Shown: piece after piece, positions 1 through 64,000 of the stretch
Layout of the letters: every line of letters starts with the position of its first letter
Position numbering within the stretch: position 1 is the first letter of the stretch
Assembly: GCA_963716875.1 (NCBI GenBank)
Contig: CAVQUR010000016.1
Location: 168,632-232,631, forward strand
Direction of reading: 5' to 3'
From: an uncultured Gammaproteobacteria bacterium
GTDB lineage: Bacteria; Pseudomonadota; Gammaproteobacteria; Chromatiales; Chromatiaceae
DNA length: 64,000 nt
The notes under the pieces: generated by a model
What the model was told of the DNA's origin: nothing
Database searches by the model: none
What the model saw: only the letters and a program-made list of their open reading frames with translations
Program-made: the position numbers and the translations under genes

Positions 1-534
1 CCTCCCATCGATATCTCTGTGAATGTCTCACCGTCCCAATTGCTCGAAAGCCACTTCGTAGAGAGTGTGTTCGGGATCATCGCCGCCAGTGGTCTGCCGC
101 CGCAACGTATCGAGTTGGAGATTCTGGAGGAGAGCGCCGTTGATGCCACCACCGAGACTCGGAACAAGCTGCAGCAGTTGCATGCAGGGGGAATCAAAAT
201 TGCCCTGGACGACTTCGGCACGGGTTATTCATCACTGGTCTATCTGACCAGAATCCCCGCCAATGTACTGAAATTGGACCGGGGGTTCATTCGGGACCTG
301 GCCAACGATCCCAGACAGGCCTCCATCGTATCGGGCATCATCAACCTAGCGCGAAGCCTGGGAATGCAGATCGTTGCCGAGGGTGTAGAAGAAGAGGCGC
401 AACGGGCCACCCTGGAGGCCCTGGATTGCGACCTGATCCAAGGTTATCTGTTCAGTCGGCCACTACCAGCCACGGAGTTCGCCGAGCTATGCAAGTCGAG
501 AGCAATGGTTACAAGAACGCATCGAGGGTCTTAA
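1..534 (+). CDS. EAL-domain cyclic-di-GMP phosphodiesterase, C-terminal part (5' end lies outside window)
   Basis: Reading frame is open to the window edge. The translation carries EAL-domain signatures (ELEILEES, DDFGTGYSSLVYL, LKLDRGFI, AEGVE, QGYLFSRP). Confidence 0.85.
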   Translation, partial: PPIDISVNVSPSQLLESHFVESVFGIIAASGLPPQRIELEILEESAVDATTETRNKLQQLHAGGIKIALDDFGTGYSSLVYLTRIPANVLKLDRGFIRDLANDPRQASIVSGIINLARSLGMQIVAEGVEEEAQRATLEALDCDLIQGYLFSRPLPATEFAELCKSRAMVTRTHRGS

Positions 535-1288
535 TGAATCCACCTGGCTGATCGGCGTAGACCCAGTGACCCGCTCCCGCCAAAGCGCGCAGGCGGGAGA
601 AGGGAAAGCCGGCCCGAATCGCGGAAAAATACTCTGGCTGAACATAGTTGGAATTCCCCCCATAGACGAACAGGGCTTCGCCTGGAAAGCTCCTACCCTG
701 CAGAGGAGGAAAACCCGACAGTGTGTCGATCTCCCGTGCAAGCCCCGGCAGATTCATACGCCAGGCCCAGCCAGTGGGCTGTTTGACCAGATTCTGTAGC
801 AGATAACCTCTGACCTGGCTACTCTCCACATAGGTAGCAAGTTGCCGATCCGCTGCCTGGCGATCCGCCAAGCGGTCGAGGTCGATGGACTCCAGACCGG
901 CAAATATCGTTTCGAAACGATGGGAATAATCCACCGGCGCCACGTCTGCCACCACCAACCGGCCGACCTGTTCCGGCTGGGTCAGGGCCAACCACATGGC
1001 CACCTTACCTCCCATGCTGTGACCCAGGATATGGGCGACAGATATCTCGAGCCGTCTCAGCAGTTCCAGGATATCCTCCGCCATGGCCGGGTAGTCCATT
1101 CGCTGTGCTTGGGGAGAACGCCCATGATTGCGCAGGTCAGGCAGGATCAGCCAAAATCTGGCCTGCAGCTGGCGGGCGATTCCCAGCCAGTTGACGGAGG
1201 AACCGAACAGGCCATGCAGCAACAGCAACGGGGTGGCGGTGGAATCACCGAACTGTCGGAAATGCAGATCTACCGGGCGGTTGGTCAT
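509..1288 (-). CDS. alpha/beta-fold hydrolase (YbfF-type esterase-like)
   Basis: 259 aa ORF. HGLFGS oxyanion region, GHSMGG nucleophile elbow (GxSxG) and a C-terminal AGHWV histidine motif. Confidence 0.75.
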   Translation of the reverse strand: MTNRPVDLHFRQFGDSTATPLLLLHGLFGSSVNWLGIARQLQARFWLILPDLRNHGRSPQAQRMDYPAMAEDILELLRRLEISVAHILGHSMGGKVAMWLALTQPEQVGRLVVADVAPVDYSHRFETIFAGLESIDLDRLADRQAADRQLATYVESSQVRGYLLQNLVKQPTGWAWRMNLPGLAREIDTLSGFPPLQGRSFPGEALFVYGGNSNYVQPEYFSAIRAGFPFSRLRALAGAGHWVYADQPGGFIKTLDAFL

Positions 1289-1399
1289 GGCAAATCCGCC
1301 TGCCCCCTTACCGGTGATCCGGAGCGAAAAGGGTATTGCGCGTGAAAAAGCCTGACTACTAGCGCCAGCTCATCCAAGATCGACGACCCCGCATGCCTG

Positions 1400-3124
1400 T
1401 TATCGTTTCTTCGGCGGCAGCAGATCGGTGATGCTGCCCTCCGCCATCTCCGCGGCGAAGCAGATGGTCTCGTTGAGGGTCGGATGGGGATGGATGGTCA
1501 GCCCGATATCCTCCGCATCCGCTCCCATCTCCAGGGCCAACACCGTCTCACCGATCAGTTCGCCGGCACTCGATCCGATGATGCCGGCGCCCAGGATGCG
1601 CTTGGTGACCGGATCGAACAGCAGCTTGGTAAGGCCCTCGTCACGCCCTATAGCCAGGGCGCGGCCGCTGGCCGCCCAGGGAAACACACCCTTCTCATAG
1701 GCAATGCCCTTGTCCTTGGCCTCGGTCTCAGTCAGGCCCATCCAGGCCACCTCCGGATCGGTATAGGCCACCGAGGGGATGGTCAGCGGATCGAAGCGGG
1801 CCGGCAGACCGGCAATCACCTCCGCCGCCACCTTCGCCTCGTGAGTGGCCTTATGGGCCAGCATCGGCTGCCCCACCACATCGCCGACCGCGTAGATGTT
1901 GGGCACATTGGTGCGCATGTGGGCATCTACCGGGATGAAGCCCCGCTCGTCCACCTCCACCCCTGCGGCCTCCGCATTGATTTGCTTGCCGTTGGGGGAG
2001 CGGCCTACCGCCACCAGCACCCGGTCATAGACCTGGGGTTGATCCGGCGCGTGCTTGCCCTCGAAGGTTACCTTCAAACCCTGCTTCTGAGCCTGGATGT
2101 CGGTCACCTTGGTGCCGAGCATGATGTTGTTGTAGCGCGCCTTGATGCGTTTCTGCAGCGGGCGGACCAGATCCGGATCACAACCGGGGATCAGGTTGTC
2201 CTGCAGTTCCACCACGTCGATCCCGCTGCCCAGGGCGCTGTAGACCGTGGCCATCTCCAGACCGATGATGCCACCGCCGATCACCAGCATGCGTTTGGGC
2301 ACGTCCGCCAGTTCCAGGGCGCCGGTGGAATCGATCAGACGCGGATCCTCGTAGGGAAAACCGGGGATCTTCACCACGCTGGAGCCGCAAGCGATGATGG
2401 CGTGGCTGAACGCGATGGAGACCCGACCGTCGGCGGTCTTGACGCCGATACGGTTGGGTGTCTCGAAACGCCCGAGCCCCTCTACTACCTGAACTTTCCG
2501 TTGTTTGGCAAGCTGGGCGAGCCCACCGGTGAGTCGTTGCACCACCCTGTGCTTGCCCGCGCGCAAACTGTCCAGGTCTACCTTAGGTTTGCCGAAATGG
2601 ATCCCCATGGACGCCATCTCTTCCGCTTCCGTAATCATTTCCGCGGCGTGCAACAGAGTCTTGGAGGGGATGCAGCCCACGTTCAGACAGACCCCTCCGA
2701 GGGTCGGATAGCGTTCGATCAGCACCACCCGCTTGCCCAGATCGGCGGCGCGAAAGGCCGCGGTATAACCCCCGGGACCAGCCCCCAGCACCACCACATC
2801 GGTTTGAATATCCGCCGGGCCCTTGACCGCCTCGCTGACCGGCGCCGTGCTCAGCGCGGGTTGGGGCTCCGGCGTCTCGCCCTCAGCCAATTCCAGCATG
2901 AGGATCTTGCTGCCCCGGGAAATCTTGTCACCCACCTTGACCAGCATCTCTTTGATCGTCCCGGCATGCGGGGCTGGAATCTCCATGGTCGCCTTGTCGC
3001 TCTCCAGGGTGATGATCGAGTCTTCCGCAGCAACTACGTCGCCCGGCGTCACCAGCACTTCGATGACATCGACCTGGTCGAAATCGCCAATATCGGGAAG
3101 GGTCACCTCTATGGTGTTGCTCAT
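1400..3124 (-). CDS. lpdA: dihydrolipoyl dehydrogenase (E3) with N-terminal lipoyl domain
   Basis: 574 aa. Lipoyl motif LESDKATMEIPAP, FAD motif GAGPGGY, redox-active CLNVGCIPSK, C-terminal interface IHPHPTLNE. Lies last in an aceE-aceF-lpdA operon. Confidence 0.95.
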   Translation of the reverse strand: MSNTIEVTLPDIGDFDQVDVIEVLVTPGDVVAAEDSIITLESDKATMEIPAPHAGTIKEMLVKVGDKISRGSKILMLELAEGETPEPQPALSTAPVSEAVKGPADIQTDVVVLGAGPGGYTAAFRAADLGKRVVLIERYPTLGGVCLNVGCIPSKTLLHAAEMITEAEEMASMGIHFGKPKVDLDSLRAGKHRVVQRLTGGLAQLAKQRKVQVVEGLGRFETPNRIGVKTADGRVSIAFSHAIIACGSSVVKIPGFPYEDPRLIDSTGALELADVPKRMLVIGGGIIGLEMATVYSALGSGIDVVELQDNLIPGCDPDLVRPLQKRIKARYNNIMLGTKVTDIQAQKQGLKVTFEGKHAPDQPQVYDRVLVAVGRSPNGKQINAEAAGVEVDERGFIPVDAHMRTNVPNIYAVGDVVGQPMLAHKATHEAKVAAEVIAGLPARFDPLTIPSVAYTDPEVAWMGLTETEAKDKGIAYEKGVFPWAASGRALAIGRDEGLTKLLFDPVTKRILGAGIIGSSAGELIGETVLALEMGADAEDIGLTIHPHPTLNETICFAAEMAEGSITDLLPPKKR

Positions 3125-3343
3125 TGATTCTTCCTCACATCCCGCCCTTCGAGACGGTTCGCTCGTTAGGGACAGAAACCATTAGGGTATCCAGTCATTA
3201 ATCTGCTAACAGGATAGGCGACATGCTGCTTCGTGGCTGTCGGCAGCACAGAGGCGACCGTCCAGCCTACAACGAAGCATTCACGGCTCCCCATTGTGGA
3301 CATGTCGACTATTTAACTTTCGCATTCTTAACTTACCGCAGGC

Positions 3344-4672
3344 TCAAAGCAGCAGCCGCCGGATGTCCCCGAGCAGCCCGGCCAGATAGGTGGTGAAGCG
3401 AACTCCATCGGCACCGTCGATGACCCGATGGTCATAGGAGAGCGACAGAGGGAGCAGCAGCCGCGGCTGGAACTCTTTACCGTTCCACACCGGCCGCATA
3501 CTGGCACGCGACACCCCCAGGATCGCCACTTCCGGGGTATTCACGATAGGGGTGAAAGCGGTGCCGCCTATGCCGCCCAGACTGGAGATCGAGATACACC
3601 CCCCCTGCATATCGGCCGGAGATAACTTACCATTGCGCGCCTTGTCGCTCATTGTCATCAGGCTCCGGGCGATCTCGAACATGCCTTGCTTGTCCACATC
3701 ACGAAGCACCGGCACCACCAACCCATTGGGGGTATCCACCGCGACCCCGATATTCACGTACTTGCGGTAGATCAGACTTTCGCCGTCCGCCGACAGGGCG
3801 GCATTGAAGATCGGCATCTCGTTGAGCGCCGCCGCCACCGCCTTCATTAAAAAAGGCATGAAGGTCAGCCGCACACCTTGCTGCTGCGCGGTTTCTTTGA
3901 GTTGCTTGCGAAACGCCTCCAGATCGGTGATATCGGCTTCGTCGAACTGGGTCACATGGGGCACCGTCAACCAACAGCGGTGCAGATGGGCCCCGCTGAG
4001 CTTTTTGATGCGCCCCATGGGGTGGGTCTCGGTTTCACCGAATTTGCTGTAATCGACCACCGGGCCACTCGGCATCTGCAGGCTGGTGCCCGCGGTTTGC
4101 GATGCCCCCTCACCCCGCAATGTGGCCTTGACGAAATTCTGCACATCGTCCTTGACGATGCGGCCCTTGGGTCCGGTACCACTGACCCGGTTGAGATCGA
4201 CCCCGAGTTCCCGGGCGAAGCGCCGCACCGCCGGGCTGGCGTGGGCCGTAATGGACTTTTCGCCCGGCTCGAGCAGCGGCACCGGCGGGGTGCGGGGTTC
4301 GCTCTCGCCCGGCCGCAGCGGCGGCTGGCTGTCAGCCTGGGACTGAGGCACCGGCGCCTGCACGGTCTCCACCTCCTCCGCCGCCGGGGCCGGGGTGGCC
4401 GTTTCCTGCGCTTTGTCCTGCTTGGAGGTTACGCTGGCTTCCAGGGTCAACAACTTGTGTCCTTCGCTCACCCTGTCGCCCACCTTGACCAGCAGATCCT
4501 TGACCACACCAGCATGAGGGGAAGGGATCTCCATGGTGGCCTTATCGCTTTCCAGGGTCAGCAGTGAGTCTTCCACCGCCACTTCGTCACCACTGGAGAC
4601 CAGGACTTCGATAATCTCGACTGATTCGAAATCGCCGATATCCGGCAGCACTACATCAATGATTTTTCCCAC
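3344..4672 (-). CDS. aceF: dihydrolipoyllysine-residue acetyltransferase (PDH E2)
   Basis: 442 aa. Lipoyl domain (LESDKATMEIPSP), Ala/Pro-rich linker, E3-binding segment (ASPAVRRFARELGVDL), catalytic domain with SYDHRVIDGADG. Confidence 0.95.
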   Translation of the reverse strand: MGKIIDVVLPDIGDFESVEIIEVLVSSGDEVAVEDSLLTLESDKATMEIPSPHAGVVKDLLVKVGDRVSEGHKLLTLEASVTSKQDKAQETATPAPAAEEVETVQAPVPQSQADSQPPLRPGESEPRTPPVPLLEPGEKSITAHASPAVRRFARELGVDLNRVSGTGPKGRIVKDDVQNFVKATLRGEGASQTAGTSLQMPSGPVVDYSKFGETETHPMGRIKKLSGAHLHRCWLTVPHVTQFDEADITDLEAFRKQLKETAQQQGVRLTFMPFLMKAVAAALNEMPIFNAALSADGESLIYRKYVNIGVAVDTPNGLVVPVLRDVDKQGMFEIARSLMTMSDKARNGKLSPADMQGGCISISSLGGIGGTAFTPIVNTPEVAILGVSRASMRPVWNGKEFQPRLLLPLSLSYDHRVIDGADGVRFTTYLAGLLGDIRRLLL

Positions 4673-4732
4673 TTCTTCTCCTCTGCCGACTCAGTGGCAA
4701 AAAAGTTGTTCGTTCCAGGTCTGGACCCTGGG

Positions 4733-7387
4733 TTACACGGTCGTCGGATTGGGTTTTTCAGGATCGATCCGGTATTTCCGGATCGCCTCACTCGCCACCT
4801 TGGCCTCGAGCACGCCTTCGTCGACCAGGGATTTGAGCGCCGCCAACACCACATAGTAGCGATTCACCTCGAAGAACTTACGCAACTGACTGCGCATATC
4901 GCTGCGTCCGAAACCGTCGGTGCCCAGCACCGTATAGCGACCCTGGATAAAGGGTCTGATCTGATCCGCATAGCTGCGGATGTAGTCGGTGGCCGCGATC
5001 ACCGGTCCCTGCTGGTCGGCCAACTGCTCGGCTACATAGCTGCTGCGTGGCGGTTCTTCCGGATGCAGCATGTTCCAGCGCTCCGCAGCCAGGCCGTCCC
5101 GACGCAGTTCATTGAAACTGGTGACGCTCCACACATCGGCGGAGACATTGAAATCTTTCTCCAGCAACTCGGCGGCGGCGATCACCTCGCGCAGGATGGT
5201 GCCGCTGCCCAGCAATTGCACCCGTTTCTTGCGCTTGCCGCCCTGCTGGAACCGATAGAGACCCCGGCGGATGCCCTCTTCCACCCCTTCCGGCATGGCC
5301 GGCTGCAGGTAGTTCTCGTTCATCACCGTGATGTAGTAGAAGACGTTCTCCTGCTCCTGATACATGCGGCGCATACCGTCCTGGATGATCACCGCCAGCT
5401 CGTAGGCAAAGGTCGGATCATAGGCCCGGCAGTTGGGGATGGTGGCCGCCATCAGATGGCTGTGGCCATCCTGATGCTGCAGGCCCTCGCCCGCCAGGGT
5501 GGTGCGCCCGGCGGTGCCGCCCATGAGGAAGCCGCGCGCCTGCATGTCACCGGCCGCCCAGGCCAGATCGCCGACCCGCTGGAAACCGAACATGGAGTAA
5601 TAGATATAGAACGGGATCATGTTGACCCCGTGGTTGCTGTAGGCCGTGGCGGCGGCGATCCAGGAGGACATGGCGCCCGCCTCGTTGATGCCTTCCTGCA
5701 GGATCTGGCCCTTCTTGTCTTCGCGGTAAAACATCACCTGATCCGCGTCCACCGGCTCGTACAGCTGACCCACGGAGGAGTAGATACCGAGCTGGCGGAA
5801 CATCCCTTCCATGCCGAAGGTGCGCGCCTCGTCGGGCACGATCGGCACCACCTGCTTGCCGAGCTTCTTGTCGCGAATCAGCATGTTAAGCAGCCGCACG
5901 AAGGCCATGGTGGTGGACTGCTCCCGATCCCCGCTGCCCTCCAGCATGCTCTCGAACTGATCCAGCGCCGGCACCTCCAGGGGCGTCACCAGGCTGCGCC
6001 GCTGGGGCATGTAGCCGCCCAGGGCCTGACGGCGTTCATGCATGTATTTCATCTCTGCACTGTCTGCCGGCGGTTTGTAGAACGGCGCGGAGCCGATCAT
6101 GTCGTCACCGATCGGGATATTGAAGCGGTCACGAAAGGCTTTCAAAGCCGCTTCCCCCATCTTCTTCTGGGAGTGGGTGATGTTCTGGCCTTCACCGGCC
6201 ACGCCCATGCCGTAACCCTTGACGGTCTTGGCCAGGATCACCGTGGGCTGACCCTTGTGGGCCGCCGCTTCGGCATAGGCGGCATACACCTTGTGCGGAT
6301 CGTGCCCGCCGCGGTTGAGGCGCCAGATGTCCTCGTCGGTCATATCGGCAACCATCTCCTCCAACTCGGGATATTTGCCGAAGAAGTGCTTGCGGGTATA
6401 GGCGCCACCCTTGGCCTTGTAGGCCTGATAGTCGCCATCCACCGCCTCTTCCATGCGTTTCAGCATAATGCCGTTCTTGTCGCGGGCGAACAGCGGATCC
6501 CAATAGCCGCCCCAGATCACCTTGATCACATGCCAGCCGGCGCCGCGGAACACCGCTTCCAGCTCCTGGATGATCTTGCCGTTGCCGCGCACCGGTCCGT
6601 CGAGTCGCTGCAGGTTGCAGTTGATCACGAACACCAGATTGTCGAGCCGTTCCCGGCCAGCCAGGGAGATCGCACCCAGGGCCTCCGGTTCGTCCATCTC
6701 ACCGTCGCCGCAGAAGGCAAAGACCCGGCGTTGGGCGGTATTCATGATCCCGCGATCGTGCAGATAGCGCATGAAGCGGGCCTGATAGATCGCCATCAGC
6801 GGCCCGAGCCCCATGGAGACGGTGGGGAACTGCCAGAAACCCGGCATCAGCCAGGGATGGGGATAGGAGGAGAGACCATTGCCATCGACCTCCTGGCGAA
6901 AGCTGTGCAGCTGATCCTCGCTCAATCGGCCCTCGAGATACGCCCGGGCATAGACCCCGGGCGCCGAGTGACCCTGGAAAAAGATCAGATCGCCATCCCG
7001 CTCCTTGTCGCAGGCCCGGAAGAAATGATTGTATCCCACGTCGAACAGGGTCGCGACCGAGGCGAAACTGGAGATATGCCCGCCCAGCTCTGTGGAGATC
7101 CGGTTGGCCTGCACCACCATCGCCATCGCGTTCCAGCGAATAAAGGAGCGGATGCGCCGCTCCATGGCCCGGTCACCCGGAAAGCGCTGCTGCTGGGTCA
7201 CTGGGATGGTATTCACATATGCGGTGTTGGCGCTGAACGGCAGATGCGCACCGGAACGACGCGCCTTGTCTACCAACTTTTCGATCAGGAAGTGGGCGCG
7301 TTCCACGCCTTCGTTCTCCAGCACGCCTTCCAGGGCGTCCAACCATTCCTGTGTCTCCTGGGGGTCGATATCGGGTCGAATTGACAT
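4733..7387 (-). CDS. aceE: pyruvate dehydrogenase E1 component (homodimeric type)
   Basis: The 905-aa ORF is trimmed to ATG 7387 (MSIRPDIDPQETQEWLDAL...), the typical AceE N-terminus. ThDP-binding GDGEMDEPE motif. Full length and uninterrupted. Confidence 0.95.
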   Translation of the reverse strand: MSIRPDIDPQETQEWLDALEGVLENEGVERAHFLIEKLVDKARRSGAHLPFSANTAYVNTIPVTQQQRFPGDRAMERRIRSFIRWNAMAMVVQANRISTELGGHISSFASVATLFDVGYNHFFRACDKERDGDLIFFQGHSAPGVYARAYLEGRLSEDQLHSFRQEVDGNGLSSYPHPWLMPGFWQFPTVSMGLGPLMAIYQARFMRYLHDRGIMNTAQRRVFAFCGDGEMDEPEALGAISLAGRERLDNLVFVINCNLQRLDGPVRGNGKIIQELEAVFRGAGWHVIKVIWGGYWDPLFARDKNGIMLKRMEEAVDGDYQAYKAKGGAYTRKHFFGKYPELEEMVADMTDEDIWRLNRGGHDPHKVYAAYAEAAAHKGQPTVILAKTVKGYGMGVAGEGQNITHSQKKMGEAALKAFRDRFNIPIGDDMIGSAPFYKPPADSAEMKYMHERRQALGGYMPQRRSLVTPLEVPALDQFESMLEGSGDREQSTTMAFVRLLNMLIRDKKLGKQVVPIVPDEARTFGMEGMFRQLGIYSSVGQLYEPVDADQVMFYREDKKGQILQEGINEAGAMSSWIAAATAYSNHGVNMIPFYIYYSMFGFQRVGDLAWAAGDMQARGFLMGGTAGRTTLAGEGLQHQDGHSHLMAATIPNCRAYDPTFAYELAVIIQDGMRRMYQEQENVFYYITVMNENYLQPAMPEGVEEGIRRGLYRFQQGGKRKKRVQLLGSGTILREVIAAAELLEKDFNVSADVWSVTSFNELRRDGLAAERWNMLHPEEPPRSSYVAEQLADQQGPVIAATDYIRSYADQIRPFIQGRYTVLGTDGFGRSDMRSQLRKFFEVNRYYVVLAALKSLVDEGVLEAKVASEAIRKYRIDPEKPNPTTV

Positions 7388-7758
7388 CGTTGTTCTCTTA
7401 CACTTGTAAAAAATACCCCTCTCAGATTCCTTGGAACCAGTACAATTCAAGGGGTATGGACGAATGATTATTGGTCTATCCGATAATCATAATTGACCAT
7501 ACAAATATACCGTAAGCATCATTGGATTGCAGTGTTAATTTAACGTGGAATCCAGCAGATGTTACTACCCTGTCGTCAGGCAATAAGCCCTGGGTAGGGA
7601 CTCACCCGGGCGATCAATAGGCAGCCAACAAGAAAACTCGATCCCCTCTCGCCGGTCGTATCACCGTCGGCCAAAGCGATATCTCACGCGTTGCACCGGT
7701 TCCGCAGATTACATCGGAATCAAGGCTCGACCAGGACGTGGCGCAAACTTTAGCCAGT

Positions 7759-7789
7759 AAAAAAGCGCATCCGACAGGGTCGGATACGC
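7759..7789 (-). terminator. rho-independent terminator downstream of the long Sgp-like gene
   Basis: On the minus strand: GCGTATCCGAC-cct-GTCGGATGCGC (11-bp stem with one G-U pair) followed by TTTTTT, about 30 nt after the stop at 7820. Confidence 0.7.
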
Positions 7790-7819
7790 TTGCTTAAACT
7801 AACAGAACGGCTTGTCGTC

Positions 7820-8647
7820 TCAGAAGTCTTTGCGAGATGGGAAGGCGGTATAATCGAAAGGCATGCGTTGCATCGCAACTTCACGACGCGCCTCCATTTC
7901 TTTGATCATCTCATGACGTCGGGCCTGAGCCTCTGCCATACGCTTGGTCATCTCGGCAGACATAGCCGGTCTGGAAGGAGCGGCACTGCGACGCGCCTCC
8001 ATCTCTTTGACCCTCTCGTCATGGCGGGCCTGGGCCTCATCCATCAGCTTGTTGATGTCCATCGGCTCGCTGGAGACGGCAGGCATCTCGGGACGGCTGG
8101 CTTCCCGCTCCTTGACCATCGCTTCATGTTTCGCCTGACGCTCTTCGATCAGCTTGGAAATCTCGGCAGGCAATTCAGGCATGGCGGGCGCCATACCATC
8201 GAACTGGGCCTGAATCTGCTCGCGCTGAGCGTCCGCTGCCTCCTGCATGGCTTTCATTTGGGCGTCCATGGCAGCAATAGGATCTTGATTAAACTGCTCG
8301 GCGTATTCGCGCTGGGCGGTCACGGCCTGTTCGTAGGCCTTCTGCTGTTGTTCGGCGAATACCTTCTGCTGCTCAGTCAGCGCCGCCTGTTGTTCTTCGG
8401 TCAATGCAGGCACCGCGTAGGCTGGTACTCCGTAATATGGGGCATACCCCCAGTAAGGCGCATCGTAACCATAACCACGACCATAACCATGACCCCTGGC
8501 ATGCATGCTGAAACCAAAATCGAAATCTCCGGCGCCGAAGCTATCGCCAAGGAAATCGTCACCCCAATTGTTGCCCCACCAGGCATTTGCTGAGGCTGAT
8601 GCAGCCGCCAGCGCAATGGCAGCAGCAATAGTTGAAACTTTTTTCAT
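7820..8647 (-). CDS. secreted sulfur-globule-protein-like protein with C-terminal 35-aa repeat / coiled-coil extension
   Basis: Signal peptide MKKVSTIAAAIALAAASASANA followed by a Trp/Gly/Tyr-rich module (WWGNNWGDDFLGD...GHGYGRGYGYDAPYWGYAPYYG) paralogous to the neighbouring 111-aa protein. Then three approximately 35-aa repeats (..AQARHDERVKEMEARR..). ATG 8647 is preferred over GTG 8656 because an AGGG lies 8 nt upstream. Confidence 0.75.
   Translation of the reverse strand: MKKVSTIAAAIALAAASASANAWWGNNWGDDFLGDSFGAGDFDFGFSMHARGHGYGRGYGYDAPYWGYAPYYGVPAYAVPALTEEQQAALTEQQKVFAEQQQKAYEQAVTAQREYAEQFNQDPIAAMDAQMKAMQEAADAQREQIQAQFDGMAPAMPELPAEISKLIEERQAKHEAMVKEREASRPEMPAVSSEPMDINKLMDEAQARHDERVKEMEARRSAAPSRPAMSAEMTKRMAEAQARRHEMIKEMEARREVAMQRMPFDYTAFPSRKDF
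7887..8201 (-). repeat. three tandem about 105-bp coding repeats inside the long Sgp-like gene
   Basis: cgcgcctccatttctttgatcatctc (from 7887), cgcgcctccatctctttgaccctctc (from 7992) and a more diverged copy (from about 8097). Period 105 bp = 35 aa. Confidence 0.7.
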
Positions 8648-8744
8648 TCTTAACACCCTGAAGAAATTATGTTGAAAACCACGCTAACTCTTTGTTCATG
8701 CACATCCCTGTGCCGGCTTGCATCCCTCAGCTAATCGATCAGTC

Positions 8745-9080
8745 TTACTTGGCTTCCGCAGCAGGAGCCTGGGGAGCGACCGGAGCGGCATAGGGAGAGC
8801 CATAGCCGTAAGGAGCACCGTAACCATAAGGAGCGCCATACCCATATGGACCGTAGTAGTCATAGTAACGGTTGTAACCCCGGCCGTAGCCAGAACCACG
8901 GGCGCTGCCGCTCATGCCGAAGCTGAAGTCGCCATCGCCCCAGCCGTCACCGAACCAGTCGTCGCCCCAACCACGGTTACCATAACCCGGGCCACCCCAG
9001 CCAGGTCCCCACCAAGCGGAAGCGGAAGCGGAAGCGGCAATCAGCGCAGCAGCGGCTGCAACCTTGACGATATTTTTCAT
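8745..9080 (-). CDS. sulfur globule envelope protein (SgpA/SgpB-like)
   Basis: 111 aa. Signal peptide ending ASASASA-WW, then low-complexity Gly/Tyr/Trp-rich repeats ([40 protein letters not shown]). These are characteristic of purple-sulfur-bacterial Sgp structural proteins. Confidence 0.75.
9014..9037 (-). repeat. (AAGCGG)x4 hexanucleotide tandem repeat (codes Ala-Ser repeats of the Sgp signal peptide)
   Basis: Four perfect AAGCGG units read directly in the sequence at 9014-9037. Confidence 0.9.
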
Positions 9081-9260
9081 GTGACCTCTCCTAGAGTAAT
9101 ATGTGTGTTCTTTATCATGTGCTTGAAAGCAGATACAATACTGCCTACGAAAATAATAATATTAGAAAATAATTAAATTTAGTAATAGATATTACAAATA
9201 TTTATGGATTTAAGATCGGTTATTTCTATCATTTGATTTCCCAGCTCATTCTACCGACTC

Positions 9261-10325
9261 ATGCAGATCTCACTTACACAACCGGATGACTGGCATCTCC
9301 ATTTACGGGACGGGGCAGCCATGGCTTCGGTCATCGGCCACACCGCAAAATGCTTTGCCCGCGCCATTGTCATGCCCAACCTGAAACCACCGGTCAGTAA
9401 CACTCAACTGGCCGGGGAGTACCGGCAGCGGATTCTTCGAGCCTTACCAAAGGATTCGCCATTCGAACCTTTGATGACGATCTATATGACGGACAACCTC
9501 TCCATCGAAGAGATCCGCACGGCAAAATCGAGCGGTTTCATCAAAGCAGTCAAGCTCTATCCGGCCGGTGCAACGACCCATTCCGATTCCGGGGTAACCG
9601 ACCTCAAGAGACGCTATCCGGTCATCGAAGCGATGCAAAGCATGGGTATGCCATTGCTGGTCCATGCGGAGGTGACGACCAGCGAGATCGACATCTTCGA
9701 TCGCGAGCAGGTCTTCATAGAACGCCATCTTGCACCTTTGGTGCGTGAATTCCCCGAACTCCGGCTGGTGTTCGAGCACATCACAACCCGGGAAGCGGTG
9801 GATTTTGTCACCGGCGCATCGAACCGGGTCGCCGCCACCATCACCGCCCACCACCTACTTTACAACCGCAATGCCATGTTGGCGGGTGGGATTCGCCCTC
9901 ACTACTATTGCCTGCCCATCCTCAAACGGGAGACTCATCAAACGGCGCTGATCGAGGCCGCCACCAGCGGAAATCCAAAGTTCTTCCTGGGAACCGATAG
10001 TGCGCCACACGCCCAGCAGACCAAGGAGTGTGGTTGCGGTTGCGCGGGCTGCTATACCGCCCATGCTGCAATCGAACTCTACGCCGAAGCTTTCGAGCGC
10101 GCCGGAGCCCTGGAAAAACTGGAAGGATTCGCCTGCTTCCATGGCGCGGATTTCTATGACCTACCCCGTAACAGCGGGACCATCATCCTGAAAAAAGAGA
10201 GTTGGGAAGTACCCGCCTATTATCCGCTCGGAGACGATAGGCTAGTCCCGTTAAGGGCTGGCGAGCAGATCCAATGGCGACTGCTTGACTGGGACTCTAC
10301 AACCGGACAACCCTTGCGGATATAA
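9261..10325 (+). CDS. pyrC: dihydroorotase (class II, homodimeric type)
   Basis: 354 aa. N-terminal [10 protein letters not shown] metal-binding motif, [11 protein letters not shown], and FLGTDSAPH near the C-terminus. Confidence 0.92.
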
Positions 10326-10331
10326 GCGAGA

Positions 10332-11093
10332 TCAATCTTTCGGCGCGACCTCATCATCAAACTGAATCTCATCTTCAAACTGGGTTTCATTGAGTGACGG
10401 TGCCCCATCATTGATCTTATTTCTCCGATTTTGCTGGTAGGTTTCACGCAAGAAAGAATAGGAATCGACAGCGGCCTCCTCCAGGACATCGGTAGTCTCT
10501 AACAGATCTGCACGAGCATCAATATAGTTCAGGGTCAGGAGTGCCCAGTAGATTCCCTCGCTCGTGTAGTAGATCGGATTGATGATCAGGTCACCTAATT
10601 GGCCGATAAAATCCCTTAGGTTACTGGGGCCAAGGAACGGAATGACCAGATAAGGGGTATCCCCGACACCCCAGTGACCCAGGGTCTGGCCCAGGTCTTC
10701 TTTGTAGCTCTTCAGTCCCATATTCGAGGCCACGTCGAAGAAGCCCAACAGCCCTATGGTGGTATTGATTGACAAGCGCCCGACGTCGGATAGGGATCGG
10801 TGGGGTTTCAATTGCAGCAGGTTGTTGACCGCTGAATTGATGTCCGCCAGATTGCCGAAAAAATTAGTGATACCCCGATCGAGCGGGGCGGGTGTCACGT
10901 TACGATAACCCTTGGCTACTGGCTTGGCGATGTTTTTGTCGAACTTTTGGTTGAACCAATCCACATCCCGATTGACGGGTTCGAGCGGATCTGAAACGTC
11001 GACAGACGGCATCGAGACGCACCCCGAGACTATCCAACCCGCCAACAAGCAAACAACGGATATTCTGAGCACTGGATTTAGTCTGCTCATCAT
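10332..11093 (-). CDS. mlaA: phospholipid-binding outer-membrane lipoprotein MlaA (VacJ family)
   Basis: 253 aa. Lipobox LAGWIVSGC. The conserved DPLEPVNR..FN..D..I.KPVAKGY block is typical of MlaA/VacJ. Confidence 0.88.
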   Translation of the reverse strand: MMSRLNPVLRISVVCLLAGWIVSGCVSMPSVDVSDPLEPVNRDVDWFNQKFDKNIAKPVAKGYRNVTPAPLDRGITNFFGNLADINSAVNNLLQLKPHRSLSDVGRLSINTTIGLLGFFDVASNMGLKSYKEDLGQTLGHWGVGDTPYLVIPFLGPSNLRDFIGQLGDLIINPIYYTSEGIYWALLTLNYIDARADLLETTDVLEEAAVDSYSFLRETYQQNRRNKINDGAPSLNETQFEDEIQFDDEVAPKD

Positions 11094-11584
11094 GAGTTAT
11101 CTTTCCTTCTTATTCCCTTGTGGGTATATCATCATTAAATCAATCCTTACAGCCACCATGTAAACAATGGATTTCATGCCCCTAGAATGACTACAGGAAA
11201 AATCAAATGAATATGCATGAATACTGCATATCACAAATTCGATCTGGAGCAACCTCCATTTCCTCATGGATTTTCATGATCGCAGTTTCTAAACTCAACA
11301 GGCATCAGTCTCTGGTAAATCGGGACTGACGCTAGCACCCACCGCACCCGCATCGAAGGTTGTTAAAATTAATTGCCAAGCAGTTATTATAGAACCCGAT
11401 TCAATTGTTCATACCAGCACGAGTACTGATTGGCGATAAAGTATACAAAAACAGCAACAGAACTTCGTGAACTTTTTGGCGAATTGGGCTTTGGCCGCTC
11501 CCAGCATAACAATTTCAGATAACGACAAGTAGGTACTGTGATGATTCGATATCTCCCAAAACCGTTCAGGATCAATCCGCTTAA

Positions 11585-12226
11585 ATGAATGACATCACAT
11601 ACAATCCCAGCATCGCCAAACGATTTCGCGGCTATATTCCAGTCGTGGTGGATGTGGAAACCGGAGGTTTCGACGCCAAACAGGATGCCTTGCTGGAGAT
11701 CGCCGCCACCACGATCTGGATGGATGATGCCGGTTTCTTACAGCCAGGCGAAACCCATGCCGCCCATGTTGAACCTTTCGCGGGAGCCCATATCGATCCC
11801 AAGGCGATCGAATTCAACGGTATCGATCCCAGTCACCCTTTCCGCCTGGCCCTGACTGAAAAGGCGGCCCTGGAGAAGCTTTTCACCCCGATCCGGCGGG
11901 CAGTGAAGTCGAGTGGCTGCAAGCGCGCGATCCTGGTGGGACACAATGCCTTTTTTGATCTAGGATTTTTGAATGCCGCGGTTGAACGCAGCAAAATCAA
12001 ACGCAATCCATTTCATCCATTCAGCACCTTCGACACCGTAAGCTTGGCCGGATTGGCCTATGGCCAGACCGTGCTAGCCCGGGCGGCACAGTGCGCCGGA
12101 TTGGATTGGGACAGCAACGAAGCCCACTCCGCCATCTATGACACGGAGCAGACCGCACGGTTGTTTTGCACGATCGTCAACCGCTGGCAGGTGCAAAACC
12201 CAAACAACCCCTGGGACGTATCCTAG
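11585..12226 (+). CDS. rnt: ribonuclease T
   Basis: 213 aa. [17 protein letters not shown] (DEDD exo I motif), [11 protein letters not shown] (exo II), HSAIYDTE (exo III). Confidence 0.92.
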
Positions 12227-12383
12227 CACCCGCCACCAGAAGGGTCCGGCTAAGACCGGCGACTCCGCCAGTTCGCTAGATATGCATAGCCCTACACACT
12301 GATGCCGATCAATTGCAGCTATTGTTTTCGCCTCGTGTTAGGTCGAGAATATATCCAACTGCTTTGATCTTGAGGTATAGGAG

Positions 12384-13082
12384 TTGGGTAAACAACTATT
12401 TTCCCCTGCCTGGGGACGGTGGCCGGGTCTGCTGTTCGCGTTGAGTATAGCGGTAATATCCGGCTGCTCGACGAACCAGATCCAATCATCTGTGCAGTAT
12501 GAAGATCTCTCTCTCACACCCAATGCCCTGGAGACACACGGGTTGGCATTCATTACCCCTTCCACCGTGACCGGAAGGGAACAAGATATCCAGACCCTGG
12601 CCTTCATCTTCTCCGAGGTGATGCAACAAGAGCGTCCGAAGATCAAAGTGATCAGCCTGCCCAAGACCTTGAGCGCCATCAACAAGGCCGGCATGGCCGA
12701 TGAATACAAGACCATGTATTTCGATTACAGCGATACCGGTATTTTCAAGAAGGAGTCGCTGCACATGGTAAGCGAGGTTACCGGAGCCCGGTATCTCGCC
12801 CAGTTGAAGCTCGCCAGCTTCCAACAAAACTCTTCGGGACGTTTCGGCATCTTCGGCCTGCGCCTGGTAAAAACCCAGGAGGCGAACATCCGCCTGTTCT
12901 TCCAGATCTGGAACAGCGAGCAAGGCACCATCGTCTGGGAGGGGGCGGAAGAATTGAACTACGCCTGGGATACCACCAAGGAGAAACCGGTCTCTTTCCA
13001 ACTGGTGGTCGAAGAGATCGCACGTAACCTGATCAGTAAGCTGCCGAACGCTGAATCGAACCTGCTATCCCATACCGACTAG
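12384..13082 (+). CDS. putative lipoprotein, function unknown
   Basis: 232 aa ORF with a TTG start. Signal/lipobox LLFALSIAVISGCS. No recognisable catalytic motif. Confidence 0.6.
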   Translation: MGKQLFSPAWGRWPGLLFALSIAVISGCSTNQIQSSVQYEDLSLTPNALETHGLAFITPSTVTGREQDIQTLAFIFSEVMQQERPKIKVISLPKTLSAINKAGMADEYKTMYFDYSDTGIFKKESLHMVSEVTGARYLAQLKLASFQQNSSGRFGIFGLRLVKTQEANIRLFFQIWNSEQGTIVWEGAEELNYAWDTTKEKPVSFQLVVEEIARNLISKLPNAESNLLSHTD

Positions 13083-13544
13083 CGCTCTCTAGCGGGTCAA
13101 TCGAACATCAGGGCCTACGTAACCCGCGGCATGGCGGGGGAAACAGGCCCCAAGATAGCTGGAAGTACAGATTACCCTTGCCTGGCATATCTATTGAAAA
13201 CCACCTCCCTAGCCAGGCGTTGATAGGAGCATATCGCTAACCAAAAATCTAGCTGGCAACAGGCCGCCTGATCGTACTCAAGATTACATCCCTTGTTCAT
13301 CAGTCCCTATCAGGATCTTGTCATGCACCGATTTCACTCCCCTAACAACAAAACCGCACCTTTTGGGTGCATCACTGTATGGAGGAGTTTTGTCAGATTG
13401 TTATGTATTCAATATATCCTATTGATATTAAAATATATTCGCCATTTTAGAATTATGGCTCAAGTTTTGCTATGTCCATACCCAAATCTGTGTAATAGAA
13501 ACAACACAACGATGTTTAACCCATGATTCCAGGAACAGCAGTCA

Positions 13545-14804
13545 ATGAACTCTCTCTTATTTCAACGGCACGGAGACAAAGAAAATTCCGACTTTTTCGA
13601 GCACTATTTACGCGAACTCCTCTCTGAGCGGGATCGAGTAGGGCTGACCGAGATGATCGGACAGATCGAGGCCCTGATGATCACCGTGGATCCCAATCAG
13701 TCAGTCCGCTATGTAGGCGAACTCTGCCTCATGACCCCATACCACTACCTCGTCACGCTGGAGAGTGAGTCTCACTGGACCCATATCCTGCGCATCGATA
13801 TGAACTCCCCCGACCTGCTGGTGAGAGAGGTCAAGGATCCGAACACCCGAGGCATCTTCCGTAGTCTGAACGAGGTCTATCCGATCGGAGCCAGCAAGCC
13901 CAACAGCCGTTACATGGGCGAGATCCTGCGGGTGGAGAACATGAGCGAGGTCACCCGGCTGCAGCATGAACGGGAGTTCCGCTTCTTTTCCCAGGATGAC
14001 GTGCGTCGCCTCGAGCTGCCGGGCAATCTGTCGGTAAGTAAACCTTCACCCTATACCCATAACATCGTTGCCTACATGGAACGTCCGGAAGATCAGCTGC
14101 GGGTCTATGCCCTGGGCCTGTCGAGTATCCGGGAAGATGTGCAGGCGGCCTATGTGGTGGCGAAAGAACTGCAGGCGAGACTGGAAATCGAACATCTGCT
14201 TACCCCCATCGATCACCTGGCTACCCGCATCTACAGTCAGAACCGGGAAACCGCCATTCTCGAGTGGCTCTCTTTATCCAGCTACTACTATTGGGGTTCC
14301 TACGATATCAAGGACCAGAACTCGTCCACCAACGTGACCAAGAGCGCCCACTTCGACGACGAGGTTTACAGCCCGGCCAAGGTCTTCACCGCCAACAACA
14401 CCCCCTATTTCGTCAATCACCTGGAGCGTCTGCCCTCCCCCACGGAGACCTTCGTGCGCAACTATGGACCACGTCTGCACCATCTGGCGATCGGGGTGCT
14501 TGACGGCGAGCATGACGGGATGGAAAACATCGACTACGTTGTCAACGCCATCGCCAGCCAGGGTAAGAAATTCCTGCTCGATGTGATCGGTTCGCGGGAA
14601 GAGGGGATCAAGCAGATCTTCTCCGGCGCCTCGGAACACTCTTCACTGATCATCGAATACGTGCAACGTTTCGGTGATTTCGACGGTTTCTTCACAAAAC
14701 AGAATGTGGCGGAACTGACCCATGCCGCGGGTGTGGAAGCCGAGCTGCTGGAAATGCAGTCCATGGCTGCAGCTGCCGTCCCACCAACCAACGAACGTCA
14801 TTAA
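13545..14804 (+). CDS. hypothetical protein with C-terminal VOC / 4-hydroxyphenylpyruvate-dioxygenase-like module
   Basis: 419 aa. The last about 110 aa (LHHLAIGV...GIKQIFSG...IIEYVQRFGDFDGFFTKQNVAELTHAAG) resemble the C-terminal barrel of HPPD-type dioxygenases. The N-terminal about 300 aa are not recognisable. Confidence 0.55.
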   Translation: MNSLLFQRHGDKENSDFFEHYLRELLSERDRVGLTEMIGQIEALMITVDPNQSVRYVGELCLMTPYHYLVTLESESHWTHILRIDMNSPDLLVREVKDPNTRGIFRSLNEVYPIGASKPNSRYMGEILRVENMSEVTRLQHEREFRFFSQDDVRRLELPGNLSVSKPSPYTHNIVAYMERPEDQLRVYALGLSSIREDVQAAYVVAKELQARLEIEHLLTPIDHLATRIYSQNRETAILEWLSLSSYYYWGSYDIKDQNSSTNVTKSAHFDDEVYSPAKVFTANNTPYFVNHLERLPSPTETFVRNYGPRLHHLAIGVLDGEHDGMENIDYVVNAIASQGKKFLLDVIGSREEGIKQIFSGASEHSSLIIEYVQRFGDFDGFFTKQNVAELTHAAGVEAELLEMQSMAAAAVPPTNERH

Positions 14805-14843
14805 CCGCTTCATCAGCATTGAACATAGGACAGAATCCAGACT

Positions 14844-15557
14844 ATGAGTCGTATCCATTTTATCGGCGGGGAGAAGGGCGGTGTGGGCAAATCTGTCATG
14901 GCCCGGTTGCTCGCCCAGTATTACATCGACAGAGAGATACCCTTCAAGGTATTCGACGCGGATCTCTCCCATGGCGCGATGTTGCGATATTACGCGGACT
15001 ACTCCGAGTCCGTAGATCTCACTGAGTTCGAAAGTGCCGACCGGATCATCGAACAGGCAGCGGAATCCGGCGTTACCACCATCGTCGACATGGCGGCGCA
15101 AGCCTCCAAACACCTGGACCGCTGGGTGAGCGAAGCCGGTCTGCTCGAGTTTGCCGATGAACTCGGTATCGCCCTGACTTTCTGGCACGTCATGGACGAC
15201 GGCGCAGACACCCTGAAGCTGCTGCGGAATCTGCTGGATGGCTATGGCAAAAGCGCCAGTTACGTGGTGGTGCGCAACTACGGCCGGGGCAGCGACTTCT
15301 CCTATTTCGACGCCTCCGAAAATACCTCACTGGTGCAAGATCTCGGGGCAAGGCTGATCGATCTACCCGGACTGCATCCACCGACCATGCGCAAGATCGA
15401 TCACATCAGCGCCAGTTTCTGGGGCGCTGCACACAATACCAGGAGTGAACTCGGCCCTAGCTTGGGGCTGCTTGAGCGACAGCGGGTCAAGACCTGGCTG
15501 AACAAAACCTACGCCCAGCTGGATCGCCTGCACGAGGGATTTGCTCAGACAGAATGA
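14844..15557 (+). CDS. ParA/MinD-superfamily P-loop ATPase, TraL-like
   Basis: 237 aa. Deviant Walker A at the extreme N-terminus (IHFIGGEKGGVGKS). Overall layout resembles IncP TraL-type ATPases. No partner parB or transfer genes nearby. Confidence 0.65.
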   Translation: MSRIHFIGGEKGGVGKSVMARLLAQYYIDREIPFKVFDADLSHGAMLRYYADYSESVDLTEFESADRIIEQAAESGVTTIVDMAAQASKHLDRWVSEAGLLEFADELGIALTFWHVMDDGADTLKLLRNLLDGYGKSASYVVVRNYGRGSDFSYFDASENTSLVQDLGARLIDLPGLHPPTMRKIDHISASFWGAAHNTRSELGPSLGLLERQRVKTWLNKTYAQLDRLHEGFAQTE

Positions 15558-15574
15558 ACCGTCTGCATAATTCA

Positions 15575-15612
15575 GCCCTTTGCCCTGATAGACCTGGAAT
15601 CAGGCTAAGGGC
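15575..15612. terminator. imperfect long hairpin between convergent genes (possible bidirectional terminator)
   Basis: GCCCTTtGCCCTGAT-agacctgga-ATCAGGCtAAGGGC lies between the stops at 15557 (+) and 15640 (-). No clear U-tract. Confidence 0.35.
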
Positions 15613-15639
15613 GACGGCGCCAGATCGCAACAATACCCT

Positions 15640-16443
15640 TTAGTTACTGCCGTTGGTGACCACCGGCGCCTCACACTCGCCGAAGCCGGCGTTGGGGTCG
15701 GCGGCCTGTCTCAGTTCCCATTCGAAACGGGGCAGGTTTTCGAACACCTGTTGCAATCCCTGGCGCCAGGAGGCTTCGAGCTGCTGCATATAGTTGCCAT
15801 CGGATTCGAAGTGGCAGCGGGTGGCCAGCTGGAACTCGTCGCTGCGATAGATAGAGAGCTCGAAGGGGGGGCCTACGGTAATATTGGAATTGGCGGTAGA
15901 GGTCAGGGAGACAAGCGCGAGACGGGCGGCATCGTGCAAGGCCATGTCATATTGCACCAGTCGGTCCAATACGGGTTTGCCGTACTTGGTCTCACCGATC
16001 TGCAGATACGGGGTGTTCTCGGAAGCCTCGATATAATTACCTTGCGGATAGATCAGCACCAGCCCGTGAGGCTGTCCCTGTACTTGCCCCCCGAGGATCA
16101 GGGTCACCTCGCCGCTCACGCCGGACTGCTGCAGGGCCTGATTATGCAGGTTCTGCACCTGCCGGCTTACCCGCGCGACATAGTCCGCCGCCTCGAAAAG
16201 ATAGCGGGCCGACAGCAGGTTTTCCCCTCCACTGGGAAAGTCCAGGTCCCGGTTGATATGATTGATGATCTCCTGGGTGGTCGCGAGGTTGCCCGCGGAG
16301 AGCAGGATGAACAGCCGATCCGGCGCCGGCGTGAAAAGATGCATCTTCGAATAACTCGTTACATAATCAACGCCCGCATTGGTCCGCGAGTCGGAGGCCA
16401 ACAAGAGACCCTCCTTGAGGCAGATCCCAAGACAATATGTCAT
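15640..16443 (-). CDS. Anbu (ancestral beta-subunit) proteasome-homologue peptidase
   Basis: 267 aa starting MTYCLGI (Thr immediately after Met = Ntn nucleophile), then ASDSRTNAG. Adjacent and divergent to transglutaminase / circularly permuted ATP-grasp / alpha-E genes, the classical Anbu neighbourhood. Confidence 0.85.
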   Translation of the reverse strand: MTYCLGICLKEGLLLASDSRTNAGVDYVTSYSKMHLFTPAPDRLFILLSAGNLATTQEIINHINRDLDFPSGGENLLSARYLFEAADYVARVSRQVQNLHNQALQQSGVSGEVTLILGGQVQGQPHGLVLIYPQGNYIEASENTPYLQIGETKYGKPVLDRLVQYDMALHDAARLALVSLTSTANSNITVGPPFELSIYRSDEFQLATRCHFESDGNYMQQLEASWRQGLQQVFENLPRFEWELRQAADPNAGFGECEAPVVTNGSN

Positions 16444-16632
16444 ATATTCAGATTCTCTAAATTTGAACTTGCTTTAAATATTAAACCAATAACGATTGTG
16501 GAGACACTACAGAAGCACTACTATATTTTTTCATAGTATAGCATTGGCATAAAATATGCCCTGCGATCACTATCCGGGTATTTAAAGCATACTTGCGACT
16601 TTTTTGCACCAATAAAGGACAAATAACGCACC

Positions 16633-19600
16633 ATGTCAGTACGTGTCGCTATCCACCACCGTACCGAATATCACTATGATCGGCCGGTCAGTCTATCACC
16701 CCATACGATTCGCCTCCGTCCAGCGCCCCATACCCGCACACCGTTGCATCACTTCTCACTGAAGGTGGAACCCAAGACCCACTATCTCAACTGGCAGCAG
16801 GACCCGTTCGGTAACTTCATCGCCCGTTATGTGTTTCCGGAAAAGACCAAGAAACTGATTGTGGATGTGAACCTGGTCGCCGACATGGTGACTATCAACC
16901 CCTTCGATTTCTTCGTCGAGGAATCGGCCACCTACTATCCCTTCAAGTACGAGACCCAACTGCAGAAGGAGTTGACCCCCTATTTCGAAATCAAGGAGTC
17001 CGGCCCCTTACTGAATAAACTGCTGGACAAGCTGAAAGCGGCTGATCTGGGCATGGCGATGACCCGTGCGGATGCCGAGCAGGACAATCCGGAACATAAG
17101 GATGCGATTGAATTAAAGGGACCGAATATCGTCTATTTTCTGGTGGAGTTGAACCAGGAACTGCAAAAGCTGATCGGCTACACCATTCGCCTGGAGCCCG
17201 GCATCCAGACCTGTGAAAGGACCCTGCACAGCAAGACCGGTTCCTGCCGGGACACCGGCTGGCTGCTGGTGCAGATCCTGCGTCACCTGGGTCTGGCGGC
17301 GCGCTTCGTCTCCGGTTATCTGATCCAGCTCGCCGCCGATCAAAAGTCCCTGGATGGGCCTTCCGGACCGGAGGCCGACTTCACCGACCTGCATGCCTGG
17401 GCGGAGGTCTTCATCCCCGGGGCCGGCTGGGTCGGTCTGGATCCCACTTCCGGGCTGTTTGCCGGTGAGGGACATATCCCGCTGGCCTGCACCCCCGACC
17501 CCACCAGCGCCTCCCCCATCGTCGGTAAAACCGACCAGTGTGAGGTGACCTTCAAGTTCGAGAACAAGGTCAGCCGTATCCATGAGGACCCGCGGGTCAC
17601 CAAACCATACACCGAGGATCAGTGGCGGGCGATCCTGAACCTGGGCGATGAGGTGGACAGTGTGTTGCAAGCGGGTGACGTGCGTCTCACCATGGGTGGC
17701 GAACCTACCTTCGTCTCGATCGATGACATGGACAGTCCGCAATGGAATACCGCGGCACTCGGCGCCCACAAGCTGGAGCGCGCCGGGGTGCTGCTGCGGC
17801 GTCTGAAAGAGACCTTCGGCAAGGACGCCGTGCTGCATTATGGCCAGGGGAAATGGTATCCAGGCGAGCAATTGCCGCGCTGGGCGATGACCTGCGCCTG
17901 GCGCAAGGATGGACAACCGGTATGGAGCCATCCGGAGCTGCTCGATCATCCCGGTTCTGCGAAACACCACTCGACTGAACATGCGCAACGTCTGATCGAG
18001 CGCATCGCAAAGCATCTGGAGCTGGATAACCGTTACATCAAACCAGGCTTCGAGGATGGCGCCTATTACCTGTGGAAAGAGGGCATGCTACCCGTCAATG
18101 TGGACGTTACCGATAGCAAGCTGAAAGACCCCATCGAACGCGCCAGGGTGTTGCGCATCTTCGAACAAGGCCTGGACGCCGTAGCCGGCTATACCCTGCC
18201 CATCGCCTGGGATTACACCAACCAGAGCTGGATCTCCAGTCAATGGTCGTTTCGCCGCGGTAAACTGTTCCTGATCCCCGGCGATTCACCCATGGGCTAT
18301 CGCCTGCCGCTGGACTCCCTGCTCTGGGAACCCGAGCGCCAGCGCCACAGGGTCGTGCAGAAGGACCCGTTCGACCAGCGAAAACTGGTACCGGAGATTC
18401 GTGACCGCCTGCGCATGGTGCGCCAGGGTGACACCATGCCATTACCCGAACAGCCGTTGGCGGCCGACGATCGCACGGTTGACCTGAATAGTAAGGCGGC
18501 CAGGGGGCAAGCCCCGCTGATTCGCACCACCTTGTGTGTCGAACCGCGCAACGGTCACCTGCATGTGTTCCTGCCGCCCCTGGAAGAATTGGAGCACTAT
18601 CTGGATCTGGTCAACGCCATTGAGGCCGCGGCGCTGGAGAGCAGCCTGCCGATCGTGATGGAAGGCTATGAACCTCCGCATGATCCGCGCCTGCAACGTT
18701 TCATGATCACCCCGGATCCGGGGGTCATCGAAGTCAACATCCATCCCGTCAACAACTGGCAGGAACTGGTGCAGAACACCACCGTACTCTATGAAGAGGC
18801 CCGTCAATCGCGCCTCGGCACCGAGAAGTTCATGCTGGACGGGCGTCACTCCGGTACCGGCGGCGGCAACCATGTGACCATCGGCGCCGCCGCTCCCGCC
18901 GACAGTCCGATCCTGCGCCGCCCTCATCTGCTGCGCAGCCTGGTCATCTACTGGCAGAATCACCCGGCCCTCTCGTACCTGTTCTCCGGGCTGTTCATCG
19001 GCCCGACCTCCCAGGCCCCCCGGGTGGACGAGGCCCGGGATGACGCCCTGTATGAACTGGGTATCGCCTTCAAGGAACTGCCGCCCCACGAAACCCCGAT
19101 GCCCTGGGTAGTGGACCGGGTTCTGCGTCATCTGCTGGTGGATCTGACCGGCAACACCCATCGCGCCGAATTCTGTATCGATAAACTCTACTCACCGGAT
19201 GGCGCCAGCGGCCGCCTGGGACTGGTGGAGTTCCGTGGTTTCGAGATGCCGCCCCACGCCCAGATGAGCAGTGTGCAGATGCTGCTGCTGCGTTCCCTGA
19301 TCGCCCGTTTCTGGGATCACCCGTATGCAACGGGAGCCGGTGCGCTGGGGTACGGAACTGCATGACCGTTTTATGCTGCCCCATTACGTGGAGCGGGATA
19401 TCGCCGACGTCGTCAGCGACCTGAACCAGGCCGGCCATGGTTTCGACATGAGTTGGTTCGATCCCTTCATCGAATTCCGTTTTCCCCGCTACGGCACCAT
19501 GAACGTGGATGATATCGAGCTGGAACTCAGGTTCGCCATCGAGCCCTGGAACGTGCTGGGCGAAGAGGTCACCGCCCAGGGCACCGCACGCTACGTGGAC

Positions 19601-20026
19601 TCCTCGGTGGAGCGCCTGCAGGTGAAGGCCAGTGGCCTGACGCCGGGGCGTTACGTCATCGCCTGCAACGGTCGCCGGGTGCCCCTGCGCAATACCGGCA
19701 CCCGCGGCGAGTTCGTCGCCGGGGTGCGCTACAAGGCCTGGCAGCCACCCTCGGGTCTGCATCCGACGATTCCGGCCCAGTCGCCCCTGGTATTCGATGT
19801 GGTGGACACCTGGAATCAACGCTCCCTGGGCGGCTGTACCTATCATGTCGCCCATCCGGGCGGGCGCAATTCCGAAGCCTTTCCGGTGAATGCCTACGAG
19901 GCGGAAGCCAGACGCCTGGCGCGCTTCACCCAGCACGGTCACACCGGCGGGCGGCTGGTCCCACCCGAGGAACCGTTGAATCCCGACTTTCCCTGGACCC
20001 TCGATCTTCGTCGTACCCCCTGCTAA
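16633..20026 (+). pseudogene. large transglutaminase-family protein (DUF2126-type), one frameshift near 19326-19336
   Basis: ORF 16633-19365 (910 aa, transglutaminase core GSCRDTGWLLV...HAWAEV...GLDPTSG) continues in ORF 19325-20026. FWDHPY in one frame joins EPVRWGTELHDRFMLPHYV in the next. Confidence 0.8.
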
Positions 20027-20038
20027 TGGAGGTCAGTC

Positions 20039-21486
20039 ATGAGCATCAACTTGGAGGCCTTCGAAAACCATCCGTTCTTTGATGAACTGATCACCCCCAA
20101 GGGCCATGCCCGATCCTACGCCCGCAAGCTGGTGAGTTACCTGAGAAAGTTCGATAAAGAGGAACTCAACGAACGGCAGCAGGCGGCGGATCTCGCAATG
20201 AAAGCAGATGGGCGTCACCTTCCGGGTCTATTCCGCGGAGGAGGGTTCCATCGATCGCGCCTGGCCCTTCGACATCATCCCGCGTCTGATTCCCAAAAAG
20301 GAGTGGGACCAGGTCGAGGCCGGCCTGAAACAGCGGGTGCAGGCGCTCAATCTGTTCATCGACGATCTCTACCATGAGCAGAAGATCATCAAGGACAAGG
20401 TCTTTCCCGCCTCTGTGCTGGCCAAATCGGTCAACTTCCGCGAGCCAGTGCGTGGGAGTGGATCCACCCCTGGGGGTCTGGGCCCACATCTGCGGCTCCG
20501 ATCTGGTGCGCCACACTGACGGCAAGATCTACGTCCTGGAAGACAATCTGCGGGTACCCTCCGGGGTCTCCTACATGCTGGAGAACCGCCTGGTGACCAA
20601 GCGGGTCTTCCCGGAACTGTTCGAGACCTACAGTCCGCTGCCGGTCAACACCTATCCCGGCGATCTCTACAATACCCTGGCCACCCTCTCCCCAAGACCG
20701 AGTGACAATCCGGAGATCGTGGTGCTGACCCCGGGCATCTACAACTCGGCCTATTTCGAACACGCCTACCTGGCGCAGCAGATGGGTTGCCAGCTGGTGG
20801 AAGGCCGCGATCTGGTGGTGGATGACGACGACTGTGTCTACATGCGCAACATCGAGGGACTGTCCCGGGTGGATGTGATCTACCGGCGCATCGATGATCT
20901 GTTCCTGGACCCCGAGGCCTTCAATCCCGATTCCACTCTGGGCGTGGCCGGACTGTTGCGGGCCTGGAAAGCGGGCAATGTGGCCCTGGCCAATGCCCCC
21001 GGCGCCGGCGTGGCGGACGACAAGGTGGTCTATTCCTATGTCCCGGACATCATCCGCTACTATCTGGATCAGGAGGCGCTGGTGCCGAATGTGCCCACCT
21101 GGCGCTGCATGGACCCCGAGTCCCTGGCCTATGTGCTGGAGCATCTGGCGGAACTGGTGGTGAAACCCGCCAACGAATCCGGCGGCTACGGCATGCTGGT
21201 GGGACCCGCCTCCACCCGGGCGGAACGCGAGGAGTTCGCCAAGCTGATTCAGGCGGACCCGCGCAACTACATCGCGCAACCGACCCTGGGCATCTCCACC
21301 GTACCGACCCTGGCGCGGGGCCAGCTGGAACCCCGGCATGTGGATCTGCGCCCCTTCATCCTGAGCGGCCGCGAGTTGAAGGTCACTACCGGCGGGCTGA
21401 CCCGGGTCGCCCTGCGCAAAGGCTCGCTGGTGGTCAACTCATCCCAGGGCGGCGGCAGCAAGGATACCTGGATCGTCGACAGTTGA
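20039..21486 (+). pseudogene. circularly permuted ATP-grasp type 2 protein, two frameshifts (about 20205 and about 20445)
   Basis: Three successive frames (20039-, 20208-, 20374-21486) give one continuous homologue-like sequence (..AADLAMKA / MGVTFRVYS..KSVNFRE / [48 protein letters not shown]..). Confidence 0.8.
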
Positions 21487-21531
21487 ACCAGAGAAAACCA
21501 GACAACCCGAGAACTCACAGGAGATAGAGAG

Positions 21532-22482
21532 ATGCTTTCCCGTGTCGCTGAAACCATCTACTGGATGGGCCGTTATCTGGAGCGCGCCGAGAACACGGCG
21601 CGCCTGATCAACGTCAACACCAACCTGATGCTCGACCTGCCCAAGGACATTACACCGGGTTGGGAGCCGCTGATCCGCATCCTCGGTTTTAACAGCGCCT
21701 ATGCCGAGCGGCATGACGAGGTCACCGAACGGCGGGTGGTCAATTTTCTCATCACCGACGAGAGCAATCCCGGTTCGATCCTCTCCAACCTCGCCTTCGC
21801 CCGCGAGAATGCGCGCACCATCCGGGACATTCTGCCGCGGGAGGCCTGGGAGGAGCTCAATGGCTTCTATCATCACGTGGTCGACAGCAAACAGATCAGC
21901 TATGCCCGCCAGGGTCGTCACGAATTTCTGCAACTGATCATCAGCGGTCTGCAGCAGCATGCGGGCCTGCTGGCAGGCACCATGAACCACGACACGGGCT
22001 ATCACTTCCTGAATATGGGGAAGAAGCTGGAACGGGCGGACATGACGACCCGCATCATCAATGTGAAATCGGAAAACCCCATTCCGGAGGATGTCCCGGA
22101 ACTACGGCCCTATGAGGATATGTTGTGGATGAGCATGCTGGAGTGTCTGAGCGCCTATCAGATGTATCGGCAGAGCATGCAGGTGAGGATCAGCCGCATC
22201 GATGTACTGACCTTCCTGTTCCGAAAGGCGGAGTTTCCCCGTTCATTCACCTACTGCATCGAGAACATCACCTACAACCTGTCCTGTCTGCCACACAATG
22301 CCGAACCCCTTGCGATCCTGCAGCATATCAAACGCATGATCGCCGATGCGCCCATGGCGGAAATGGACAACGAACTCCTGCATGTCTTCATCGATCAACT
22401 GCAGATCTGTCTGGGCTATCTGCACAATTCGATCGCTGAAGCCTACTTTCCACCGCCCCTGATGGAAGAGGCGGCGGCATGA
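21532..22482 (+). CDS. alpha-E domain protein (Anbu/ATP-grasp operon partner)
   Basis: 316 aa, intact. MLSRVAETIYWMGRYLERAENTARL is the hallmark N-terminus of alpha-E (DUF403) proteins. Directly follows the ATP-grasp gene. Confidence 0.85.
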   Translation: MLSRVAETIYWMGRYLERAENTARLINVNTNLMLDLPKDITPGWEPLIRILGFNSAYAERHDEVTERRVVNFLITDESNPGSILSNLAFARENARTIRDILPREAWEELNGFYHHVVDSKQISYARQGRHEFLQLIISGLQQHAGLLAGTMNHDTGYHFLNMGKKLERADMTTRIINVKSENPIPEDVPELRPYEDMLWMSMLECLSAYQMYRQSMQVRISRIDVLTFLFRKAEFPRSFTYCIENITYNLSCLPHNAEPLAILQHIKRMIADAPMAEMDNELLHVFIDQLQICLGYLHNSIAEAYFPPPLMEEAAA

Positions 22483-22494
22483 GACATGGGCTGA

Positions 22495-22782
22495 TCGGGC
22501 CCGTTCATCAGCAGGTCAAAATGGCGTGCTCTCATTGGCAGCAACAATTACACAGACTTTAAGAGGATTCGGGTTGAAATCACAGAATTACAATCACCCT
22601 TGGGTCAATTAATCCTGGCGAACAGCATTACCCTGACCCCTGGCACCCTCTCCATCGATGTCAATGACGACGCCAGGCTGCTGATCCACTGGATCGATTG
22701 CCCGCCAGATACCAATCTGGAGCGCGCGACCCAGGCCATCGTCTCCGGTTTCGAGCGACACCTGAAGGGATTCCTCAAATGA
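22495..22782 (+). pseudogene. Mrp/Mnh antiporter subunit E, 5'-truncated remnant
   Basis: Only the C-terminal about 95 codons are present (..LANSITLTPGTLSIDVNDDARLLIHWID..). The frame opens right after the alpha-E stop, with no N-terminal TM part and no start codon other than an internal TTG. Confidence 0.6.
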
Positions 22783-23045
22783 GTCTGAACCTATTGGAAC
22801 AACTCTCTCTGCTGCTGTTGTGTGGCGCTGTGTTATTGGGGCCTGCTGCGCCTGCTGATCGGGCCCAGCGCACCTGATCGGGTGGTCGCAGCGGACTCCC
22901 CTGTCCGTCATCACCACCATCTGGCTGGTGGTGATCGCGGCGATCTATAGCAGCCCGCTCTACCTGGACGTTGCACTGATCTATGGCACCCTGGCATTTG
23001 TCGGAGTGGTGGCCATTGCGCGCCATCGAGGGGGGCCGAACATGA
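22779..23045 (+). pseudogene. Mrp/Mnh antiporter subunit F, about 3 frameshifts
   Basis: ATG overlaps the MrpE stop (ATGA). MSLNLLEQLSLLLLCGAVLLG / LLRLLIGPSAPDRVVAADS / LSVITTIWLVVIAAIYSSPLYLDVALIYGTLAFVGVVAIARH are read in three frames. The natural stop is probably the TGA overlapping the MrpG ATG. Confidence 0.55.
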
Positions 23046-23356
23046 GAATTGCGGCGGACATCCTGCTGCTCATGGGTTCGGTCTTTACCTTCCTTGGCGC
23101 CCTGGGTCTGCTGCGCATGCCCGATCCCTACAACCGGATCCAGGCGGGCACCAAGGCAGTAACCCTGGGCGCTATGGCGATTATGTTGGGTATCGGCCTG
23201 CTGTTCCCCCAATGGTGGGGTAAGCTGCTGGTGATCGCCGGTTTTATCCTGTTCACCAATCCGGCGGGATCATCCACCCTTGCCAGGGCCATGCTGATCG
23301 CTGGCGTCAAACCCTGGCAGCAGTCTCCCAAAACAACCGGCGAGGAACTCAAATAA
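23042..23356 (+). CDS. Mrp/Mnh antiporter subunit G
   Basis: 104 aa. MRIAADILLLMGSVFTFLGALGLLRMPDPYNRIQAGTKAVTLG is the conserved MnhG N-terminus. The frame is intact. Confidence 0.7.
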   Translation: MRIAADILLLMGSVFTFLGALGLLRMPDPYNRIQAGTKAVTLGAMAIMLGIGLLFPQWWGKLLVIAGFILFTNPAGSSTLARAMLIAGVKPWQQSPKTTGEELK

Positions 23357-23525
23357 TGGTCCCAATGGAAACCTGGTTTGCCCTGCTGATGGTGCTGGTG
23401 ATGTTGGCGTCTGCCATGGCTATGCTGATCGTTCAAAACCATATCGCGGCGGTCGCCGCCACCTCCGTCGTTTCCCTGGGTCTTTCTGTCATCTTTGTCA
23501 TGCTGCGAGCGCCAGACGTGGCGAT
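23356..23525 (+). pseudogene. MbhD/MrpB-like (DUF4040) subunit, 3'-truncated fragment
   Basis: Start overlaps the MrpG stop. About 55 hydrophobic codons end at ..VIFVMLRAPDVAM, then homology stops abruptly. Confidence 0.45.
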
Positions 23526-23687
23526 GGACGCAAACATGCCGCCATGGAACAGTACCGCGCCCTGTCCGAAAGCACGGCACCCGGTCCGATTCAGGCGTTG
23601 TTCGCATTTCTGGCCAACGAGGAGACCCAGCACAAGGCCGAGCTGAAAAAAACCTATTACGAGGTGGTCTACAGCGGTGGGGTTTGA
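23526..23687 (+). pseudogene. rubrerythrin/ferritin-like protein, C-terminal remnant
   Basis: A frame without a start reads ..HAAMEQYRALSESTAPGPIQALFAFLANEETQHKAELKKTYYEVVYSGGV*. The ExxH helix is typical of the ferritin-like diiron fold. Fused to the Mrp fragment by an apparent deletion. Confidence 0.4.
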
Positions 23688-23703
23688 CTCAAAAAACGTT
23701 ATT

Positions 23704-24165
23704 TCAGTTTATGATACGCAGTATCTCAGGTGAAACCTTAGATGCTTTCAGACGACCGGGCCGCAGCGGACCGGATATCGTCACCGATTCCGCCACCAGG
23801 TTTGGCCGGCGCCGATCCCGTTTACGACGGTTATCGGACGACTCCCCAGCCGCCTCGCCGCCTCGCCGATCCCGCAAGGGGGAGCGCTGGTAGTACTTGC
23901 GCACCTCCACCGTTTTCCCTCGCAGCGGGGTTCGGTCGAGCCTGCGAATGGCCGCTACCGCCCCTTTGGCGGGTTCGATATCGACGATACCGTGATATTC
24001 AACAGAACCTGTCGCCCGATTCACCAGTTTTCTGATCTCTGCCGTATGAATCTTGCTATGGCTAAAAAACAGACTGCGCCACGGAGAATGCATGGCTTTT
24101 TCGACGAACTTGCGTAACTCTCCTTGGGTAACCGATTCGGGCAGTAATCGAATAAATATCAACAT
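23704..24165 (-). CDS. RRM-type RNA-binding protein with Arg-rich C-terminal tail
   Basis: 153 aa. IFIRLLPESVTQGELRKFV (RNP2-like) and YHGIVDIEP (RNP1-like), ..LRGKTVEVRKY, followed by an RRGGEAAGESSDNRRKRDRRR tail. Confidence 0.55.
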   Translation of the reverse strand: MLIFIRLLPESVTQGELRKFVEKAMHSPWRSLFFSHSKIHTAEIRKLVNRATGSVEYHGIVDIEPAKGAVAAIRRLDRTPLRGKTVEVRKYYQRSPLRDRRGGEAAGESSDNRRKRDRRRPNLVAESVTISGPLRPGRLKASKVSPEILRIIN

Positions 24166-24350
24166 TTGGAGGTGTCTACCTTGGTCATCTATCCATCCCA
24201 GAACAGTTCTTAGGCTCCGTATTTATCGATAAAGCAAATTTAATGCCAGCTACGTTATCTTCCCAGGCTTCCAATGAGTTACTCAGAGATAAGAATGACA
24301 TGCCGGAAAAAACGTAAAGAATTCCGACACAAAAGTTCACAATCGTCGTT

Positions 24351-24704
24351 TCAGATCAGGAGAAAAAACGCCACTGCCGCGGCCGTGACCAGACTGACCG
24401 TGGTGGGTAATGTCACCAGCATAACCCCGGCCCCCAGCATCAGATAGGCGGTCTCCACCACCAGGATGGCCATCGCGATGCCCAAGGCCCGCTGCGTCGG
24501 GATCCAGCGGGTGATACCGGCCAGCGAAATGAAAGCCAGACCCAGTAACGCAGCCCCCATCATCCCGGCAAAGGCATGGTTCACCGGCTCCGTGCTGAAC
24601 AGGGGAGTGATGCTTTCCGGTGCGACAATCAGGATCACCCCCCAGGCACTCAGCATGATGATGGCCAGACCCAGGGCGAATCGTTGAAAAATCTCCTTTG
24701 GCAT
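24351..24704 (-). CDS. small integral membrane protein, unknown function
   Basis: 117 aa with about four hydrophobic helices. No motif recognised. Confidence 0.5.
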   Translation of the reverse strand: MPKEIFQRFALGLAIIMLSAWGVILIVAPESITPLFSTEPVNHAFAGMMGAALLGLAFISLAGITRWIPTQRALGIAMAILVVETAYLMLGAGVMLVTLPTTVSLVTAAAVAFFLLI

Positions 24705-24820
24705 GATTGCTCCTCATTCTTTATTGTGGGTAAAAATATAGATGATAACTTACGACAAGAAAAGAGATTTTTAGGCTCAGGCAGCAAAACACAGCGGGCT
24801 CGGGCGAAGCGCGCGGCACC

Positions 24821-24878
24821 TTTACAGTTCTCAAAATGTTCTATACTCTAGCCATCAGCCATGAGAACATTTTGAAAA
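24821..24878 (+). promoter_or_regulatory. lexA promoter with two inverted copies of a 15-bp GTTC-N7-GTTC-type operator
   Basis: TTTACA (24821-26) - GTTCTCAAAATGTTC (24827-41) - TATACT (24842-47). A second copy, GAACATTTTGAAAAC (24864-78), is the reverse complement with 14/15 identity and ends 10 nt before the lexA ATG. Confidence 0.55.
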
Positions 24879-24887
24879 CTTTATCAG

Positions 24888-25486
24888 ATGCTCACCGCCA
24901 CCCAACACAAGGCCCTCGACTTCATCCGGCAGTATCTGGCCAGCCAGGGTTACGCTCCCTCCCTCGAAGAGATTGCGGCAGGTATCGGTATTCGCTCCAA
25001 AGGCACCGCCCATCGCCATGTGCAGGCGCTGGCGGAGGCCGGTTATCTGCGCCTGATCCCGGGACGCAAGCGGGGCATCGAACTCACCGACGAGCCACCG
25101 GGCGCCACCCTGAAACTGCCCCTGCTGGGCCGCATCGCCGCCGGCCGGCCGATCGAGGCGATCCCGGAGCAGGAGAGCCTCAATCTCGCCGACTATCTGC
25201 TCGGCCCCGATCGCTACGCCCTGCAGGTCAAGGGAGACTCCATGATCGAGGCGGGCATCCTGGACGGCGACCTGATCATCGTGAAGCGCCAGGAGACCGC
25301 GCAGGAGAACGAGATCGTGGTGGCCCTGATCGATGGCGAGGAGGCCACCCTCAAGCGTCTGCAACACCGCCCGGACGGCAGATCCTGCTGCTCGCCGCCA
25401 ACCCCCGGGTCGCCCCCCTCAGCTACCCCGCCGAGCGGGTCCGTATCCAGGGCGTGCTGGTCGGGCAGCTGCGCCGTTACCCATGA
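24888..25486 (+). pseudogene. lexA: LexA repressor, single frameshift near 25377-25382
   Basis: MLTATQHKALDFIRQY.. HTH, cleavage-site region LPLLGRIAAGRPIEA, and Ser protease VKGDSMIEAGI. After ..LKRLQHRPDG the C-terminus (ILLLAANPRVAPLSYPAERVRIQGVLVGQLRRYP*) is in the next frame (ORF 24836-25486). Confidence 0.85.
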
Positions 25487-25631
25487 ACCAGACCTGAGGG
25501 GTGATGAAGATGGGATTGATGCCCGCTTCGTTCCAGGTTTTTCACTTTTCGAATCATCATGAAGTAAACCTGTTTTTTTAATTTTATATTAATTAGTTAA
25601 AAGTATTTCTTGAGGCAAATAATAGAAAATA

Positions 25632-26889
25632 ATGGACCGATCCGATTCACAAAAAGCCTCCACCTGGCCCCGCGCCATCATCCTGGTGGACATGAACGCC
25701 TTCTTCTGCAGCGTTGAGCAGATCGACCACCCGGAGTGGCAGGGCCGTCCCATCGGCGTCACCAACGGCGCCCAGGGCACCTGCATCATCACCTGCTCCT
25801 ACGAGGCCCGCGCCTACGGGGTGCGCACCGGCATGCGCCTCAAAGAGGCGCAGCGCATCTGTCCCGGCTTCATTCAGGTGCCGGCCCACCCGGAGCGCTA
25901 CGCCCGGATCTCCTCGGACATCATGGCGGCGCTCTCCCACATCACCCCGGACCTGGAGATCTTCTCGGTGGACGAGGCCTTTCTGGACGTCACCCATTGC
26001 CAGCGTCTGCTGGGACCGCCGGAACGGATCGCCCGACGGGTCAAACAGACCGTACTGGAGGCCTCCGGCGGGGTGCTCTGCTCGGTGGGGCTGAGCGGCG
26101 ACAAGACCACCGCCAAATATGCCGCCAAGCGACACAAACCCGATGGTCTGACCGTCATCCCGCCGGCCCAGGCCCGCGCCACCCTGGCCCCGCTGCCGGT
26201 CACCGAACTCTGCGGCATCGCCAACGGCATCGGTCGCTTTCTGGCGGAGCGCGGCGTACATACCTGCGGCGACATGCGCCGGCTGCCCATCGGCGAACTG
26301 GGCCGGCGTTTCGGCAACCCCGGGCGGCGTATCTGGCTGATGACCCAGGGGCTCGATCCGGACCCGGTGCACACCGAGGTGGCCGCGCCCAAATCCATCG
26401 GTCACGGCAAGGTGATGCCCCCCAACACCAAGGATCCCGGAGATCATCCAGACCTTTCTGCTGCACATGGCGGAAAAGGTCGCCGCCCGCCTGCGCCTGC
26501 ACCGCTTCCGCGCCAGCCGCTTCTTCATCGGCGTGCGCATCGACGCGGGTTTTCTCGGGCGCAAATACCGCTGCAATCCGCCCACCGATCACGCCCCCGA
26601 TATCGTGCGCCTGTGCGATCATTTCATGGGCGAGGTGTGGGCCGGCCAGGGCTGCCACCAGGTGCAGATCACCGCCCTGGACCCGGCGCCTGCCGGGCTG
26701 CAAATGGACTTCCTGGAGCCGCAGCGCGAGCGCCAGGACCGGCTCAACCAGGCCATGGACGCGGTCAACCGGCGCTACGGCGAATTCACCCTGGCGCCGA
26801 CCCGCCTGCTCGCCCGCTCGCGCATGCCCAACGTCATCGCGCCGGCCTGGAAGCCGTTCGGCCATCGTGAAACCATTTTGCAGCGATAA
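25632..26889 (+). pseudogene. dinB: Y-family DNA polymerase IV (DinB-like), single frameshift near 26440-26450
   Basis: ILVDMNAFFCSVEQ, SVDEAFLDVT, GLSGDKTTAKYAAK motifs. After ..PPNTKDP the sequence EIIQTFLLHMAEKVAARLR.. continues in ORF 26467-26889. Confidence 0.85.
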
Positions 26890-26893
26890 TACC

Positions 26894-27317
26894 ATGTGCG
26901 GCGGCGTCTACTACCTGATCGACGGCCAGGAGGTCAGGACCTACTTCCCCAACCCCAAGGCCTGCCTGCCGGTGAGGAAAAAACACGGCGGCGTGGAATT
27001 GCTGCCCTGGGGACGGCGCAAGAACCAGGCCGGCCAGCCTGCCCCTGGGGGGCTGGGCCCGGCTCGACTCGATCTATGCCGGACGCTGGGACAAATGGCT
27101 GCCGACCCCGGTGAAGATCACCGTCTCCCAGTTCATGGAGAAGGACATCGAAGGCAACAGCCACTGGTTCGACGTCACCCCCGGCAAGTGGATCCAGGGC
27201 CTGGTGGCGCACTGGGATCACGAGCGGCGCCTCTATGTGGTCACCATCACCCCGGAGCTGGAGGATGCGGTGCACGACCGCTGGCCGCGCATCCTCAGTT
27301 CAAAGCGCGCTTTTTAG
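26894..27317 (+). pseudogene. short SRAP-like (SOS-response-associated peptidase-like) protein with N-terminal Met-Cys, one frameshift near 27035-27045
   Basis: Starts MCGGVYYLIDG.. (Cys2 as in SRAP/YedK). ..LLPWGRRKNQAGQ in one frame continues LPLGGWARLDSIYAGRWDKWLPTPVKITVSQFMEKD..HWFDV in ORF 27111-27317. At about 140 aa it is shorter than canonical SRAP, so the assignment is tentative. Confidence 0.45.
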
Positions 27318-27335
27318 GCCGGTCAGGATGTTCGC

Positions 27336-27900
27336 TTAGCCTGTGAAGGCGCGCGGCGAATTCAGATAGGCGATCTCCGCAGGAGTGCTCGGCCTGCCCA
27401 GGATCGCATTGCGGTGCGGAAAACGGCCGAACTGCTCGATGATCTTTTGGTGATGCCGGGCAAACTTAAGATTCTCCTCCAGACCGGGCTGGTCGAACAG
27501 CCGGATCGAGAGCGCCTGATGCACGCCGTTCTCGCTGTGCATCAGCGGCATGTACAGAAAAGAGCCGCTTGCCTACCTCGAGTTGCTTATCCAGGCCATG
27601 GGCTACCGCATGCAAGGTCACCTCGATCGCCTTAGCTTCCGTGCTGAAGCTTGCAGGCGTGCCGCGAAACATATTCAGAGGGAACTGATCCAGCAGAATC
27701 GCCAGCGCCAGGCTCCCCTTGGGCGTGGCGCGCCACGCGTCCAGTTCACCCTTGGCCGCCTGCTCCCACAGCGCGGCGTAGCGCTGTTTGATTTCCCTGT
27801 CCAGCGCCGGGGTCGAGGCAAACCAGTGCTGCTGCAGGCGTGCGGAGAACCAGTAATCGAGGACATCCTCAGGGGCCCATTGACGCGTATGCGCATGCAT
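27336..27900 (-). pseudogene. DUF924-family protein, one frameshift near 27552-27562
   Basis: ORF 27466-27900 (VLDYWF...LILLDQFPRN-like LAILLDQFPLNMFRG) joins ORF 27336-27551 (YMPLMHSE..HHQKIIEQFGRFPHRNAILGR). Confidence 0.75.
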
Positions 27901-27920
27901 TGTTCCGCCGGCGAAGATCT

Positions 27921-28529
27921 TCAGGGGGTTTCCGCGAACAGGTAACGCAGGCCCTCCAGCATGATCGAGGGAGCGGTTTGATGGGGAAATACGAAGCGCA
28001 GATTGCCCTGTTTATCGATCAGATAGGTGGCGGACGAATGGTTGACCGAATAGCCGAAAGCGGAATCCTTTAGCTCCGCTTCGTTGTATTGCACGCCATA
28101 CAGCTTGGCCACCGCCGCGATCTCGGCCGCGGTGCCGGTCAGGCCGATGAAATTCTCGTGGAAATAGCCCACATAATCGGCCAGCGTCTGCACGCTTGTC
28201 GCGTTTGGGATCGACGCTGATGAAGAGGCTCGACGACCTGCTGCAGCTCGTCTTGAGAGAGTTCATGCAGAGTCTGGGTGATGTACGCAAGTGAAGTCGG
28301 ACAGACATCGGGGCACTTGGTATAACCGAAATAGAGCATCAGCACCTTGCCGCGCAGATCCCGGGTGGCAACCGGTCCCTGCAGGGACTGCAGGGTGAAG
28401 TCGCCACCGGTCGGCGCCGCCATCTGCTCCAGGATCTCATCCTGTTGTTGGGGCATCCCCCCCGCGGCGAGGGCAGTGAATGCCCAGCCAAGAGCAAGCA
28501 ACAAACCGCACAGAAATCCGTCCTAACAT
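27921..28529 (-). pseudogene. SCO1/SenC copper chaperone, about 3 frameshifts (about 28520, about 28225, about 28193)
   Basis: MLGR / [39 protein letters not shown] (CxxxC) ..QQVVEPL / FISVDPKRD / [37 protein letters not shown], read across three frames. Confidence 0.8.
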
Positions 28530-28757
28530 CTCGTCTGTCTCCAATATTCGATGAGTCAGCGCCCACCCAACGCACGTACAGGTATGCCGCCCGGCGCCGC
28601 AAGGCTGTTGCAATCTTAACCCAAAACCGACCGCCGGCCTAAGCCTCCCAATCCCATCGATCCTGGGATAAATTGAACGCTCACGAGGCGCGATCTCTAC
28701 CCGGATTGGCCTTTCGTTTATAATCACACCGTGCCAACTTTTCCTCGGAAGTTCACT

Positions 28758-30151
28758 ATGCCTCTTACCAGCGCCCGCAAGCTCCTCGACGACTCCATCC
28801 TGTATTACCGCGGCCAACCGGTCGGCACCACCGCCGCCTGTGACCCGAATCCGGTAGCCGCCAACTACGCGGAGTGCTTCGTGCGGGACTTCGTGCCCTC
28901 GGCCCTGGTGTTTCTGATGCGCGGTGAGGTCGACGATCGTGCGCAATTTTCTCGCCACCGTGATGCAGCTGCGGGGTCAACAGCCGGTGCTGAAGGGCCA
29001 CAGCCGTTCGCGCGGTCTGATGCCCGCCAGCTTCAAGGTCAGTACCGAGCATGGTGAAGAGACCCTGGAGGCGGATTTCGGCGAGCGCGCCATCGGCCGG
29101 GTGATCCCGGTGGATTCCGCCATGTGGTGGATGTTTCTGCTGCGCGCCTATGTAGCGACCACGGGCGACTGGGATTATGTCAAAGACACCGAGGTTCAGA
29201 CCTGCATGCGGGAGATCCTCGACCTCTATCTGCGCGAGCGCTTCGAATCCGCGCCCTACCCTGCTGGTGCCGGACGGTTCGTTCATGATCGACCGGCGCA
29301 TGGGGGTCTACGGCTACCCGCTGGAGATCCAGGCCCTGTTCTACGGCATGCTGCTGAGCGCGCGCCAGCTGCTCAGCTGCAGCGGCAAGGAGACTCGCGC
29401 TGCTTGGAAAATCTCGATCTGCGCATCCGCAGTCTGCGCGTCTATGTGCGCCGCCATTACTGGGTGGATCGCACCCGGCTCAACGAGATCCATCGCTTCA
29501 AGGCGGAGGAGTTCGGCATCGACGCGATCAATGAACTCAACGTCTATCCGGAGAGCATCCCGGACTGGATGGACGGCTGGCTCGATATGCATGCGGGCTA
29601 TCTGGCGGGCAACCAGGGGCCGGGACGGGTCGACTTCCGTTTCTTCACCCAGGGCAATCTGCTGGCCATCCTGTTCGACCTGGCCACTCCCGGAAGAGTC
29701 CCAGGGCATCATGAACCTGTTCGAACTCCACTGGGACCGGCTCATGGGCGAGATGCCGGTAAAGATCGTCTACCCGGCCATCACCGGCAAAGAGTGGCTG
29801 TTGTCGACCGGCAGCGATCCGAAGAACGTGGCCTGGTCCTACCACAACGGCGGCAACTGGCCGGTGCTGATCTGGCCCTTCGTCGGCGCGGCGCTGCGCA
29901 CTCGCCGCAGTGATCTGGCGGAACGGGCTCTGCAGCTGGTCGGTGCACGCATCGAGGCGGATGTCTGGCCGGAATACTATGACGGTAAACACGGCGGTTT
30001 GATCGGACGGCGCGCCAACTTCTACCAGGTCTGGTCCGCCACCGGTTACCTGGTGGCCCGGGAGATCCTGGAGAACGCAGACAGCCGCGCCCTGTTCGAC
30101 CACTGCACCCGGGTGGATCTGGACAGCATCCACTGTCCGGATCTGCCCTAG
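28758..30151 (+). pseudogene. alkaline/neutral invertase (GH100), about 4 frameshifts (about 28933, about 29258, about 29380, about 29691)
   Basis: [34 protein letters not shown] / [25 protein letters not shown] / TLLVPDGSFMIDRRMGVYGYPLEIQALFY / RSLRVYVRRHYWVD..RFFTQGNLLAILFDLATP / EESQGIMNLFELHW..SYHNGGNWPVLIWPF. Alternates between frames 0/1/2 of the three listed ORFs. Confidence 0.8.
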
Positions 30152-30163
30152 TCCGCCGTACTT

Positions 30164-30781
30164 ATGCCCACGCTCTACTATGTCCACGATCCCATGTGCA
30201 GCTGGTGCTGGGCCTTCCGCCCCACCCTGCTGACCCTGCGAAAGGCGCTGCCAGTCGGGATTGAATTCAAGCAGCTGCTGGGCGGGCTGGCCCGGGACAC
30301 CGACCAGCCGATGGACACCACCATGCAGCAGCAGCTGCAGGACACCTGGCGGCGCATCCAACAGAAACTCCCGGACACCCAATTTAATTTCGATTTCTGG
30401 CGTCTGACCCGACCGCGCCGCGCCACCTATCCGGCCTGCCGGGCGGTGCTCGCCGCCCGTCAGCTCGACCCGGCGGCTGAGAACCCCATGATCCTGGGCA
30501 TCCAGCGGGCCTACTATCTACAGGCCCAGAACCCCTCCGACGATACAGTGCTGATCCGCCTGGCGACCGACCTCGGCCTGCCCGGTGAGCGCTTCGTTGA
30601 ACTGTTGAACAGCCCGCAGACCCAATGGCTGCTGGATGAGGAGATCGAGCAGGCCCGCAACATGGGGGCCCACAGCTTCCCCTCGCTGGTGCTGCAACAG
30701 GGCATGGGATACTGGCCGATCCCGGTGGACTATCACAGCACCGACACTATCCTGGAGACCCTGGCGCTGATACTCGATTGA
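30164..30781 (+). CDS. DsbA-family thioredoxin-fold protein
   Basis: 205 aa, intact. N-terminal YYVHDPMCSWCWAF (CxxC). Confidence 0.75.
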   Translation: MPTLYYVHDPMCSWCWAFRPTLLTLRKALPVGIEFKQLLGGLARDTDQPMDTTMQQQLQDTWRRIQQKLPDTQFNFDFWRLTRPRRATYPACRAVLAARQLDPAAENPMILGIQRAYYLQAQNPSDDTVLIRLATDLGLPGERFVELLNSPQTQWLLDEEIEQARNMGAHSFPSLVLQQGMGYWPIPVDYHSTDTILETLALILD

Positions 30782-30813
30782 CTTCGTGGGGATTGCGGGT
30801 AACACTCCGCGCC

Positions 30814-31413
30814 ATGCCGGACCCGGATAAACTCGACAAACTGCGCCAGGACATTGTTTTCACCACCCGTCTGGGTGAGTTCGACTTCACCTTCCATTCA
30901 ACCTGGGGCATCTTCTCGCCCCGGGAGATCGACGAAGGTACCCGTCTGTTGATCGAACATATGGTGGTCAAGCCGGACGCCGACTGCTTTGACCTAGGTT
31001 GCGGTTACGGGCCGATCGGTCTCTATATGGCGCGTTGCGCACCCCAGGGCCAGACCCTGATGGTGGACAAGGATTTCATGGCGGTGCATTACAGTAACGC
31101 CAACGCCAAACGCAACCAGCTGAACAATGCCCAGGCCCATTTGAGCAACGGCTTCGATCACATCGACCCCAAACTGCGTTTCGACGTGATCGCCTCCAAC
31201 ATCCCGGCCAAGGTGGGCAAGGAGCTGCTGAGCCTGATCCTGCACGACGCCAGGGCACGGCTGAAGCCGAACGGCAAGCTCTATGTGGTGACCATCAACG
31301 GCCTGCGCCAATACATGAAGCGCAATCTGACCGAGGTGTTCGGCAACTACGACAAGCTCAAGCAGGGCCGAGCCTATACGGTGGCACTTGCGATCAAGAC
31401 GGGGGGTGGTTAG
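30814..31413 (+). CDS. class I SAM-dependent methyltransferase (RsmC/RlmG small-domain type)
   Basis: DLGCGYGPIGL (motif I) and IASNIPAKVG (NPPxH-like motif IV). ATG 30814 is preferred over the TTG at 30778 of the ORF track. Confidence 0.7.
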   Translation: MPDPDKLDKLRQDIVFTTRLGEFDFTFHSTWGIFSPREIDEGTRLLIEHMVVKPDADCFDLGCGYGPIGLYMARCAPQGQTLMVDKDFMAVHYSNANAKRNQLNNAQAHLSNGFDHIDPKLRFDVIASNIPAKVGKELLSLILHDARARLKPNGKLYVVTINGLRQYMKRNLTEVFGNYDKLKQGRAYTVALAIKTGGG

Positions 31414-31589
31414 ATATTTGTCGGAATGCGCTGCGCTTATTCGAACTACGAATTCTCCCCATTTTAATATGCTCCCCTGAGGCGGGTGTCGCAAAAGGCG
31501 CCCGATGCGGTCCATGGAGGGGCCGCCATTTTCGACGGCTGCAAGCCATTGAAAATCAAGGAAACGAGAAATCGCATTTTTCTACTTCC

Positions 31590-31626
31590 GTGTTGTAAAA
31601 GCCCCATGGAAGGACTTTTACAACAC
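31590..31626. other. perfect 12-bp-stem hairpin in convergent intergenic region
   Basis: GTGTTGTAAAAG-ccccatggaagga-CTTTTACAACAC. No U-tract. Flanked by two CCCCTGAGG-like motifs (about 31470 and about 31628). Confidence 0.4.
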
Positions 31627-31669
31627 CCTCCTGAGGGGGGGAAGGGACAAACCTACCGCTTGAGCCGCT

Positions 31670-32440
31670 TTATGGCTTCTCTACCAGCTTCTTCAATACA
31701 TGGGCGACCGCCACCATGCCGAAGCTCGCGGTCACGGTCATTACCGAGCCGAAGCCGCCGCAGTTGAGGGAACCCTCCATGGCGGTGGGTCGGTCCAGAC
31801 AGACCCCACCCTCCGCCGTAGGGAAGATCGGCTGTTCGGTGGAGTAGACCGCCGGTACCTCGAAACGGCGTTTGCTGTTGGCGGGAAAACCATAATCCCG
31901 GCGCAGTAATTTGCGGGTCTTCGACAGCAAGGGGTCCTGTTCGGTCCGGCTTAGATCCGCCAGCCGGATGCGGGTCGGATCGGTCTGCCCCCCGGCGCCC
32001 CCCACCGTGATCAATCGGGTCTTGGCGCGCCGGCAGCCGGCGATCAGAGCCGCCTTGATGCGGAAACTGTCGATACAGTCGATTAGGTAATCAAAACCCA
32101 CCCCGGTCACCAGGCCCAGATTGTCCGCTTCGATGAAGGCCTCCACCGCCTCGACCCGACAGAGCGGATTGATCGCATGTACCCGCAGGGCCATGGCACT
32201 CACCTTAAGCATGCCAAACTGACCCTCCAGCGCAGGCAGTTGGCGGTTGACGTTGGACTCCGCGATATGATCGAGATCGAACAGACTGATGGCCCCGATG
32301 CCGCTGCGTGCCAGCGCCTCGACCACCCAGGAACCGACCCCACCGATCCCGATCACCGCGATATGGGCGGCGCGAAAGCGCTCGAGACCGCTTCTGCCAT
32401 ACAACCTCGCAATACCACCAAAACGACGTTCAAAATCCAT
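31670..32440 (-). CDS. tcdA: tRNA threonylcarbamoyladenosine dehydratase (ThiF-family, TcdA/CsdL)
   Basis: 256 aa, intact. FGGIARLYG..., Rossmann VIGIGGVGSW, DLDHIAESNVNRQ. Confidence 0.85.
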   Translation of the reverse strand: MDFERRFGGIARLYGRSGLERFRAAHIAVIGIGGVGSWVVEALARSGIGAISLFDLDHIAESNVNRQLPALEGQFGMLKVSAMALRVHAINPLCRVEAVEAFIEADNLGLVTGVGFDYLIDCIDSFRIKAALIAGCRRAKTRLITVGGAGGQTDPTRIRLADLSRTEQDPLLSKTRKLLRRDYGFPANSKRRFEVPAVYSTEQPIFPTAEGGVCLDRPTAMEGSLNCGGFGSVMTVTASFGMVAVAHVLKKLVEKP

Positions 32441-32767
32441 CGCGCCACCTCATGATTAGCCCGCCCTGGTGATATTGCACGAGTATTCCCTATCCCCGCA
32501 TGGGACTAGAACGACCGCCAGCCGTGCGGCCAGCGCAGCATTATCCCTTGCTTTTCTAATAGAATTCATTTATAAACTCACCTGCTTTATAAGAATATTA
32601 ATAGTTCCGCAGTTATTTATTTGTCAAATACACTTTGTTTGATTTGGCGTTTTTTTCCTGACAAATCGTCAAAATTCATCCAATCGCAATGCGCATAATC
32701 ATGGAATTTGTCTAACAATCAAAGAGATAATGTAAAGTTGCTAGGCCAAAAAAATCGAGGATCGTAC

Positions 32768-33202
32768 ATGATTGTTATTCGACGCATTGTTACCGCCTGG
32801 TTGCTGCTGGGCATTTGTTCCGTCCAGGCCGAAAGCGCCGATTCCCTCAACATGTTGCAGACTGACTTGTTCTATATCGAACATGACGACGGCCTGGTGG
32901 CAAACATTCCGGCCCATGCAACTCCCGAAACCCTGCAGCATGTCCAGTCATTCCACTCTGAACTGAAAACACGTCAGGCCCGATGTGCCGAAGACTTGGA
33001 AAGCACCCGCTTTAAAACTCAGGATACCCTGATCAGCATCGTGTTACCGGGCGGACTCCTGTACGCCATCAATAAACAGCAACGTCATGAGACGGCCAAA
33101 CAGTCCTATGCCAAGGTCTCGCAGCAGTTGCAGGATCTGCAGCATGATCTGGCCAGGCTGAAGACATCATTCAGCCAAGAAACCTTTGCCTTATTGGACT
33201 GA
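32768..33202 (+). CDS. secreted hypothetical protein
   Basis: ATG 32768 is preceded by GAGGA. Signal peptide MIVIRRIVTAWLLLGICSVQAES. About 144 aa. No recognisable domain. Confidence 0.5.
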   Translation: MIVIRRIVTAWLLLGICSVQAESADSLNMLQTDLFYIEHDDGLVANIPAHATPETLQHVQSFHSELKTRQARCAEDLESTRFKTQDTLISIVLPGGLLYAINKQQRHETAKQSYAKVSQQLQDLQHDLARLKTSFSQETFALLD

Positions 33203-33358
33203 TCTGCTTTCGCCTCAAGCGTCTCTGGCCCCCGACTGACCCGAATGGCGGCCTGCAGCTGACAGTATGCCCAAGCCGGTCGACTGCACAGACGTCTCGC
33301 CTCGCCGGCGTTCCCAGCATATCCTTTAGCCTTGGATGCCATTGGAGGATGAAGTCAG

Positions 33359-34243
33359 ATGCTGGTTCTCGGATTCACTGATTATGAAACCCAAGGTCGC
33401 CGCCTGGCACAGACCTTGTCACTGCCCTTCTCCCGGGTGGAACTGCACCATTTCCCGGACGGCGAAAGCCGGGTCAGGTTGCCGATGGAACTGCCCGCGC
33501 AGGTTATCCTGTGCCGTTCCCTCGACCAACCCAACAGCAAGCTGATCGAACTGCTGTTGACTGCGCAGACCGCCAGACAGGGCGGTGTCGAACAGCTCAC
33601 CCTGGTGGCCCCCTATCTCTGCTATATGCGACAGGATATCGCCTTTAAACCAGGCGAAGCGGTCAGTCAACGGATCATCGGACGCTTCCTGGCCGGCTTG
33701 TTCGAGCGCGTGATTAGCGTGGATGCGCACCTGCACCGCATCGATCGGCTGGAGCAGGCATTGCCCGGCATCCGGGCGTTAAACCTTTCCGCGGCCCTCC
33801 TGTTGAGTGAATTTCTCATGCAGCGAACCCCTCAGGATCAGACCTTGCTGGTCGGACCGGACAGTGAGTCCGCCCAATGGGTCAAGGCAATTGCCCAGAA
33901 TGCCCGGCGGGATTTCGTCATCGCGAACAAACGGCGTTTGGGTGATCACCAGGTTGAGATCACCCTGCCGGATCATCCCTACGCCGGCAAACAGATCTGC
34001 CTGATCGACGATATGATCAGTACCGGAATCACCCTCTGCCGGGTTGCCCAGGACCTAAAAACCCGCGGGGCGGCATCGATCGATGCGCTCGTCACCCATG
34101 CCCTATTCCATACCGAAGCGGCGCAACAGATGCAGGCGGCGGGCATTCGACATATCTGGAGCACTGACAGCGTCACCCATCCCACTAACCTGCTCTCTCT
34201 GAATCATCTATTGGCCGACGCCATCCGGCATAGCGACAGTTGA
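33359..34243 (+). CDS. ribose-phosphate pyrophosphokinase family protein (Prs paralogue-like)
   Basis: 294 aa, intact. FPDGESRVRL, LTLVAPYLCYMRQD, PRPP-binding loop ICLIDDMISTGITL. Confidence 0.75.
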   Translation: MLVLGFTDYETQGRRLAQTLSLPFSRVELHHFPDGESRVRLPMELPAQVILCRSLDQPNSKLIELLLTAQTARQGGVEQLTLVAPYLCYMRQDIAFKPGEAVSQRIIGRFLAGLFERVISVDAHLHRIDRLEQALPGIRALNLSAALLLSEFLMQRTPQDQTLLVGPDSESAQWVKAIAQNARRDFVIANKRRLGDHQVEITLPDHPYAGKQICLIDDMISTGITLCRVAQDLKTRGAASIDALVTHALFHTEAAQQMQAAGIRHIWSTDSVTHPTNLLSLNHLLADAIRHSDS

Positions 34244-34330
34244 TTCAGACCTTGCCCCGGCCATATGGTGCGCGCGCCAAGGCTGCCGGCGAATTCTCCT
34301 TGACGCTGATGACCGGTTTCCTGAAACTGA

Positions 34331-34663
34331 ATCGCATCCTATACGGATTACAACTTCCCGTTTGGAAACCAGGAAACCGACATGAGCTTAGCAACAACAG
34401 GCTCCGGTTGTATCCGTCTGGAGAGCCCCCTGCAACTGGCCGTGTGGGTATTGCAAGAGCATCCGGACTGGAACCCCGCCTCACTCGAACGAGCGATCGC
34501 CAGCGGCCGTGAACGGGTGGTCAAGCTGCTGCAGCCGATTCCGGTCGACTTAATCTACCTGACCGCCTGGGTCGGGGAAGATGGCGTCATGCAATTCCAA
34601 CGGGACATCTACCAGAGGGACCCGCGGGTCGCCGCGGCGCTGGATCACCGCCTGAGCTCATGA
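34331..34663 (+). pseudogene. L,D-transpeptidase (YcbB-type) C-terminal remnant
   Basis: A frame without a proper start reads ..NFPFGNQ..TTGSGCIRLESPLQLAVWVL..PIPVDLIYLTAWVGEDGVMQFQRDIYQRDP. The catalytic SHGC is degenerated to GSGC, the upstream part is missing, and stops lie in all frames before 34331. Confidence 0.5.
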
Positions 34664-34682
34664 GTCGTGAGCCGTCTGATAC

Positions 34683-35543
34683 TCAAGAACCCGTTGGACC
34701 GGGCTCATCCAGGCCGACGGAATTGAGCAGAATCACCTCGATCTCTTCGATGATCTCTTCCTGACGCAACGCGCGGATGCGCCGCTGCAGCCCTGCCGCG
34801 CGCTCTTCCAGGTGACGCACCGAGCCGTCCAGGTGACGGATGCGCCGCTCGTTCTCCGCTTCCAGGGACTGATAGAGCAGCGCGTGCAAGGCGGCATAGA
34901 GATACTGATCAATCAGACCGAGCAGAAACCGCTGGGGCTCGAGATTGAGCAGTGGCGGGAACCCGACCGCTGGCATCTTCGATTGATTGAGTGAAGGGCG
35001 GCAACAACTGCCGCAGAGCGGCTGCTGGCTCTCGGCGTATGATACAGCACAATCAGCGACCGCATGATCTGCTGCGACTGATGGCTATCCAGTTCCCTGA
35101 CGATCGCCTGCAACACCTGTGGGATTTCCTCAGCCACATCGCCCGCCCTCCAGCGCGACCGCGTCGATGGCCGCATCCGCCAGACGTTGACATAGCTTGT
35201 GCCCCACGGCAATGATCAGGCAGCCCTTCTTCGCCTCCTGTTGCGCCAACTCGGAGCGCAGGGCGGCCAGCAGTTTGGCATTGAAATCACCACACAAACC
35301 ACGCCGGGAGCCGATCACCAGATAGACCCGGTTCGTGGTCGCCACCAGCGGCAGCATCTCGGAATGAAAGGTCAGAAAGTCCCGCGCGATCCGTTCGATC
35401 TGGTCCACCACCCGACGCTGGTTTTCCAACAGGCGGGTCAGCTTACGGGTTTCCATGTAGGCGAGATTTTTCATGCTGGAGAGAATCTCGCCGATCTCGC
35501 CCTGCCCGGTGAGGCGTTGTTCCAGCAGACGCCGCTGGCTCAT
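34683..35543 (-). pseudogene. atpG: N-type F1Fo ATPase gamma subunit, at least 3 frameshifts (about 35150, about 35040-34985)
   Basis: The ATG at 35543 overlaps the atpA stop. [48 protein letters not shown].. (tail of ORF 35130-36299), then VAEEIPQVLQAIVRELD.. (ORF 34913-35212), then ..LIDQYLYAALHALLYQSLEAENERRIRHLDG..EEIIEEIEVI (ORF 34683-34976). Confidence 0.75.
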
Positions 35544-37030
35544 CGGGCTCTCTCCCGGTCGCTCTGGAACCAGTTGCTCAAGGCGCTGGACCAGGTCTCG
35601 CGCCCGCTCTCCAGACTGAGGCCGGACTCGGCCACCCAGGGCGTCATAAGAGCCAGCAGGGCTTCGATACGCTCCGGTTCCAGCGCATCGAACAGGCCCT
35701 CGTTGAAGGCGATCAGCCAGGCCAGCTGAAACTCGGCGGAAAGCGGCTGCAGCCGATCCTGCTTGAGGATCTCGCGCAACAGCCGGCCGCGCCGGATCGC
35801 CCGTTCCATGCTCGCCTCCAGGCGGGCGCCGAAGCGGGTGAAGACCTCCAGCTCGAGGAACTGCAGATAGTCCAGTTTCATGCGCCCGGCCTCGGCCTTG
35901 ATGCGCGGATGTTGCGCGGCACCGCCGATGCGGGATACGGAGCGGCCGATATCGATGGCCGGGCGGATGCCGGCGTCGAACAGTTTGGCGTCCAGATAGA
36001 TCTGGCCGTCGGTGATGGAGATCAGATTGGTGGGGATATAGGCGGCGATCTCGCCCTGACTGGTCTCGACGATCGGCAACGCGGTCATGCTGCCGCCGCC
36101 GCAGGCGGCATTCAGACAGGTGGAACGCTCCAGCAGCCTGGCGTGGATGGAAAACACATCGCCCGGATAGGCCTCGCGCCCCGGGGGACGGCGCAGCAAC
36201 AGGGAGAGCTCCCGGTAGGTGCGGGCATGGGTGGAGAGATCGTCGTACACCACCAGGGTATGGCGGCCACGTTGCATCCAGTACTCGGCGATGGCGCAAC
36301 CGGCGTATGGGGCCAGGTACTGCAAACCTGGCAGCGCACTCGCCTCCGCCACCACCAGGGTGGTGTAGTCGAGTACCTCATAGCGCTTGAGCAGCTGCAG
36401 CGTGTTGACCACCGTGGAGCGCTTCTGGCCGATCAGGACATAGACGCAGTCGACCTCCTTGCCCCGCTGATTGATCAGGGTATCGATGGCGATGGAACTG
36501 CGTCCCAAGCCCTCGTCGCCGATGATGAGCTGACGCTGACCCTTGCCGATGGGGATCAGGGTGTCGAGGATCTTGATCCCGCTATACAGGGGGTCGTTGA
36601 CGAAATCCCGCGCGGTGATGGGGGGGACCTGGTCTCCAGGCGCTGCGCGCAGCGGGCGTCTGGGGCACGGCTGCCCGTCCAGGGGCGTGCCCAGGGGATC
36701 CACGACCCGTCCGCGCAATGTCATCACCCACCGGCAGGCTGAGGGTCTCGCGGGCCAGGTAGGCCGCGGTGCCTGCGGTCAGCGCCGGGGTCTGCTGCAG
36801 CAGCACCGCGCCCACCTGATCCGGCGTCAGATCGAACACCAGGGCCCGGCTGCCATCCTCGAACAGCAGGAGATCGTCGATCGCCGCCGACGGCAGGCCG
36901 CTGACCCAGGCGATGCCGTCACCCACCGAGGTGACGCTGCCGAGCTGCTTGATCCGCAGACCGAAGCGGTAATCGTCCACCCAGCGGGCCTGGCGCTCGA
37001 GCGGGCCTGCGGCGGCTGGGGGATCAGTCG
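35540..37030 (-). pseudogene. atpA: N-type F1Fo ATPase alpha subunit, frameshift near 36720 (N-terminal boundary unresolved)
   Basis: The N-terminal beta-barrel (..[35 protein letters not shown]) is in ORF 36582-37226. The remainder ([38 protein letters not shown]..) is in ORF 35540-36727. The P-loop reads GDEGLGRSS rather than the canonical GDRQTGKT. Confidence 0.75.
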
Positions 37031-38084
<1,054 letters not shown>

Positions 38085-38088
<4 letters not shown>

Positions 38089-38777
38089 GTTCCTTCCTCT
38101 TGTGTTTGTTGCTGTTTGAGTTGCTGTGACTGGATGCCGCCGGCCACATAGATCAGGGCCAGCATGCCGAAGATATAGGCCTGCACCAGGGCCTCGATGA
38201 CATGCAGGACGAGGATCGGTACCGGCACCAGAAACCCGGCCACCAGCAGGATCAGCAGGGCCGCCATCTCCAGGCTCATCATGTTGCCGAACAGCCGCAC
38301 CGCCAGCGCCAGGGTGCGGGTGATCTCGCTGATCAGGTGAAACGGCAGCAGGATCGGACTCGGCCTGAGGTAGTGTTGCAGATAACCGCGCAGACCCTGG
38401 CTGCGAAGGCCGTACCAGTGGGTCGACAGGAACACCAGCAGGGCCAGCGCCAGGCTGGCCGACAGATCCGCGGTCGGCGAACTGAGCCCCGGCACGACGC
38501 CGATCAGGTTGGCGATCACCAGAAACACCCACAGGCCGCCGATAAACGGCAGCAGCTGCCGCTCCTGCCCCGGCGCAGCCTGGGCGATGGCCCGTTCCTG
38601 GACGCTCACCAGGCCTTCCAACAGGGTCTGCAGCGGACCCGGTTCGATACGCAGACGGCGAGTCAGCAACAGCAGCACAGCACCCAGATCACGGCAATGA
38701 TGCCCCAACTGGTCAGCAGAGCGCGGCGTGATCCCCAGAGGACCGAAGTTGAAAAGATGATCTGTCTGTCCATCCAT
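38085..38777 (-). CDS. atpB: N-type F1Fo ATPase a subunit (possibly carrying a compensating pair of indels near 38675-38715)
   Basis: 230-aa open frame. Conserved [11 protein letters not shown] (essential Arg) and [13 protein letters not shown]. Residues about 18-35 read [12 protein letters not shown], while the +1 frame gives the expected hydrophobic [14 protein letters not shown]. Confidence 0.7.
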
Positions 38778-38805
38778 TCTCGCTCCGCAGGTTGTTATGC
38801 TTGGA

Positions 38806-39084
38806 CTAATCCCTGATCATCAGCCAGACGTTGATGCCGCCCACCACCAGCCCCAGGAAGATCAGGCTCAGGGTCCAGCGCATGGAGTAACCCGCCAGCA
38901 TGGCTGTCCAGCCAGAGACCCGAGGTAGGCACCGACGATGACCGGCAGCACGAACACCAGGCCCAGGGTGCCGAGATAGACGGTCTGAGCCAGCAGGGTC
39001 GGACGTTCGCGCTCGGCCCGCATGCAGCCGCTTGGCCTGCTGTTCGACCTTGGCGTGCAGCTGGTTATTTTCCTCTGATTCCAT
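38806..39084 (-). pseudogene. small membrane subunit of N-ATPase operon (AtpQ/AtpI-like), about 2 frameshifts
   Basis: MESEENNQLHAKVEQQAKRL / RAERERPTLLAQTVYLGTLGLVFVLPVIVGAYLG / ..[31 protein letters not shown], assembled from ORFs 38806-39084 and 38868-39095. Its position between epsilon and a matches N-ATPase operons. Confidence 0.45.
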
Positions 39085-39087
39085 CGT

Positions 39088-40879
<1,792 letters not shown>

Positions 40880-40963
40880 GGCGCCCTCGATTGATGTCAC
40901 TGAGTACAGGAGAAAGTATAGTCCAGCAGCCCCTGGGAAGATGGAAATTCCTCCCGGACGGAT

Positions 40964-41975
40964 TCAGCAGACCAGCACCTTGGTCCCCCGTATCGGTCCG
41001 CGACGCAGTTCCAGCAGGGCCCGATTGGCTTCCTCCAGAGGATAAGGCGTCACCTCCGGTTGGATCGGGATGGCGGCGGCCAGGGGCAGGAATTCAGCGA
41101 TGTCTCGCGCCGTGACATTGGCCACCGACTTGATCTCCTTCTCCAGCCAGAGATGCTCGTGGTAGCTGAGCTGCATTAGATACTCCTTGTCGATCTCCTC
41201 CTTGCGGATCGCGTTGATGATCAGGCGCCCCCCTGCACGCAGATTGGCCAGCGCCTCCACCACCGGTTTCCACACCGGGGTGGTGTCGATGATCGCGTGC
41301 AGGGCTTCCGGTGCCCGTTCGGTCGGTAGCTCCGACCCACACCGCACCAAGCTGCAGGGCGAATTCACGCGCCTGCTGGTCCCGGGCGAAGACATAGATC
41401 CGGCTGGTCGGGTAGAGATGCCGGGCCAGTTGCAGCACCAGATGGGCCGAGCCGCCGAAGCCGGTCAGCCCCAGGGCCTGACCATCTTGCAGACCGCGCC
41501 AGTTTCAGGGAGCGATAGCCCACCCCGCCCGCACACAGCAGGGGCGCGGCTTGTAGATCGGAAAACTGCTCGGGGATTGGATAGGCATAGGCCTCCGGCA
41601 CCGTCATGTACTCCGCATAGCCGCCGTTGACGTCCCTGCCGGTGGCGATGAAGTCCGGGCTGATGTTTTCTTCCGCACTGCCGGAGGAGCGATGGATCCA
41701 ACCGACCCCGACCCGGTCATGCCTTCCGAAAACGCTGTGCGCCGGGACCCGACTTGTCTACCCGACCCACCACCTCGTGGCCCGGCACCACCGGCAAACG
41801 GGGCGGCGCGGTGCGTCCCTCGATCTCGTCCAGTTCGGTGTGGCAGACGCCGCAGGCCGCTACCCGGATGCGGATCTCTCCCGGCCCCGGTTCCGGCACG
41901 GGCAGGCTCCGTCAGGGTGAGGGGTGACGTCTCTTCCGCCAGGGAGACGATGCGGGTCATGAGCATGGCTTTCAT
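40964..41975 (-). pseudogene. zinc-dependent alcohol dehydrogenase (MDR family), at least 5 frameshifts
   Basis: Fragments in six ORFs: MKAMLMTRIVSLAEETSPLTLTE / PEPGPGEIRIRVAACGVCHTELDEIEG..VPGHEVVGRV / ..GGYAEYMTVPEAYAYPIPEQFSDLQAAPLLCAGGVGYRSLKLA / ..HLVLQLARHLYPTSRIYVFARDQQAREFALQLGAVWVG / ..ALHAIIDTTPVWKPVVEALANLRAGGRLIINAI..GTKVLVC*. Confidence 0.8.
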
Positions 41976-42050
41976 GGCTGGGTCTGCCTACGAAAAGCAG
42001 CGAATCGGACCGTTCCTGCACTTCTCCGGCAGCATGATTGCTATTGCCAA

Positions 42051-44152
42051 TCACCTTCCAACACGACCACCGAGTGTTCCTTGGCCAGATAGCTTCGGTT
42101 CAACATGCGGCTGCTGGGATGCGCGCGGCATGATGTCATGCGGCGAGGTCTGGAAAGTATCCACGGCCAGCCGCCAGGAGACTCCGGCCAGTTGCGGCAA
42201 CGGTACCTCATGAGGCAAGTCGGACATGTTCAGAATGATGTGGAGATGCGGTTCATCCCGCTGCATGGCCGACAGGGTGAAAATCAGCATCTGAGCTACC
42301 GGATCATCCCATTCCGGCGCGTCCAGATTCTGTCCATACCAGGTGATATCCGCGATACCTGTCAGCGGTACGATTTCGCCGCTCAGAAATTGCCGGCGTT
42401 TCAGGGCAGGATGCCGCCGGCGCAAGGCGATGATCTCCCGCGTGAAGCGCAGCATGTCGTGATTCTGTTCGGTAAGACTCCAGTCAAACCAGCTGATCTC
42501 GTTGTCCTGGCACCAGGCATTGTTGTTGCCTCCCTGACTGCGCAGTACCTCATCGCCCGCCTGAATCATCGGCACCCCCTGACTCAGCATGAGGACCGCC
42601 ATGAAAGTTCTTTGCCTGTCTCTTGCGTAATGCGTCGATCTCCGGTTGCGAGGACTCTCCTTCGACACCGCAGTTCCAACTCAGATTGTTGTCTAAATCC
42701 GTCACGATTTTCCTCGCCGTTGTTTTCATTGTGCTTACGGTTATAGCTCACCAGATCCCATAGCGTGAAGCCGTCGTGGCAAGTCACATAATTGATGCTG
42801 TTAAACGGGTGACGGTCGAAATTTTGATAATAGTCGCTGCTGCCCGCAAAGCGGGTGGCAACGTCCGGAAGAATGCTCTTGTCGCCACGCACAAACCGCC
42901 GTATGACGTCCCGGTAGCTGCCATTCCACTCACTCCAGCGATACCCCGGATAACTGCCTACCTGATACAAACCGGCCGCATCCCAGGCTTCGGCGATGAT
43001 GCGTTTGCGGGCCAGCACAGGCGAGAGTTCAATGCTCCAGACAATGGGAGGATATTCCATGGGTTCGCCATCCATGCCGCGACAAAATACACTGGCCAGG
43101 TCGAAGCGAAAACCATCGACACCCACATCCTTGGCCCAGAATTCCAGGCAGTCCAGCAAAAAGGCGCTGACCAATGGCTGGTTGGTATTGACGGTGTTGC
43201 CGCAGCCGGTGTAATCCCGATAGGCATAACCATTGGTCTCATCCAGGTGATAGAAAAGTTCGTTGCCAAGACCTTTGAAATTGATGGTGGTACCGGTAGA
43301 GCCACCCTCTGCGGTATGGTTGAACACCACATCCAAGATCACCTCGATGCCGGCCTTATGAAAGGCCTCGACCAACTGCATGAATTCCTGTATGTGGGTG
43401 CCCTGCTCAGGGGTCACACAGTATCCCGGATGCGGACAAAAGAAACTGTGCGGACTGTAGCCCCAGTAATTTCTGAGGCCGTGTTGGGCCACATTTTGTG
43501 GCACATCGTCATGATCGAAGGCCATGACCGGCAGCAGTTCCACGTGTGTGACCCCCAGTTCTATCAGGTAGGGGATTTTTTCGATCACTCCGGCAAAAGT
43601 GCCGCGCTTGGCAACTTCCACTCCAGAGGATGGATGCTTGGTAAAACCGCCAACATGCATTTCATAGATGATGTATTCTTCTGATCGATAGCGGGTCTTG
43701 TAAAGCTCGGTATTCGGCTTGGTCTTGCCGATCTGTTCCGGACGATGGGTTTCCACCGCGATGGCCCGCATACTGCGGGGTGATTGACCCGAGTTATCCT
43801 GCCAGCGATCCCAGAGCGCATCCGTTACCGCAGTGGCCCAGGGGTCCAGAAGCTCTCTGTGCCGGTCGAACCTCTGTCCGCGCGTGTTGGGTCCATCAAC
43901 TCGCCATGTGTAGTGGACGCCGGCCTGCAACCCTTCTACAAAGACATGCCAGATTATGAAGGTACGGTTTTTCTTGGGATCGAGTTCAATGATCTGAAAC
44001 GGATCCGGACTGTCATGTGATTTGTACAACAGCAATTCGACCCGTGTGGCGCCTCTGCTCAAGATTGAAAAATTGATCCCATCCGGCAATACCGTAGAGC
44101 CACGCGGAAAATGCAGCCCAGCCGATACGGCATATTGAAATTCATGATTCAT
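42051..44152 (-). pseudogene. glgX: glycogen debranching enzyme GlgX, 2 frameshifts (about 42706 and about 42603)
   Basis: 526-aa ORF (GINFSILSRGATRVELLLY.., GH13 motifs VILDVVFNHT, GFRFDLAS, EAWD, VTCHDGFTL) runs to ..NGEENRDG. Then LDNNLSWNCGVEGESSQPEIDALRKRQAKNF is in the second frame and MAVLMLSQGVPMIQAGDE.. in ORF 42051-42668. ATG 44152 is preferred to GTG 44164. Confidence 0.88.
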
Positions 44153-44551
44153 TAGATTGCCCACACAGTATCAAACGACCAAGGTTAAACAATGACTGAA
44201 GCTAACTGTACACCCAAATGCATGCGTATATACAGCGTGAGGTTTTCGTTGATTCACCAGAGGATATTTGACACTTGGTAATTTAATAATTACCGAATAG
44301 ACAACACCGTTAATGTAGCAGAACAGATCATAACCCTTCTCATGGGGGGTTGAATTCTCATTTTCCCTGAAGTCAATTTTACCTAACCAAAACCATTCCA
44401 TTGGATAAATTGAACAGAATCCGCGTGTAAGTTTCTGGCAATACGCAAATGCGCCCTATCAACATATGAGATATATGACAAGCATCTTTTAATGGCCTCT
44501 GCCGCATAACGGCAAGCTAGAACATCACCAGTGTAACCTCGATAGATTAAA

Positions 44552-45338
44552 ATGAATCGCTGCGTCAGCATATGTATAGCAAAACGCTTTGACTTCTCTG
44601 AGATCCAGCGGCAATTTTCGGATTTAGACCAGGGTACGTTATATCGCGATGCACTCCATCTGGAAGTCGCCGGTGGCCATGCCTTTGTCTTTAGTTACGG
44701 GGTGCTGGTATTGTGGGGTTTGAGTCATGATGCCGAACGCACCCTACGCAGGCGAGTCGCCGGTTTCTGTATCGCTCCTCATGGAGACCCCATCCAGGAC
44801 GAGTTTACCTTTCAACTCGATGCGGAACAGAATCGCATTCACAGCGACCATATCTCACTGACAGGTGATGACGCACTAACCCTGTTGGCGGTTTCCCACG
44901 GTATCGCCCAGTCCAGCAAACTTGAAGAGTTTGAAGGTTATGCGCTACAGACAATCGAGGAAACATCCGACATTCCTCGCAACATGGCAGCAACTGGAAG
45001 CACCAGATTGCCCCGTAAAAACATAGCCCGTATGCGTGGACGATTGTTCCTTGTGGAGAGTGATATCAATCTGAATTTTGCATTGCTGGACACGCCGGAA
45101 TTTTTCTGGGAATACCCGTCGCTTGAAGAATCTTTACAGCATGACGTCACGATATCTCGACTTAGCACCACGGATAGAGGTGCTGAATCGAAAACTCAAT
45201 ATCATTCATGATCTCTTTGACATGTTGGCGGACGAACAGAAGCATAAACATTCATCCATGCTCGAATGGATCATCATCTGGTTAATTGCCATTGAGATTC
45301 TGATATTTATCTTCCATGAATTTCTCAAACTATTCTAA
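44552..45338 (+). pseudogene. RMD1/DUF155-family protein, one frameshift near 45125-45135
   Basis: ORF 44552-45211 (..VFSYGVLVLWGL.., ..RLFLVESDINLNFALLDTPEFFWEYPSLEE) continues as LYSMTSRYLDLAPRIEVLNRKLNIIHDLFDML..C-terminal TM in ORF 45078-45338. Confidence 0.7.
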
Positions 45339-45510
45339 ATCCTTCAGAGTGTTATTGGTAAAATATAACTCATTCGGCTTGTCCAATGCCGTACAATAAA
45401 TCCGAATCGATTCTTTGATTGGGACTTATTGTTGACACGCTATGAAAATATCTCAGATATATTTATCTGATCTATTTTCTTGAATTAAATAGTCTGCTGT
45501 AAAAATCCCT

Positions 45511-45627
45511 TTAATCATTCACTATTCCGCTCACCGTTGAAGAATACAATTCGAAATGATCTCCGATCGCTTTCAAGGTATAGCCGCCACTTCTATAGAC
45601 CTGTTTGATCTTCCGCGATGTCTCGTG
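45511..45627 (-). pseudogene. 38-codon remnant of a DnaA-C-like HTH (as found at the C-terminus of REP-associated/IS200-like transposase relatives)
   Basis: The minus-strand frame reads LHETSRKIKQVYRSGGYTLKAIGDHFELYSSTVSGIVND*, bounded upstream by a stop. No catalytic part is present. Confidence 0.3.
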
Positions 45628-46023
45628 AAGTTATTTCTTGATACCAATATCCTGGCCAGCGCCCTGACCACACGCGGACTGCGCGCTGATCTCTTCGAAG
45701 TGGTTTTACAATCCCATGAATTGCTGACTTCTGATCATGTCCTGCGAGAACTCGAACGCATCCTCCCGGGGAAACTGGATCAATCAGAAGAGATCACTGA
45801 AGGATTTATAAAATTGCTATCGTCACATGCCCTTCTGGTGAACAGTCAACCTCCCTTCCCTTCTCTCCCAGGTCCCGATGATGAACCCATTGTCGCTTCC
45901 GCATTTGCAGGAAAATCAAATATCTTTGTCACGGGCGATAAGGCACTTCTGCAACTGCAAAGCGTCGAGTTTTTACCTATCGTTTCACCAAGGAGATTCT
46001 GGGAGATGATAGCCGGCCGATAA
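45625..46023 (+). CDS. PIN-domain toxin (orphan, no cognate antitoxin ORF seen)
   Basis: GTG 45625 gives VKLFLDTNILASALTTRG.. (first acidic PIN residue), ..VTGDKALL near the C-terminus. About 132 aa. The upstream part of the listed ORF overlaps the HTH remnant. Confidence 0.65.
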   Translation: MKLFLDTNILASALTTRGLRADLFEVVLQSHELLTSDHVLRELERILPGKLDQSEEITEGFIKLLSSHALLVNSQPPFPSLPGPDDEPIVASAFAGKSNIFVTGDKALLQLQSVEFLPIVSPRRFWEMIAGR

Positions 46024-46519
46024 TGATGTGCCGAGAATCAGTATAGCTGATAGCTTCCCTGGACAGCTTCAGGATAACCGTCTAGACATATTCTGATAGC
46101 ATCTTTCTCTAATCATTTCATGACAGACCACTCGCTCTTTTCATTGATAACCTCCCTGATTGTTAACTGTCGGATACTTGGTGACACTTGAAGCCACTGT
46201 GCGGCAGCATGAAGGAAGTTTTTTCAATGGGCCGACGAGGAGAAGAAACTCACAATGTGGATATTCAACGACCCAACGCGCATCGTCTTACTGGCGAGAC
46301 AATGAAGATACTTGCCAGCCGGGTCAGGAAATCAGATGTGCAACAATACGCCCCTCATCGCGCTGCAGACTGACGTCTCCTCTGAAAAAGCTCAAAAATA
46401 TCTGTTACTACGAATTATCGGGAAGGACAAGATGCTCAATGCTGATCTCATTGGCCGAATTTTAAGGAAATAATACACTATACTTTATAAGGATATTAAT
46501 GGAACGGAGGGGATTCTGG

Positions 46520-48742
46520 ATGAAAAATATAGGAAAACTACTGACCTTGCTACTGGTCTTCAGCAGTGGTTGGGTTGGAATATCAAAGGGTATCAGCGGG
46601 GATTCTGATAATGTGCTTGAGACGAAGCAGGGGAGAGACACTACATTCCAGATTGTGAGTCAAAAACATAGAGACGACCATCCTGGTAAGTGTCCTCATT
46701 GCAGTGATGACGGTGAATATGACTTCTGGATCGGCGAGGTTGGACGCAACGAGCCGCTCTTTACTGGGCCTCAACAGTACCCCTTTGTCTGTTGGACAAG
46801 CGAATCGGGGCTCAGCCAGCCCCTCATTGATAACCTTGAGGGTATAGGTAATCCCGTCTTCGTCGTCGAGGGTGACAACACCAGTGGGATACTTGGCTAC
46901 AGTGCAGACTGTAGCATGCAAACCCGGGTAGACTATTTCTACCTGGCTACAGATGGTCGCTTCTATCCGTATGACTCGTCGAATCCAACGCCAGATATCT
47001 ACCAGCTCCCGATTCAAGGTCAGCTCGTCGACTTCATCGTAAGGGTCGAGACCGGATCCCTCAACCGCTTTATCTACACGATCGCCATGCTTGCTCCTTT
47101 CCCGGAGGAGCTGGACGACCCCGAGGATCTGGACAACTGGGCTTGGAACGGTGACTTGGTGTACTATTTCCGCGGCGGCATCGGAATCGGCCATTGGCAA
47201 GGTACGGCCGGCTGGCATGGCGGCATCTCGGGAGGAGAACGAGCCATCTTTCCGCAGATTCTGGCAAGTGGTTATGCGATCGCAATGTCATCGGGCAATC
47301 AGAGTGGGGTACATTACAACCTGAATCTGACCGCCGAGACCGCCTATATGGTCAAGCAACACTTTGGCGCAATCTACGGAGAGCCTCGACACACCATCGG
47401 TATCGGGGGGTCCGGCGGCGCCGTCCAGATCTATTCCCTGGCTCAGAACATGCCTAGACTGCTCGATGCCGGTATTCCGCTAATTTCCTATCCAGATATG
47501 ATAACCCAGACGATCCACATCTCGGACTGCAACCTACTCGAGCAATACTTTCTAGAGGATGTGCTGCTCAAAGGAGCAGATAGCAAATGGGCGACATGGA
47601 GCAATCGCCAGTGGATCGAGGGGCTCAATGCCTCGGACACCGTGATCAACAGCCTCACCGGACTGCCCGGCAGTAGCGAGTGCATCGAGGGCTGGCACCT
47701 GAACACATCCACGGTGCTCAACCCTTACTTCACGGCCCCAGAATATTTCGCAGCCCTTGAGTTCTACCTCTATCCCCAGGACGTGATCGATGCCATCCGT
47801 TGGACCCACTGGAACGACCTAGAGAATATCTACGGTACCGACGATATGGGCTTTGCGCCCATTCCTATCGATAATGTAGGGGTGCAATACGGTCTGCAGG
47901 CCTTGCTCGATGGCAATATTGCGGCCAATGAGTTCCTGGAGATAAACAGTTGTGTCGGGAGTTGGAAGGAGCAAGTCGAATTCGTCCCCTTCTCGCTGAG
48001 CGAGGAGAATGTTTTCGATCATGAGAACATGAACCGCGATCCTTCTGCGTGCCGCGCTGGCATTCCTGCACCGCGACGTCAAGCCGACGCGTGGGCCATG
48101 GAGGCCGCCTATCTCTCCGGTCATGTCTTTACCGGTAAAAAGCTGGACATCCCGATCATCGACCTGCGGCCGTATCTCGAGGAGGAGCTCGACATGCACA
48201 ACAGCCGCCAGTCGTTTTCAGTACGTCAGCGGTTGCTCAATGGGATCGGCAACTCCGAAGATATGATCATCTGGTTTACCGGCTCTGAAGATGAGCTTCC
48301 AGAGCATACGCTTGAGGCGCTTGCCACTTTGCAGAACTATCTCAGCAGTGGGGTCAAACCTGCCAGTTTTGTCGATGCCTGCTGGGGCGCAAGCGGGACA
48401 CTCATCGGCGCTGGCGCAGATGTTTGGAATGGCATCTTAGATCAGAATCCTCCCGGTGTGTGTACGCAGGCATTTCCTATTTTCGCCTCGTCTCGAATGG
48501 TTGCCGGTGACAGCTATTCCGGTGATATGTTCAAGTGCAGCTTGATGTCAATCGATAAGGCGATACGCAAGGGAATCTACGGCGATGTCGTGTTCGATGC
48601 AGCACAACGCAACACACTCGATTTGATTTTTCCAAATGGTGTCTGTGACTACGGTAAACCAAACAAGGGGCTTCACACAGATAGACACCAAGCACGGGTC
48701 TCTAACAAAATAGGGGTGAAAATAACACACTTTGATCGCTAA
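46520..48742 (+). CDS. secreted large alpha/beta-hydrolase-like protein, unknown specificity
   Basis: MKNIGKLLTLLLVFSSGWVGISKG signal peptide. About 740 aa, intact. GIGGSGGAVQIY nucleophile-elbow-like motif. Several Cys pairs. Confidence 0.6.
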   Translation: MKNIGKLLTLLLVFSSGWVGISKGISGDSDNVLETKQGRDTTFQIVSQKHRDDHPGKCPHCSDDGEYDFWIGEVGRNEPLFTGPQQYPFVCWTSESGLSQPLIDNLEGIGNPVFVVEGDNTSGILGYSADCSMQTRVDYFYLATDGRFYPYDSSNPTPDIYQLPIQGQLVDFIVRVETGSLNRFIYTIAMLAPFPEELDDPEDLDNWAWNGDLVYYFRGGIGIGHWQGTAGWHGGISGGERAIFPQILASGYAIAMSSGNQSGVHYNLNLTAETAYMVKQHFGAIYGEPRHTIGIGGSGGAVQIYSLAQNMPRLLDAGIPLISYPDMITQTIHISDCNLLEQYFLEDVLLKGADSKWATWSNRQWIEGLNASDTVINSLTGLPGSSECIEGWHLNTSTVLNPYFTAPEYFAALEFYLYPQDVIDAIRWTHWNDLENIYGTDDMGFAPIPIDNVGVQYGLQALLDGNIAANEFLEINSCVGSWKEQVEFVPFSLSEENVFDHENMNRDPSACRAGIPAPRRQADAWAMEAAYLSGHVFTGKKLDIPIIDLRPYLEEELDMHNSRQSFSVRQRLLNGIGNSEDMIIWFTGSEDELPEHTLEALATLQNYLSSGVKPASFVDACWGASGTLIGAGADVWNGILDQNPPGVCTQAFPIFASSRMVAGDSYSGDMFKCSLMSIDKAIRKGIYGDVVFDAAQRNTLDLIFPNGVCDYGKPNKGLHTDRHQARVSNKIGVKITHFDR

Positions 48743-48752
48743 CAAACGAAAA

Positions 48753-48890
48753 TCATTGGAAATCTTTGATACGTTTCTTGCGCCCCGGGGCATACCTTTC
48801 GCGCCGATCGGATTCCACATAGTGGTCTGTCGTGGCCATGCTGGCATGCCCGGCATCATCCCGTACATGTTCCCGGGGGCGGATCTTCAC
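48753..48890 (-). pseudogene. tyrosine recombinase/integrase C-terminal remnant
   Basis: The minus frame reads ..VKIRPREHVRDDAGHASMATTDHYVESDRRERYAPGRKKRIKDFQ*. GHASxxTTxxYxE is the conserved integrase tail that contains the catalytic Tyr. The rest of the gene is absent. Confidence 0.4.
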
Positions 48891-48904
48891 AGGCAACGTG
48901 GATT

Positions 48905-49168
48905 GACGAGCCACTGAATTTCTTTCATAACCGGGACAAGGATAAAGTCGAGGTCGATCTCATTATTGAGAACGGCACAGGAGGCTGTTTTGCCGTGGAA
49001 GTGAAAGCAGCAGCCACTTTGAATGCCAAGGATTTTAACGGATTGAAACGCTTTCAAAGCATCGCTGGCGAGAGGTTTAAATTGGGTATTTTGCTCTATG
49101 ATGGCGATCACACCACAGCATTCGGCGATCAACTCTTCGCTGTGCCGGTTGGTGCATTATGGTCGTGA
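48905..49168 (+). pseudogene. DUF4143-type ATPase C-terminal remnant
   Basis: A frame with no start reads ..LNFFHNRDKDKVEVDLIIENGTGGCFAVEVKAAATLNAKDFNGLKRFQSIAGERFKLGILLYDGDHTTAFGDQLFAVPVGALWS*. This is the typical restriction-endonuclease-like C-terminal module of AAA/DUF4143 proteins. Confidence 0.5.
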
Positions 49169-49174
49169 GATCAA

Positions 49175-52012
49175 ATGACCAACAGGATAGACGTCGTGGA
49201 CCGCTCTTGTTCACCGGCAACTAAGATTGCACTGTTTCGATCACTGTTTCGCGGTCGCGATGACGTTTACCCCCGTCGTTTTGAAAGTCGCAAGACCGGA
49301 AAAAGTGGATACCAGCCCGCTTGTGGCAACGAGTGGATGCGTGGCGTGTGTCGAAAGCCCGAAATCAAATGTACCGCTTGCTTCAACCGGCGATTGCTTC
49401 CGGTTACCGATGAGGTCGTGAACTGGCATCTTACCGGCAAGGACGACATTGGGCGGGACTTTGTTATGGGTGTCTACCCCATGCTGCTCGACGAGACCTG
49501 TTTTTTTCTGGCCATGGATTTTGATAAGGCCGATTGGCAAGAAGACGTAAGCACCGTGCTTCAAACCTTTCGGAGATTTGGTATTCCGACAGCACTTGAG
49601 CGATCAAAATCAGGACGCGGTGGTCATGTCTGGGTATTCTTCGAGGAGGCGATTCCGGCCGCGTTGGCCAGAAGGATGGGCTCATTCATCCTCACGGAGA
49701 CGATGGAGCAACGTCCCGACGTCGGGCTGGACTCGTACGACCGGTTCTTTCCGAACCAGGATACGCTGCCCAAAGGGGGCTTTGGCAATCTTATCGCACT
49801 GCCGCTCCAGAAAGAACCGAGAGAACAGGGAAACAGCCTGTTCGTGGATGATAGGTTTCACGCTTATCCGGATCAATGGGCATTTCTCTCATCAGTTCGG
49901 CGACTCCTTCGGAACGAGATCGAGGGGTTGGTTCATACCGCAGAGCAAAAGGGGCGCGTTGTCGGGGTCGATTTTCCCGCTGACGAGGATCCGGATCATG
50001 CGCCTTGGACCGCGTCGCCGTCGCGACAAAGAAAGGATACTCCCATCCCCGGCCCACTTCCCAAAACCCTTGGGCTGACGATAGGGAACGAGATCTACAT
50101 TGCAAAGGCGGACCTGGTTCCTGGCTTGCAAAATCGTCTGCTGCGCTTAGCGGCTTTTCAGAATCCCGAGTTTTATAAAGCACAGGCCATGCGGCTTCCC
50201 ACGTATGGCACGTCGAGAGTTATTGCCTGTGCCGAGGATTTCCCACTACATATCGGTCTGCCTCGCGGGTGTCTGGAGAATATCCAAACCTTGCTGGCAG
50301 ACTTAAAGATTAAACCTGTGCTGAAAGACGAACGCTTTAGCGGGACGCCGTTGGAGACGAGGTTCCACGGTGTCTTACGGCCAGAGCAGGAAGCTGCAGT
50401 AGGTGCCATGGCAGAGTTCGAGACGGGTGTATTGTCGGCTACGACTGCGTTTGGCAAGACAGTGGTCGCGGCGAAGCTCATCGCCTTGCGTGGTGTGAAC
50501 ACGCTTGTGCTGGTTCATCGCCAGCAGTTGATGGAGCAGTGGGTGGAGCGTTTAGCCTCGCTCCTGAACATTCCAAGAAAGGAGATTGGTCGATTCGGAG
50601 GCGGTCGCAAGAAAGCCAATGGCCAGCTGGATGTGGCCATGATTCAGAGCATGGTTAGAAAAGGGGTCGTAAATGATCAGGTAGGAAAGTACGGTCACCT
50701 GATCGTTGATGAATGCCACCATCTTCCCGCTTCGAGCTTCGAACAGGTTGCGCGCAGATCGAAAGCCAAATACGTGCTTGGACTTTCAGCGACCGTTACT
50801 CGCAAGGATGGCCACCACCCCATCATCACCATGCAGTGTGGACCTATTCGCTACCGGGTCAATGCCAGGAAGCAAGCCAAGGTGCGTCCGTTCAGCCATT
50901 CCGTAGTGGTCCGTCCCACTGCATTCCGGGCGAGTGAAGTGGATGAGCAAGACCCACGTGCGCAGTTCAGCAAGTTGGTTGATTATATCGTAAGAGACGA
51001 GGTCAGGAACCGGCTCATCTGTGAGGATGCGATCAAGGCAGTCAAGGAGGGGCGCTCTCCGATTGTGCTGACTGAGCGAACGGATCACCTCAGCAGGCTG
51101 GAGGAAGCCCTGGCGTCCGAATGTGAGCATCTTATCGTGCTGAAGGGCGGGATGGGGAAGAATAAACTAAACGCGGCGCTCAAGGCGCTGAGTACAATCC
51201 CGGATGATGAAGAACGCCTATTGCTGGCAACGGGGAAGTACATAGGAGAAGGATTTGACGATGCCCGGTTGGACACATTGTTCCTTACCCTACCGGTATC
51301 CTGGCGAGGCACTATTGCTCAATATGCCGGGCGGCTCCACCGTCTGCACGACGGCAAGGATGAGGTACGCATCTACGATTACGCCGATCTCAATGAGCCC
51401 ATGCTGACCCGGATGTTCGACCGCCGCTGCAAAGGGTATGAGGCGATCGGTTACACGATCCAGCTACCCGCCAGCGCGGTGCCGGGTTGGCCTGTAGATG
51501 TACCCTTGCCGATCGATCCCACATGGAAGAGGGACTATGCCGCTTCAATCCAGCGCCTGATTCGGGATGGCGTAGACACCCCTCTGGGCGATCTATTCGT
51601 TTGTGCGGCTCATTCCATCGAGGCGGAAGCTGAAGGTGTGGATCGTGCACGGTCTGCAACCGAGAAATTCCTCTACCAAAGGCTCGAAACCATCCCAGAG
51701 ACAGTTGGCAAGTTTCGTCTGAATGCGGTGCTTCCGATCCCCTTTGATGGATCTGGCTCGATGGAGGTCGATCTACTCTTTGCTGAAGGCAAGGTAGTCA
51801 TTGAAGTGGATGGACCACACCATTTGACCGGTCCCGATGCCTATCGACGCGACCGCCGCAAGGACTTGATGCTACAAGAACGCGGATATTGCGTGGTTCG
51901 ATTCCTAGCTGAAGACGTGGGCAAATATCTCGACCATGTACTCGATACAGTCATTCGCGTTCTGACCAAGTACAATCGGCAAAATGAGAGTGATTTATAT
52001 GCTGATAAATAG
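49175..52012 (+). CDS. fusion protein: archaeo-eukaryotic primase (AEP/prim-pol)-like domain + SF2 DEAD/DEAH-type helicase + DUF559/Vsr-like endonuclease domain
   Basis: - Length: 945 aa, uninterrupted.
- N-terminal Cys cluster: C50-x8-C59-x6-C66-x2-C69.
- AEP motifs: FLAMDFD (DxD, aa 111-117), SGRGGHVWVFF (sxH, aa 146-156), DSYDRFFP (aa 186-193).
- Helicase motifs: TAFGKTVV (I), VDECHH (II), SAT (III), QYAGRLHR (VI).
- C-terminus: MEVDLLFAEGKVVIEVDGPHH..RRDRRKDLMLQERGYCVVRF (DUF559-like PD-(D/E)xK). Confidence 0.8.
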   Translation: MTNRIDVVDRSCSPATKIALFRSLFRGRDDVYPRRFESRKTGKSGYQPACGNEWMRGVCRKPEIKCTACFNRRLLPVTDEVVNWHLTGKDDIGRDFVMGVYPMLLDETCFFLAMDFDKADWQEDVSTVLQTFRRFGIPTALERSKSGRGGHVWVFFEEAIPAALARRMGSFILTETMEQRPDVGLDSYDRFFPNQDTLPKGGFGNLIALPLQKEPREQGNSLFVDDRFHAYPDQWAFLSSVRRLLRNEIEGLVHTAEQKGRVVGVDFPADEDPDHAPWTASPSRQRKDTPIPGPLPKTLGLTIGNEIYIAKADLVPGLQNRLLRLAAFQNPEFYKAQAMRLPTYGTSRVIACAEDFPLHIGLPRGCLENIQTLLADLKIKPVLKDERFSGTPLETRFHGVLRPEQEAAVGAMAEFETGVLSATTAFGKTVVAAKLIALRGVNTLVLVHRQQLMEQWVERLASLLNIPRKEIGRFGGGRKKANGQLDVAMIQSMVRKGVVNDQVGKYGHLIVDECHHLPASSFEQVARRSKAKYVLGLSATVTRKDGHHPIITMQCGPIRYRVNARKQAKVRPFSHSVVVRPTAFRASEVDEQDPRAQFSKLVDYIVRDEVRNRLICEDAIKAVKEGRSPIVLTERTDHLSRLEEALASECEHLIVLKGGMGKNKLNAALKALSTIPDDEERLLLATGKYIGEGFDDARLDTLFLTLPVSWRGTIAQYAGRLHRLHDGKDEVRIYDYADLNEPMLTRMFDRRCKGYEAIGYTIQLPASAVPGWPVDVPLPIDPTWKRDYAASIQRLIRDGVDTPLGDLFVCAAHSIEAEAEGVDRARSATEKFLYQRLETIPETVGKFRLNAVLPIPFDGSGSMEVDLLFAEGKVVIEVDGPHHLTGPDAYRRDRRKDLMLQERGYCVVRFLAEDVGKYLDHVLDTVIRVLTKYNRQNESDLYADK

Positions 52013-52638
52013 TACGAATTGAAATATATACACGAGGAAGCGGCTTAATTCCACTCAATGGGACTCCATGAAATCAAAAAGATCGGCCGGACAGAGTTCT
52101 CTCGTCAAAGCTCAATTCTTATCGTTGTCATCGCTTATTTCACTGGAGATCCGTTCAAGATCTCCAAGAAGCCCAGACGTCATGATGATTTTTCACTTTT
52201 TTTCTAAACCTTATTACCTTGGGGTCAAAGTTCTCTATGATGTACTGGTGTGCTTCATGCAACAACGCGATGGCTAGCTCTACTTCACGTTTAAATTGGT
52301 CGTCGGTATCGGAAAGCGGTGTCAGGAGCGAGGCACATATCCCATATAAACCCCTCGCCCTACCGTTCGCCGTTGTTTTCCCCTTCGATCCATTTACTGG
52401 GGATCAGTTTGTCGATACAGTTATTACCAACATCATTGACCTCTTCCATTAGATGAGTCATCAGCGAGGTTACTGTACCGTAATAGAGCTGACCCTCAAT
52501 CAGTAGACGGATCCACCAGGGATGGGATACTCCATAGTAGCCTGAGCCTTTATTCTCTGGAAAATCCCGGAATCCGGCGAGTTCAGAAGTGGACCCCGTA
52601 TTTCGGACAGTCGCTTAAGTGTATTCTGCTCTCTCTGA

Positions 52639-53536
52639 TTACGCCGCTTCCGGCAGCATGATTTCACCTAAGTATGCATGGTCTGGGGTTTTTCCCAGGC
52701 TCTGATGTTTGCGTTCCGCGTTGTAGAATCGAAAATAGCTCCCCAGTCTGGAACGTGCTTCACTCACTGAATCGTAGGCCCGTAGGTAGACTTCTTCGTA
52801 CTTCACACTGCGCCAGAGCCGTTCCACCATCACATGGTCCACCCAACGACCCTTACCGTCCATGCTGATCTGCACCTCTGCCGCCTTCAGAACCCCGGTG
52901 AAGGCCTCGCTGGTAAACTGGGCCCCCTGGTCTGTGTTGAAGATCTCCGGCGCGCCATAACGGTGGATTGCTTCCTCCACGGCATCCACATAGAAATCAC
53001 TTTCCAGGGTATTCGACAGGCGCCAGGATAAGACCTTACGGCTGTACCAGTCCATGATGGCTACCAGGTAGACAAAGCCTTTGGCCATCGGAATATACGT
53101 GATGTCCGTTGCCCAGACCCGGTTGGGTCGGTTGATGTCCAAGCCCTTGAGCAAGTAGGGATAGATCTTGTGCCTCTTCCCGGGTCGGCTGGTGTTTGCC
53201 TTTGGGTACAGGGCAGTGATCCCCATCTGCTGCATCAGACGCTGAACGCGCTTGCGGTTGATGTCATGACCTTCCTCCCACAGCCAATCCCGAATCCGAC
53301 CGACTACCGTAGAATTGCCGTTGCAAATGCATCTCGTCGATACGCCGCATCAGCTTCAGGTCGTCATTTGATGCTGGTTTAGGCTGGTAGTAAACGGTTG
53401 AACGATTCAGTGACAGCAACTGAAACTGCCGGGTCACAGGCAAAGTATGCATTCGGTCGATCATCCTTTTCCTTTCGGACTGTGAATCCTTTCCAGCCCT
53501 TGTTCTAAAGCTTCCGCTCCTGCTCACGCCCCTCAC
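52639..53536 (-). pseudogene. IS3-family transposase OrfB (DDE integrase core), frameshift near 53300-53325 and in-frame TAG between orfA and orfB
   Basis: ORF 53264-53536 (..KRMIDRMHTLPVTRQFQLLSLNRSTVYYQP..IDEMHLQ) and ORF 52639-53235 (..RVWATDITYIPM..YLVAIMDWYSRKVLSW..FNTDQGAQFTS..ERLWRSVKYEEVY). The RIRDWLWEEGHDINRKRVQRL segment lies in a third frame. Confidence 0.8.
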
Positions 53537-53812
53537 CTACATCCGTGTAGGCGAAAAATCCCGTTCCATTGTCAGTTGACCAATCTTGGCGTGTAGTTCC
53601 TTAATCTTGTGCTCGCTATCCTCAGCCAGCTTAGCACTGCCACCAAAGACTTGATCGGCACTCTCCATCAGCTGGCGCCGCCAATCGGTAATTTGATTAG
53701 GGTGAACATCGAACTGTTCTGCCAAATCTGCCAAAGTTCGATCTCCTTTCAAAGCCGCCACAGCTACCTTAGCCTTGAAGTTTGAGGAATGATTTCTACG
53801 TTTTCTTCTCAT
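53537..53812 (-). CDS. IS3-family transposase OrfA (HTH)
   Basis: MRRKRRNHSSNFKAKVAVAALKGDRTLADLAEQFDVHPNQITDWRRQL..leucine-zipper-like..LTMERDF. ATG 53812 is preceded by AGGAG. Confidence 0.8.
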   Translation of the reverse strand: MRRKRRNHSSNFKAKVAVAALKGDRTLADLAEQFDVHPNQITDWRRQLMESADQVFGGSAKLAEDSEHKIKELHAKIGQLTMERDFSPTRM

Positions 53813-53892
53813 CTTCTGCTCCTGTCTCTCGGACCATAGTTTTGCAGAAGACACTTAAACTTTCCTCATCCCTGTCCAACTACCGGGGTCCA

Positions 53893-54074
53893 CCACTTGC
53901 GGGCGCTGAAAAACTCAACAGGGCAGCCCATTGTTCCTCCACGATGGCAACATACCGGATCGTGTTTCCTATCTTGGGTAGTGAGCCCAGATAGTGATGC
54001 GCCTGCATCAGCGCTTGAAAATCACGCTCTTGGGAGGAGGGAACAGGTACTACACTAAGGGATGAATGGCGCAA
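53893..54074 (-). pseudogene. DUF4338-like protein fragment, cut by the IS3 element
   Basis: MRHSSLSVVPVPSSQERDFQALMQAHHYLGSLPKIGNTIRYVAIVEEQWAALLSFSAPAS. The HHYLG...Y.A.....A.L.FS.AP block matches my recollection of DUF4338 proteins. The reading frame runs straight into the IS right end at 53892. Confidence 0.45.
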
Positions 54075-54641
54075 GCTGTCTCTCGTTTAGTAATTTGAAC
54101 ACCTGTTTTTACCTCAGGAGACAGCTTTTGTCCAGAATTCGTGGGTATTTTTATGTTTTCATGGGAGTTGGGGGGGTTAGCGGTGTTCCGCCGTGACAGC
54201 CTCCCTGGCATCATCGATATCCTTTTCTGAATTACGTTCGATTCCCCGCAGGCTGGCTAGAAGAGCGCCGGATACGATATCTTGCATCACCGTCCATCAT
54301 GGCACGAAAGATCTCCTGTTGCTCATGCGACCAGGAGTGGTAAGCAGGATCTGCGGCAATCAGGGCTCTACGTGCCGCGGCTTCAATATCGGATTTATCG
54401 AAAGGGTGTGACATGAGGCAGACTCAAGGCGGCAACAGAAATAGACTCCATTTTTCAGCCGGCTGTTTATGTGCGTTCTACTCTAGCACCCCGGTTATTA
54501 AAAGATTCTTGGCTAAAATAGACCCGCTTCTGCCACTTGGTACAGACTGCGTGTTGCTTTGCTAAACGTGCATTGGCAGGATTTAGTCAAACAAATGCTA
54601 TTGCATGACGATCACGTCACTAGTAACTCATATATTATTAG

Positions 54642-54715
54642 TGGAGGCTGAGCCCGGAATCGAACCGAGGTACACGGCTTTGCAGGCCGCTGCATAACCA
54701 CTCTGCCACCCAGCC
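54642..54715 (-). tRNA. tRNA-Cys (anticodon GCA)
   Basis: The reverse complement GGCTGGGTGGCAGAGTGGTTATGCAGCGGCCTGCAAAGCCGTGTACCTCGGTTCGATTCCGGGCTCAGCCTCCA folds as a cloverleaf: 7-bp acceptor, CTGCAAA anticodon loop, GGTTCGATTCC T-arm, encoded CCA. Confidence 0.93.
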
Positions 54716-54806
54716 AATATCAAACTTCTTAGCAAGCCATTACTACAGCAAGATACTGTATGACTCTGAAGAAAAAAGCCTCAGCATGGTCGAGGCTCTA
54801 TAACAA

Positions 54807-54882
<76 letters not shown>

Positions 54883-54958
54883 ATCATTCAGAACGAGTGC
54901 GTATTGTAGCGACCTTTAGTCGACTGTCAACTCCTTTATCATGCTAAATAATCTCATA

Positions 54959-55411
54959 TCATTCTTGTTGTCGTGTGTAAAGAAACGGGAGAGTGATGGT
55001 TATAACGCCATTTTCAACTGTCCTTTTCATATTCTCCGGATCAGCGTCACGCGGAATTGAAAATCTTCTTCTAAAGTTACGCGAACTACTTGAATAGCTA
55101 TAAAAACCCTGCTCTGACCTTTCTTCCTGCTGAAGTGATTGTTTGTTTTCGATTATAATAGTGTGGCCGACAATTTTAACTTGAATTGACTCTGGATCTA
55201 TTTCTCCACTGATGTATATACGGAGTTTATAACCTTCTTGATCCATTCCTTTATCCACCCATATTCTACCAAAGTTGCGGTATTGCATGGCTGATGGTGG
55301 TATAGGTGGCTGTAAAATTCGATTATTGTAAATATCAGGAACCTGGGCTTGTAACTCATTGAATAAACAACTCATTACAGTAGCCACTACTAATCTTTTG
55401 ATATTTTTCAT
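54959..55411 (-). CDS. Hsp20/alpha-crystallin-domain protein with predicted N-terminal signal peptide
   Basis: 150 aa. MKNIKRLVVATVMSCLFNELQA-Q is signal-like. ACD signature: GYKLRIYISGEIDPESIQVKIVGHTIIIENK..FRRRFSIPRDADPENMKRTVENGVITITLP. Confidence 0.7.
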   Translation of the reverse strand: MKNIKRLVVATVMSCLFNELQAQVPDIYNNRILQPPIPPSAMQYRNFGRIWVDKGMDQEGYKLRIYISGEIDPESIQVKIVGHTIIIENKQSLQQEERSEQGFYSYSSSSRNFRRRFSIPRDADPENMKRTVENGVITITLPFLYTRQQE

Positions 55412-55650
55412 GCATACTCCTTTATCATTTCATTATGATTATATCTGAAGCTTTATCATCAGATTCTTACATACACAATACATTCTCTGGATATATATCC
55501 ATATCTATTCCGTGAATAATATAAATGATACATAGATTTTTATACTTAGCCTATTCTAAAATAAGGTTTGAGATTGCTACGGCCATGCCTGCCCACAGTA
55601 AAAGAATGAATTTCAATCAAGGATATAGAAAGAATGGATAAAGCATATTG

Positions 55651-56229
55651 TTATCTTCTTGGTTGTTTCGATTGCCCTTTTCTATTGATGGGTAGTTTTA
55701 ATGCTGGCGTTTTATCCTTGTCTGCTTGCGTATTAGCTAACTCAATTTGGATAGTTTGCGTTTCGTCTCCCCTTTCAAAGTCGGCAGATTGTTTTTGAAC
55801 ATTCTTTAAGCGCCATCCGTTATGTATCATTCCAACCTCGAGTCGTACAATACTATTATTCGTGATGTCCCTCACTACTGCTACCCTTGATTCTGGACTG
55901 ATAACTATCCCCTCTAATGTCAACTTCAGTTGTGATAGGATTGTAGTATTATTCTTTTCTTGCTGCTCTTCTTCAAATGGCATCCTCCCCTGTACAAACA
56001 GAGGACGATTAAGTATTTCAACAAATTGAGAAATAGCAATATTTGATTGTGAAATATTATTTAGGATTTCAGAGTCCTGTTTTAAATCTTGTTTATTACC
56101 ATTATCAATATCCAAAGTCGTATTAATATCGTCCAAACCCTGCCATTCGATGTATATAACAAACATCAATAGCGTACAGATCAACAGGAGTATGAGCGTC
56201 AAACCATTTGCCATTCGATAAATATTCAT
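55651..56229 (-). CDS. T2SS GspC/XpsN-like inner-membrane component (HR-domain only, no PDZ)
   Basis: 192 aa. N-terminal TM (LTLILLLICTLLMFVIYI). The C-terminal LKLTLEGIVISPESRVAVVRDITNNSIVRLEVGMIHNGWRLKNVQKQSADFERGDETQTIQIEL resembles the GspC homology region. It follows gspM, as XpsN does in Xanthomonas-type clusters. Confidence 0.5.
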   Translation of the reverse strand: MNIYRMANGLTLILLLICTLLMFVIYIEWQGLDDINTTLDIDNGNKQDLKQDSEILNNISQSNIAISQFVEILNRPLFVQGRMPFEEEQQEKNNTTILSQLKLTLEGIVISPESRVAVVRDITNNSIVRLEVGMIHNGWRLKNVQKQSADFERGDETQTIQIELANTQADKDKTPALKLPINRKGQSKQPRR

Positions 56230-56819
56230 TGATCGCTCCCTCGTATATATCCTGAAACGTCAAATTGCACATCAAGGATTGTCGGTGCCTGCTCAATCTC
56301 ACTATTTCTTACCCGTCTCCTACTTATCACACGACTACGTATATTCATGTTATCGATGAATAAAAATGGGTTTCCAGTTTCTATTTTATATAGTATTGTA
56401 ACCAGTGATTTTAGGTTACTTCGCAACCTAACTTTTAAAGTAATTTGTGGTATAAGATCATTTTTCCTATTTGTAATTATCTGTGTACTGAGTATTTCAC
56501 CATTGGTTGGAACAATAATCTCCTTAATAATTTGCTGTATTTCAGCTGCTGCCAGTGATTCACTGGTACTCTTAAGATAACGTTTATCCGATAAATGATA
56601 TTTCTTTAATTTTACATACTGCGGTTCTAGACTTTGTCCAGCTACGGTGGTTCTTTTTAAGATAGATAACCGGTGTCTCATATCATCAATGATATCTGAA
56701 TAATGGCTGTTAACCTTCCATATTGGAACGACGATCGAAATTATAAAAGCAGTCATAATTAAGAGAAATAGTATTACTGCCAGATACTTTTGTTTTTTTG
56801 GATCCAGTTGACGAATCAC
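56226..56819 (-). CDS. gspM: T2SS protein GspM
   Basis: 197 aa. Single N-terminal TM, then a ferredoxin-like periplasmic part ending ..ILYKIETGNPFLFIDNMNI. Positioned after gspL with overlapping stop/start. Confidence 0.6.
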   Translation of the reverse strand: MIRQLDPKKQKYLAVILFLLIMTAFIISIVVPIWKVNSHYSDIIDDMRHRLSILKRTTVAGQSLEPQYVKLKKYHLSDKRYLKSTSESLAAAEIQQIIKEIIVPTNGEILSTQIITNRKNDLIPQITLKVRLRSNLKSLVTILYKIETGNPFLFIDNMNIRSRVISRRRVRNSEIEQAPTILDVQFDVSGYIRGSDQ

Positions 56820-57907
56820 TAGATTTCTTCCTGTTTTAATTGTGCCGACAAATGAAATCTTTCAGTATTATTTTGTCGATTTTGAGTCACAGGAGACCTG
56901 AACTGTGCATTACTGAAAATCTTAGATGCCTCCATGATAGGCAATAATGAGGCTGAAGAAACAGATTCTCCATATACATGTACTTCATTATCATTCACAT
57001 CAACCTGATTAACCCAAGTATCGTCTGGAATAATCTGTGTAAGTTCATCAATCACGTGCAACATAAGAGTTGAAGCATGTTTCTTATCCACAAGAAATAA
57101 TGCTTCTTCTTCCGCCTTGTCTACTTGTTTTCTTAGCTTCGTTATACTTTCCGCACTCTTAGTGTATTTATTCAACTCCGGCTCAAGACTCTCGATATAT
57201 TTGACTTTACTCCAGACCGGCAGGAACATCGAGACCAAGAGTAATAGACACAGGACTCCTGTCAGAGTGTAATTTATTACTTTTAGCGCATTTATCCTTT
57301 TTGCCCTTTTTTCTATTGGAAGAAGATTTATTTGTGAATAGTCATCTGTTTTATCGCCATGCACTGTGACAATATGTGGCCTGAATCCTATCTGATCAAG
57401 ACTTTGTAACAGCCCATCAACCCTATCCTTTGGCACTATGACAAGTTGCAGGTCAACCTTATTTTTTTGTTTATTTCTTGAAATCAAATTGTAATCGTAA
57501 TAGACCTGATTAGCTGTGAATGGTGTAAGTCTATCCATTTCGAATGACAATACTTCCCTCATGTTTTCCTCTGCCGGCATCGGAAAAGAAACATTCTTTT
57601 CTAAAACATGACGCTTAGGAACAGCTAATATCTTTTGCGTTACATTCGTCTCCCTGACTATACTCGATATCTGATTTGAAGTTAACTCATTGATGGGCAT
57701 TCTCTTTACATGGCTTTTTTTACTTCCAATAATTCTATGTATATCTATAAGATCGCCATCTATTTCAAGAATAAGTTTATTTGTATTAAATAGTAATTGT
57801 CGTATTGTTAATGGCAATATAGAGATCAACTCTTCTGTCCACCAAGACCAGAAATCCGCAATAGGGCGACTAACTAGATAACTCAATGTTGATTTCGATT
57901 CTTTCAT
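56819..57907 (-). CDS. gspL: T2SS protein GspL
   Basis: 362 aa. Cytoplasmic actin-like N-domain, central TM (VINYTLTGVLCLLLLVSMFLPVW), periplasmic C-domain. Lies between gspK and gspM. Confidence 0.6.
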   Translation of the reverse strand: MKESKSTLSYLVSRPIADFWSWWTEELISILPLTIRQLLFNTNKLILEIDGDLIDIHRIIGSKKSHVKRMPINELTSNQISSIVRETNVTQKILAVPKRHVLEKNVSFPMPAEENMREVLSFEMDRLTPFTANQVYYDYNLISRNKQKNKVDLQLVIVPKDRVDGLLQSLDQIGFRPHIVTVHGDKTDDYSQINLLPIEKRAKRINALKVINYTLTGVLCLLLLVSMFLPVWSKVKYIESLEPELNKYTKSAESITKLRKQVDKAEEEALFLVDKKHASTLMLHVIDELTQIIPDDTWVNQVDVNDNEVHVYGESVSSASLLPIMEASKIFSNAQFRSPVTQNRQNNTERFHLSAQLKQEEI

Positions 57908-57919
57908 ATTATTTTAATA

Positions 57920-58856
57920 TTATTGACTCGACTCTTGCCATGCTAATATAGTATAGGCATCATCTAGATTTTGAGCTGTATCCACATCAACCTCCAAACC
58001 AGCCATTGCGCCACTCGCAACTGTAGCCCATACCGAAATATGAAATACCTTACTTGCATTACCCCGAATAAGATCTGTAGGTAATCTATCTTCCAGTTGC
58101 GCCTCCATTTGATCTTCTAGTTGGGTGTCTATAGGTAATAGGTTGTCTAACTCAGAATCGATAAGTGTTGTATCTGAACCACCAAAAAGAATAGCAAGTT
58201 CTTTAGGAGCCAAGCTATGATTGATGGCGCTTTGACCCGAGAAAACAGTAATGTAAGGAGCTATAGTATTAAATATCGTTGTGTTCATACCCATAACATA
58301 ACGAAGTTCTCCAATACTGAAAAATGGACGATTGGATGGACCATAGTCAAAACCTTTACTTTTATAGTCAGCATCTTCTGCCCCGTTGAGTCTTTTAAGA
58401 TTATCAGAATCTTTCCAGTCCAAAATAGCATCAACTATGCCCGATACTTTCATGCTGTTCAAGTTGCACTCCAGAAAACAAAGTCTCCAAAACGTCGGAC
58501 GTTGCATGATTAATATCAACCAAACCCGCTGTATTACGAATCATGACCTGCACTTCTCCATCCGGCATTGTTAACAGATATGCTTGCCCATTGAATGCCC
58601 AACGGTCTTGTTCATTATTATTAAACAGTTCATATATTGCTCGATTTAATCCTGATTCTGCTAGTGCTCTGGCTTTTGCGCTTTCTACATGGTGCCTCGC
58701 TATTAGCATGTCCAATCTAACATTACGAGAATGACTTACACCAATCACACTTAAAAGTACGATAATCCATAATACTAAAACTAAAGCCACCCCTTTACAA
58801 TTTTGAACTTCCGATGTCTGCTTACTATTATTTTTCCAGATTCGCATCTTGTACAT
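57920..58856 (-). pseudogene. gspK: T2SS minor pseudopilin GspK, one frameshift near 58455-58475
   Basis: ORF 58431-58856 (KGVALVLVLWIIVLLSVIG..LVDINHATSDVLETLFSGV) continues in ORF 57920-58519 (..VSGIVDAILDWKDSDN..FFSIGELRYVMGM..). Confidence 0.7.
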
Positions 58857-58881
58857 GATAATAGTTTATATCTTATTGCAT

Positions 58882-59535
58882 CTAATTCTGCAAACTTATC
58901 TTAGATCTGAGTTCGACAGCAATATCCAGCCATGATTCCATTTTTTCTTCACTGGTTATCTCAATTTTTATTATCGAGGGATAAGTCTTTGTTGTGTCAT
59001 CCCACACATCATTCCACTCGAGAGGGCTATTTTTATCCTGTGACCCATAGTATAAATATTTAACTTTATCCAATCGTGATAATATCTTACGATTCGGACT
59101 ATTCCTCGTCACTTTGAAACCGTTCTTAGACGGATCATGCGGCTCAAAATATAGTAAGAGCGATAAGCTACCATCATCTTGCCTTTCATTCGTAACATAA
59201 TATTCATAGTACTCTACTACTTCTCTTCCCTGCGGTGCTGGCGCAATAAACTTCAAACCATCCTCTTCACCTTGGAAAGCAATAATTCTTGTTGCGCCAT
59301 CGTTCCAGTAAATAGGATATATCTGTTCGATTTTCTTTCGAATAAATTGTTCTGCAAATCTTGTTGTAGAATTCTTTGTAATTATATTTGCCGTTCCCTG
59401 CCATGTTCTGCTGCCAAGTCTCAATGCTGAATATGAGATGGTTATGATTAATGACAAGATTACAATTGAAACAAGAAGTTCAAGTAAGGTAAAACCTAAA
59501 TCTTTACCAGTCACTCTAAAACGCGTTCTAGCCAC
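58882..59535 (-). CDS. gspJ: T2SS minor pseudopilin GspJ
   Basis: 217 aa. Prepilin leader ..GKDLG/FTLLELLVSIVILSLI. Position after gspI. Confidence 0.7.
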   Translation of the reverse strand: MARTRFRVTGKDLGFTLLELLVSIVILSLIITISYSALRLGSRTWQGTANIITKNSTTRFAEQFIRKKIEQIYPIYWNDGATRIIAFQGEEDGLKFIAPAPQGREVVEYYEYYVTNERQDDGSLSLLLYFEPHDPSKNGFKVTRNSPNRKILSRLDKVKYLYYGSQDKNSPLEWNDVWDDTTKTYPSIIKIEITSEEKMESWLDIAVELRSKISLQN

Positions 59536-59680
59536 AATAACATCTAGCTTTTTCTGAAGAACTTGTATTTAACAAAAGAAATTACGTGCATATGTATGTA
59601 TTCTGCATAAGCATAACGATCCTGATAAGACCTGTCCAACTTGAAGGCGTGGATCGTTTTCTTGTAATTAATAGCGATTA

Positions 59681-60114
59681 TCAACCAGAATGGACGGTTA
59701 TTATATTCTTCTTTAATTTGATACTAGATAGTTCTATCCGTCTTGTAAGACCTCGTTCTAACCAACTTACCTCAACCATAATTCTGAACGCTGATACAGG
59801 ATATATTTCCTTTTCTGTCCTCTTCGTAAAAACTGTATGGTTCAACGATAGTCTGCCAGTTGTATCGAACACCGGAGACGCCGGCATCAGTGCCTGGCAA
59901 CAATTCATTTTCAACGCCTATTGATTGCAAGTTGTGACTCAGCAATCTGAACTGCATCAACATATTGTTGAGAAATAACTATGTTTTTTGTACCACTCGA
60001 AAATATCCTAAGCAGGACAGTGACCGACATTGCCAGGATTACAAAAGCCACAAGGACTTCCACTAACGATATGCCCGTGACTTTCCTTATCCCAATCCCC
60101 TTAATCACTAGCAT
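59681..60114 (-). pseudogene. gspI: T2SS minor pseudopilin GspI, about 2 frameshifts (about 59935, about 59800)
   Basis: MLVIKGIGIRKVTG/ISLVEVLVAFVILAMS..VQIAESQL (ORF 59911-60114), then LSHNLQSIGVENELLPG..YNWQTIVEPY.. (ORF 59772-59963), then ..YPVSAFRIMVEVSWLERG..IELSSIKL (ORF 59681-59914). The 3' end is uncertain. Confidence 0.6.
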
Positions 60115-60574
60115 GCCCTTCTTTTAGACTAATACTACCAGTAATCCAATCTACAATGAGTGAATATACCCGATCATTATTACTTAATGTGATTATCCCC
60201 CCTGAAGAACTACCGTCTGCAAAAAATGCAATAACAGGATTTTCATCATCTACAACTCGCAGTCCAATATGGCTTGCAGAAATCTTTATACTATTTGGTA
60301 GTATTTGCTCTTTTCCTTGATATTTATCCTCACTCGAATAGGCGCCTGTATTCTGATTGATTACTACCTGCGTCTTCTTACCTTTCAGAATCGCGATGTC
60401 ACGGACGTAGTTCAAATCCTGTAATAAATCATTAGTAACTGCTTTAAGTGTAAGTGACGGCAATGCATTGCTGAATAACGGCGGTACAAGAGTCATCAAA
60501 AGACTCATTATCATCAGCACGATCAACATCTCGAGCAGGGTAAATCCCCTGTAGTTGATCGGGTATACTTTCAT
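60101..60574 (-). CDS. gspH: T2SS minor pseudopilin GspH
   Basis: 157 aa. Leader ..NYRG/FTLLEMLIVLMIMSLL. Position between gspG and gspI. Confidence 0.7.
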   Translation of the reverse strand: MKVYPINYRGFTLLEMLIVLMIMSLLMTLVPPLFSNALPSLTLKAVTNDLLQDLNYVRDIAILKGKKTQVVINQNTGAYSSEDKYQGKEQILPNSIKISASHIGLRVVDDENPVIAFFADGSSSGGIITLSNNDRVYSLIVDWITGSISLKEGHASD

Positions 60575-60577
60575 ATA

Positions 60578-61006
60578 TCACCAACTCACGATGTCTTTAT
60601 TGTCACCTTCTCCACCCTCAGTACCATCCATTCCGAATGAATAAAGGTCATAGGGACCGTTTTCTCCAGGTGACTGATAGATATAATCATTCCCCCACGG
60701 GTCTTTCGGTATTGATTTTTTCTTTAAATAGGGACCATTCCAATTACTGAGGTCAGATGGCTTTTCTATCATAGCGGTCAAACCTTCGTCCGTCGTCGGA
60801 TAACGACCAATTTCCAAATAGAAAAGATCAAGGCCCGCACCAAACTCTGCTATCTGCAAACGAGCCGTATCACTCTTCGCGCCACCGAGGTAACTCAAGA
60901 CACGCGGTCCTACAAGTCCAGCAAGCAAACCAAGAATTACTAAAACAACCAATAATTCTATAAGAGTGAAACCTTTTATTGCCGATTTATTTGTTAATAA
61001 TTTCAT
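60578..61006 (-). CDS. gspG: T2SS major pseudopilin GspG
   Basis: ATG 61006 gives MKLLTNKSAIKG/FTLIELLVVLVILGLLAGLVGPRV..RYPTTDEGL..PYLKK..PKDPWGNDYIY..DLYSFGMDG, highly canonical for GspG. Confidence 0.9.
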   Translation of the reverse strand: MKLLTNKSAIKGFTLIELLVVLVILGLLAGLVGPRVLSYLGGAKSDTARLQIAEFGAGLDLFYLEIGRYPTTDEGLTAMIEKPSDLSNWNGPYLKKKSIPKDPWGNDYIYQSPGENGPYDLYSFGMDGTEGGEGDNKDIVSW

Positions 61007-61019
61007 TTTTCTATATTTG

Positions 61020-62236
61020 TTAAAATACGAGTTGATTAACACCCAAGATCGCCACAAGAATTGACATTACAATGCCGGCTATCAGCAAGCCGAGCGTCAA
61101 TATCAGGACAGGCTCCAATAAAGCCATCGCTCGCTTCACTGATGTACTCACTTCTTTATCAAATAAATCCGCCACTTGCGACAACATTTCCTCCAAATTA
61201 CCTGACTCTTCACCAACTTTAATCATATGGATTGCAAAAGGCGGGAAAGATGTATGCTCAGAAAGAGGGTCCGCTAAACGCTGCCCTGCTTTCAAACTAT
61301 TAACTACATTTCCGATCCCCTCAGAAATCACCTGATTACCGATTACATTTTTGACAATGGTTATTGCCCTCAGCAGTGGAACACCATTTGAAAGCAGTGT
61401 GCTAAGTGTTCGTGAGAATCTTGCTACTTCAACTTTTCGTAATCAAATCGCCCAATACAGGCACTTTCATGATTCTTGAATGCCAGCGATAACGTCCCTG
61501 GGGATTCATTAATTGCCGTCGCAACCACCACCAGCCAATCACGAAATGCAACCAATCCTAGCCAACCATAGCTTTGCAGTAGATCACCTGACATCATCAC
61601 AATTCGAGTTGCCAGAGGTAAGGATGCCCCCATCCCTTCAAAGAGCTCAGAAAATTGAGGGATCACATAGGCAAGCAGAATGAAAACCGACAAGAAAGCC
61701 ACGAAAAGCAGTATGGCTGGGTATATAAAGGCAGAGATCAACGTATCATTGATCTCTTTATTTTTTTCAAGGTGTTCAGATAATCTTTCTAGTACCACAA
61801 CCAGAGCACCACCTGCTTCACCGGCCCTCACCAGGCTGATATAGAGTGTGCTGAATGTTTTGTCCTGCATCTCTAATGCTGATGCCAAAGAACTACCATT
61901 CTGAACGTTATCTAATACTTGGATCAGTGTTTTTGAGATCGGTGATTTTTCTTCAGCAAGTGAAATTATCGTTGCTAATGCCCTGTCTAGAGGCATCCCG
62001 GCCTTTAACAATGAAGACAATTCTCGTGTAAATATGGCAATCTGTTCACTTGAAACTTTCTTTTTCAAGCTAAACGGACTTTTTGTCTGAATCGAACTTT
62101 CTGTAGTACTAACACGAATTGGGACTTGACCGAGACTGTGGATTCTCTCTATGGCGGCTTCTTTGGTCGCTTCTTCCAGCAAGCCTTTTATTACTTCACC
62201 TTCTGAAGTAACTGCTTTGTACGAAAAGTATGGCAC
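61020..62236 (-). pseudogene. gspF: T2SS inner-membrane platform protein GspF, 2 frameshifts (about 61556, about 61443)
   Basis: ORF 61424-62236 (MPYFSYKAVTSEGEVIKG..FTRELSSLLKAGMPLDRAL..) runs to ..GWLGLVAF. Then VIGWWWLRRQLMNPQGRYRWHSRIMKVPVLGDLITKS is in the second frame. Then EVARFSRTLSTLLSNGVPLLRAI.. continues into ORF 61020-61331. Confidence 0.85.
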
Positions 62237-63978
62237 CTACTTCTCCTGAGTGATACGAAGCACTTCTTGGATCGTTGTAATGCCTTCGGCTACTTTACGT
62301 ATTCCGTCTTCGTACATTGTACGCAGACCTTCCTTTCTTGCGGTCTGGTATATTGCATCTGCATCTGCATTGATGGATATCAACTTCCTGATTTCATGCG
62401 ATATCAGAAGAAACTCTATGATTGCGCTTCGTCCGAATAACCGGTATGACCACATTCCTCACAACCAGCGGCCTGATAAATAGTTCTGTTTGTACCCGTA
62501 AAATATTTATCAAGCTTGAGATTTGAAATTTCCTCATCTGATGGTGTATACGACTGCTTACATTTCGAGCATAGCTTGCGCACCAGACGTTGCGCCATAA
62601 TTGCGTTGACAGTTGATGCAATCAGATAATTTTCGACACCCATATCCAATAATCGAGTTATACTGCCAACTGCGTCATTGGTATGAATGGTGGAAAGAAC
62701 AAGGTGACCAGTCAATGCTGATTGAACCGCTATCTTTGCGGTTTCCTGGTCACGCATCTCACCGATCATAATGATATCCGGATCCTGCCGAACAATTGAG
62801 CGCAATGCGTTGGCAAATGTGAGACCGATATCTGCTTTGACTTGAATCTGATTGACACCTTGAATGTTATATTCAACCGGATCTTCAACAGTGATTATCT
62901 TGCGGTCAGGACGATTCAGGTGCTTGAGAGCTGCATAAAGCGTTGTGGTTTTACCACTTCCAGTCGGACCTGTAACTAGAATGATACCATGAGGAATATC
63001 AAGGACGTGGAGAATTTGTTTTATTAAACTTTCTTCAATTCCCAGGAAGCGAAAATCCAATTCGATATCGTTCCTGCGCAACAGCCTGAGTACCACACTT
63101 TCTCCATGCAAGGTGGGCAGTGTCGATACACGTAAATCGATTGTATCTCCATGAATTCTTACCTTGAAACGTCCATCCTGCGGTAGTCTGCGTTCGGCGA
63201 TATTGAGATTTGCCATGATTTTGATTCTGGATATGATCGCAGCAGTATCCTGAGAAGGTGGTGCGTCTTCATCCCGCAACATACCATCCACCCTGAATCT
63301 AACTCTAAGCAAGTTCTCAAAGGGTTCAATATGGATGTCTGAAGCGTTATTAACCGCTGCCTTATGTAGAATCTGATTAACCCTTTTAATTACCGGCGCT
63401 TCACTTGCCAGTTCCTTAAGTTGCTCTACATCATCTTTGAGTATCGCAGCATGGGTGCTCGCAGAAAAATCAGATTTTGACTTTCCACCAATTCTATCCG
63501 TCAGCAAACTCTCTAAGGATTGTTCAATCTCGGATAGGATACCGATTTTAACTACTATTTTCTTATCGGTTATCAGATCCAGTGCATCAAATACATATTT
63601 TTCAAATGGATCAGCAATTGCGGTTACCAAATAGTCCTGATCCTCATCGATCAATAAAACCTTATTCTCTTTCAGGAACTTTAAAGATACCCGTTCACTC
63701 TCAATCAATTCATCTGGATATTCTTTCTTCTCAATAACAGGAAAACTGCTATAGCTTGAGATTGCCGTGGCCAGGTCCTTATCAGACAAAAGACCAAGCT
63801 TAATAATCAAGGATATTAATGATTCCTGACCCGCCTGATCTGAGAAGAGCCGCATTGCACGATCAGCATCTGTATGGCTTATTTTGCCCGTTTTAACAAG
63901 GAACGCGCAAAATTCTCCCCGATCCAAATGTAAAATAGATCGATCAGCAGAGTTGGAGTTACCGACCCCGTCATTCAT
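62237..63978 (-). pseudogene. gspE: T2SS ATPase GspE, one frameshift near 62435-62455
   Basis: 520-aa ORF (Walker A GPTGSGKTTT, Asp box, Walker B GIILV.., His box, tetracysteine ..CSKC..GCEECGHTGY). The C-terminal SGRSAIIEFLLISHEIRKLI..EGITTIQEVLRITQEK* is in ORF 62237-62455. Confidence 0.9.
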
Positions 63979-64000
63979 AAAACCGGTAGTAAGTTGATTC

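Follow-up and report, generated by a model that had tools for sequence, protein, structure and literature searches.

Single-protein helicase-nuclease defence systems reportedly include Hhe (Gao and colleagues, 2020), said to join a helicase to a Vsr-like nuclease, and Nhi (Bari and colleagues, 2022). Both are solitary genes of variable islands, with SF1 helicases and without a primase-polymerase domain. AEP-TOTE proteins, which carry an archaeo-eukaryotic primase (AEP) domain, were reportedly catalogued computationally by Aravind, Iyer and Burroughs in 2022, and we found no experiments on any family member in the literature. TOTE itself is defined, in a passage of PMC12458937 that cites Aravind et al. 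2022, as TPR, OB, TBP and Effector. For the CRISPR-associated Prim-Pol proteins (CAPP; Zabrady et al. 2021), a role in spacer acquisition and CRISPR adaptation was proposed, and among their non-CRISPR relatives the architecture seen most often is a Prim-Pol joined to a helicase (PMC8211822). The PrimPol domain of DRT7 has a demonstrated role in abortive infection (bioRxiv 10.64898/2026.04.18.719102).

The gene studied here lies in a 64-kb window, the whole stretch of DNA that we analysed. It occupies 49175..52012 on the forward strand and encodes a fusion of an AEP primase-polymerase, an XPB-like SF2 helicase and a DUF559 nuclease. As a sequence-only reading had claimed, the 945-aa ORF is uninterrupted; it begins with ATG, and this choice of start codon matches the closest relatives L001 and L006 (MTNR/MANR). 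The same reading presented the fusion as novel, which was an overstatement: at least 8000 proteins match, and the best 120 of these at least 8000 have the same architecture. Its suggestion that conflict-system surveys had already listed such N-terminal domains was right: Pfam describes PF22548 as "TOTE conflict system, AEP domain", with which the NCBI names agree. Some homologues with AEP, ResIII/DEAD and DUF559 are called "TOTE conflict system AEP domain-containing protein" there; another form of the name is [quoted passage not shown].

Three modules in one polypeptide

Profile searches matched AEP, ResIII and DUF559 with scores far above chance and, together with fold searches, showed that the earlier part-by-part calls (AEP N-terminus, complete SF2 core, C-terminal DUF559) were correct. 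Every motif quoted at that stage was found at the residues given, and across 66 full-length homologues and two curated alignments these residues vary little or not at all.

The AEP-TOTE domain (aa 17-250; 49223..49924, +) matches PF22548 at E 2.8e-96, scoring 322 bits where the cutoff is 27 and covering profile positions 2-228 of 230 (Pfam), and the PADLOC PrimPol profile at E 2.5e-90. Its catalytic residues D115 and D117 (FLAMDFD), H151 (SGRGGHVWVFF) and D189 (DSYDRFFP) are invariant across homologue alignments. The AF2 model of the domain has a pLDDT of 92, and its closest solved fold according to Foldseek is CAPP (TM 0.76-0.81, E about 1e-13 to 1e-14; 7nqd_A has TM 0.81 and rmsd 3.0). Prim-PolC and LigD polymerase domains rank after CAPP, and phage primases fused to DnaB-like helicases are also among the structural relatives. 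Thus, PF22548 and the fold search both show an AEP domain at the N-terminus, the point on which the sequence-only reading had staked its interpretation. Four cysteines (C50, C59, C66, C69; 49322..49381, +) are at least 90% conserved even among relatives 38-68% identical, in a region modelled with pLDDT 93-95. The cluster, which probably binds Zn, is present with the residues first described; it is an insert within the AEP envelope and not the separate N-terminal module that had been proposed.

Between the AEP domain and the helicase lies an alpha/beta module recognised by its conservation (aa about 290-395; 50042..50359, +), with the motifs NPEF and LPRGC and pLDDT above 90, for which a PDB sequence search gave no match. 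Lobe 1 of the XPB-type helicase (aa 401-566; 50375..50872, +) carries motifs Q, I, II and III and matches ResIII at E 4e-23 over aa 401-542 (Pfam). GKT is located at 427-429, DECHH at 512-516 and SAT at 538-540, and in a residue alignment R543-K544-D545 occupies the position of the XPB-specific "RED" motif. Lobe 2 (aa about 575-745; 50897..51409, +) gave a weak Helicase_C match and has invariant motifs V (GEGFD, 691-695) and VI (QYxGRLHR, here QYAGRLHR, 716-723); its pLDDT in the full-length model is 80-90. XPBII/Rad25 matched the helicase at E 5e-19, and XPB/TFIIH and XPB-Bax1 entries were the Foldseek matches of the motor.

The DUF559/Vsr-like endonuclease domain (aa 817-930; 51623..51964, +) matches PF04480 at E 2.7e-9 (Pfam; 37 bits, above the cutoff of 20.6) and the endonuclease-like protein 3hrl_A in the PDB at E 0.004. 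Its motifs are EVDLLF at 864-869 (E864, D866), IEVDG at 876-880 (E877, D879) and RRDRRKD at 891-897, and the nuclease residues are invariant in curated alignment A3. Judged by residue conservation, all three modules are predicted to be catalytically competent. Among 42 diverse representatives, AEP was found in 42, ResIII in 40, a PLD nuclease in 8 and DUF559 in 5. The AEP and helicase core is constant family-wide, and the C-terminal nuclease can be exchanged, being DUF559, PLD or absent.

The fusion belongs to the AEP-TOTE/CAPP_A-type Prim-Pol-helicase family. CAPP_A, especially its "CAPP-Helicase" type (PDB 7nqd/7nqf/7p9j), has the closest AEP fold, with which sequence matches agree; this nearest characterised relative of the Prim-Pol is a DNA-dependent DNA primase/polymerase. 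The fusion differs from it in a roughly 50-residue Cys4 insert and the C-terminal DUF559 nuclease. There is also no CRISPR array in the 64-kb window and no cas gene among the genes examined, Cas3 was found once among 207 neighbours of relatives, and the role proposed for CAPP is spacer acquisition, not that of an effector. With TOTE, the likeness consists in the AEP profile, matched over its full length, and in the AEP, ResIII/DEAD and DUF559 domains of the named homologues. However, TOTE is multi-component, whereas the fusion and 63 sampled relatives are without TPR, OB and TBP partners, so the domain family is shared but not the system architecture.

The best sequence and fold matches of the motor, XPB-Bax1 (PDB 6p4o, 6p4w, 6p66) and TFIIH XPB, offer a further parallel: XPB-Bax1 likewise joins an XPB-type motor to an endonuclease, and the fusion has R-K-D at the RED position. 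Here, however, the nuclease is in cis and of the Vsr/DUF559 type rather than Bax1, a primase-polymerase is added, and the gene is accessory and mobile, whereas XPB-Bax1 belongs to core repair and transcription. Hhe and Nhi reportedly share with the fusion a helicase and a Vsr/PD-(D/E)xK-type nuclease in one polypeptide and a solitary position in variable islands, but differ from its SF2 motor and Prim-Pol as described above; the PADLOC models of both gave no match to the 945-aa protein. DRT7/UG10 is a single-protein anti-phage system in which a related PrimPol is fused to another nucleic-acid enzyme (the PADLOC DRT7 match is weak and covers aa 122-227), but that partner is a reverse transcriptase instead of an SF2 helicase plus nuclease, and the protein-primed poly(T)/poly(A) synthesis of DRT7 has no evident counterpart in the fusion.

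A reduced island at tRNA-Cys and mobile relatives

Upstream of the fusion gene is a stub (48887..49168, +; tblastn, 91% identity) in which the final 93 codons remain of a gene for an AAA_14+DUF4143 ATPase, the PADLOC candidate defence gene PDC-S01. It corresponds to residues 316-408 of the intact 408-aa ATPase of locus L079, which lies 7 nt upstream of the fusion gene there and matches PDC-S01 at E 4.5e-162 (PADLOC). The DUF4143 tail noticed earlier is therefore real, being the C-terminus of this ATPase, and a PDC-S01 ATPase also directly precedes the fusion gene in L009, L048 and L064.

The decayed ORF reported downstream proved to be a genuine pseudogene, whose intact counterpart in L001 has 356 aa and belongs to no known family. 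The 3′ part (52121..52584, −; tblastn, blastn) and 5′ part (54196..54414, −; tblastn residues 1-51, 92% identity) of the pseudogene show, relative to L001, two or more in-frame stops and three or more frame changes, besides a deletion and an IS3-containing insertion of 1.6 kb. This insertion relative to L079/L001 (52580..54195, −; blastn breakpoints) confirms an IS3-family element by Pfam HTH_Tnp_1 and rve, with orfA at 53537-53854 and a broken orfB at 53264-53536 and 52639-53235 (−). A DUF4338/DruA-like fragment inside it (53880-54074, −) was not confirmed (best E 0.037, to DruA), and profile searches gave no support to an integrase tail upstream. The statement that every neighbour is a stub or frameshifted holds for the immediate neighbours, which are pseudogenes, but not for the intact DUF6351, PIN and DUF155 genes further upstream.

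The island integration site is tRNA-Cys(GCA) (54642..54715, −; ARAGORN, Rfam). Partial copies of its 3′ half are present in L079 (8381-8440) and L001 (16938-16985; blastn), and the 64-kb window contains no second tRNA-Cys copy. Of the mini defence island integrated at this tRNA-Cys, which consisted of two genes (PDC-S01 ATPase and fusion), the fusion gene is what survives, its upstream partner having been deleted to a stub. We recognised no promoter-like site upstream of the fusion gene, and the native promoter was probably lost along with the partner.

The gene is under purifying selection, as previously argued from its intactness. Against the closest relatives, dN/dS is 0.13-0.19 over the whole gene and 0.09-0.21 for individual domains. 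Its 2.8 kb contain no disruption, as opposed to at least 7 in the adjacent 1.07-kb pseudogene, whose rate would predict about 18 in the fusion gene. Identity across phyla is 60-70%, unusually high for a defence gene.

Across 84 loci there is no conserved neighbour gene, and among the 207 ORFs that flank the gene at 63 related loci any one family is seen three times at most. Neither did a TPR, OB or TBP partner recur among these 207 ORFs, nor beside distant members; this, together with the lack of a recurring neighbour, suggests that the fusion acts as a stand-alone gene. The neighbours are a mix of housekeeping genes with DarT/Macro, AbiE, HipA, PIN, integrases and Cas3. Many relatives are located among plain housekeeping genes, and in L004 the nearby genes include those for a DUF3427 helicase and a PIN toxin as well as an HNH gene. 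Conserved repair operons, which the sequence-only reading had named as telling against it, were not the setting of the homologues, whose contexts are variable.

[quoted passage not shown] As a canonical RIT element is not known to carry anything besides its three recombinases, the helicase gene looks like cargo there. Plasmid copies occur near the backbone genes ParB, DUF932, DUF736 and a zincin-like metallopeptidase, which we take to be ArdC-like, and one strain has two copies on two plasmids (H33/H34 and H35/H36). No full-length homologue was found in 50,697 phage records. In general, the family rides as cargo of islands, plasmids, RIT elements and a Tn7-like transposon.

A probable conflict enzyme and competing readings

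On balance, we regard the fusion as probably a nucleic-acid conflict (defence) enzyme that works as a single polypeptide, stands alone and moves horizontally, most likely directed against phages or plasmids. This reading draws on the domain identities, the conserved catalytic residues and the low dN/dS, on the family size and its conflict-system naming, on the lack of a conserved neighbour and the exchangeable nuclease. It also draws on the PDC-S01 ATPase next door in L079 and the defence-like surroundings in L004, the tRNA-Cys island, the cargo position inside RIT repeats or after TniQ, the absence from phage records and the precedent of CAPP-like PrimPol domains in immunity (CAPP, DRT7). Against it we count the many relatives amid housekeeping genes, the high identity across phyla and, in the window, the lack of a recognisable promoter and the truncated operon partner, which leave expression here putative. 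By analogy with the archaeal XPB-Bax1 helicase-nuclease machine, the XPB-like motor, an SF2 dsDNA translocase and bubble-opener, would load on and open invader DNA. The Prim-Pol might then engage the exposed single strand or replication or entry intermediates, where priming and extension would mark the substrate for the enzyme or jam replication of the invader, and the C-terminal nuclease would be the effector, nicking or cleaving.

A possible but rather unlikely alternative is a replication or establishment factor of mobile elements, in which Prim-Pol and helicase would serve to prime and replicate the carrier's DNA intermediates (RIT excised circles or hairpins, transposon intermediates, incoming conjugative ssDNA) and the nuclease would nick. 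The copies in RIT repeats, at TniQ, beside plasmid backbone genes and twice in one strain fit such a role, as do the free protected DNA intermediates reported for RIT mobilisation (PMC5737581) and the typical location of non-CRISPR relatives in MGEs and TEs (PMC8211822). The AEP domain is also structurally related to phage primases fused to DnaB-like helicases, and replicative fusions (pRN1 ORF904, phage AEP-DnaB, NrS-1) have an N-terminal AEP of similar structure joined to a helicase. However, their helicases are hexameric SF3, SF4 or MCM and lack a nuclease, whereas the fusion has an XPB-type SF2 motor, is without replicon or origin context, and swaps its nuclease between unrelated folds or lacks one, as effectors do. 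Its absence from phages and cargo-like position in RIT elements point the same way. Moreover, around the DUF559 clade of the window (66 loci) there is no recombinase, transposase or inverted repeat, and so no element to replicate. Of these two readings, conflict is somewhat better supported than element replication.

Accessory DNA repair or damage tolerance appears improbable. By analogy with archaeal XPB-Bax1 combined with mycobacterial Prim-PolC, an XPB-like bubble opener would act with a Vsr-like nickase and a Prim-Pol for gap filling or repriming. XPB proteins, including XPB-Bax1 complexes, are the best solved helicase matches, Prim-PolC and LigD follow CAPP for the AEP model, and a related PrimPol domain (PPRT/DRT7) aids oxidative damage tolerance besides defence (PMC12439943). 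Several members sit among housekeeping genes, and the high conservation is compatible with a housekeeping-like biochemical constraint. But the distribution is patchy, with carriage on islands, plasmids and transposons; no repeated association with uvr, ku, lig or any further repair gene is seen among the 207 neighbours; and the exchangeable nuclease and adjacent defence-candidate ATPase are conflict-system traits.

That the gene is the effector subunit of a multi-gene TOTE system, with partners elsewhere or lost and itself inactive or unregulated alone, is very improbable. The Pfam and NCBI names link its AEP domain to TOTE, and a TPR fusion exists as one CAPP_A type (PMC8211822), but TPR, S1/CSD and TBP domains do not recur among the 207 ORFs flanking 63 relatives or beside distant members and are absent from the genes checked around the fusion in the window, and the fact that a solitary gene is kept under purifying selection in thousands of genomes speaks for its autonomy. 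Equally hard to credit is a recently orphaned, unexpressed gene heading to decay and intact only for lack of time: the upstream partner with its likely promoter is deleted, the immediate neighbours are pseudogenes and the 95%-identical L079 copy is broken into three ORFs, but those breaks may be long-read sequencing errors, the co-oriented DUF6351 gene could supply read-through, and the gene retains its reading frame, all catalytic residues and a low dN/dS.

Judged by its sequence, the 945-aa gene is thus one ordinary member of the very large, already catalogued AEP-TOTE family, whose genes are mobile and probably defensive.

Domains, structure and conservation of the 945-aa protein

The gene occupies positions 49175-52012 of the plus strand and encodes, from an ATG start and without interruption, a protein of 945 aa. 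The sequence-only reading had described it as intact, and every motif quoted there was found at the residue given. Pfam profile searches, which that reading had proposed as a check, assigned the N-terminus to the archaeo-eukaryotic primases (AEP), the middle to SF2 helicases and the C-terminus to DUF559. PF22548 ("TOTE conflict system, AEP domain") matches aa 17-250 with an E value of 2.8e-96 over practically the whole profile (positions 2-228 of 230); its score of 322 bits lies above the gathering threshold of 27. ResIII/DEAD follows at aa 401-543 (E 4e-23), Helicase_C gives a weak match at aa 620-724, and DUF559 (PF04480) covers aa 817-930 (E 2.7e-9; score 37.3 bits, cutoff 20.6). One chain thus carries three predicted, conserved enzymes. 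Of the four parts originally proposed, the enzyme domains stand, but the four cysteines fall within the envelope of the AEP domain and therefore form an insert in it rather than a separate N-terminal module.

Other collections gave a similar picture. The PADLOC CRISPR-accessory "PrimPol" model covers aa 15-328 (E 2.5e-90), and PHROGs returned DNA helicase and primase matches. None of the system-specific models of validated defence systems in PADLOC-DB v2 matches the protein; its hits there are confined to the CRISPR-associated "PrimPol" accessory models and to generic helicase parts (PbeA, type IV REase, Hachiman HamB). NCBIfam PrimPol_Msp scored 77 bits, short of its cutoff of 200, and the assembly collection holds no record with the exact sequence. 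Among solved structures, sequence matches were found to the Prim-Pol domain of the Marinitoga CRISPR-associated Prim-Pol (aa 145-252, E 9e-9), to archaeal XPB/Rad25 helicases (aa 401-566, E 3e-18) and, at the C-terminus, to the DUF559 structural-genomics protein 3hrl_A (E 0.004).

The full-length AlphaFold (AF2) model was mediocre (pLDDT 61.5) and poor in helicase lobe 1 and at aa 26-106; too little diversity in the alignment is the probable cause. It served only for coarse fold matches, which were to XPB (TFIIH, XPB-Bax1), UvsW and the CRISPR-associated Prim-Pol (CAPP). Re-modelling of aa 1-400 on a more diverse alignment gave a pLDDT of 92.2 and a pTM of 0.88. The CAPP Prim-Pol domain superposes on this model with a TM score of 0.76-0.81 and an rmsd of 3.0-3.6 Å (E about 1e-13 to 1e-14), followed in rank by mycobacterial Prim-PolC and LigD polymerase domains. 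Motifs I (DxD, D115/D117), II (sxH, H151) and III (hD, D189) lie on this AEP fold.

The helicase contains the SF2 motifs GKT (I), DECHH (II), SAT (III), GEGFD (V) and QYxGRLHR (VI), all of them invariant in the homologue alignments. In a residue alignment with XPBII (E 5e-19), R543-K544-D545, which is invariant in the family, occupies the position of the XPB RED motif right after motif III, and this argues for an XPB-like motor; the RKD triplet differs from RED/RDD of XPB in its central residue. The protein scores far below the cutoff of the NCBIfam XPB equivalog. Taking the SF2 motifs, the RED position and the fold match together, we class the predicted helicase as XPB-like and not as an XPB orthologue. 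Between the AEP and helicase domains, both the model and residue conservation indicate a well-folded, conserved module at about aa 290-395. An XPB damage-recognition-like domain was considered for aa 286-400; a search of this segment against PDB sequences returned only noise (DARPin matches).

Residue conservation was assessed in 66 full-length homologues from reference genomes and metagenomes. D115, D117, H151, D189 and the four cysteines are invariant or nearly so, as are GKT, DECHH, GEGFD, QYxGRLHR and the acidic and basic residues of DUF559. In a curated homologue alignment, E864, D866, E877, D879 and RRDRRKD are invariant. The above-threshold profile match and the conserved acidic residues of a PD-(D/E)xK-like site point to a DUF559/Vsr-like domain, a predicted nuclease.

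Against the two closest intact relatives, dN/dS of the gene is 0.18 and 0.13, and individual domains range from 0.09 to 0.21. The adjacent pseudogene, about 1.07 kb in length, is disrupted by at least 7 lesions; the 2.8-kb AEP gene has none. Together with the conserved residues, these values make the earlier inference of selective maintenance sound, with the caveats that the upstream operon partner of the gene is deleted in the window and that a scan recognised no promoter upstream of the gene.

A solitary gene in a large family

A search of 5.8 billion proteins returned at least 8000 matches to the 945-aa protein. The best 120 of them are 67-89% identical, about 930-990 aa long when complete, and all combine AEP, helicase and DUF559; they come from Planctomycetota, Verrucomicrobiota, Lentisphaerota and Proteobacteria, and some bear the NCBI name [quoted passage not shown]. 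Searched on its own among 1.84 billion representatives, the AEP domain matches 8030 clusters (50% identity), 1464 of them at E ≤ 1e-30. The window gene is therefore an ordinary member of a large, already computationally catalogued family, to which this copy adds only one more member, in a putative, eroded tRNA-Cys island.

Among 42 diverse representatives, AEP is present in all and ResIII in 40. The C-terminus is PLD-like in 8 and DUF559 in 5, with no domain detected in the rest. Judged from these domain assignments, a C-terminus that varies over a constant AEP and helicase is what one expects where an effector, here the nuclease, can be exchanged. The Prim-Pol literature independently describes CAPP_A enzymes fused to TPR, RT or helicase domains; among relatives outside CRISPR, which typically lie in mobile elements, the helicase fusion is the most prevalent architecture (PMC8211822).

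Two distant members carry extra N-terminal domains, FMN_red/flavodoxin-like or GNAT acetyltransferase (locus L092, 7436-10669; locus L094, 4915-8235). Both end in a PLD nuclease and are solitary, among housekeeping genes. The additional domains could be sensory or regulatory, or could reflect over-extended gene calls.

To describe the gene neighbourhoods, ORFs were called and clustered in 79 loci from GTDB species representatives, together with contigs of close homologues. Neighbour families appear in at most 9 of 84 loci, and those that recur are generic (an SNF2/SWIM helicase, DUF1501/DUF1553 paralogues of PVC bacteria). In a Pfam tally of the 103 upstream and 104 downstream ORFs of 63 loci, every family occurs in at most 3 loci. 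The neighbours include housekeeping genes (GidA, YidC, EF-Tu, PurL) and also DarT/Macro, AbiE, HipA, PIN, integrases and one Cas3. On these tallies a conserved operon partner was rejected; a 1023-aa gene coupled upstream in two loci (L002 and L003) proved to be a lineage-specific secreted protein. CRISPR association was likewise rejected: Cas3 is found once among the 207 neighbours, and the window contains no CRISPR array, nor any cas gene among those examined. This sets the gene apart from CAPP, which is associated with Cas1/Cas2 and a CRISPR array.

According to PMC12458937, which cites Aravind et al. 2022, TOTE stands for "TPR, OB, TBP, Effector". No TPR, S1/CSD (OB-fold) or TBP-fold component was found in the window genes checked near the AEP gene, and none of the three recurs among the 207 flanking ORFs of the 63 relatives or beside distant members. 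What is present is the effector, a predicted DUF559 nuclease fused in cis, replaced by PLD in other members. These neighbourhoods show the helicase-fused clade to be autonomous. By its domain it is part of the AEP-TOTE family, but it is without the defining multi-gene features of TOTE: a TOTE system is multi-gene, with TPR-OB and TBP, whereas this clade is solitary and has only the effector.

At one locus (L004, 848-9198), the homologue lies between a DUF3427 helicase and HNH_2 pair and an HTH_17 and PIN_3 toxin-antitoxin pair, a typical defence-island setting.

The putative tRNA-Cys island and mobile relatives

DNA homology to the 95%-identical locus (L079, from a gammaproteobacterial MAG) starts at position 48889 of the window, inside an ATPase gene. 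The intact L079 version (8768-9994) encodes a 408-aa AAA_14+DUF4143 ATPase, ends 7 nt before the AEP gene and matches the PADLOC candidate defence gene PDC-S01 over its full length (E 4.5e-162). In the window only a stub with residues 316-408 remains (48887-49168). In no fewer than 4 diverged loci (L079, L009, L048 and L064), this ATPase directly precedes the AEP gene in the same orientation, so that adjacency to a defence candidate is observed repeatedly. For a rare family this is far above chance, and the two genes could form a two-gene module, or the ATPase could be a recurrent defence-island neighbour.

Downstream, a 356-aa gene of no known family, intact in the close relative L001, is a pseudogene in the window, split by a 1.6-kb insertion. 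Within it lies an IS3-family element (52639-53854) with an intact orfA (HTH_Tnp_1) and an orfB split into 53264-53536 and 52639-53235. This goes beyond the programmed frameshift expected for IS3, and the element is probably dead, as judged from its reading frames. Two identifications made without databases were not confirmed: the DUF4338 fragment corresponds to a DruA/DUF4338-like match of only E 0.037 (53880-54074, in the inserted block), and the putative integrase remnant of the island, called an integrase tail, found no profile support.

Directly next to the module is the 3′ end of tRNA-Cys (54642-54715, minus strand). In L079 and L001, partial copies of the tRNA-Cys 3′ half lie at the edge of the homologous islands or interrupt them; a search of the window for an att repeat found no second tRNA-Cys copy. 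GC in the putative island is intermediate. The left 44 kb of the window has about 60% GC and housekeeping metabolism, including pyruvate dehydrogenase E1/E2/E3 and a DUF2126/transglutaminase/ATP-grasp cluster. Between this high-GC core and the eroded module, intact intermediate-GC genes occupy 44552-48742: a DUF155/RMND1-like gene (44552-45211), a PIN-domain protein gene (45556-46023) and a gene for a secreted tannase-like DUF6351 protein (46499-48742). To the right of the tRNAs (55000-64000), GC is about 36-43% (about 38% overall), with type II secretion-like ORFs. Composition breaks sharply at the tRNA-Cys/tRNA-Gly locus, which reflects either a large foreign block on one flank or a chimeric assembly.

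In L079 the AEP copy (10001-12848) is split into three ORFs of 327, 101 and 287 aa, through either real decay or long-read indel errors. Fragments of a second AEP copy lie beside intact ones in L001 (8168-8445 and 12939-12995), L011 (13551-13712) and L062 (1361-1477); in L001 a 3′ fragment is upstream and a 5′ fragment directly downstream of the intact gene. Such fragments could stem from tandem copies that have decayed, or from insertions that hit one site repeatedly.

Besides islands, plasmids and transposable elements carry members of the family. A phage origin was rejected, as no full-length homologue was found among 50,697 phage records. In 39 plasmid records we observed an 813-aa AEP-helicase without DUF559, at 53-59% identity. 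On Yoonia, Rhizobium and Pukyongiella plasmids, this AEP-TOTE and SF2 helicase protein is encoded convergently with three tandem tyrosine recombinases. In the alphaproteobacterial plasmid loci L085 (6585-12878), L086 (6636-12914) and L089 (5582-11870), perfect inverted repeats of 171, 95 and 179 nt, respectively, enclose all four genes. These units are recombinase-in-trio (RIT) elements with the AEP-helicase as a fourth gene, of which the RIT literature consulted makes no mention. The Yoonia unit (L085) appears to split a strawberry-notch gene, and on Bradyrhizobium and Agrobacterium plasmids the recombinase trio lies just downstream of the AEP-helicase gene.

On the Sphingobium yanoikuyae plasmid pTB1 (L087, 3778-9256), the AEP-helicase start overlaps the TniQ stop in a (hypothetical)-TniB-TniQ operon. 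Tn7-like elements usually carry their cargo after TniQ, and the arrangement represents either Tn7/Tn5053-like cargo or functional coupling.

Three tandem recombinases and long terminal inverted repeats enclosing the gene are thus found in the sister clade (L085, L086 and L089) and not around the window gene. No inverted repeats were detected around the gene in the window or at 66 loci of its family, which indicates that the DUF559 clade is not RIT-borne.

Possible functions and significance

The overall interpretation of the sequence-only reading, a candidate conflict or element-replication system, was essentially right. With moderate confidence, we favour a single-protein nucleic-acid conflict (defence) enzyme: the XPB-like motor would open invader DNA, the primase-polymerase would engage the exposed strand and the nuclease would cut the invader. 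CAPP-like PrimPol domains act in immunity in CAPP (PMC8211822) and DRT7 (bioRxiv 10.64898/2026.04.18.719102), and DRT7/PPRT also in damage tolerance (PMC12439943). More tentatively, in such an autonomous immune enzyme, de novo priming on invader ssDNA may itself be the sensing or killing step. To our knowledge, this has been demonstrated for no defence system.

A factor for the replication or establishment of mobile elements is an unlikely alternative. The RIT and Tni contexts speak for it, and so does kinship with phage primases: the viral models resembling the aa 1-400 model are phage AEP primases fused to DnaB-like helicases. However, replicative primase-helicases use hexameric SF3, SF4 or MCM motors, whereas the helicase here is of the non-replicative, XPB-type SF2 kind; in addition, the nuclease is swappable and the DUF559 clade solitary, with no replicon genes adjoining it among the window genes checked or the 207 flanking ORFs of relatives. 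Less probable still is an accessory repair enzyme resembling XPB-Bax1 plus Prim-PolC, which the fold matches recall; the exchangeable nuclease and the defence-candidate ATPase next to the gene are traits of conflict systems.

We give little credence to a self-sufficient selfish gene, in which nuclease, motor and primase-polymerase would copy or home the gene into new loci as a single-ORF "self-synthesising" unit. Such a unit would explain the 60-70% identity across phyla with homology ending at the ORF ends, the absence of recombinase, transposase and inverted repeats around the gene, and the second-copy fragments beside intact copies in L001, L011 and L062. Two readings are very improbable: a subunit of a dispersed TOTE system, for which the name and domain of the family speak and against which the missing partners speak, and an orphaned gene awaiting decay, which the lost ATPase would suit and the low dN/dS opposes.

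What is new here is the autonomy of the helicase-fused clade, "TOTE" name notwithstanding, with the nuclease as an exchangeable effector, and the finding that a sister clade is built into RIT elements. The interest lies in these side observations and in the primase, whose use by the family is unexplained, and not in this copy. Few predicted conflict enzymes are as abundant as this family, which counts 8000 or more close proteins, its AEP domain occurring in 8030 clusters (50% identity); being one gene whose three active sites can each be mutated, it makes a clean experimental target. A role for a primase-polymerase in a helicase-nuclease would extend the theme of nucleic-acid synthesis in immunity, as in CAPP and the DRT systems.
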